Part shown: in pieces, positions 1-27,529 of the stretch | How the letters are laid out: each line of letters opens with the position of its first letter | Numbering within the stretch: position 1 is the first letter of the stretch | Virus record (IMG/VR): IMGVR_UViG_3300025408_000002 | Strand: one strand, 5' to 3' | Source of the DNA: an uncultured virus (IMG/VR IMGVR_UViG_3300025408_000002) | Lineage: Duplodnaviria > Heunggongvirae > Uroviricota > Caudoviricetes | Length of the DNA stretch: 27,529 bases | Program-made: the position numbers and the translations under genes | Notes under the pieces: model-generated | Database searches by the model: none | What the model saw: the letters and a program-made list of their open reading frames with translations, nothing else | What the model was told of the DNA's origin: nothing

Positions 1-192
1 CGCGTGGTGGGAGGTATTACCAACGACTCACTCATGCGTATATGGCTGCCACCCGGCATCGTTGCCGATTCCACGAACAACCCGGCGGCATCCATCCTCA
101 AGCAAACCCGTGACCTGTTCGAGTACCGCGTGGAAGTGGTGGCGAAATCCACGAGTAACGGCGGCTCCCTCTTCGTTGCGAAAAAGGATTGA
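1..192 (+). CDS. 3' end of a hypothetical protein (runs off left edge); probably part of the phage-like operon
   Basis: Frame open from base 1 to TGA at 190-192, 3 nt before the next ATG (196); high-GC coding-like composition. Confidence 0.6.
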   Translation, partial: RVVGGITNDSLMRIWLPPGIVADSTNNPAASILKQTRDLFEYRVEVVAKSTSNGGSLFVAKKD

Positions 193-195
193 CGG

Positions 196-930
196 ATGGG
201 CCTCGCGCGCGTATCGGTTGGTGTGGCGCAGGCGCTGGATAAACTCCGGCGCCGGCGACGATTGCTGACCCGTGGCAACGCGGGAAAGGTGGCCGACGAT
301 GACATGGATCTCGTTGCGCACGCACTCGATGGACTCAACAACGATGTGGAGTTCGCCTTCCGCAACTTCCAGTGGGACCGAGCCAAGCCCGCGGTTGTGA
401 GCGGTGGTGGCGGCAGCGTGGAGGGCATGCCGATACGTCACAGCCCCGTCGCATTCGTCGTGGCGGAGTTCGAGCGCGTGGGCAAAGGTAGCGACGGACA
501 ATTCCGGCCAATGGACGCGGTACGCTGGAGCCTGTGGAATCGACACAACGCGCGGTACTACGTGGGCGTGGGTCAGGACTGCGATGTACGCAACATCACC
601 GGGACCGTGCATGTGGAATCGCTCAATGGTGGCGTGCCATCCGCATACCACGTACTGTGCATGCCCGTTCCGGGTAGCGGGAGCACGCTGATCCTGTCCG
701 GTGATTTGATCGGGCTGGACATCGGCTTCGGACGCTACGGCGATGATCGGTTGCGGTTTCGCGTGGACCTGTACCGATTCGCGGAAGACTTGGCCAGTGC
801 GACGTTGCAGGAAGTGAAGGACGGAAGCGTGAAGTTCCGATCAACGCGCGCGACAATCACCGATGGATTGCTCTCGGATTATCAAACCCATGGACTGAGA
901 CTGAAATGTCATCTGACGATCAACGCATAA
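196..930 (+). CDS. Hypothetical protein, possibly phage tail-associated (244 aa)
   Basis: Long ORF whose stop overlaps the next ATG (TAATG at 928-932); no recognisable catalytic motif. Confidence 0.7.
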   Translation: MGLARVSVGVAQALDKLRRRRRLLTRGNAGKVADDDMDLVAHALDGLNNDVEFAFRNFQWDRAKPAVVSGGGGSVEGMPIRHSPVAFVVAEFERVGKGSDGQFRPMDAVRWSLWNRHNARYYVGVGQDCDVRNITGTVHVESLNGGVPSAYHVLCMPVPGSGSTLILSGDLIGLDIGFGRYGDDRLRFRVDLYRFAEDLASATLQEVKDGSVKFRSTRATITDGLLSDYQTHGLRLKCHLTINA

Positions 931-3143
931 TGGCGGGGGCGGCGGTGGAGGGCGGTATCAACGCCGGCTCGCCGCGCCTTCGGTCCCGTTCGTCGCGGGT
1001 GCTGCCGCTCCTGCCCGCATTATTCGTGCTTGCCCTCGCGCTCCAACAGTTGGGTGCGGACGTGCGTGGCGTTTCCCCGCGGGTGCTCGCGCCGGACGAT
1101 AGTGGTGCCGTGGTCACGGTGGATTCCACCGACAGCATTGCAACGGGAAAACGGGAACGCGCGAACACTCCGGCAACGCTGACGTGGCATCAGTTCGACA
1201 GTCTTGCGAAGCACAGCAATATCTACTGCATATACATCGGCGACACCACGGGCAGGTACGTATCGCGCGAACACGTAGTGCGGCTTCTGGAAAACCAGCA
1301 TTACAGGGGCCGGGACTCGAGCTTCGTGTTTCAGGGCGACGAGTGCATACGCATCGAGCTACGCCTCGGAACCACCGCGGCCGTGCCGGACACCATACTG
1401 TGGATCAATCAATGCCAAGGCAGCCCCTGTCTCGATACTCTCACGATTCCCTTGGGTTGTTACGAGGAAAGGGAGGAAACGATTGAATCCGAGATGGAGG
1501 TCACGGTTTGCGATACCACGTGCTATCGCACCGACACGCTGAGAAGCCATCGGAGGTACATCCTCATGGAGGATTATCAGAAGGGATTGCTCACGGCCAC
1601 ATTCGGATGCAGCACCGCGCTCCCGGCTTCATCCTCCGCGATCTGGCTGCTCAGGAAGGGAAGCAGATGGTACGGCCCACTGTCGGGCGACCGACCTTTC
1701 GCCGGAGCGGCCGACGATTCATGTTGGATTGATCCGTTTTACGCGGCAATGTATGAAATTCGATTCGGCCCGGCTGGATATGGATACTGGACAGTGGACA
1801 CCACGATCAACAACTACGGATCGGCGGTGGTCGACTGTGCGTTGTTCGGTCAGGCGGGGATAAGCAGGATCATCGATAATTGCAGGTCGGAAATCCGCAC
1901 TAACACGGTGATACGAAGATTCCAGGAATGGATCTATTCGGGAAGGGACACCACCATCATAAATCGCGAATGTGACCCCTGCCTTGTCCCTTATTTTATG
2001 TGCGACGGTGGCACTCTGGACAGTACGCGACAGGTCAGATACATTTACGCCGACACAGTGAAACTCGACACGCTCAAGGAATTGTGTGTGCGTGAGTGGA
2101 CATATCCCATCGGAGGAACTTCGATATACAAGCCCAAAAACACCACCGCCTGCACGAGCGACAGTGCAACGCTCGCATTTCTTCGCGCGAATTGGGTGGG
2201 TAAGGGCGCTTCAAACTGGAGCAGCGGAAAACCCTACCGCCTTATCGACTACGGTACTTCCATCTGTATCTACCGATGCGAACCCGAGGACGAACCCACA
2301 TTCTATATCAGTGGTGAACGATGGTGGGCGCTGGCCGATCTGCCGATGGCTGTCCTTTGCACCGGCGACACCTGCCAGATTGAAACGCTGTTCTACCGTA
2401 CCGTCACGGCTCCGTGCTGCGGCAAGGATTCGAGCATCACCATTTACTGTGATCTCGAAGGATACTATCGTGATTCCACAGTCATTCAAATACGGGTCCC
2501 GAATCTCGGTGTTCCATGCCTGGACAGCGTGGTCGTGGGAATCGTCCCAACGGATACCATCAGGGCATTGGTTGATAGCGTTGTGACCTGGGTGCGTTTC
2601 AGAACGCCCATTGCCTACAAGTTGCAGTATCAAGACACATGCAGGTGCGTTCCTATCCTGAACGGACGGGAATTCTGCGGCGAACTGTGGATTGTGAGGG
2701 ACTGCGATCCTCCGATCTACTTTGGTTCGGACGGGAAATTGCACATTCCCTGCGATCCTGCGGGTTCCATTGATTACGAGTACGTCGAATCACTGGCGCG
2801 ACTACTGTCGCGAAGGGTGGACTCGCTCAGGCATATCGTGGATAGTTTGCTCGCTCTGCCATCGGGCAACACCTGGGACGCGAGCAAATACGAATCCGAT
2901 TTTACTGTGACTGCGTGGCGCGTGCATCTGGTGGACGCGAACGGTGAAAATATCGCGGTAACTCTCCCTCCATCCACCCACGGAGATCAGGTCGTTGTGA
3001 AGCGAATTGATGGCTCTGGGAATACGGTCACGTTAAACGGTACGGTTGACGGAGTGGACGAGCGGACATTGCTACAATACGAATCGCAATGGCTTGTTTT
3101 TTACGACGATCAGTGGTTCATAATATCAAATCACAGCCCATAG
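930..3143 (+). CDS. Large Cys-rich exported protein with C-terminal phage tail-fibre-like domain (~737 aa)
   Basis: Start moved to ATG 930 (coupled to upstream stop). N-terminal hydrophobic stretch VLPLLPALFVLALAL; 29 Cys by hand count. C-terminus VDANGENIAVTLP..GDQVVVKRIDGSGNTVTLNGTVDG...QYESQWLVFYDDQW resembles a common phage fibre module. Confidence 0.75.
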   Translation: MAGAAVEGGINAGSPRLRSRSSRVLPLLPALFVLALALQQLGADVRGVSPRVLAPDDSGAVVTVDSTDSIATGKRERANTPATLTWHQFDSLAKHSNIYCIYIGDTTGRYVSREHVVRLLENQHYRGRDSSFVFQGDECIRIELRLGTTAAVPDTILWINQCQGSPCLDTLTIPLGCYEEREETIESEMEVTVCDTTCYRTDTLRSHRRYILMEDYQKGLLTATFGCSTALPASSSAIWLLRKGSRWYGPLSGDRPFAGAADDSCWIDPFYAAMYEIRFGPAGYGYWTVDTTINNYGSAVVDCALFGQAGISRIIDNCRSEIRTNTVIRRFQEWIYSGRDTTIINRECDPCLVPYFMCDGGTLDSTRQVRYIYADTVKLDTLKELCVREWTYPIGGTSIYKPKNTTACTSDSATLAFLRANWVGKGASNWSSGKPYRLIDYGTSICIYRCEPEDEPTFYISGERWWALADLPMAVLCTGDTCQIETLFYRTVTAPCCGKDSSITIYCDLEGYYRDSTVIQIRVPNLGVPCLDSVVVGIVPTDTIRALVDSVVTWVRFRTPIAYKLQYQDTCRCVPILNGREFCGELWIVRDCDPPIYFGSDGKLHIPCDPAGSIDYEYVESLARLLSRRVDSLRHIVDSLLALPSGNTWDASKYESDFTVTAWRVHLVDANGENIAVTLPPSTHGDQVVVKRIDGSGNTVTLNGTVDGVDERTLLQYESQWLVFYDDQWFIISNHSP

Positions 3144-3157
3144 GCAGAGAGGACATC

Positions 3158-3742
3158 ATGAAATATTTCATTGTATTGGTTGTGCTGCTCGCGTTCCCGA
3201 TGGCTTCCACCGCGCAACAGGGAAGCCCCTCATCCCGATCGGGTGCAACTATTTTCCGTGATTCTTTGAGAGCATCGGAACAGTGGTATACATTCCGCAT
3301 CGATTCCACCTATCTTCGTGGCGGTGGCAGTCGTGGCGATACAACATGGTACGCTGATCCTCGTATCAGAGCCCCAAAAGGACAAGTTAAGCTACAAATT
3401 AATGTATTGAGCTCGAATGGTCGCGCCGACACCATTCGCGTGATGCGCTTGGTGCGCGCCACATATAATGCCGCTATCGACGCCTATGATAGCGTATGGG
3501 TACCCGTCCCAATCATGGATTTGGCAACAGCTACAACGGCACTTACCGGCATAATTAGTATCGGTCCGTTCTACGCGCCTTCGTGGGCCGAATTCTATTA
3601 TGGCTCTTTTCTGCTCTACGATATAACCGGCGAGAACGGGAGCTGGCGTATCGAACGAGTGAGCGGCAAAGGGCACCCGAACTATCCTGACGATTCAGCA
3701 ACTCATACACTGATTTTCGAATTCTTTAGAAAAGACTACTAA
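3158..3742 (+). CDS. Secreted hypothetical protein (194 aa)
   Basis: ATG 3158 preceded by AGAGGA; signal peptide MKYFIVLVVLLAFPMASTA|QQ; six D-(S/T) sequons. Confidence 0.8.
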   Translation: MKYFIVLVVLLAFPMASTAQQGSPSSRSGATIFRDSLRASEQWYTFRIDSTYLRGGGSRGDTTWYADPRIRAPKGQVKLQINVLSSNGRADTIRVMRLVRATYNAAIDAYDSVWVPVPIMDLATATTALTGIISIGPFYAPSWAEFYYGSFLLYDITGENGSWRIERVSGKGHPNYPDDSATHTLIFEFFRKDY

Positions 3743-3754
3743 CAGGAGTGGAGT

Positions 3755-4828
3755 ATGCGAAACAAAGCTATCTTATGCCTTGCTGCCCTTCTCTTGGTCG
3801 GGGCGGCGCGCGGAGGCGCTCAAGACATTTTCCCTGCCGGGAACGCGAAACCAACGGTAACCTACACGTCCGGTGACTATCAAATCATTGGATTTCGTGG
3901 TATTGATACAGCATCGTTCGCTGTTTCGAACGATGCGATGGTTCTCTCAACAGGAATGAAGTTTCGTTCTTGGGACGACCAACTTATGAGCATCCAGCGG
4001 GTGGGTAACGAGTTGTGGTTCAATACTACGGATAGATCAATTTTCCAAACTTATATGACCTTGGAACCGTATTCAACTGGCGTCACCATGACTTTATACG
4101 GGAACGATGGGAATAAAGACAACGTGAAGATTGACGCCGACAATGACTCTCCGACGCTCTACATGAATGGAACGTACCGTGGTGGACGAATCTACCTCAC
4201 GGCAACCGATCCAACTGCTGATTCCGATCTCATGGCGGAACATCCTTTCGCTATATATTCGGGAAGAAGTGGTTCGGAGACGGAAGTGAAGATGGGCGCT
4301 GTTGATACATACCTGAAATCCCGCTTCATCGTATGGAAGGGATATGGTACTGGAAAAGTATTCTCCATCGATTCATCCGGCAATGTAACTATTGCCTATG
4401 CCAATAATCACTTATCGAAACGGAAGCATCTACTCAACGTCGCTGGCACAGGATTATTCGACAGCAGCGTTATCGCGCTCGGTGATGTGAGCGGAGCCAC
4501 ATTCAACGGCGTGAAAGTGTATCGGGCTTTTCTTACGCAAACCGGCACGAGCGCCCCGACCGCAACGATACTGGAAAATTCCTTGGGCACAATCGTATGG
4601 GCACGCGCAGACACCGGAACGTACACTGCCACGCTTTCGAATGCCTTTACCGCGAACAAAACCTGGGCGGAGAACAAAATCATATCAGCCAGCACGGGCG
4701 CGGTATATGATATTGTTCGTACATCCGCAAGCGTGATGACAGTAACCACACGTCAGATGCCAGGAGCGGCGGCGCGAAAAGATGCTCTTCTTTCTTCAAC
4801 AGTTCTAGAGATTCGGGTCTACCCATGA
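3755..4828 (+). CDS. Secreted tail-fibre-like protein (357 aa)
   Basis: RBS AGGAG/GGAG; signal peptide MRNKAILCLAALLLVGAARGGA|QD; beta-rich fibre-like middle. C-terminal KVYRAFLTQTGTSAPTATILENSLGTIVWAR..G.Y...LEIRVYP domain that I recognise from Bacteroidota-phage fibre proteins. Confidence 0.75.
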   Translation: MRNKAILCLAALLLVGAARGGAQDIFPAGNAKPTVTYTSGDYQIIGFRGIDTASFAVSNDAMVLSTGMKFRSWDDQLMSIQRVGNELWFNTTDRSIFQTYMTLEPYSTGVTMTLYGNDGNKDNVKIDADNDSPTLYMNGTYRGGRIYLTATDPTADSDLMAEHPFAIYSGRSGSETEVKMGAVDTYLKSRFIVWKGYGTGKVFSIDSSGNVTIAYANNHLSKRKHLLNVAGTGLFDSSVIALGDVSGATFNGVKVYRAFLTQTGTSAPTATILENSLGTIVWARADTGTYTATLSNAFTANKTWAENKIISASTGAVYDIVRTSASVMTVTTRQMPGAAARKDALLSSTVLEIRVYP

Positions 4829-5487
4829 GACTGCTGCTGATCATATTATTTACGTCCTGCGCCACGGGCCAAGCCTACGTTTTTAATGGCGGATTTCCCG
4901 AGCATGATTCGCTGGTTGCCGAAGCATTCAAGCAAGGATATTCAAGTGTTCGGATATGGAATGGAACCGTGCAAATCGGTTCACTCTCTATTTCCCAGGC
5001 AAAAGCTACGGGCAAGACCCTGTATATTAAATCTTACAGTGGATTTGCTACTCACATTTCCGATGCAGATGACGCACTCATTTCAGGTATGTTGACAGTA
5101 ATGCCCACTGGTTCGAATACGGCTTCCAGACTTTGGAATTCGAATGCAGTGCTTCCAAGTATTGTCATCACAGGTGCGGGCGACACCGCAAACGCTACTG
5201 CATGGGATGTGGAATTTCATGCGCCCGATCCTTTCGGCGGTACAGCTTCGAGCTACGCGAACGGTTTCATCGCTGGTCAACTCATGGCTATACGGGATTC
5301 ATTGAACTGCTCATGGTGGGAAGCTCGATTTAGAGCACGAATCACGGGACATGCATGGACGCAAAAAAGTGGATATGGTAAAATCAATACGTCGGCAGCA
5401 CTTCAGTACGGCTTCGGTGTCCCACCGAATCCTTACGCGAATGGTTCGCCGAATTATCCTGAATGGTTCATTAAAAGTGGACGGTAA
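4825..5487 (+). CDS. Minimal, divergent subtilase (peptidase S8)-like exported protein (220 aa)
   Basis: ATGA overlap with upstream stop. Motifs in S8 order: AYVFNGG, EHDSLVA, MPTGSN, PSIVITGA, DVEFHAPD, ASSYANGFIAG, SGYGKINTSAAL. Confidence 0.6.
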   Translation: MRLLLIILFTSCATGQAYVFNGGFPEHDSLVAEAFKQGYSSVRIWNGTVQIGSLSISQAKATGKTLYIKSYSGFATHISDADDALISGMLTVMPTGSNTASRLWNSNAVLPSIVITGAGDTANATAWDVEFHAPDPFGGTASSYANGFIAGQLMAIRDSLNCSWWEARFRARITGHAWTQKSGYGKINTSAALQYGFGVPPNPYANGSPNYPEWFIKSGR

Positions 5488-5488
5488 T

Positions 5489-5767
5489 ATGAGCGCCTAT
5501 TCCGGTAAAATCTTCGGCACCATAACCGACGCAGAGACGGGCGAACCGCTCATCGGCGCCGTAGTGCGGGTTCATCGCCGCGACGGTCTGTACCTGGGCA
5601 GCGCGGGCACCAATCTACGTGGCGAATGGCTCTTCCTCGCCGACAACCAACCCGAGGATGTGCTTCAATTCAAGGCGGAGTATTTGGGCTATGTGTCGAT
5701 GGAGACGCTAGAGATCATCGGCCAGGACGACCCGCTGAACTTCAAACTGATGACGTTCGGACGGTGA
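5489..5767 (+). CDS. Carboxypeptidase regulatory-like (CarboxypepD_reg) single-domain protein (92 aa)
   Basis: GKIFGTITDAETGEPLIGAVV...GTNLRGEW...YLGY is the typical domain pattern; start moved to ATG 5489, just after the upstream stop. Confidence 0.75.
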   Translation: MSAYSGKIFGTITDAETGEPLIGAVVRVHRRDGLYLGSAGTNLRGEWLFLADNQPEDVLQFKAEYLGYVSMETLEIIGQDDPLNFKLMTFGR

Positions 5768-5771
5768 TGCG

Positions 5772-6164
5772 ATGAAAACAATACTTGTCCTCGCTCTGTT
5801 GCTCGCCGGCTGTTGCCAGCAACCCACGTTCGACCGCGATCCGGTAAAGGAATTCGAGCACCGCGTGCTCACCGATTACGGGTACAGTCGCGTCGATTCA
5901 CAAAACAGCACATACACCAACATCTTCGAGAAGCGTATCCACCTGCCCCATGGCTACTATCAGGTGCACATCTGGGTGGACGACCGACCGCAGGGACGAT
6001 ATGAGGTGTACGTGATGAATTCGACAACCCTGCCGAGCACGTACCTATACCACCGCGACGGCAAAGGGCAGAAAACCACGCGATTCTTTGGTTCGGTGCA
6101 CGAGGCGGAAAACTACGCGCATCGGGTGATTTCCACGCACGAGCAAGCCGTTGCCACGCAATAG
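5772..6164 (+). CDS. Lipoprotein of unknown function (130 aa)
   Basis: MKTILVLALLLAG|C lipobox; paralogous to the next gene. Confidence 0.8.
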   Translation: MKTILVLALLLAGCCQQPTFDRDPVKEFEHRVLTDYGYSRVDSQNSTYTNIFEKRIHLPHGYYQVHIWVDDRPQGRYEVYVMNSTTLPSTYLYHRDGKGQKTTRFFGSVHEAENYAHRVISTHEQAVATQ

Positions 6165-6278
6165 GTTGCGGCGGGATTTACAATAATTCGCGAGAATTTT
6201 TACGAGAATTTTCACGCAAAATGTAAGGAGACGCCATGGACTGCAAGAAGAAGGGCGGAAAGAAAGGCGGATAGCGGC

Positions 6279-6680
6279 ATGAAAATCAGCGGACTTCGCA
6301 GGGTTATACTCGAAAATAATTCCAGAATTATTCCGTTGCTTGCTCTCGCGCTGCTTGCGCTCGCATCGTGCGCCGCGCCGCGCTCCACGTACTTCGAGCG
6401 GCACATCCTTGAGACGCGCGGATACTCTCCCGTCGGAAGCGCGTCCTGGGAGCTGGCCGGAGTGTGGAAGCGAAGCCACCATCTCCCAGGCGGGCTGTAT
6501 CGGGCCGAGCTCCGCATCGTGGAGGGCGGTTACCGCGTTTCGGTGTGGCACTGGACGGGCACCGCGCGCGAACTGCTCGAAGCCGGCAAACACACCGAGC
6601 CGATACTCGACTGCGCGCTGGACGTGGCCGACGAACTGATACACAGGCGTGAAGAAAAGCACAGGATTGAACGACGGTAA
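6279..6680 (+). CDS. Lipoprotein of unknown function, paralogue of 5772-6164 (133 aa)
   Basis: LLALAS|C lipobox; FERHILETRGYSPVGS...HLPGGLY aligns with FEHRVLTDYGYSRVDS...HLPHGYY; start position uncertain. Confidence 0.7.
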   Translation: MKISGLRRVILENNSRIIPLLALALLALASCAAPRSTYFERHILETRGYSPVGSASWELAGVWKRSHHLPGGLYRAELRIVEGGYRVSVWHWTGTARELLEAGKHTEPILDCALDVADELIHRREEKHRIERR

Positions 6681-6705
6681 TCACACGGACGCGCGGGGGT
6701 ATTCC

Positions 6706-7035
6706 ATGAAACTTCGTCCTTGGTTCTGGATTGGCGTGCTACTCATGGCGCTGTATAATCACGCGGACTTTCTCTGGCAAGCGGAAATGCACGTATGGCC
6801 TGCCTGGCTGGACTTGACGCATCGAGCTCCGCACTGGCCGTGGTATCTGGACTGGATACCGCATGACGGCTGGCACGTGGTCCAATCGATCAAGAACCAC
6901 GCGGCCCTCCTCGGATCGGCATTGGTGTTCTACGGCACCGTGCACAGATGGCGTTCTCCATGGTGGGAACTCGTTGCGGTTTTGCTGGTATACGGGTTGA
7001 CGCGATTCCTGTGCTTCACGCTGTTCCTGCCGTAG
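6706..7035 (+). CDS. Small Trp-rich membrane protein with DGWH motif (109 aa)
   Basis: ATG 6706 after GGGGGT; three hydrophobic segments; last gene of the operon. Confidence 0.7.
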   Translation: MKLRPWFWIGVLLMALYNHADFLWQAEMHVWPAWLDLTHRAPHWPWYLDWIPHDGWHVVQSIKNHAALLGSALVFYGTVHRWRSPWWELVAVLLVYGLTRFLCFTLFLP

Positions 7036-7039
7036 GGCA

Positions 7040-7060
7040 GGGACGAACCATGGGACAAAC
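7040..7060. repeat. Direct repeat GGGACRAAC x2, possible integrase arm-type sites
   Basis: GGGACGAAC 7040-7048 and GGGACAAAC 7052-7060, directly after the last gene of the phage-like block. Confidence 0.35.
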
Positions 7061-7113
7061 GTAGTAAAATCCGCGAATCCAGCCGATTCACGCGGATACC
7101 GCATTGCATCCTC

Positions 7114-7167
7114 CTTCAGCTCTCAACGGCCGTACTTCCACACAGTCCTGAGAGCTGAAGCTTTTTT
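7114..7167 (+). terminator. Intrinsic terminator-like hairpin
   Basis: Perfect 12-bp inverted repeat CTTCAGCTCTCA (7114-7125) / TGAGAGCTGAAG (7149-7160) followed by CTTTTTT; the 23-nt loop is unusually long. Confidence 0.6.
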
Positions 7168-7480
7168 ATGTGGGAAGAGAGTAATGAGGTCGTGAGAGTA
7201 AGGAGGGGGGGCGAGCGGATTCTACTGCAAGCGGATTGTTGAAGGCGATGACCGGGACAGTCGGAAAGGTGTTTGTGTGAAAAGGAAAATGGTGAAAGGG
7301 GCTGCGGTCGGTTGCCCTTTTTACTTTTCCTCGTTTTGCCCCTGGAGCCGCCGGGTTAATCGGGAAGGGAATCGCCGCCGGGATGGAGGCAAGCAGCAAC
7401 AACGAATCGCTTCAGGGCGGAAGAATGGCGTGGGTTGCGCTGCTCATCGAAAATAAATCTGCCCGAGAGTTCACCACATC

Positions 7481-7509
7481 TTGCCTTTGACGACAATATT
7501 AGCTATTAT
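7481..7509 (+). promoter_or_regulatory. Sigma70-type promoter upstream of the integrase remnant and cassette array
   Basis: TTGCCT-17 nt-TATTAT; a related copy lies at 23411-23439. Confidence 0.5.
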
Positions 7510-7648
7510 CGCCCATTGTTTCAGTTGCGACGGATGGCGATGAGCGTTGTGCCCCGTGTAAGAGCTTCGAATGTGCTTCCATCTCTCCCTTGTGAGTGCG
7601 AAAGTGGGAGATGGGGTGTGGTGATACGGGGTGGTAGGTAGGAACATG

Positions 7649-7843
7649 CCGTACACGACGCGGAGAGTACGAGTTATTCCGATTGCCTGTCAGTACGACG
7701 AGAGCACGCACTAGCTCGGAGAGATGGGACATAATCGAGAGAATCCGAAAGTGTTCGAATACGCCGGTTCAAATGGCACGGAGATGCACACAGCTTTGAC
7801 GGTAACAAATATTAAGCGCATTCAGTCACGAGTAGAGGATTTG
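7649..7843 (+). pseudogene. Heavily decayed C-terminus of a tyrosine recombinase (integron-type integrase)
   Basis: Collinear degenerate motifs: PYTTRRVRVI (~PYS.RSVQ.I), TH*LG (~THLLE), DGT*SR in a shifted frame (~GTDLR), YAGSNGTEMHT (~H.SSKTTEIYT) and IKRIQSRVEDL (~I.KI.SP.DDL); catalytic residues lost. Confidence 0.5.
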
Positions 7844-7936
7844 CAGGAACTGAAGAGTGATGGCAGAATTGTAGTGGGTGGCCGCGGTCATACAAAGCCG
7901 CAGGAAATTGCGTGTATTGTATGAATATTGTGTACA

Positions 7937-7960
7937 TATAAGCAAGTTATAGCCAATGCT
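7937..7960 (+). other. attI-like primary recombination site
   Basis: TATAA-gcaag-TTATA inverted pair with GTT core at 7946; 7946-7960 is complementary (14/15) to the end of cassette 1 (9014-9028); no long attC arms upstream. Confidence 0.5.
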
Positions 7961-7974
7961 AAAAAAACAGACTA

Positions 7975-9009
7975 ATGGAAGAAATAAATAAACAGCTTGA
8001 CGCAATTTTAAATTTAGCAGACCATTATCTTGTTAAATCTCGACAGGACAAAAGCCATTATTACGATGAGTTTTTAGAAGCAGCGACAATTTTAAAAAGT
8101 GTAATGACTGAAAAGGAGTTTAAGTTTTGGTTGGCCGAAAAAATGCTAATAAAACAACAAGCATTCTTGCCGAAGACGTTTATTCAATATGCTGTTGAAA
8201 CGGCAACTGTTCGATATTTTGCTGAAAAGCATAATGAAAATTTCAGAGTTGAAGCAAAAATAAATCCTAGTAACGACAAAGACGTTGACGTTCAGTTCAC
8301 AGACAAATCCTATTTATACAATATAGAAGTAAAATGCTCTGACTTTGTAGCAAAAGAAGCAGTTGACTCTCAGGACGCCTTTAAGTATGAAACAGTTGGC
8401 AGAATACCAGAAAGACAAGAAACGAAAGAAGTTATATCAAAAGCATTAAATGAAGGAATGGCGAAAAAAGGTGAACAAACTCAACCTCATTTAGATGCTA
8501 AAAATATGGACAATAACCTAAAAGGTTTTCTTGAACTTGCCCACGAAAAATTCAATCCAACACCGAATGAAAATGAAGTAAATATTTTGCTTGTCGGTTG
8601 TGATGATGAAAGAGATATCCAAAAATGGCATTATTATTTATTCGCAAACCAAGGACTTTTTACATCTGAAAGTTATGCGGACGGAACCAAATACAACAAC
8701 GTAGACTTAGTAATTCTCACAAATCAATATTTCAAACACAACGAATACTATTCTAAAAGAGTAAAAAACTCTTGGACGCTTGAAAAGAGCTTCAATCTTG
8801 TATTTAGCAATCCGTCTAGACGATTACTAAAAGAAAAAGCGATAATGAATTTTTTAGACATATTCCCACATTACACTTGGGACTTGTGTAGTTATTCTGT
8901 TCCGGGAGACGCACCATCATACGTTAAGGACAGCGTAAGAATATCTTGGTTTGTAAAGGACAATTTGGAAAAAACAAAAGGAATTTACTTGTTTAATGAG
9001 AATGATTAA
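7975..9009 (+). CDS. Cassette 1: hypothetical protein with PD-(D/E)xK-like motif (344 aa)
   Basis: Intact AT-rich ORF; EAKINP..DKDVDVQF.....YNIEVKC fits E...D...ExK. Confidence 0.85.
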   Translation: MEEINKQLDAILNLADHYLVKSRQDKSHYYDEFLEAATILKSVMTEKEFKFWLAEKMLIKQQAFLPKTFIQYAVETATVRYFAEKHNENFRVEAKINPSNDKDVDVQFTDKSYLYNIEVKCSDFVAKEAVDSQDAFKYETVGRIPERQETKEVISKALNEGMAKKGEQTQPHLDAKNMDNNLKGFLELAHEKFNPTPNENEVNILLVGCDDERDIQKWHYYLFANQGLFTSESYADGTKYNNVDLVILTNQYFKHNEYYSKRVKNSWTLEKSFNLVFSNPSRRLLKEKAIMNFLDIFPHYTWDLCSYSVPGDAPSYVKDSVRISWFVKDNLEKTKGIYLFNEND

Positions 9010-9021
9010 CAGGAGCACTGG

Positions 9022-9153
9022 CTATAACACGGGTTTGGCAAAAGTGGCGGTTTAGTGCTCTGCGGACACATTTGTGGTTAATTAAAGTTTCGTACTCCGC
9101 ATCAAAATTTGTGGTGAAAATCGCCACTTTCGCCAAGCCCGAAACCTTTAGGT
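9022..9153 (+). repeat. attC-like site 1 (long, ~132 bp)
   Basis: R'' CTATAAC 9022-9028; arms GGGTTTGGCAAAAGTGGCG / CGCCACTTTCGCCAAGCCC (17/19 complementary); R' TTTAGGT (GTT changed to TTT). Confidence 0.75.
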
Positions 9154-9175
9154 GCAATATTTAAAACACGACTAC

Positions 9176-11206
9176 ATGGCAATAACACAGCAACAAATAA
9201 ATCAAGCAAAAATAGTTCAAGACGCGGCTGCGCAAGATTTGACACAAGCGGTCAGACTTGTTGCTGGTCCAGGAACAGGTAAGTCTTTTGTAATTGAAGG
9301 ACGAGTTTCATGGTTAATTCAAAACCAAAATATTTTACCCGACAACATTATCGCTGTTTCATTTACAAGAGCAGCGGCAAATGATTTAAGACGTAGAATT
9401 CAATCCAAAGGGCAAAGTGTTGGAATAAATGATATACATAGAGTTAGAGTGTCGACTTTGCACTCGTTAGCTTTATATATTTTACGCAAGACGGGTAACT
9501 TAGCGCAATATCCAACTGACCCAGTAATCTTGGATGATTGGGAGTTGGACAACATTTTCGACAGCGAATTCAGTAGTTCAATTGGCATAACACCAACAAG
9601 AGCTAGTGAAATAAGAAGAGACCATGAAGCATTTTGGAGCACTGGGGTTTGGAATCCAGCCAACTTGCCACCTCTTAACAATCCTGTTTCACAACAAGAA
9701 AGAAATTATTTTAATGGGCACTATGCAACAAGAACACAAACTTATTCTTGCGTATTACCGGGAGAAGTTATACGGACTTGTGTGGACGCAATAAATGGTG
9801 GACATATTGACCCTGTGGCAGAGCTTGGAGTTGAGCATGTAATTATTGATGAAGTTCAAGACTTAAATCCTTGTGATTTCCAATTCATTGATATACTTAT
9901 CCAACGTGGGGTTAATGTATTCGTATCGGGTGATGACGACCAAAGCATATATTCATTTCGATTTGCCTTCCCGCAAGGGATTCAGAACTTTGTTGTTAAC
10001 TATCCAATTGCAAGTAATCATTTATTAAAAGACTGTTTCCGTTGCACAGTTAATATTTTAGGTGCTGCTGCAAATGTATTGAATACATATCCTGACCCAA
10101 ATAGGATTCCTAAGAATTTAACTTCGGTTTATTCCGCTTCCAATCCAACTAACAATGGGTATATTGTTGGCAACAGATTCAACACTGCCAACCAAGAAGT
10201 AGAATACATTGCAAATAGTTGTGCTAGTCTTATTAATAGCGGCATTTCCCCTAAGGACATAATGATTCTTTTGGGAAACAAAAGAACCTTGCTCGACCCA
10301 ATCACTGATGCATTAGGAGTAAGAAACATACCTTTTGATGCAAATCAAAGAGATGTTTTTAAAGATTCCGACCATGGTAGATTTCTAATAAGCCTATTGC
10401 GAATATTAACTGATGCAAATGATTATGTTGCACATAGAGTGCTGTTGGGAGCTCCAAGGGGCATTGGACAAAGAACAACTAATTCTATTGCAAATAAGGT
10501 TATTGCAAACAACTTGAATTACAGAAATATATTTTATCAACCATTGCCAAATAATGTTTTTGCAAACCGAGAACCGAATGCAATTAATAAAGCCATTAGT
10601 AATATAAATATAGTTAACGCTTGGAACTTAAATGAAGACTTAAACCAAAGAGCTGGTGATATTGACCAAATTATTTTAATCAATTTCACTCAAGCTGAAG
10701 TGACTGATTGGAGAAATCAAATTCAAAATATACCATTATCAATGACTCTTTCGGAACTTAAGGAATACATTGAAACGGATTCCGAAGTTGTAAAGTCCAG
10801 CATTATCGCCAATATTCTTCAAAGGCAAAATCATCAAGGGAACAATCCGCCTGCACAAAACCCTCTCGACAAAATTAGAATTATGTCTTTTCATTCTTCA
10901 AAAGGACTTGATTCCAAAATTGTCTTTATTCACGGATTAGAAGAAGGTATCTTTCCAACATTACGGTCGCAGCAATCTCCAGGTCTTATTCTAGAAAATG
11001 CAAGACTATTTTATGTGGCTATTACTAGAGCAAAAGCAGCCTGCTTATTGAGTTACTCATCAAGAAGAACTATTAATGGGACATACACACATACGGTAGC
11101 TTCAAGATTTGCTCAGGCAACTGGGGTTGTATTTACGCAACAAGCAAATAATCAGCTGAGTGCTAATGAAATTGCACAAATACAGACATCCATTGCAGAC
11201 TTATAA
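9176..11206 (+). CDS. Cassette 2: UvrD/Rep/PcrA-family SF1 DNA helicase (676 aa)
   Basis: AGPGTGKS, SFTRAAA, STLHSLA, IDEVQD, GDDDQSIYSFR, FRC, HSSKGL, RLFYVAITRAK; start moved to ATG 9176 because GTG 9152 lies inside the attC. Confidence 0.92.
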   Translation: MAITQQQINQAKIVQDAAAQDLTQAVRLVAGPGTGKSFVIEGRVSWLIQNQNILPDNIIAVSFTRAAANDLRRRIQSKGQSVGINDIHRVRVSTLHSLALYILRKTGNLAQYPTDPVILDDWELDNIFDSEFSSSIGITPTRASEIRRDHEAFWSTGVWNPANLPPLNNPVSQQERNYFNGHYATRTQTYSCVLPGEVIRTCVDAINGGHIDPVAELGVEHVIIDEVQDLNPCDFQFIDILIQRGVNVFVSGDDDQSIYSFRFAFPQGIQNFVVNYPIASNHLLKDCFRCTVNILGAAANVLNTYPDPNRIPKNLTSVYSASNPTNNGYIVGNRFNTANQEVEYIANSCASLINSGISPKDIMILLGNKRTLLDPITDALGVRNIPFDANQRDVFKDSDHGRFLISLLRILTDANDYVAHRVLLGAPRGIGQRTTNSIANKVIANNLNYRNIFYQPLPNNVFANREPNAINKAISNINIVNAWNLNEDLNQRAGDIDQIILINFTQAEVTDWRNQIQNIPLSMTLSELKEYIETDSEVVKSSIIANILQRQNHQGNNPPAQNPLDKIRIMSFHSSKGLDSKIVFIHGLEEGIFPTLRSQQSPGLILENARLFYVAITRAKAACLLSYSSRRTINGTYTHTVASRFAQATGVVFTQQANNQLSANEIAQIQTSIADL

Positions 11207-11221
11207 AAAGAGAAATACTGA

Positions 11222-11353
11222 GCCTAACAGCCGTTTGTCGAAATGGGGGCTTGCGTGGTTAAATCAAGTGCATTGCTTCTGCCAACATTTGTGCTTAGTT
11301 GACAGTCAAGTGCTCCGAAATCCCCCACTGCGGCAAACGACATAGCGTTTTCG
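11222..11353 (+). repeat. attC-like site 2 (long, ~132 bp)
   Basis: R'' GCCTAAC; arms CGTTTGTCGAAATGGGGG / CCCCCACTGCGGCAAACG (15/18); R' GTTTTCG. Confidence 0.75.
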
Positions 11354-11424
11354 GCAAGGCGTGGAGAACAGTGCGAACTCAAACAATGCGACAAGAAATA
11401 GTCACATTATTGACAAAATTGGCG

Positions 11425-12333
11425 ATGAAAACAAAAAATACACAATGCAACGAAGACGGCGACAATGGTATCATTGCTGCTTCTGTGATTGTAACAATTG
11501 CAATTATTGGACTATGGACTTTAACATATATTTTATTGAAAGACTTAGAAGAAGGAGCCAGAGGGACGTTTGGTGATATGTTCGGTTCAGTAAACGCATT
11601 GTTTTCTGGACTTGCATTCGCAGGTATTATCCTAACCATATTGCTGCAACGTAAAGAACTAAAATTACAAAGAGAAGAACTCAGATCCACGAGAGCTGAG
11701 TTTGAAACACAAAACGAAACTTTGAAGCTTCAACGTTTTGAAAACACTTTTTTTAGCATTCTCAACCTTCATCACCAAATTGTATCTGCTATTGATTACA
11801 GATATTACGTGAGCAAAAAGAGAAAAAAAAATTTTATCGAAAAAGGTTTTAAGACGATGAAGCCAGAGGAAATGGAGGCTGTGACAATAAAAGGACGAGA
11901 CGTATTTCGACACCGGTACAATTTGATGCTTCCAAAACTCAAAGAACATCCTGACAAATACGAAGAAATATACATGTCCCATTACGAAACTGCTCAGACG
12001 GACTTTGGCCATTACTTTAGAAATCTTTATCGAATGATAAAGTTGGTTGACCAAACGGACTTTTTTTATGACAGTAGAACGGTTTCAAAAGAGGAGATTT
12101 GCAAAATTAAGTATCGGTATACCAGTATAATTAGGTCTCAAATATCAGACTATGAACTACTTTGGATATTCTATAATTGTTTAAGTGCGAACGGCAAGAA
12201 CAAATTCAAGCCTCTTGTAGAGCATTATTCATTTTTTAAAAACATACCGACAAGCCTTATTGCGGACAAAATGCATGCAGGCTTGTATGATAAAAAAGCC
12301 TTCACGCCAAATGACATACAGCACAGCCGCTAA
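11425..12333 (+). CDS. Cassette 3: putative phage abortive infection protein (putAbiC-like, two N-terminal TM helices)
   Basis: GTFGDMFGSVNALFSGLAF..LQRKEL..QRFENTFF...GHYFRNLY...IIRSQISDYEL..IFYN..KFKPLVE.Y.FFKN. Stop TAA is part of R'' CGCTAAC. Alternative start at 11386. Confidence 0.85.
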   Translation: MKTKNTQCNEDGDNGIIAASVIVTIAIIGLWTLTYILLKDLEEGARGTFGDMFGSVNALFSGLAFAGIILTILLQRKELKLQREELRSTRAEFETQNETLKLQRFENTFFSILNLHHQIVSAIDYRYYVSKKRKKNFIEKGFKTMKPEEMEAVTIKGRDVFRHRYNLMLPKLKEHPDKYEEIYMSHYETAQTDFGHYFRNLYRMIKLVDQTDFFYDSRTVSKEEICKIKYRYTSIIRSQISDYELLWIFYNCLSANGKNKFKPLVEHYSFFKNIPTSLIADKMHAGLYDKKAFTPNDIQHSR

Positions 12334-12373
12334 CAAGCGTTTGGCTCAATGGCGGGTGACGTGGTTAATTAAA
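12328..12373 (+). repeat. Truncated attC-like site 3 (left half only)
   Basis: CGCTAAC AAGCGTTTGGCTCAATGGCGGGTGACGTGGTTAA parallels the left half of site 2; the right arm is replaced by the 196-bp repeat. Confidence 0.7.
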
Positions 12374-12374
12374 C

Positions 12375-12570
12375 CCTGAATCCGTGAGTAGCACCATCTG
12401 CGCGTCCCAAATATCCTGATCGAGAGTGACTTCCGAGATGGCCAGTTCCTTTCACATGACCGATTCGATTTTTATGACGATTTCACGCACTCAATGTATC
12501 GGATATTATGACCATGTACATGCCGGAACGGCTCCGGTGATCGGAGCGAAGGTATTAATTCAACACAGAA
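12375..12570 (+). repeat. 196-bp direct repeat, copy 1
   Basis: Ungapped match to 17455-17650 with 9 mismatches by hand count. Confidence 0.95.
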
Positions 12571-12587
12571 CTAACCGTCTCGGATGT

Positions 12588-12690
12588 GCGCAACATGCCA
12601 GGTGAGTTCTTGCCGAAGGTAGAAAGTGGCGCGTAAACAAAATATTGCCTCAAACGCGTATCTCAAGGATCGGAACTCACGGAATTAGGG
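12588..12690 (+). repeat. Degenerate attC-like site (short-box type)
   Basis: GCGCAAC, then perfect inverted pair GTGAGTTC (12602-12609) / GAACTCAC (12673-12680), then ATTAGGG, 30 nt before the next ORF. Confidence 0.4.
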
Positions 12691-12720
12691 CAAAATGTTC
12701 AATCAATAAATGGTTGTAAA

Positions 12721-14628
12721 ATGCCGGTGATAATCAACAGAAGTGACGCTCCAGATCACTTGTTTGATATCCCTGAGTTGGATTTCTCCGGGGATCTGTT
12801 TGCAGAGCGCTTAGGTGGTCCATGGTTCAGACTTGGCGCGTGGACTATCGAACCTCGTCGCGACGAACGGGAAGTTGAGGATGTTGTCGAACGCCAAAGC
12901 ATTCTAATCGATCCTGAGTGCTTTGCTAAGATTTTTGAAACCTTAGATTCTATCGACAACGTTCTCGGCAGGCTTGGGAAGCCGAGTGGCTCAGTTCACT
13001 ATGTGGATGGAGAGAAAGAATATAGGTACAGTCCCTTTCACCAGTTTGATCTAACGCATGACTCCGCTATCGGTGAGCCATTGGTTTTTAGGAATCCCAC
13101 ATCCTCTGGTTTCGAGCTTATTATTAATCCGGACTTATGGCTCTTCTTTGAGTTGGTGGAAAAAGCGCACGGCAATGGCATTTGGTGGGACCCGCGTAAA
13201 GGAGTTGACGCAATAGTTCAGCGTGTGATTGGCTCGAGCAAACTGGAAGTCGTTGAAATAAGAGTCGATTATCTGAGTAAATACCTCCAGTCGCGTCAAA
13301 AGACATTACTCGTCGGCCATTATCGCCACCTGCATCTATTTGCACAGACTCAAAGAAAGATTGATGCATTTGCGAACGAGGACGTGACTTTGGGGTCGCC
13401 AGAACAGGGCGCGAAGGTCGTCGTGCAAAATTGGGGGCTCCAGAGGGATCCTACACCATTCCTCCAACGAAGGTTGCACCTGTGGATCGAGATTAGACCG
13501 CCAGCGATCAATGTCGACGATCCATGGGCCGACCAGCCGCCCTTCGACCCATACATGTTCACGCTGCCTACTCGGGTCGGTCCAGTGGCCCCTGCACGTT
13601 GGACCCGCTTTCGCGGTAATGAAGTGAGCACATTCGAAGGTAGCGTCTGCGACTTTATGGATTGCGTCTGGTTTCGTCAGGAGGTATTGACTAAATATGA
13701 AGGGGCTTCAGGTTTCGAGATAGCGGATAATGGTTCTGTTTCATGTCACCATTACTGGGGGCTTAACCGCAGTACGGCGAGGATTGGGAACGAACTACTT
13801 GCCACTGCCATCGGCGACTTTGCTGAGGGGGTCCCTTTTGAGGAGTGGCCACACTGGAAACAGTATGCAGTCGAACCGCCAAGTCAAGAGGCGATAGAGA
13901 CACTCAGAGACGAACAGACGGTGGCTGACGCAGTCAATTCCCTTGTCCAAGCACTTGACGATCTCAATTATGCCTTCGAAGAATTAGCCGGTTCGCTTGG
14001 TGTGACGATTCCGGAACCGCTTTGGCAAGGATCACTCAATAGTTTAGCTGCCCGACAGCTGAAATGGGTATATCCTGCTACAGCGGATGATGACGAATTC
14101 ATGAAACGAGCGACTCTCGCTTCAACGCTGGTTCTTGAGGCGCTGAAACCAGCGTCACTAAGGAAACTGTTGATTGCTATATACCCAAATCTCCACATGA
14201 TCGACGAGACTCCACCCCGACCTCTTGGTTCACGTAATCTCCTACAGCGGTTAACCTTGATTGCGACGCTATTCGAAGAATTCCAAGCCGACATTGTGAT
14301 CATTCCGAGTTTAGTGAAGCAAGCGGAGGGTAAAGCTCATGATGAAGGCGAGCCTGAGCTACTTGAGGAATTGGAAAGTGCATACAGAAGGTTACGAGAC
14401 GAATTTGCTCCATTGGCTTTCCTATATGACCTAAGAACTTACGGCGGGCTTGCTCACGCACCGAACAACGCTCAGGCCTCGAAGACAGCAGTGCAACTTG
14501 GCCTCCCTGAGAAGAACTGGCACCGCTCAGACTATCTCCTTCTTCTCAAAGTTGTTGCAGATAGCTTACGCAAGATCAGCAAACGCCTTGACGGGGCTAT
14601 ACAAGCTATCATTAAGCGAAGTGGATGA
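12721..14628 (+). CDS. Cassette 4: hypothetical protein with C-terminal HEPN-like helical domain (635 aa)
   Basis: Long intact ORF; helical C-terminus with LYDLRTYGGLAH (R-x6-H); function inferred only. Confidence 0.8.
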   Translation: MPVIINRSDAPDHLFDIPELDFSGDLFAERLGGPWFRLGAWTIEPRRDEREVEDVVERQSILIDPECFAKIFETLDSIDNVLGRLGKPSGSVHYVDGEKEYRYSPFHQFDLTHDSAIGEPLVFRNPTSSGFELIINPDLWLFFELVEKAHGNGIWWDPRKGVDAIVQRVIGSSKLEVVEIRVDYLSKYLQSRQKTLLVGHYRHLHLFAQTQRKIDAFANEDVTLGSPEQGAKVVVQNWGLQRDPTPFLQRRLHLWIEIRPPAINVDDPWADQPPFDPYMFTLPTRVGPVAPARWTRFRGNEVSTFEGSVCDFMDCVWFRQEVLTKYEGASGFEIADNGSVSCHHYWGLNRSTARIGNELLATAIGDFAEGVPFEEWPHWKQYAVEPPSQEAIETLRDEQTVADAVNSLVQALDDLNYAFEELAGSLGVTIPEPLWQGSLNSLAARQLKWVYPATADDDEFMKRATLASTLVLEALKPASLRKLLIAIYPNLHMIDETPPRPLGSRNLLQRLTLIATLFEEFQADIVIIPSLVKQAEGKAHDEGEPELLEELESAYRRLRDEFAPLAFLYDLRTYGGLAHAPNNAQASKTAVQLGLPEKNWHRSDYLLLLKVVADSLRKISKRLDGAIQAIIKRSG

Positions 14629-14695
14629 TCTGTACTCGAACGAGGCTATTTGAGAGGCTATTTGAAAAGTTTTACGAACACAACCGCGTGTCGCT

Positions 14696-14789
14696 GCCCA
14701 GCAACTGAGTGGAGCCCCCCACGCCAATGGCAACATTTTGGCAGTTGGACTTTATCGAAGACGTGTCAGCTCACCGCATAACTTTAGAC
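14696..14789 (+). repeat. Degenerate attC-like site
   Basis: GCCCAGC (R'', AAC changed to AGC), GTGGAGC / GCTCAC L boxes with one extra base, TTTAGAC (R', GTT changed to TTT). Confidence 0.55.
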
Positions 14790-14805
14790 GGAGGCCAAGA
14801 TCATC

Positions 14806-16089
14806 ATGCACAAGGTAGACATCTTTTCACCATTCGAAAACCGACCCGATCATCACGAGGATCGACTGAGCTGGGGGCTTATGGTAGCGTTGAAGTACGC
14901 CCCTGAACTCCAACGGATGCTACGTGATCTCATCATTGGTAAACTTCCTGCAGGAAGATGGCCGATCAGGACAGACTGGGAACCTGCCTCTGTCTCTACG
15001 CAAACCGCTAAACTTGGGACGGACGCCGCATTCGTTGTATCAGTCCTATTGTCAGACACGTCCCTAGACACACAGGTTGATGTGCGACTATCCGAAAGAA
15101 CCGCCCGGTATGACGGAGTCGTTCAGTATACAGATGGCTTTGTCTTGGTAATCGAAAACAAACCCCGCCGATCCCACGTGTGGATCACACAACTGTCGCC
15201 GAGTCGCGAATCATTCACCGATCTTGCTGACGATGTTGAACTATTCGAACAAGCTGTCTCAATTGAATGGGCCGAGGTACTTGAAGGAATACTCAACTGC
15301 TCCGGATCACGAGTAGCTACCTACTCCGCGCGAAGCCTTGCTAGTGATTTTCTTCGCTTCGTCGAAGATCTCCATCCCACGCTCAGCCCGTACCGAACTT
15401 TCGAACTGTGCGGCAAGCGGCAAGAAGCGTTTACGAGGAGGATAGAGACGCTATTGAATTCCATTGGTCAAGGCACTGGCTGCGAGGTAGGTGTCAGACC
15501 AGGCGCTCAACCGTACCTCAACCTTTCTTTGATGGCTGTCCAGCAGCTCCATCTCTCAGTCGTTAATTCAGAGGATTGGGGGGAGGTTCTTATGCTGAAA
15601 ATTTGGCCGGGCGATACTGTAAAGCAGGCTCGTGCTTTCTTTGAGCGAGTTAACCGAGGCGCATTTCTCAATTTGGAAAACCAAGGCTGGCAAATCAGAC
15701 CGAACCTCCACTTCTCGCATATGCAAAAGCATTTAGTCTGGGCAAATACAGGGCTTCGCGTATCTGAGTATTTCGATTACTTCGCTACAAACATCAATGA
15801 GATCGGAAAGAAGAATTTCGAGGAGATGTCGTTGGCAGATTTGACTATGAAATGGGAAGGAGCTGGCCTAATTTCGGCAGAAGACACCGAGAAACTGCAA
15901 CGAATGTTCGGTGAGACCAAACGGAGCTTCCTCAACGTTATTCCGGGATTCAATCTGGTGAGTGCTCTACCGATGGCAAAGGTAATCGAATTCGAGAGAT
16001 CTCATCGCCTCGAACAAGAACTTCTCGATTCCCTGCAAGTCCCAATATCTGCATGGGGTGAAAGCATCCCCCAATGGGGCTCCGTCTGA
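14806..16089 (+). CDS. Cassette 5: PD-(D/E)xK nuclease superfamily protein (427 aa)
   Basis: RBS GGAGG; HEDRLS...RYDGVV.....VLVIENK catalytic pattern in the N-terminal domain; uncharacterised C-terminal half. Confidence 0.8.
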   Translation: MHKVDIFSPFENRPDHHEDRLSWGLMVALKYAPELQRMLRDLIIGKLPAGRWPIRTDWEPASVSTQTAKLGTDAAFVVSVLLSDTSLDTQVDVRLSERTARYDGVVQYTDGFVLVIENKPRRSHVWITQLSPSRESFTDLADDVELFEQAVSIEWAEVLEGILNCSGSRVATYSARSLASDFLRFVEDLHPTLSPYRTFELCGKRQEAFTRRIETLLNSIGQGTGCEVGVRPGAQPYLNLSLMAVQQLHLSVVNSEDWGEVLMLKIWPGDTVKQARAFFERVNRGAFLNLENQGWQIRPNLHFSHMQKHLVWANTGLRVSEYFDYFATNINEIGKKNFEEMSLADLTMKWEGAGLISAEDTEKLQRMFGETKRSFLNVIPGFNLVSALPMAKVIEFERSHRLEQELLDSLQVPISAWGESIPQWGSV

Positions 16090-16172
16090 TTATGGAGTTG
16101 ACCAGATGCGAGCGGAAGCTATTCTGTGCAGACTTGTTTCATAAGCCAATGGACGCTGAAAAGTCGTTAGCT
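16084..16172 (+). repeat. Degenerate attC-like site closing cassette 5
   Basis: CTCCGTCTGAT (16080-16090) is complementary (9/11, 8 contiguous) to the cassette start TTTAGACGGAG (14783-14793); canonical R' GTTAGCT at 16166-16172. Confidence 0.5.
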
Positions 16173-16191
16173 GGGCAACATCAATGACTAA

Positions 16192-16812
16192 TAGCCTGTT
16201 GAACAAATCCGTGATTTGAATCGAACCCACCTATGTTAGCCCCGGAATCAAATGTCCAAGACGACAAGAACTGTTGTTCTCAACCGCAGATGGAGGCGTT
16301 GGTGGCTCACCACTTTGACCAAGAACACGAGGATTCTGGAAAGCAACGAAACCATGGCGTATTTCACAACCGCAAATTCTGGTTTCCGAGTCTAGCAACC
16401 AAAGCGGACGCGAATATGAGGCGAGAGCGTCTGAAGAATCGAGAGCGAATCCTCGCAGCGCGAAGCGATGGCGCGTTCGCTCGGGAGGTTCTCGAAAAAT
16501 CCGATTAACAACATCTTGAAGTGTACGGCGGGATCGATACCGGGATAGCCGCGGTCGGAACTGGCGAAGTACGGAGCGCAGAAGTCGCGGGTTTTTCGGA
16601 GGAAATCCAATTCCTCGAGCAATGCTTCGGAGGCGTCCCAGAACTGCGTCGCCGAACCACGGCGCAATTTGCCGGTCGGAACCCACAACTCGGGTTGGAT
16701 GGGTGGCTCTTTCTTCCTGAACATCGGAACTCGCGACGGAAAATGAACTTGTTTACGATAAACAAGATAACGATATCTTATGAGAATTTAAAGAGAATAC
16801 TTCAACAGGCTG
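16192..16812 (-). mobile_element. Internally deleted IS1182-like (IS5-related) element, ~620 bp
   Basis: Terminal inverted repeats AGCCTGTTGAA (16193-16203) / TTCAACAGGCT (16801-16811) enclosing a transposase fragment. Confidence 0.85.
16392..16724 (-). pseudogene. Truncated transposase, N-terminal DUF772-like domain only
   Basis: GYPGIDPAVHFKMLLIGFFENLPSERAIASRCEDSLSI motif; no DDE domain follows. Confidence 0.85.
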
Positions 16813-16846
16813 ATAGCAGATAGCCAAGCAAGGAGATACCCTACAC

Positions 16847-17467
16847 ATGTACCACAATTGGTTGATTGCTGTTGGTTTCATTATCCTTTTGGTAGGTTGT
16901 GAACATCATACCCTCCACATGGAGGGTTATCGAATCGCAGATGGTTGTTACATATGGCGTGTGGTCAATTATGATAGCACAATTTTGGATTATGATGACA
17001 CCACACGGGTGGTTCTGGACTATGAAAAAATGAGTAGAACACGGAAGGAGTTAGCATATCTTGAGTTGGCAATTGCGCTTCAGTCAGAAATCGAGGTCTG
17101 CAGTAGTTGCCTCGATATTCCAAGCTGGTTGGAATATCATGATAGTGATGGACCATCATTCGGTGAGCTGAGCGCCGATACCAACTATACTGCTATCGCC
17201 ACAGGTGGGAGTTGCTCGCTTTGTGGCACGCTGTGGGATGGCTCCAAACTTGTTCCCAAAAGTGGGTCCAAAGCAGAGAGAACCGCTGACAGCTTGGTCG
17301 TTCACCGATTCCAGTTGCTTACAGCCTTGCGATCAAAATTGAAGATTAGGGTGGATCCAGCACAGCTAGAGTTAGAACACCGACTCCGACAAAGTTTATT
17401 ACGTATTCCAAATCCAGAAGAGGGAAATGAACCACTCGGTGTAATGATTGAATACCTGAATCCGTGA
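16847..17467 (+). CDS. Lipoprotein of unknown function with two CxxC motifs (206 aa)
   Basis: RBS AAGGAG; IILLVG|C lipobox; CSSC and CSLC. Confidence 0.75.
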   Translation: MYHNWLIAVGFIILLVGCEHHTLHMEGYRIADGCYIWRVVNYDSTILDYDDTTRVVLDYEKMSRTRKELAYLELAIALQSEIEVCSSCLDIPSWLEYHDSDGPSFGELSADTNYTAIATGGSCSLCGTLWDGSKLVPKSGSKAERTADSLVVHRFQLLTALRSKLKIRVDPAQLELEHRLRQSLLRIPNPEEGNEPLGVMIEYLNP

Positions 17468-17650
17468 GTCGCGCCATCTGCGCATCCCAAATATCCTGAT
17501 CGAGAGTGACTTCCGAGATGGCCAGTTCCTTTCACATGACCGATTCGATTTTTATGACGATTTCACGCACTGAATATATCGGATATTATGATCATGTACA
17601 TGCCGGAACGGCTCCAGTGTTCGGAGCGAAGGTATTACTTCAACACAGAA
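17455..17650 (+). repeat. 196-bp direct repeat, copy 2
   Basis: See copy 1; begins in the last codons of the 16847-17467 gene. Confidence 0.95.
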
Positions 17651-17891
17651 GGGGGAGCTTCCTCAGAGCGACGAGAGAAATGCCGGCGTCCAGGCATTAT
17701 GCTCGCACACTCGCAGGATCAACTGGCCCGCGTGAGAGACCACAACACCGGCGTGCGTATACACGCTGAATTTGTACTTCAAGCGCATTTTCAAACTGAT
17801 CGAGACTAACTGAAGCAGATATTTGCATGGCATGGAGTGAAGTGTTTTGTAAATAGTAATTACGATTAACCGTACATCGTCAGGAGAGGAT

Positions 17892-18527
17892 ATGCGAACA
17901 TTGTCAAATAGATCAAGTTATATTCTGATATCCGTCGTCGGGATATTGTGTATCATCATATTCTATCTGATGACTAGAATTGAAGAACTGGAGACAGAAG
18001 GCGCAAGCATGGAGGCAGCGCACAAGGAAATGAAGGGCAAAGTTATTCGTGAACTGCTCAGTAACATGCCAGGGGTTTATCTGGAAGCGGAACATCACAT
18101 GCGGCGCGGAGAAACGAGGGATTTCACAATTAATATTCACGGGATGGGGGATTCGGTCCAGTTCGCTACTCCACCGGAAGTTATTGTGTTTAGGAATGGA
18201 GTCAAAGTTCAGAAGCTTCGGTATCCGGACCAAATTCGAGACTCGTTTTATATTTATGAAACCAGCAACCGTATGCTGCGATTCACATGGACTGCTGATT
18301 ATGGCCCCGGAGTGTATGAGCTGTGGATTAATGTGGAATCGAACAAGGTATCACTACAGCCATCTGTCGTAGGCGCTGAAGCAAGAGTAAGGATCGGTTC
18401 TCTGGAATTCTCAAGGCGCGAAATCAAAGAGGCAATACATCTTTCAGATGATGAGGAGCTGTATATTCAGGATTCGCGTGATAGGAGAATTCTTCCGGAT
18501 AACAAAGCGATAATTATCGTGCATTGA
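17892..18527 (+). CDS. Membrane-anchored hypothetical protein (211 aa)
   Basis: RBS AGGAGAGG; N-terminal TM helix, short coiled coil, beta-rich C-terminus. Confidence 0.75.
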   Translation: MRTLSNRSSYILISVVGILCIIIFYLMTRIEELETEGASMEAAHKEMKGKVIRELLSNMPGVYLEAEHHMRRGETRDFTINIHGMGDSVQFATPPEVIVFRNGVKVQKLRYPDQIRDSFYIYETSNRMLRFTWTADYGPGVYELWINVESNKVSLQPSVVGAEARVRIGSLEFSRREIKEAIHLSDDEELYIQDSRDRRILPDNKAIIIVH

Positions 18528-18612
18528 TGAATGTCGTCACGATTCTGCTCGATGCATTTTAAGGGGCTCCATTGGTTCATTATCGCCATGGTGCTCCCGC
18601 AACGCCTCCATC

Positions 18613-18632
18613 CGCGGTTGAGGACAACCGCG
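18613..18632. repeat. REP-like palindrome
   Basis: CGCGGTTG-AGGA-CAACCGCG perfect 8-bp stem, imperfectly extendable; intergenic. Confidence 0.4.
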
Positions 18633-18804
18633 CTTGTGGGCGTGGACAGTTGATTCCGGGGCTGCCATAAGTGAATTAGATTCAAAATGGTAGATTGTTT
18701 AGCAGGTTGTTGCAATCTCTGACTATGTATATCAGAGTACCGTTAGTGGCATCGCAAGATGACTGTAAAATTAAATATTTATAATAGAAATAGCTAGCCA
18801 AAAA

Positions 18805-19428
18805 ATGCGAAACATGAATATTCTCGACAAACAAATTTATCAATTTAGAGACAGGATGGTTGCAGATGTTGGAGTTGAAGAGCGGTATTTGGCCGTAATA
18901 TGCACGACAATATACCAAGAGCTCTCTGTGCTGAAAGCGGAACAGTTAGATAAGATAGAATTCGCTTCGCCTGTCAAGTTGGATCTCCGAATCGAGGAGC
19001 TAGAAGCCTTCAATATGATGATGAGCAGAGTAAATAGACAATTAGCAAGCATCCCAGAAATTGTGCGCGCCCAAGTAATAGTTCAGAATTATATTGCGTT
19101 TGTTTACCTGAAGGATAATTGTTTTGACGTGGCAAAAAGAATCGTTCCTCAAGACTCACTTCTGAGAAGGCTTTGTAAGTTTCTGCTGAACAACCCTGTG
19201 AGGGCATTTAGAAATTCTATTGCTCACGGTAATTGGCAGTACACCTCAGACTTTACAGGTATAAAATATTATGCATATAAAGGTGAGAGCAAGCCTTGCG
19301 TTGAATTAGAAGAGATGTCTGAGTTTGTTGTTAAAAATGATGAATTGGAATTCTGGCAAGCACTTTCAAGGGCGACAGCATACACCATTTACACATGCAT
19401 TGTCGAAAACAGGGAAATGCGACAATGA
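18805..19428 (+). CDS. HEPN-motif hypothetical protein (207 aa)
   Basis: Helical AT-rich ORF with FRNSIAHG (R-x4-H); alternative start at 18814. Confidence 0.75.
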   Translation: MRNMNILDKQIYQFRDRMVADVGVEERYLAVICTTIYQELSVLKAEQLDKIEFASPVKLDLRIEELEAFNMMMSRVNRQLASIPEIVRAQVIVQNYIAFVYLKDNCFDVAKRIVPQDSLLRRLCKFLLNNPVRAFRNSIAHGNWQYTSDFTGIKYYAYKGESKPCVELEEMSEFVVKNDELEFWQALSRATAYTIYTCIVENREMRQ

Positions 19429-19550
19429 ATCAAGTTCGACAAGTTTGCATTAGCGGACTGTTGAAATAACTAGATTCCGTGAACAATGGAGAAATCAGAC
19501 AGGATACGGCATTAAAAACTGACGAAACCCGACACTTCTGCAGGCTGTTA

Positions 19551-19979
19551 TTAATCTAATGGCTTCACGTTGCGGATGGTCCAATACTCTGTGAAATGGC
19601 GAGCGGAGACAATATGATATACCCCATCCTCACCTTTGGCATAGATAACGCCGCGAGTGTCATCCGGTACTGACTCAGCACGAATCGCTTCATGCACGGG
19701 ATTGTCGCATGCGTAGAAGATGGGATCTCCATTGTTGCGCGCCGTGAGAGTGCCGCGATGCATCAATTGTCCGTTGCGAAGAACGCGGCCGCAGGAGCAC
19801 ACTCTATCTACCTTTGCGCTGTCCTCGCAGGCCTGGATTTCTGCAACATCCCTGCTGGTGTCAACGGTCTCCTCGATTTTAGTCACATTCCTTTCGAGAT
19901 CAATGGGCTCTTTCGTCCCGCAGCCATCGATCACGAAGAGCACGGCTATTGTGGCGACGATGAGAATGGTGGTTTTCAT
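19551..19979 (-). CDS. Lipoprotein of unknown function (142 aa)
   Basis: RBS GAGGAG; MKTTILIVATIAVLFVIDG|C; CSC...C..H cluster. Confidence 0.75.
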   Translation of the reverse strand: MKTTILIVATIAVLFVIDGCGTKEPIDLERNVTKIEETVDTSRDVAEIQACEDSAKVDRVCSCGRVLRNGQLMHRGTLTARNNGDPIFYACDNPVHEAIRAESVPDDTRGVIYAKGEDGVYHIVSARHFTEYWTIRNVKPLD

Positions 19980-20080
19980 GGCGGTCTCCTCAGTGCGTGT
20001 CGTCCCGGTTTGCGAATTCAATCGCAATCGTTCGAGATGGAAATGTGGCAAATCATCTGGCGAAAATCAAGAAGGCTCAC
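19915..20080 (-). repeat. Shared upstream region + RBS + lipoprotein signal module, copy A
   Basis: Aligns with 20590-20754 over ~165 bp, including an identical GATGAGAATGGTGGTTTTCATGGCGGTCTCCTCAGTG core. Confidence 0.9.
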
Positions 20081-20210
20081 GGTGGTCTGTCTGATTTGTC
20101 TGGCGTAGTCCTGCACTTCGACAGACTAAGAGCTTTCCGCGATGGGACCCGCAGTATCACTCCAGCAGGGCTTTCTGGAGTACCTTTTACATGAGGAAGG
20201 GTTACTTGCG

Positions 20211-20654
20211 CTAAAGGAAGGTTGTATCGACTTTTTCTATCCCATGCAGCCTCATGCGCTTCTGGATGTCGATAACTCGGGACATGCCCGTGGTATCAAC
20301 CCATGCGTGAAACACGCTGTCATTTACCGGATACAGCATGATTCCATGCTGACGCGGAGTACTATGTCCACTTCCAGGTATATACCCATCCACAACTTTA
20401 AAACCGTCGCGATACTTTTCCGCGTCGCGGATGCTGGGAAATGGATAGGTGTACCCACGTGCAGACGGCATGCCGTGATACCAGGATGTGGAATCCATCC
20501 ACCGGTCGTACAGCGCAATCTCTTCTGGTGTGGGCATAATCAGCGAAGGCGCTATGCCCACAGCGCCTTCGCTGTTCGGGTCCGGCTTTGTCCCGCACCC
20601 CTCGATCACGAGCAGCGCGGCTATTGCGGCGATGATGAGAATGGTGGTTTTCAT
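20211..20654 (-). CDS. Lipoprotein of unknown function (147 aa)
   Basis: RBS GAGGAG; MKTTILIIAAIAALLVIEG|C. Confidence 0.75.
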   Translation of the reverse strand: MKTTILIIAAIAALLVIEGCGTKPDPNSEGAVGIAPSLIMPTPEEIALYDRWMDSTSWYHGMPSARGYTYPFPSIRDAEKYRDGFKVVDGYIPGSGHSTPRQHGIMLYPVNDSVFHAWVDTTGMSRVIDIQKRMRLHGIEKVDTTFL

Positions 20655-20754
20655 GGCGGTCTCCTCAGTGTGCGGCGTAGCGCCGTGCGAAGTCAATGTA
20701 ATCGTTCGAGACGGGAATGTGGTAAATCTTCGGGCGAAAATCAAGCAGGTTCAC
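20590..20754 (-). repeat. Shared upstream region + RBS + lipoprotein signal module, copy B
   Basis: See copy A. Confidence 0.9.
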
Positions 20755-21122
20755 TTCCAGCATGTAAATGGGAGTACCTTCCACTCAATCAAGGTATCGT
20801 GGCGCTCGACAACGCGATTATTGCGATACGCCACGCCAACGGTGGACTCAGCAACGCCATTCCATAGGAGCGGACAAAATTCAAGACTGGTACTATTCAG
20901 GGACTATGTCTCCAAAGTTGGAGTCGCTGTATTTGACGGCATGCAGCTTCCTGCGTTTCCCAATGGGGGCGATTGATAGTCAACAAAGTCTCGACGGCGA
21001 CCTCCACTGTATATATAAATGTTGGCGTATGCACCCACGATTGAATCGTGCTAATAATATCTCGGCTGAGGCCACAATTGGATGTTGGTAGATATACTGA
21101 ACTCGTTGAATTCGATGGTCAT
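20751..21122 (-). pseudogene. Possible decayed gene (124 codons, two in-frame TAG)
   Basis: ATG 14 nt downstream of the preceding minus-strand gene; one frame fills the whole gap apart from two TAG codons. Confidence 0.3.
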
Positions 21123-21136
21123 TGAGCCGACTCTCT

Positions 21137-21505
21137 TCATTTTGTCTCTCTCGCATCTTCTTGCACCTCCCAGAATACAAGCCCCTGATCGTCATAGGAA
21201 TTGTGGAAGATGAATGTGTTCTGCTTCCACCGCTCAACATACCTGAAATTGCGATCAGTTGCTATTTGATACCTAAGGATCGTAACGGCTACTCTTTTAC
21301 CGTCGTGGTTGTACACTCGCCCGTAGCGTCTACTGGGTTCCCCGAACATCCGTTTCACCTCGGACTCGGACATTCCCAATCTAAGATTTAGGATGTTCTC
21401 ATCGGTAAACGCGTTCTTGACCTTCAGCGTACGCTGTGAGATTGGATGTATGCCACATGATGAAAGAACGAGGAGTGATGAGATGAAAATAATCCGCGCA
21501 GCCAT
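21137..21505 (-). CDS. Lipoprotein with SmpA/OmlA (BamE)-like domain (122 aa)
   Basis: LVLSS|C lipobox; NILNLRLGMSESEVKRMFGEP motif; starts 3 nt after the protease stop. Confidence 0.8.
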   Translation of the reverse strand: MAARIIFISSLLVLSSCGIHPISQRTLKVKNAFTDENILNLRLGMSESEVKRMFGEPSRRYGRVYNHDGKRVAVTILRYQIATDRNFRYVERWKQNTFIFHNSYDDQGLVFWEVQEDARETK

Positions 21506-21508
21506 GGG

Positions 21509-22942
21509 TTAATCCTTCTTCTTCAGTATCTCTTTGAAGTACAAATCGTTGTAGTACGGCTCAAAATCTACGTAAATTCGTTCCAATGCCGGTTGAGGAA
21601 CCACGACAACGGTAGGCTCATCAGGAGACTCGATACTTGTAACCACGAATACGACATGAGGGAACACGCCATCCTTCGAGGGGAAAAACAAGGTTGGATC
21701 ATACTGATAGAAACCATATCGAGCCATGTCCTCTCCGTAATAGACCGCAGCACTGCTATTTTCTGGCACTGGCATCTGAAGAAACGGCATGCTTCTGTTG
21801 ATTTCCTCACAATATTGATCATTTACATACAATTTTGCGTCTTTGAAGTCGGCCTTGTACTCCATTTTATACGCACCTTGGTAGGTCTGGTGGTTAATAC
21901 CAGCCGCAAACGCCCCAAGCGCATTTGCAATGGCGCTTCCAGTGGTGACTCCAGTTTCTGGGTAGAAGTAGACATTCACCACGGGATCGAGATTTCCGGT
22001 ATTACCGCGCCACCCCTGCATGTCATCGAAGAAATCGTATCTTTCACCGCCTTCAGCAGATCCTTCCATCTCTCTCTCGATACGACCCTGAGTCACAACA
22101 GCTTCACCGCCCTTCTTCATTGCGTATTCCATTGGTGGCGTGGTGAAGAATATCTTAAAAGCACCTGTATTCGTCTGGCCGGTAATGGAGTAAAAATCGG
22201 GGTCTCGCTCCTCACTCACTGCGCTCCACACCAATTCCTCAACGGGATACACTTCACTCGGCATCACAGGGTACAGAATAAACGGCGGTGGCTCATGATC
22301 TGGATGCTCACACATGGCGATTGCATCCTCAATCATCTTGGAAGCTTGAGTGATGACGACGCTCCCCGCCACCCCTGCACCAGTTCCATCCGTGTCCAGA
22401 AACGTGTTCACTGCTATGACTTGACCATCGAGATTCAGCATCGGGCCACCAGAGTTCCCGTGATTGATGTTCACATCACTGATGATCACGTCTCGCTTCA
22501 CTTTGCTCACGATTCCAGCAGTTACAATTCTTATCTGGCTCAGGGGACTACCAATGGCGAGGACTCTTTCGCCTTCGTAGGCGATGGGTTCTGCCTCATC
22601 GAATAGTACAAGTGGATTGAGGTGCGCAACCGCCTCTGGTGCGACTTGCAGGATTGCAATATCGAGTACCTTGTCGATAAATATCGGTAGCCCCGGCACT
22701 TTCATCGTATCATTGATCTGAACGCGTAGCTTCACAGATCCTGCAATAACGTGGGCATTCGTTACAACAAGGCCAAACTTGTGAATCAGAAAACCGCTCC
22801 CAGAACCCATGTCACCCTGAATCGTGAAAACACCGTCTCGGTATTTCTGAAAGATTTTCGCTTCATCTGAAATCGATCTTTGTGCCGTCAAATATGAAGA
22901 CGCAACTAGACCAAACAGTATACAGATCAGCGATTTACGCAT
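21509..22942 (-). CDS. Secreted trypsin-like (S1C/HtrA-type) serine protease without recognisable PDZ domain (477 aa)
   Basis: Start moved to ATG 22942 (RBS AGGAG; signal peptide ..YLTA|Q); GSGF, TNAHV, DIAIL, GNSGGP triad motifs. Confidence 0.9.
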   Translation of the reverse strand: MRKSLICILFGLVASSYLTAQRSISDEAKIFQKYRDGVFTIQGDMGSGSGFLIHKFGLVVTNAHVIAGSVKLRVQINDTMKVPGLPIFIDKVLDIAILQVAPEAVAHLNPLVLFDEAEPIAYEGERVLAIGSPLSQIRIVTAGIVSKVKRDVIISDVNINHGNSGGPMLNLDGQVIAVNTFLDTDGTGAGVAGSVVITQASKMIEDAIAMCEHPDHEPPPFILYPVMPSEVYPVEELVWSAVSEERDPDFYSITGQTNTGAFKIFFTTPPMEYAMKKGGEAVVTQGRIEREMEGSAEGGERYDFFDDMQGWRGNTGNLDPVVNVYFYPETGVTTGSAIANALGAFAAGINHQTYQGAYKMEYKADFKDAKLYVNDQYCEEINRSMPFLQMPVPENSSAAVYYGEDMARYGFYQYDPTLFFPSKDGVFPHVVFVVTSIESPDEPTVVVVPQPALERIYVDFEPYYNDLYFKEILKKKD

Positions 22943-23410
22943 AATCGATCTCCTTGAAGAGCATATCTCCACTAATTGAAGCCCTATGAGTGCGATTGAG
23001 ATTTGATGTAATTCGTACCTGCATAAAGACGGTGCTTGGCTTTGACTCCCCACCACAGCCCGGCACAATGAGGCGAGGCGTGCGGGTCTTTGACTCGGTA
23101 TAGTCCACCATTGGCACTCCACTGACTCTGGCTTGACACAAACCTCATCGATGCCACCGGAAGTTTTTAACCGTAATCCTTCTGGGACACATTTGAGGGG
23201 TGTATTCGTTGAGAAGAATGTACGAGATCAGGATGCTATTGGCAAGTGGATAGTGCACCATGTCCAGAATCTCCATGCCGGGCTTGCGCATATTCCGACA
23301 GCTGCTCTGTCGTCATCCAGCAACAAAATTAATGGTATTCGCTGGAAAGCAATTGAGTTATCCCGACGAACGTCGGAACATCACCTGTCGGAACATCACC
23401 CACGCCCACC

Positions 23411-23439
23411 TTGTCTTTCACGACAATTTTGGCTAATTT
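23411..23439 (+). promoter_or_regulatory. Sigma70-type promoter upstream of the R-M operon
   Basis: TTGTCT-17 nt-TAATTT, related to 7481-7509; preceded by tandem GTCGGAACATCACC x2 (23372-23400). Confidence 0.4.
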
Positions 23440-23576
23440 CAGCCATTGTTGCGGTGGCGGCGATGGGCTGGAGGCCGAGGAAGATGGTGGTTGGTCGGCA
23501 TGAGGTGCCCGGGTTTTTTGTGTAATTGGCTGCGCGCTGCGACGGAGTGCTTGCATCGCCGGCAGGGGATTGAGTA

Positions 23577-24230
23577 ATGAACTATGTCAAGTCCAAACAG
23601 CGCGTGGCCGATCACGGAGAGGTTTTTACTCCGCCGTGGATGGTGGAGGCTATGCTCAACCTTGTGAAGGGCGAGACGGAGCGCATTGACGCGCGCTTTC
23701 TGGAGCCGGCGTGCGGGAGTGGCAACTTCCTCGTCCGCATCCTGCAACGGAAGCTCGCCGCTGTAGAAGTCAAGTTCGGGAAGTCCGACTTCGAGAGGCG
23801 GCATTACGCTCTTCTGGCTGTGATGTGCACCTATGGAATCGAACTGCTGGAGGATAATATCGCCGAGTGCCGCGCGAATATGCTGGAGATCCTTGCCGAC
23901 TATCTGAACGTGGGGGAGGCGGACGATATCTATTGGGCTGCTTCCTATGTGCTGTCGCAGAATCTTGTGCACGGCGACGCGCTGAAAATGCGCAGCAGCG
24001 ACGATCAGCCCATCACCTTTGCGGAATGGGGCTATCTCGGCAAGGGCAAATTCCAGCGTCGCGACTTCCGCCTGCACGATCTCGCCATGTCGTCGGCCTT
24101 CAGTGCGGAGGATTCGCTCTTCGCCCACCTTGGCAAGCACGAAATCTTCACGCCGACGCGGACCTATGCTCCGATGACGGTGCGTGAGCTGGCCGCCGCA
24201 GCTGGTGGTGCCGCGAAGGAGGTCGTATGA
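23577..24230 (+). CDS. Short N6-DNA-methyltransferase-like subunit (SAM-binding half only, 217 aa)
   Basis: GEVFTP and FLEPACGSGNF present; no NPPY/DPPY; ATGA overlap with the next gene. Confidence 0.88.
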   Translation: MNYVKSKQRVADHGEVFTPPWMVEAMLNLVKGETERIDARFLEPACGSGNFLVRILQRKLAAVEVKFGKSDFERRHYALLAVMCTYGIELLEDNIAECRANMLEILADYLNVGEADDIYWAASYVLSQNLVHGDALKMRSSDDQPITFAEWGYLGKGKFQRRDFRLHDLAMSSAFSAEDSLFAHLGKHEIFTPTRTYAPMTVRELAAAAGGAAKEVV

Positions 24231-25793
24231 GCGCCCAGGCAAGCTTCGCGCTCCGCGGTCGCAACCCGGATGTGCTGACCTGCATTGCGAATCTCTCCAA
24301 CGACGAAGTGTTCACGCCGCCGGAGTTTGCGAATAGAATGCTGGACACGCTGGCCGAGGCCTGGGCGGCGGCCAACGACGGCGCGAATATCTGGGCGGAC
24401 AAGACGGTGCGCTTCCTCGATCCGTGCACCAAGTCCGGCGTCTTCCTGCGCGAGATCACCATCCGCCTCAACAAAGGCCTTGCGGCCGAAATCCCTGACC
24501 TCGAAGAGCGCGTCAATCACATACTGACCAAACAGGTGTTCGGCATCGGGATTACGCAGCTCACGAGTTTGCTGGCGCGGCGCAGCGTGTATTGCTCGAA
24601 GCATGCCAAGGGCAAGCACTCCATCGCCAAGGGCTTTGCCAGCGACGCGGGCAATATCTGGTTCGAGCGGCTCGAGCACACGTGGATCGGGGGAAGGTGC
24701 AAATACTGCGGTGCAGGCCGCTCCATCTTCGACCGAGCCGACGGCCTGGAAACCCACGCCTACGCGTTCATTCACACCGAAAACATCAGAACTCGACTTG
24801 CCGAGATCTTTGGAGGCGATATGCAGTTCGACGTGATCATCGGAAACCCGCCGTATCAGTTGGCGAGTGACGGCGGTACACGGGATATCCCCATCTACAA
24901 CAAGTTTGTGGAGCAGGCGAGGAAGCTCGAACCTCGCTATCTCTTGATGGTTATCCCATCTCGGTGGATGGCGTCTGGTCTCGGACTGAGCGATTTCCGC
25001 AAGACCATGCTCGAAGACAAACGTATCTCAAGACTGGTGGACTACGAGCGCATGGATGAAGTTTTCCCGGGCGTGGATTTTGAGGGCGGCGTGTGTTATT
25101 TCCTTTGGGATCGTGATCATGCGGGCAAATGTGAATTCACCACAGTCAGTGCCGGAGAAGCTATCGGACTTATCGCGCGCGATCTGGACGAACACGACAT
25201 CCTCGTCCGCGACATTCGAGGTTTGGACATTCTTGAGAAGGTGCGTTCGGCAAACGAGCCGTCGATTATTGAAATACTGTCCGCAGACAAAGAATTCGGT
25301 TGGACCTCGAATTTCGACGGATTTCACCAAAGCAAAAAGCCGACGGATATAGCGCTTTACTACTCGCGTGGCGGCAAACGGCTTGTCGGCGGCATCCCAC
25401 GCAAGCATGTCACCAAAAGTTCGAATCTCATAGATACGTGGAAGGTGATGACTCCAGCGGCTTATGGTGAGCGAGGGGCACGGCCTGCGATGGTGCTTGG
25501 ACCAAGCTTTATCGCTGAATCACCATCAGTTTGCACGCAGACCTACCTGTTCTTCTACGTGTCCTCCATGAATGAGGCGGAAAGCCTTCAAAGCTACCTA
25601 CAAACTCGTTTCTTCCGCTTTCTGGTGTCACTACGGAAAATCACCCAGCACGCAACTCGCGCAACCTACACGTGGGTTCCACAGCAAACGTGGGATCGCG
25701 TCTGGACGGACGAGGCGCTCTACAAGAAATACCGCCTGAGTAAAATCGAGATCGCTCACATCGAGGCCAGCATTCGTCCGAAGGCCAGCGACG

Positions 25794-25801
<8 letters not shown>
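24227..25801 (+). CDS. Eco57I-type N6-adenine DNA methyltransferase with C-terminal target-recognition region (524 aa)
   Basis: DEVFTP, FLDPCTKSGVFL, FDVIIGNPPY, IPSRW, GGVCYFLW. Confidence 0.92.

Positions 25802-27529
<1,728 letters not shown>

Follow-up and report, generated by a model that had tools for sequence, protein, structure and literature searches.

Do fibre-like proteins from the distal part of a Bacteroidota prophage's late operon leave the cytoplasm, and if so, do they still become parts of the phage particle? Classical tailed-phage fibres lack signal peptides and acquire their fold in the cytoplasm; to our knowledge no tailed-phage part is made outside it, nor do we know how a periplasmic protein could join a cytoplasmic particle. 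In the stretch analysed here (27,529 nucleotides, hereafter the window) an initial inspection of the sequence alone had found export signals on four consecutive genes, two of which end in phage fibre-like domains, and had proposed that the element sends these proteins through Sec and the periplasm, either to a virus-like particle with host-glycosylated appendages or to a prophage-derived surface structure. The features concerned are listed below; a slash marks a predicted cleavage site, and sequon means D-[ST]-[AILVMT].

1..192, + strand: 3' part of p156 (156 aa), whose gene begins 278 nt before the window
196..930, + strand: p244, without leader; none of its 21 Asp is followed by Ser or Thr
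930-3143, + strand: p737 (737 aa)
930..1058, + strand: leader or signal anchor of p737, residues 1-43
1098..2849, + strand: Cys-rich, sequon-rich body of p737, residues ~57-640
2763..3143, + strand: short coiled-coil neck and C-terminal knob of p737, residues ~612-737
3158-3742, + strand: p194 (194 aa), leader STA/QQ, 6 sequons
3755-4828, + strand: p357 (357 aa), leader GGA/QD
4514-4825, + strand: C-terminal ~100-aa domain of p357, with motif LTQTGTSAP
4825-5487, + strand: p220, leader ATG/QA, or lipoprotein (Cys12)
5489..5767, + strand: 92-aa CarboxypepD_reg-like beta-sandwich protein, without leader
5772-6164 (LLAGC) and 6279-6680 (ALASC), + strand: paralogous small lipoproteins
6706-7035, + strand: small multi-pass membrane protein

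The upstream DNA bears out a phage context. The ~70-kb prophage around the window has an integrase and a complete virion module (terminases TerS and TerL, P22-like portal, major head protein, SU10-like adaptor), and upstream of the block it encodes a 5198-aa polyvalent protein, 13 nt past whose stop p156 starts. From the polyvalent protein gene to position 6164 each gene overlaps its predecessor or starts at most 14 nt after it, and no terminator signal above chance was found inside the block. The element looks like a whole prophage, not a remnant. We take it for an integrated prophage of the short-tailed type, in which the block at 930-5487 and its neighbours (about -280 to 7035) make up the late operon's distal end. 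The genes at 5772..7035, which contain no sequon, may be lysis or exclusion genes closing the operon, and the lipoproteins at 5772-6680 could be of the moron/exclusion (Lom, Bor, Llp, Cor) type.

We called leaders by eye, from the translations, and with a crude hydrophobicity heuristic. As first proposed, three proteins combine an n-h-c layout and a small -1 residue with Gln at +1: p194 (MKYFIVLVVLLAFPMASTA/QQ), p357 (MRNKAILCLAALLLVGAARGGA/QD) and p220 (MRLLLIILFTSCATG/QA, with a lipoprotein alternative via Cys12). The fourth signal stands only in part: p737 begins with a 23-residue Arg-rich n-region followed by a 20-residue hydrophobic core (VLPLLPALFVLALALQQLGA/DV), missed by the heuristic, which is either a cleavable leader (possible cleavage LGA/DV) or a signal anchor. 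Upstream, p156 has the leader MRKYGLTLLLIAFVCAVALA/GS. Gln at +1 is the Q-rule of Sec/signal peptidase I substrates in Bacteroidetes (PMC5837995). The prophage host, a Bacteroidota genome with T9SS, obeys this rule: an AxA-like site followed by Gln occurs in 56% of 690 leader-like ORFs vs 10% of 2613 other ORFs, with no comparable +1 excess for E, N, D or K in the leader-like ORFs, and in a cruder count Gln is the commonest +1 residue (88/640). Sec export of these proteins is well supported as a prediction; actual export and disulfide formation are candidate steps. It is very improbable that the hydrophobic segments are no export signals and that folding takes place in the cytoplasm, as for ordinary fibres. 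The calls do rest on eye and heuristic, and the p737 leader, with its long n-region, is atypical; but the n-h-c layout, the AxA-like sites and the host-specific Gln argue otherwise, the segments are conserved across p737 homologues sharing only 23-39% identity, and sequon excess and an abundance of Cys go with these segments and are lacking in late proteins without a leader. All 13 full-length members of the p737 family have an N-terminal hydrophobic segment, two being cut inside it. Because secretion signals, many cysteines and a dense sugar-attachment motif occur together, the fibre-like parts probably mature outside the cytoplasm.

The leaderless p244 and 92-aa protein, encoded in the same block, count against this. 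The C-terminal ~150 aa of p244 are homologous (BLASTP E 4e-14) to a leader-bearing protein of a related element, L005, encoded just upstream of an 815-aa p737 homologue; no alternative reading frame was found for p244.

The hand counts that had drawn attention to glycosylation were exact. p737 has 29 Cys and 55 Asp, 26 of the latter in D[ST] and 20 in sequons, where shuffled sequence gives a mean of 3.4 and none of 5000 shuffles reaches 20; p194 has 6 of its 12 Asp in D[ST], making 6 sequons (shuffle mean 0.8, 0/5000 shuffles). The enrichment over shuffled and cytoplasmic background extends to p220 (3 sequons vs 0.5 expected, p=0.012) and is seen in p156 (3 vs 0.5), but fails for p357 (1 vs 2.0). 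Within the prophage the sequon excess tracks leaders: nine leader-bearing ORFs hold 41 sequons vs 8.9 expected, or 45 vs 11.5 when five further ORFs flagged by the heuristic are added, and 18 leaderless late genes hold 26 vs 30.2. The excess is shared by the leader-bearing ORF that follows the capsid gene and by a bitopic protein of the early region. The proposed routing through Sec and the periplasm thus gains from the host-type Q-rule leaders and from the sequons that go with them, and loses with p357. All 29 Cys and all 26 D[ST] of p737 lie in its body, the knob (residues ~650-737) being free of sequons; the 5198-aa polyvalent protein has no Cys.

The p737 family is rare, and conservation within it repeats this pattern. 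Its 13 full-length members have 28-39 Cys and 15-31 sequons, counts that 0/1000 shuffles reach in any of them; 23 of the 29 p737 cysteines are kept in at least 10 of the 13, and among sequon sites D195 and D340 are present in 13/13 and D154 in 12/13. Only the complete motif stands out: O/E is 5.22 for D-[ST]-[AILVMT] vs 1.11 for D-[ST]-other, 1.03 for E-[ST]-hyd, 0.82 for N-[ST]-hyd and 0.80-0.96 for reversed motifs. Third residues at the family's D[ST] sites are L, T, V, I, (C), A, S and M, in agreement with published glycoproteomes as given in a review (PMC12871550). The same review describes a general O-glycosylation of non-cytoplasmic Bacteroidota proteins at D-S/T-A/L/V/I/M/T, a motif enriched among exported proteins across the phylum, and counts the complete biosynthetic pathway among the open points; the word 'phage' does not occur in its text. 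The window proteins share with the known substrates a three-residue motif and a non-cytoplasmic destination, the latter predicted, and differ in being phage-encoded late products and in density, ~5-6 times chance vs 1.5 for exported proteins of the host. The host may have this system: indirect signs are its T9SS cargo tails, at least 150 in number, which put it in the Bacteroidota group, and the milder motif excess of its leader-like ORFs given below.

Selection for glycosylation is well supported by these motif statistics, and glycans would sit on the candidate D-S/T sites. Could the triplets instead be a structural motif of a Cys-rich fold, left unglycosylated in proteins that are exported and possibly particle parts? 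Many D[ST] sites keep strictly the same position across the family, and D263 and D569, conserved and followed by Cys as a non-canonical third residue, may indeed be structural; the host, lacking SusD in its lineage and with no plant-type glutaminyl cyclase (PF05096, the only type sought) found, is not a typical member of the Bacteroidia; and sequons are scarce in other exported phage proteins of fibre-like type. We nonetheless consider this improbable: the excess needs the full sequon, with Asp required (Glu and Asn controls ~1.0), its third residues are those of the glycoproteomes (PMC12871550), it is also present in the unrelated leader-bearing p194, p156, p220, post-capsid ORF and early bitopic protein, and leader-like host ORFs show a specific, milder excess (O/E 1.47 vs 1.19 in the remaining ORFs, D-[ST]-other being depleted). 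Glycosylation would be a trait of some of these proteins and not of the class, because few sequons occur in p357 or in the leader-bearing proteins of viral contigs whose end domain is related to its own (O/E 0.57); with the proteins of Cellulophaga phage phi18:3, described below, likewise poor in them, it is not general to exported fibre-like proteins.

What kind of proteins these are is indicated by their ends, to which fibre, spike and baseplate homology is limited. Residues 254-357 of p357 have matches in 76 phage records; 95 of 123 candidate IMG/VR stretches were confirmed to carry this domain, which many fibre-like proteins of phages have at their extreme C-terminus. Residues ~650-737 of p737 match four records of Halorubrum tailed viruses, and 83 of 102 library matches to p737 cover only its ~627-737 end. 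Elsewhere the knob is found in combination with Phage_T7_tail, PTR, beta-helix and Phage_depo_C domains, and a PDB search with its profile gives gp10, a baseplate protein of T4, in its N-terminal region (E 0.0027), and one tailspike depolymerase (E 0.034). C-terminal modules are swapped among p737 relatives, and one contig from an independent run diverges from the window at 2857. As judged by these profiles, the knob is an exchangeable ~80-aa T4-gp10-like phage tail module, and both C-terminal domains are, as first suspected, phage tail modules and not ordinary adhesin domains.

The Cys-rich body of p737, p194 and p220 gave 0 matches in Pfam, PHROG, NCBIfam and the PDB. p194 has a single known homologue (59% identity, leader AFA/QP), and its nearest look-alike clusters in the ESM Atlas, by protein language-model features, are small viral proteins without known function. 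p220 resembles small viral Peptidase_S8-like proteins in the language model, which is the sole support for that assignment; we rejected it, PF00082 not being matched even at E <= 5. The stretch after the leader of a p357 paralogue (see below) resembles a CarboxypepD_reg-like domain by eye, with no Pfam match.

The second outcome first envisaged, a prophage-derived surface structure, is weakened because no outer-membrane export signal was found and the element looks like a whole prophage. T9SS sorting-domain NCBIfam models (TIGR04183 and related) matched 0/14 proteins at E <= 0.05, and none of the 150 T9SS-tail matches scored in the host genome falls on the window's contig; with no C-terminal sorting domain found, the proteins do not qualify as T9SS cargo. 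The host itself encodes many large secreted proteins rich in Cys and sequons. These, and the example of Streptococcus mitis phage SM1, whose fibre proteins PblA/PblB double as bacterial adhesins, would suit a domesticated block from which the host draws phage-derived cell-surface adhesins. We regard that as scarcely credible given the missing sorting domains, the gene content of this prophage and of a second, unrelated one co-resident on contig C6 (both are complete in integrase or recombination genes and in those for packaging, heads and tails), and the sporadic distribution (2/40 relatives; 0/400 further genomes of the phylum in a low-sensitivity search).

Gene position speaks for a tail component. 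Four different phage backbones carry a p737-type gene where distal tail genes lie: in the window behind the polyvalent protein; in the second prophage, with the same gene pair as in the window, downstream of the tape-measure gene and of 138-aa, 612-aa and 135-aa genes; in relative L012 between a nozzle-like gene and more phage genes; and in L005 after capsid, connectors and lysin. The second prophage also encodes a p357 paralogue with 62% identity. Such sharing between prophages, with exchange of C-terminal modules, is typical of receptor-binding proteins. The region behind the p737 leader is conserved among podovirus-type members and replaced in a siphovirus-type copy, whose profile match begins at position 139 of 757, as would fit a backbone-specific dock. 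On other viral contigs, leader-bearing proteins between the tail genes and the lysis cassette match PHROG 'tail fiber' (E 3e-38). The window proteins resemble classical leaderless fibres (T4 gp10, PHG11b_46 of Flavobacterium phage 11b, T7-type) in a conserved proximal part, exchangeable C-terminal modules and, for p737-type genes, placement at the tail-module end. They differ in the conserved cysteines of the p737 body and in a leader that occupies the usual particle-binding N-terminus; PHG11b_46, from a cultured phage, has no signal peptide and, in one comparison, a normal fibre N-terminus where its leader-bearing relative has the leader.

That replacement, seen in at least one comparison, and the lack of any recognised N-terminal particle-attachment domain behind the leaders are what one would expect of proteins that are exported and probably glycosylated but never join the particle, acting in the envelope (receptor masking or modification, superinfection exclusion, lysis aid) or as free soluble receptor-binding or depolymerase-like proteins. 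The exported genes do adjoin lysis or lipoprotein genes (window 5772-7035, L005, L016/L020/L036, phi18:3), and weak Atlas look-alikes of p194 include clusters of the type of XepA, the product of a prophage gene that adjoins lysis genes. Lambda Lom/Bor, T5 Llp and phi80 Cor, moreover, are signal-peptide or lipoprotein products from the tail-fibre region, adjoining fibre genes (Lom, Llp, Cor); they are small, lack fibre-type domains and are often separate lysogen-expressed units. The window genes, unlike these, are large and modular and show translational coupling to late genes; gaps of at most 14 nt or overlaps, lengths of 194-737 aa and tail-type modules do not fit morons of that type. The same tight coupling, with no room for a separate promoter, and the 737-1179 aa of p737-type proteins with exchangeable tail-type ends, unlike known exclusion proteins, make a role away from the particle unlikely, if still the foremost competitor; the second prophage has no other receptor-binding candidate after its tape-measure block, and the L012 gene sits inside the tail module.

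Leader-bearing proteins have also been annotated in virions. Gp085, gp086 and gp087 of phi18:3 (NC_021794) have leaders with Gln at +1, and the record lists them as structural/tail virion proteins 'based on experimental MS/MS proteomics analysis', the only experimental precedent for such virion proteins, although the annotation could stem from co-purifying envelope material. Like the window proteins they are large, leader-bearing products of a Bacteroidota phage, from a block adjoining lysis genes; they have no sequence similarity to them, only 0-3 Cys, unlike Cys-rich p737, and few sequons (1 vs ~3 expected in each). In the literature covered, to which the original phi18:3 paper does not belong, we found no published comment on these leaders.

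Leaders, conserved cysteines and sequons, motif specificity, phage context and modular tail-type end domains are all observed in silico. The reading we prefer, with a probability of roughly 45%, is that fibre or tail-module proteins with host-type Sec signal peptides are exported, glycosylated and docked on particles as receptor-binding appendages. Sec would translocate the fibre-like proteins, and cleavage by signal peptidase I would leave three of the four with an N-terminal Gln; the cysteines of p737 would be oxidised in the periplasm and the host's general O-glycosylation system would modify D-(S/T)-(A/I/L/V/M/T) sites; on lysis the inner membrane would break, and the exported proteins would first meet DNA-filled particles, on which they would dock. 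Of these steps, particle attachment is the one we infer most. Some virion surface proteins of mycobacteriophages and of archaeal and eukaryotic viruses bear glycans, mycobacteriophage glycosyltransferases being phage-encoded and cytoplasmic; here, unlike there, host periplasmic glycosylation would serve, after Sec export. More broadly, and more tentatively still, some Bacteroidota tailed phages may assemble in two compartments, with heads and tails made in the cytoplasm and Sec-exported, disulfide-bonded, host-O-glycosylated fibres joined to them at lysis, a scheme that perhaps extends to a head-associated protein encoded directly after the capsid gene. If this is true, virions would leave the cell with host glycans on the very parts that recognise the host.

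Each of the four consecutive genes that make up the block at 930-5487 encodes a protein, named here by its length in amino acids, that begins with an apparent export signal (leader).

930-3143, plus strand: p737, first gene of the block
3158-3742, plus strand: p194, second gene
3755-4828, plus strand: p357, third gene
4825-5487, plus strand: p220, fourth gene

The leaders, taken from the translations with the help of a simple heuristic, agree with the sequence-only reading, which had reported export signals on the block genes, three with Gln at +1: those of p194, p357 and p220 have a short basic n-region, a hydrophobic core and small residues at -3 and -1, then Gln, at predicted cleavage sites STA/QQ, GGA/QD and ATG/QA, respectively (the slash marks cleavage). 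In the p737 leader a long n-region rich in Arg precedes a core of 20 residues that ends in LGA/DV; this segment may be cleaved or may be retained as an anchor. Hand counts of residues made in the same reading proved exact: p737 has 29 Cys and 55 Asp, with 26 D-[ST] and 20 copies of the Bacteroidota O-glycosylation motif D-[ST]-[AILVMT] (sequon), and 6 of the 12 Asp of p194 are followed by Ser or Thr. Comparison of D-[ST] with shuffled sequence, which that reading had proposed, put p737 and p194 far above expectation and p357 at background. The 20 sequons of p737 compare with a shuffle mean of 3.4 and were reached in 0 of 5000 shuffles; in p194 the 6 Asp all lie in full sequons (0.8 expected), p220 has 3 (0.5 expected), and p357 has 1 (2.0 expected). 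None of these proteins, nor p244, encoded just upstream, matched any Pfam, PHROG or NCBIfam family; the Cys-rich body of p737, the p357 family with its end domain, p194 and p220 have no sequence relative in the PDB, and p194 and p220 gave no tblastn match in 50,697 phage records. p244 (196-930) is leaderless, and none of its 21 Asp is followed by Ser or Thr; over its C-terminal half it shares homology (E 4e-14) with a protein that has a leader and many sequons, encoded at the same position in a related element.

An exhaustive profile-free search with p737 returned 102 matches, 19 over the body and 83 over the last ~100 residues only. A hydrophobic N-terminal leader is present in 13 of 13 full-length relatives (two are cut inside it). 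The full-length members (n=13) have 28-39 Cys and 15-31 sequons versus 3.5-5.8 expected, each count being reached in 0 of 1000 shuffles, and six fragments behave alike (p <= 0.002). Across the family the observed/expected ratio (O/E) of D-[ST]-[AILVMT] is 5.22 (300 vs 57.4), compared with 1.11 for D-[ST]-other, 1.03 for E-[ST]-hydrophobic, 0.82 for N-[ST]-hydrophobic, 0.99 for D-[AG]-hydrophobic and 0.80-0.96 for reversed motifs: the excess is confined to the full three-residue sequon. The residues following D-[ST], commonest first, are L, T, V, I, C, A, S and M, near the published preference. Individual sites are conserved (D195 and D340 in 13/13 members, D154 in 12/13, D90, D542 and D549 in 11/13), as are 23 of the 29 p737 Cys, kept in at least 10 of 13, and there are 0 sequons in the C-terminal knob, the exchangeable end domain of p737. 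Two conserved D-[ST], at D263 and D569, have Cys next, so that part of the D-[ST] signal may be structural. The family is rare: it is present in 2 of 40 related genomes. A search for related loci with a 5-row family alignment found one MAG contig and, in IMG/VR, none. Profile searching found no member in 400 further genomes of the phylum, weak evidence of rarity since only two candidates per genome were scored and the known second copy in the host's own genome was missed.

Contig C15 of a 4.69-Mb genome (~60% G+C) carries the window on its reverse strand, over the contig's first 27,457 bases. The T9SS C-terminal sorting domain matches this genome at least 150 times, SusD was not found in it, and p737 has a single named relative, from a MAG with the label Bacteroidota. 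In a crude set of 3303 longest non-overlapping host ORFs of at least 100 aa, an AxA-like site followed by Gln occurs in 56% of 690 leader-like ORFs vs 10% of 2613 others, with no comparable excess of Glu, Asn, Asp or Lys at +1. The host thus obeys the Q-rule, described as specific to Bacteroidetes by Bochtler et al. (PMC5837995). A plant-type glutaminyl cyclase was not found in the host. Sequon O/E in the same set is 1.47 for leader-like ORFs vs 1.19 for the rest, with D-[ST]-other depleted; a review of Bacteroidota O-glycosylation (PMC12871550) reports the same motif enrichment for the phylum. The most sequon-rich host proteins (for example at C6:147906-154136, C16:37518-43172 and C9:5767-11064) are leader-bearing, 1400-2100 aa long and contain 25-40 Cys, a style similar to that of the p737 family, with no sequence similarity to it.

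Inspection of the upstream DNA, which the sequence-only reading had proposed searching for terminase, portal and capsid genes, revealed all of these and an integrase, and settles the phage question for the block. The element holding it (the C15 prophage, ~70 kb) has a tyrosine integrase gene ~62 kb upstream of the window and early genes; also upstream of the window lie genes for small and large terminase, a P22-like portal, the major head protein, an SU10-type adaptor, a 749-aa nozzle-like protein and a 5198-aa "polyvalent" protein with SET, InPase, ART-PolyVal, Strawberry-notch-type helicase and LPD38 domains. Two of the upstream features, with negative coordinates counted from the window start, are:

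-15888..-292 (L001:351-15947), minus strand of L001: gene of the 5198-aa polyvalent protein
-25065..-24466 (L002): ORF directly 3' of the major capsid gene

The polyvalent protein has 0 cysteines in its 5198 residues. The gene of p156, a leader-bearing protein, starts 13 nt after the polyvalent gene ends and runs into the window. Consecutive genes from the polyvalent gene through to 6164 overlap or are at most 14 nt apart: the block is the tail end of the late operon and not separate "moron" units. On its 3' side are genes for a CarboxypepD_reg-like protein without a leader, a pair of small paralogous lipoproteins and a small membrane protein, then a low-GC putative defence island. The lipoproteins (5772-6680; LLAGC and ALASC), with 0 sequons, are candidates for exclusion or spanin-like proteins; an endolysin gene was not recognised in the C15 prophage. 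The island (7975-12333; GC 0.34-0.40), probably a defence cassette situated at the prophage end or close to it, has genes for a UvrD-type helicase, a protein with a putAbiC domain and an unknown protein of 344 aa. Further on (21509-27529) are a minus-strand trypsin-like peptidase gene, MmeI/Eco57I-type methyltransferase genes and a helicase-like gene (T5orf172/ResIII) cut off by the window end. A search for attachment sites yielded a single 14-mer common to the integrase side and window position 22953, where we estimate ~0.3 by chance, too little for a claim, and a sigma-70 promoter and terminator scan, with a promoter model unsuited to the phylum, stayed at chance level.

Within the C15 prophage sequons follow leaders. 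Nine leader-bearing ORFs hold 41 sequons vs 8.9 expected (O/E 4.6), or 21 vs 5.6 without p737, and 18 leaderless late genes hold 26 vs 30.2 (O/E 0.86). The leader-bearing list was hand-picked: it consists of 7 of the 13 ORFs flagged by the heuristic plus p737 and the lipoprotein p133 (6279-6680), both of which the heuristic missed and which were entered by hand; five flagged ORFs were excluded as membrane, holin-like or overlapping-frame, and a sixth (-28790..-27924), without a clear leader, was placed in the leaderless set. Restoring the five gives 45 sequons vs 11.5 expected. In a second prophage of the same genome, on contig C6, three leader-bearing ORFs hold 27 vs 6.5 and 11 others 19 vs 13.8. 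On these counts sequon density in the phage's exported proteins is far above that in the host's own. The ORF directly 3' of the major capsid gene is leader-bearing (GLG/QP) and sequon-rich in the C15 prophage, as is its counterpart in the related element L012 (~2000-2637; ASA/QI); it may encode an exported head-associated protein.

Position argues for a fibre role of these proteins. The p737 family is placed in four different phage backbones. In the C15 prophage p737 comes after the polyvalent gene; in L012 the family gene lies between a nozzle-like gene and further phage genes; in L005, a MAG contig, it follows capsid, connector and lysin genes, among three other leader-bearing genes. The second prophage (G000 contig C6:25069-65290), of siphovirus type with integrase, RecT, TerL, portal and tape measure genes, ends with a leader-bearing pair, an 801-aa Cys-rich family member (leader SASA/QG, profile E 1.6e-41), 3' of the tape measure (PF20155) and three small-to-medium genes, followed by a 481-aa p357 paralogue (62% identity, leader AAA/QP). 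Such sharing of p357 between co-resident prophages would be expected of receptor-binding genes in a common host.

In the p737 family a conserved body leads through a short coiled coil to a variable end, and the ends of p737 and p357, earlier noted as fibre-like, do match phage tail proteins. The end domain of p737 (~80 aa) is found elsewhere in proteins that have Phage_T7_tail, PTR, beta-helix and Phage_depo_C domains, and in the PDB its profile hits T4 gp10 (E 0.0027) as well as a tailspike depolymerase (E 0.034). That of p357, ~100 aa, is invariably at the extreme C-terminus, in 76 phage records and 95 confirmed IMG/VR stretches; 72 of 79 viral ORFs carrying it have ordinary leaderless fibre N-termini and 7 a Bacteroidota-type leader with Gln at +1 (six by heuristic, one by eye). 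Two of these seven score as PHROG "tail fiber", one at E 3e-38, and lie between tail genes and holin/endolysin genes. Near-identical copies of the block occur in independent sludge and wastewater runs (contigs only, weak evidence); no RNA dataset is among the public runs listed for it. Copies diverge into unlike sequence at window positions 2857, 1154, 3219, 3859, 4457 and 4521, with one contig per break. The break at 2857 is the body/knob junction of p737, and that the breaks fall on borders of domains or genes points to natural exchange of modules.

Sec export of the block proteins, a requirement for an oxidising compartment and selection for the host O-glycosylation sequon are each well supported in silico. 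On the strength of position, modularity and the phi18:3 precedent described below, our best reading, at a probability of roughly 0.45, is that the block proteins are particle appendages, presumably docking at lysis: lysis would merge the compartments, and exported fibre proteins could then dock on particles. In the main rival reading, which we hold to be less likely, they do not join the particle and have their role in the envelope. Against attachment, no known attachment domain follows the leaders of the block proteins, and one leader-bearing protein has a homologue in the cultured Flavobacterium phage 11b in which a normal fibre N-terminus takes the place of the leader. No T9SS or other outer-membrane export signal was found in the block proteins, which therefore should remain periplasmic until lysis, and a route from periplasm to cytoplasmic particle was not found described in the literature searched. 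Nor were Sec-exported or O-glycosylated tailed-phage tail fibres found described in the full-text literature searched, which covers few subscription journals (sources consulted include PMC12386605, PMC6199706, PMC8143477, PMC3338817 and PMC5723332).

The precedent for particle appendages is Cellulophaga phage phi18:3, the only experimental hint of leader-bearing proteins in a tailed-phage particle: RefSeq annotates its gp085, gp086 and gp087 as virion/tail proteins "based on experimental MS/MS proteomics analysis". The N-termini of these three proteins are textbook leaders, with Gln after an AxA-type site in gp086 (VSA/QT) and gp087 (LNA/QT); in gp085 (SFGYSQVL) Gln adjoins the hydrophobic core. 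Like the block proteins they are leader-bearing, but they are non-homologous to the window's proteins and sequon-poor. Leader-bearing fibre-like proteins on other viral contigs have a sequon O/E of 0.57 (7 unique) vs 0.71 for 59 leaderless ones. Sequon richness as a general property of leader-bearing fibre-like phage proteins was accordingly rejected; since the relatives on other contigs are sequon-poor, glycosylation would characterise the proteins of this lineage and not the class as a whole.

In the textbook view tailed phages assemble entirely in the cytoplasm. Periplasmic maturation of fibres would change where and when the virion turns infectious, and signal-peptide-bearing phage genes could perhaps not be dismissed as non-structural "morons". 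Engineering of receptor-binding proteins would also be affected, as a fibre dependent on disulfides and glycans would misfold in the cytoplasm of E. coli, and host-type glycans on the adsorption apparatus could influence how stable and protease-resistant it is and how defence or immune systems recognise it. For finding further cases, the sequon and cysteine signals offer a simple bioinformatic marker, and the cultured phage phi18:3 offers a system for direct test.

Follow-up and report, generated by a model that had tools for sequence, protein, structure and literature searches.

Does a row of single-gene units lying behind a decayed tyrosine recombinase tail amount to an integron-like array and, if so, where does it end and is it still a working one? 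The question is raised by a stretch of DNA of 27,529 nucleotides recorded as an uncultured virus of the Caudoviricetes (IMG/VR IMGVR_UViG_3300025408_000002), the whole of which we call the window. A first-pass annotation had described a five-cassette array, interpreted as an integron variant of FCB type acting as a defence-gene bank. The core of that description stands for positions 7778-12373, where a recombinase tail, an attI-like site and cassettes with attC-like sites follow one another; this segment is, very probably, a truncated and immobilised piece of an integron-like platform for gene cassettes, one found widely in Bacteroidota. It holds the last 22 codons of the recombinase, the attI-like site and three co-oriented single-gene cassettes, all on the + strand, and it forms a low-GC island (36.7%), with a GC content of 0.367 for 7947-12373 versus 0.547 upstream. 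Related arrays in relatives are similarly low in GC (0.346-0.362), and this holds even beside a recombinase and a flank at 0.51-0.53.

Parts and limits of the locus

The recombinase remnant (TEMHTALTVTNIKRIQSRVEDL, 7778-7843) was recognised with a PSSM of the family C-terminus, in which it ranks first among the 27,905 stop-free 22-residue stretches of the whole window (score 14.23, the next best being 9.31). In hmmsearch, no other of the 47 pieces scores higher, the alignment covering profile positions 332-357 of 358, yet this match is weak (3.0 bits, E 0.084) and alone not significant; the position of the catalytic tyrosine is occupied by a histidine. The tail had initially been drawn over 7649-7843, and we retain its 3' part only: for 7649-7777, no recombinase box II was found upstream of the remnant (best local rank 207 of 39,669), the Pfam Phage_integrase search over the genome gave no match within 7400-7975, and seven ORF pieces of that interval gave nothing in Pfam at E <= 10.

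The attI-like site expected about 100 bp after the tail is indeed present at 7925-7949 (…ACATATAAGCAA G|TTA…), with its crossover point between G7946 and T7947. It fits the motif of relatives, of the form TATA..N..GTTA, which, in those that show it, lies 95-135 nt after the stop codon of intact co-oriented recombinases and upstream of the two divergent ones. The homology of cassette 1 begins at this same edge, and 7923-7971 scores 13.6 bits (E 0.088) with covariance model R1.

Cassette 1 (7947-9147) carries a gene at 7975-9009, cassette 2 (9148-11347) an ORF at 9152-11206 and cassette 3 (11348-12373) an ORF at 11299-12333; each of them is followed by one of three homologous imperfect palindromes, in agreement with the attC-like flanks for which a custom covariance model had been suggested. 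Site 1 (IG1, 9014-9155) was identified by nhmmer (E 7.3e-43), the covariance model and folding, being more stable than its shuffles (z -3.08 and -3.35); it comprises R'' TAAC at 9025-9028, stem arms at 9030-9053 and 9118-9141, and an R' box at 9147-9152 that reads TTTAGG where the family has GTTA. Site 2 (IG2, 11214-11355) has its R'' TAAC at 11225-11228; after its R' GTT (11347-11349), TTCGGC takes the place of the expected AGCGGC. It represents a subtype in which the conserved GTGGTTAA loop motif is situated much closer to the 5' arm and which also occurs in the metagenomic loci L166/L167 at 86-88% identity. In folding, IG2 taken alone shows no advantage over its shuffles (z -0.37 and -0.32); its support comes from homology and covariation. 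Site 3 (IG3, 12320-12373), recognised by repeat homology, is a 5' half in which TAAC (12331-12334) overlaps the stop codon; no 3' arm was found in the window, where a complement search matched only the 5' arm itself. With filters off, model R1 scores IG1, IG2 and IG3 at 143.7, 92.9 and 7.3 bits (E 3.3 for the last).

Two R' boxes are thus substituted, and the host genome (G000) has no recombinase of the family, its best matches being XerC/D-like at about 30% identity; the cassettes are frozen in place for these two reasons. The locus is a dead fragment.

The array ends at 12373 and contains three cassettes, not five. From 12374 onward, the remainder of attC 3 is replaced by an unrelated host-native repeat of about 200-300 bp (copy 1, 12374-12570, + strand), outside the array, whose copies at 17454-17755 and on contig C9 share 92-95% identity and a sharp common 5' edge. 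The interval 12374-16172 was considered as a continuation of the array and rejected, as the genes at 12721-16089 (genes 4 and 5) have no attC-like site according to either the profile or model R1. The 9/11 flank complementarity previously attributed to a fifth cassette is at chance level, being equalled in 155 of 200 shuffles, and the best repeat around gene 4 is equalled in 50 of 200. Genes 4 and 5 match no Pfam, NCBIfam, PADLOC or HEPN family; in the Atlas, they fall in unnamed clusters, with one weak PDDEXK_4 lead (0.89).

Other searches were of little help. The tRNA scan of the window returned none, Rfam gave no match for the window at gathering cut-offs or for a consensus site copy at E <= 10, and promoter and terminator predictions were at shuffle level (15 vs. 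14.1 and 5 vs. 4.5, respectively, in a scan whose models do not extend to Bacteroidota-type promoters). A DNA search of 23 genomes of the host family showed no conserved synteny for 5000-20000; therefore, an empty site could not be defined.

The site family and its recombinases in Bacteroidota

In order to gather related loci, we derived a degenerate pattern from the three repeats of the window; this pattern favours the most conserved site subtype. It retrieved at least 122 loci in genome contigs, with titles naming Bacteroidota in nearly all cases, for an estimated 0.1 or so chance matches. With nhmmer, 143 non-overlapping copies were found in 79 loci plus the window; among these 80 sources, 36 hold 2 to 9 copies, none of them in mixed orientation, and 44 hold a single one. 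The sites follow the stop codons of co-oriented ORFs, at less than 40 nt in 87 of 127 cases. A sample of 151 genomes of the phylum contains 80 in which model R1 detects the element, and 51 of the 89 genera are represented among them.

The long stem shows 91.4% pairing, with double-sided changes at 16 of its 18 pairs; its covariation score reaches 0.399, as compared with 0.137 for shuffles (none of 500 attains the observed value) and at most 0.073 for slid partners, and RNAalifold finds compensatory changes in 15 of 17 pairs. Of 55 copies, 50-54 retain AAC and GTT. No bulge is seen in the consensus stem, which contains two A·C mismatches and is separated from the R box by an asymmetric loop (A vs. 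AAAAC). The bottom strand has a slight advantage in stability (35 of 55 copies; mean -1.23 kcal/mol). One has to keep in mind that, in integrons, bulged extrahelical bases guide the choice of the strand.

The search for intact relatives was fruitful, as a recombinase followed by an attI-like site and an array was found in several of them. In 14 of the 79 loci, a recombinase homologue occurs no more than 6 kb from the element: ten are full-length and co-oriented, one is full-length and divergent (L026), one is divergent and cut by the locus edge (L065, the full gene of which was obtained as L147), and two are C-terminal fragments (L063 and L075). When L148 and L166/L167 are added, 12 recombinases stand directly upstream of the array in the same orientation and two are divergent, so that the co-orientation put forward by the first-pass annotation is the usual arrangement without being a constant one. 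The intact proteins are Xer-like tyrosine recombinases of 345-386 aa ending in SP(L/F)D. A family member scoring at least 275 bits is present in 12 of 15 genomes of one Bacteroidales family; no full-length one was found in the 23 host-family genomes.

These proteins bear directly on the idea that the locus is a canonical integron remnant (a CALIN, defined by two or more attC sites that lack a neighbouring integrase), with sites served by an IntI-type integrase. The AAC…GTT logic is common to these sites and attC, and true integron integrases do exist in two host-family genomes, G013 (same genus; 456.6 bits) and G007 (483.6 bits), for a TIGR02249 cut-off of 265; the locus itself has two full sites, one half-site and no intact recombinase, its sites being of a non-IntI family. 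Every full-length recombinase adjoining such arrays belongs to that family: L147 and L148 score 179.2 and 208.1 bits with TIGR02249, in two stretches, and the IntI insertion, present in the true IntI of G013, is absent from all 12 aligned platform recombinases. Moreover, G000 has no IntI above the cut-off, the elements of G013 and G007 are on contigs other than those with intI, and our inspection of the surroundings of both intI genes revealed no such repeats, other tandem repeats being the only ones near intI of G013. Surveys treat Bacteroidota as almost integron-free, Bacteroidetes being nearly devoid of integrons by IntegronFinder (PMC9024848; bioRxiv 10.1101/2024.07.02.601686, as far as the text of these sources goes). 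We give the IntI-served reading next to no credence; since the insertion is absent and the scores are below the cut-off, the platform is not a canonical integron. What stands of the proposed FCB-type variant is a Bacteroidota platform with a mostly co-oriented recombinase and long (about 135 nt) attC-like sites, the recombinase not being IntI.

Cassette boundaries and exchange

Each cassette opens with bases complementary to its own R'' flank, and the values given in the first-pass annotation were reproduced for cassettes 1, 2 and 3 (14/15, 12/16 and 9/14, respectively). The flank repeat of gene 1 (13/14) is equalled by none of 200 shuffles. Across the family, the 9 nt after GTT were compared with the complements of R'' flanks: agreement averages 5.76 positions of 9 for the R'' flank of the next element (n = 54), as against 3.63 when the flank is that of the same element and 3.38 (sd 1.45) when it comes from another locus. 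The cassette's own distal R'' beats the adjacent one in 40 of 52 pairs, is lower in nine and ties in three; window rows are absent from this list and, counted separately in the 9-nt register, give 8/9, 6/9 and 4/9. Complementarity is modest for cassettes 2 and 3.

Cassette 1 was found elsewhere: at 96% nucleotide identity in L166/L167, after a different recombinase and attI, and also in L168 and L173, there after other attC sites. In the four contexts, its homology starts exactly at G7946 (GTT), with unrelated DNA upstream.

Could the hairpins instead be small non-autonomous elements (MITE-, REP- or IS200/IS605-like), or terminators, scattered in an ordinary defence island whose genes would not be cassettes? 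The hairpin body is conserved at about 90-95% over distant genera with variable flanks, hairpin bodies and R'' classes reassort, and many loci are single-copy, all of which speaks for this view. Insertion into a palindromic target, however, predicts complementary flanks of one element, and the match observed is with the far side of the next one. Units made up of a gene and its flank turn up complete in unrelated surroundings, their breaks lying at GTT, orientation is uniform within loci behind co-oriented stop codons, arrays are headed by a dedicated recombinase and an attI-like site, and no T run follows the hairpin in the copies inspected. Scattered hairpins are, in our opinion, very improbable.

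For the integron-like platform that we favour, the following course of events can be proposed. The Xer-like recombinase encoded directly upstream, usually in the same orientation, would drive cassette exchange. Single-gene cassettes, each with its site of about 135 nt made up of R'' (…TAAC), a long covarying hairpin and R' (GTTA…), would pass through a circular intermediate, as their terminal complementarity suggests, and would be inserted at the G|TT of the attI-like site, about 100 nt past the recombinase stop codon. Recombination between two attC-like sites would excise or reshuffle cassettes, and folded single strands may be the substrate.

The copies of cassette 1 in the window and in L166/L167 are identical through TATAACA and then carry different hairpin bodies, which a simple integron model does not predict. 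The same platform could work by a two-sided exchange, in which gene units bounded by inverted repeats (GTTA… and …TAAC) would swap at both hairpin edges, a scheme closer to the Xer-dependent dif modules of Acinetobacter plasmids than to the one-sided exchange of integrons. Such an exchange would account for this change of body and would suit Xer-like recombinases devoid of the IntI insertion as well as a consensus stem without bulged bases. It also agrees with the distribution of the 11-mers ending R'' (8 nt plus AAC), which form 74 classes, 14 of them with at least three members; many of these 14 occur with more than one type of body (CTGGCTATAAC, GAACCGCTAAC and CAGCAGGTAAC, for instance). 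There is, however, just one clear case of a cassette that is otherwise identical and carries a different body, reassortment could stem from rare secondary events over long times, and the present data do not indicate which strand or strands are cut. We consider two-sided exchange unlikely and keep the one-sided, integron-like scheme as our working model.

Related systems and cargo

Among described systems, rAID-1 of gut Bacteroidales comes closest (bioRxiv 10.1101/471110), as judged from the text of that preprint. Its criteria are a 5' XerD-like recombinase at least 44% identical to BF9343_RS08045, at least two co-directional downstream genes with a GC content of 41% or lower, and conserved repeat motifs between genes, and it is reported there in 226 of 423 genomes of the order. 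The likeness lies in a tyrosine recombinase at the 5' end; in a co-oriented array of short genes of low GC, the three genes of the window (0.367) falling within this limit; in repetitive intergenic sequences termed integron-reminiscent, repeats being present in the window as well and the rAID-1 motif being published as a figure; and in prevalence, given the frequency of the recombinase family among the genomes of one Bacteroidales family stated above. In contrast, rAID-1 is described, as far as the preprint text goes, as a Bacteroidales system carrying orphan immunity genes directed at type VI toxins, and that text leaves the attC-like structure, the crossover and attI undefined; the present sites are phylum-wide, and their cargo is broad, with many phage-defence genes. 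Apart from rAID-1, the full texts searched (open-access papers, figures excluded) yielded no account of the attC-like site described here or of a platform spanning the Bacteroidota.

With integrons, the platform shares a recombinase adjoining attI with its crossover at G|TT, co-oriented and mostly single-gene cassettes ending in an imperfect palindrome (…AAC / GTT…), cassette starts that complement their own R'', and a defence cargo like that reported in the text available for chromosomal integrons (bioRxiv 10.1101/2024.07.02.601686). It differs by its non-IntI recombinase below the 265-bit cut-off, by the usual co-orientation of this recombinase with the array, by long sites far more conserved in sequence across genera, by the A/AAAAC loop and the lack of consensus bulges, and by a hairpin body that can vary on the same cassette.

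The gut-microbiome literature calls rAID-1 no more than integron-reminiscent, and surveys see Bacteroidota as integron-poor; the present evidence ties the two together and specifies the parts of the system, namely a family of recombinases, a motif for attI, a covarying site of 135 nt and a crossover at GTT. Several questions become testable, such as whether cassette capture of the integron style evolved on two occasions or is older than the IntI insertion, how a strand is chosen without bulged bases, and what share of the flow of accessory and defence genes in Bacteroidota passes through these arrays. A bolder proposal, possible though rather doubtful to us, would make the platform a second, phylum-wide kind of integron of which rAID-1 is one branch: Xer-like recombinases without the IntI insertion, with their own attI and 135-nt attC, would occur in about half of Bacteroidota genomes, exchange at either edge would reassort units, R-box classes and bodies, and these arrays, which standard finders would miss, would be a main trade route for defence and accessory genes. 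The value of the locus studied here is that of a pointer, and it illustrates how fragments of arrays come to lie in lineages that fail to retain the recombinase.

As for the cargo, the three cassette genes, which would be expressed, most likely serve in anti-phage defence. In the window, PADLOC families are matched in two of three cassettes, in line with the check proposed at the outset; in relatives, 17 of 32 cassette proteins picked out of 108 surveyed have PADLOC matches. The "defence-gene bank" is, thus, correct in that defence genes are a frequent cargo and too narrow in that the cargo pool is broad. The helicase- and Abi-like assignments are borne out by family matches for genes 2 and 3, the nuclease-like one is suggested for gene 1 by middling fold matches, and the HEPN-like one finds no family in genes 4 and 5.

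The gene of cassette 1 (344 aa), a PD-(D/E)xK-nuclease-like gene by its fold matches, belongs to a Bacteroidota family without a Pfam entry: it has 159 homologues, all the organism-naming sources of which name Bacteroidota, with E118 and K120 invariant and D105 nearly so. Its predicted structure has a pLDDT of 93.9; a wide VIA fold search returned mostly nucleases at Z 6.9-4, under the Z of 8 taken as distinctive, Foldseek gave no match against the PDB at E <= 0.001, and no PADLOC family was matched. Gene 1 has no significant family or fold match, and the defence roles proposed here are read from family matches only.

The gene of cassette 2, which likely starts at ATG 9176, encodes a UvrD-family helicase (Pfam UvrD-helicase, 143.4 bits; UvrD_C, 109.8 bits) resembling GajB (PADLOC, 180.7 bits). 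Unlike Gabija, which associates GajA, an OLD-family nuclease, with GajB, the locus has no GajA, and gene 1 is a separate cassette that, in L168 and L173, follows other attC sites and is not beside this helicase; the helicase is therefore a stand-alone cassette and not Gabija. Cassette 3, cut inside its own attC, encodes an AbiC-like membrane protein that likely starts at ATG 11386 because 11299 falls inside attC 2. It recalls the lactococcal Abi genes through its matches to Pfam putAbiC (PF16872; 73.7 bits for a cut-off of 22, residues 233-318 of the 11299-12333 frame) and, in PADLOC, to AbiP (36.2 bits) and AbiC (32.8 bits).

The array and its attC-like sites

The array carried by the window is a relic of a non-IntI (integron integrase), integron-like cassette platform of Bacteroidota, its nearest known counterpart being rAID-1, the recombinase-headed gene array described in Bacteroidales. 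The platform proposed in the first-pass annotation is real and was largely rightly read, except that it comprises three cassettes rather than five; a working recombinase is absent. Three genes, all on the plus strand, make up the array: gene 1 (7975-9009), coding for a 344-aa protein that belongs to no Pfam, NCBIfam, or PADLOC family; gene 2 (9152-11206), coding for a UvrD-type helicase (UvrD-helicase, 143.4 bits; PADLOC GajB, 180.7 bits); and gene 3 (11299-12333), matching putAbiC (73.7 bits) and the PADLOC models AbiP and AbiC.

A member of a single repeat family lies 3' of each of these genes, in the same strand. IG1 (~9014-9155) has 24-nt arms that are 88% complementary and folds better than its shuffles on both strands (z -3.08 and -3.35); IG2 (~11214-11355) is its homologue, and its own fold, taken alone, is no better than that of shuffles (z -0.37 and -0.32). 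IG3 (12320-12373) is a 5' half only, the complement of its arm being found nowhere else in the window. All three open with …TAAC, followed by four bases and GTTTG(G/T)C. At 12374, the sequence changes to a repeat of the host genome (G000) of ~200-300 bp, whose first copy (12374-12570) stands in place of the rest of the third site; further copies are found at 17454-17755 and on contig C9 of G000 (61715-62013), with 92-95% identity and a sharp common 5' edge. Possible identities for this repeat are a mobile-element end and a shared leader. Past its first copy, 12581-12690 is ~75% like C9:60351-60463.

A degenerate pattern derived from the three copies of the window was used to scan a collection of species-representative genomes and matched at least 122 places, about 0.1 being expected by chance according to our own arithmetic; among the titles listed, nearly all belong to Bacteroidota orders. 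In 80 fetched loci, 85 matches proved to be one element of ~135 nt with ~90-95% identity, framed by variable bases, with TAAC at its left edge and GTTA at its right. An nhmmer profile retrieved 143 non-overlapping copies from 79 loci and the window, with one copy in 44 of these 80 sources and 2 to 9 in 36, and no source had copies in mixed orientation. When 55 copies were aligned, the long stem was 91.4% paired, with both sides changed in 16 of 18 pairs; its covariation score was 0.399, versus 0.137 for shuffles (none of 500 reaching 0.399) and at most 0.073 with slid partners. AAC and GTT are retained in 50-54 of these copies. The link between R box and stem is asymmetric, with a single A on the 5' side and AAAAC or AAACC on the 3' side; two A·C mismatches are conserved in the consensus stem, which is free of bulged bases, and the bottom strand is slightly more stable in 35 of the 55 copies (mean -1.23 kcal/mol). 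The element matches no Rfam family. A covariance model built from this alignment detected it in 80 genomes out of 151, sampled evenly across the host's phylum, and in 51 of the 89 genera.

The genes at 12721-14628 and 14806-16089 (GC ~0.5), previously counted as cassettes 4 and 5, lie outside the array: no element follows either of them, be it by nhmmer (E <= 1, genome) or by the covariance model with filters off, and the inverted repeats around them are at chance level (9/11 in 155 of 200 shuffles, 10/11 in 50 of 200). Their protein clusters are unnamed and have members in several phyla. The HEPN-like cargo proposed for the array is not confirmed: no HEPN family was found for these two genes, and in the window as a whole, HEPN is hinted at by a single sub-threshold match, at 18805-19428 (E 0.019).

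Behavior of the units as cassettes

The recurrence of cassette 1 (gene 1 and its site) elsewhere is the strongest single result for cassette behavior. On two metagenome contigs (L166 and L167), a copy with 96% nucleotide identity follows another recombinase, which is intact, and another attI; in loci L168 and L173, the cassette comes after the 3' end of some other site. In every case, homology begins exactly at G7946 of GTTATAGCC, and the DNA upstream is unrelated.

We compared, within each locus, the 9 nt after the GTT of an element with the complement of the 9 nt before the AAC of the next one. The match to the next element averaged 5.76/9 (n = 54), as compared with 3.63 within one element and 3.38 (sd 1.45) across loci; in 52 pairs, the cassette's own site outscored the other 40 times and was outscored 9 times, with 3 ties. 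Such complementarity to the own site is the textbook signature of units that enter and leave an array through exchange at GTT. In the same 9-nt register, a hand count gives 8/9, 6/9, and 4/9 for the cassettes of the window, which was not among the tested pairs; the longer flank complementarities noted earlier for cassettes 1-3 (14/15, 12/16, and 9/14) were all reproduced, and none of 200 shuffles equaled the flank repeat of gene 1. In related loci, a distance of less than 40 nt separates the end of the preceding ORF from the element in 87 of 127 instances. Successive elements there are a median of 1685 nt apart (62 intervals, range 315-5124), with such an ORF present in 59 intervals. Cassette starts (7946-7975 and 9147-9178 in the window, as well as related loci) have in common a leader of ~25 nt, GTTA…CA…TAAAA(A)GAC(G)AC, directly before the start codon, which may be a translation or promoter signal.

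Where the simple model of integrons departs from what is seen here is in the different bodies (the hairpin between the boxes) carried by the same cassette 1: in L166 and L167, this cassette is identical up to TATAACA and then continues into a hairpin of the IG2 type, not of the IG1 type. Across loci, the 11-mers that end R'' (8 nt + AAC) can be grouped into 74 classes. Those with three or more members number 14, and many of these, such as CTGGCTATAAC, GAACCGCTAAC, and CAGCAGGTAAC, pair with differing hairpin bodies. This mixing of bodies and R'' boxes reflects either rare secondary body swaps or exchange at both hairpin edges.

Recombinase, attI, and decay of the array

Recombinase homologues were sought by tblastn within 6 kb of an element in 79 loci, with two array-adjacent recombinases as queries, and were found in 14. 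Ten are full-length and co-oriented with the array; a further full-length one, in L026, is divergent. In L065, only the start of a divergent recombinase is present, at the locus edge (its full gene is L147), and L063 (7757-7981) and L075 (9814-10069) hold C-terminal fragments only. With L148 (beside L077) and L166/L167 added, the co-oriented recombinases located directly 5' of the array number 12, against two divergent ones (L026 and L065/L147). Loci of Hymenobacter elongatus JCM 17223 and Daejeonella oryzae DSM 19973 are among the intact relatives of the array. The array recombinases have 345-386 aa, a conserved N-terminal extension, the catalytic residues R, K, H, R, H, and Y, and an SP(L/F)D end. 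The only two scored, L147 and L148, reached 179.2 and 208.1 bits with the NCBIfam integron-integrase model (cut-off 265) and 199.7 and 213.0 bits with the XerA/integron model (cut-off 220), and the IntI insertion of G013, a genome of the host's genus with a true IntI, is absent in all 12 aligned array recombinases.

An attI-like motif, CG..TATA…N…GTTA, lies 95-135 nt past the stop of those co-oriented recombinases that show a site; in the two divergent cases, it precedes the start of the gene. Positions 7925-7949 of the window fit this motif, in agreement with the attI-like site recognized there earlier. As for the recombinase tail that the first-pass annotation had placed at 7649-7843, its end stands and its start does not. 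Translation of 7778-7843 gives a peptide that can be aligned with the very end of the family profile, weakly (3.0 bits, E 0.084) though as the best of 47 pieces; with a PSSM of the C-terminal 22 residues, it is the top-scoring of 27,905 windows (14.23 vs. 9.31; six frames, whole window). It has a His at the position of the catalytic Tyr. Upstream of 7778, nothing resembles box II (best local rank 207 of 39,669), and Pfam shows no recombinase; the gene is, therefore, reduced to its last 22 codons.

The window corresponds to the minus strand of contig C15 (1-27457) in the 4.69-Mb draft genome G000, which has no array-family recombinase, the best candidate being XerC/D-like with ~30% identity. 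Among 23 genomes of the host's family, only five have any element, none has a full-length array-family recombinase, and two have C-terminal fragments of one (G007:C13:36579-38109 and G018:C292:13340-13801). The fragment of G007 closely precedes an element with which it shares contig and strand, and an element likewise follows the fragment on the same strand in L063 and L075; this suggests that arrays are repeatedly found with their recombinase gene cut from the 5' side, as in the window. Among the sites of the window, the R' of IG1 reads TTT where at least 90% of copies carry G, that of IG2 is followed by TTCGGC where AGCGGC is predicted from the R'' of its cassette, and attC 3 is truncated. 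We read the array as a foreign fragment, now fixed and decaying. GC content is 0.547 in 1-7600, 0.367 in 7947-12373, 0.481 in 12374-20000, and 0.589 from 23500 to the end. G000 has a second, single attC-like element (C4:2265-2429, 107.4 bits), whose R'' box lacks TAAC; it is 3' of an apparent AT-rich gene.

We infer that the host is a member of the Bacteroidota/FCB group with ~55-60% GC, because the tail domain of type IX secretion is matched at least 114 times in G000 and not once in the 14 control genomes, and because record titles place the element almost exclusively in Bacteroidota; it was also found in genomes grouped with the host at the phylum level.

Cargo, nearest known system, and neighboring features

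Of the 159 homologues of gene 1, all are unnamed except one, labeled “Restriction endonuclease” in UniRef; wherever an organism is given, it belongs to Bacteroidota. E118 and K120 are invariant among them, and D105 nearly so. Its structure model is confident (pLDDT 93.9), and the best fold matches are PD-(D/E)xK nucleases (CdiA-CT toxin domain, BsmI, PaqCI, McrC, Can2, NucC, and HamA); as their Z scores of 6.9-4 are below the Z 8 considered distinctive, and as Foldseek gave no match at E <= 0.001, a nuclease-like protein is only plausible from this model.

Among 108 cassette-terminal proteins of related arrays, 37 have no Pfam family at E <= 1e-4. The remainder is highly varied and includes restriction and modification enzymes, GmrSD, AIPR, TIR, RES, Fic, and Macro as well as P-type ATPases, acetyltransferases, peptidases, and regulators. 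PADLOC was run on 32 of the 108, chosen for defense-like Pfam matches or as long unknowns, and 17 of these matched defense models: AbiU, PDC-S26, bSEFIR, HEC-05, HEC-06, type IIG, type II systems, type IV Mrr, PDC-S04, an RT-protease-like protein, ZorE, DarG, and ShosA. Defense genes are, thus, frequent yet not the whole cargo, and the “defense-gene bank” suggested at first describes only part of it.

rAID-1 is reported in 226 of 423 genomes (bioRxiv 10.1101/471110), and its definition is kept in a 2025 preprint (10.1101/2025.05.03.651265); a 2024 preprint (10.1101/2024.07.02.601686) mentions Bacteroidota among the clades previously found without integrons. The full-text literature searched gives no account of the site structure, the crossover, or a phylum-wide platform, with the proviso that papers beyond that search, and the rAID-1 figures and supplements, may hold more.

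Several other features were observed. A ~40-nt sequence at 7165-7212 recurs in G000, on no fewer than five further contigs, as well as in G012, of the same genus; a 98-nt inverted repeat (16215-16312 and 18589-18686) has 81% identity; and the ORFs at 19692-20108 and 20142-20867 have a repeated segment in common with each other and with C15:55570-55918, ~50 kb off on the same contig. The minus strand codes for a trypsin-like protease of 537 aa (21509-23122), similar to the protease part of the PADLOC RT-Protease_XI models (51.9 bits). In G013, three tandem repeats of ~100 bp (L012:3933-4229), each with an internal inverted repeat, are ~3 kb from the start of the true integron integrase gene and do not belong to the attC-like family described here. 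Lastly, 23577-27527 is a restriction-modification-like cluster, in which a split Eco57I/MmeI-type methyltransferase (ORFs of 217 aa and 524 aa) is followed by a T5orf172/ResIII protein matching part of a type IIG model.
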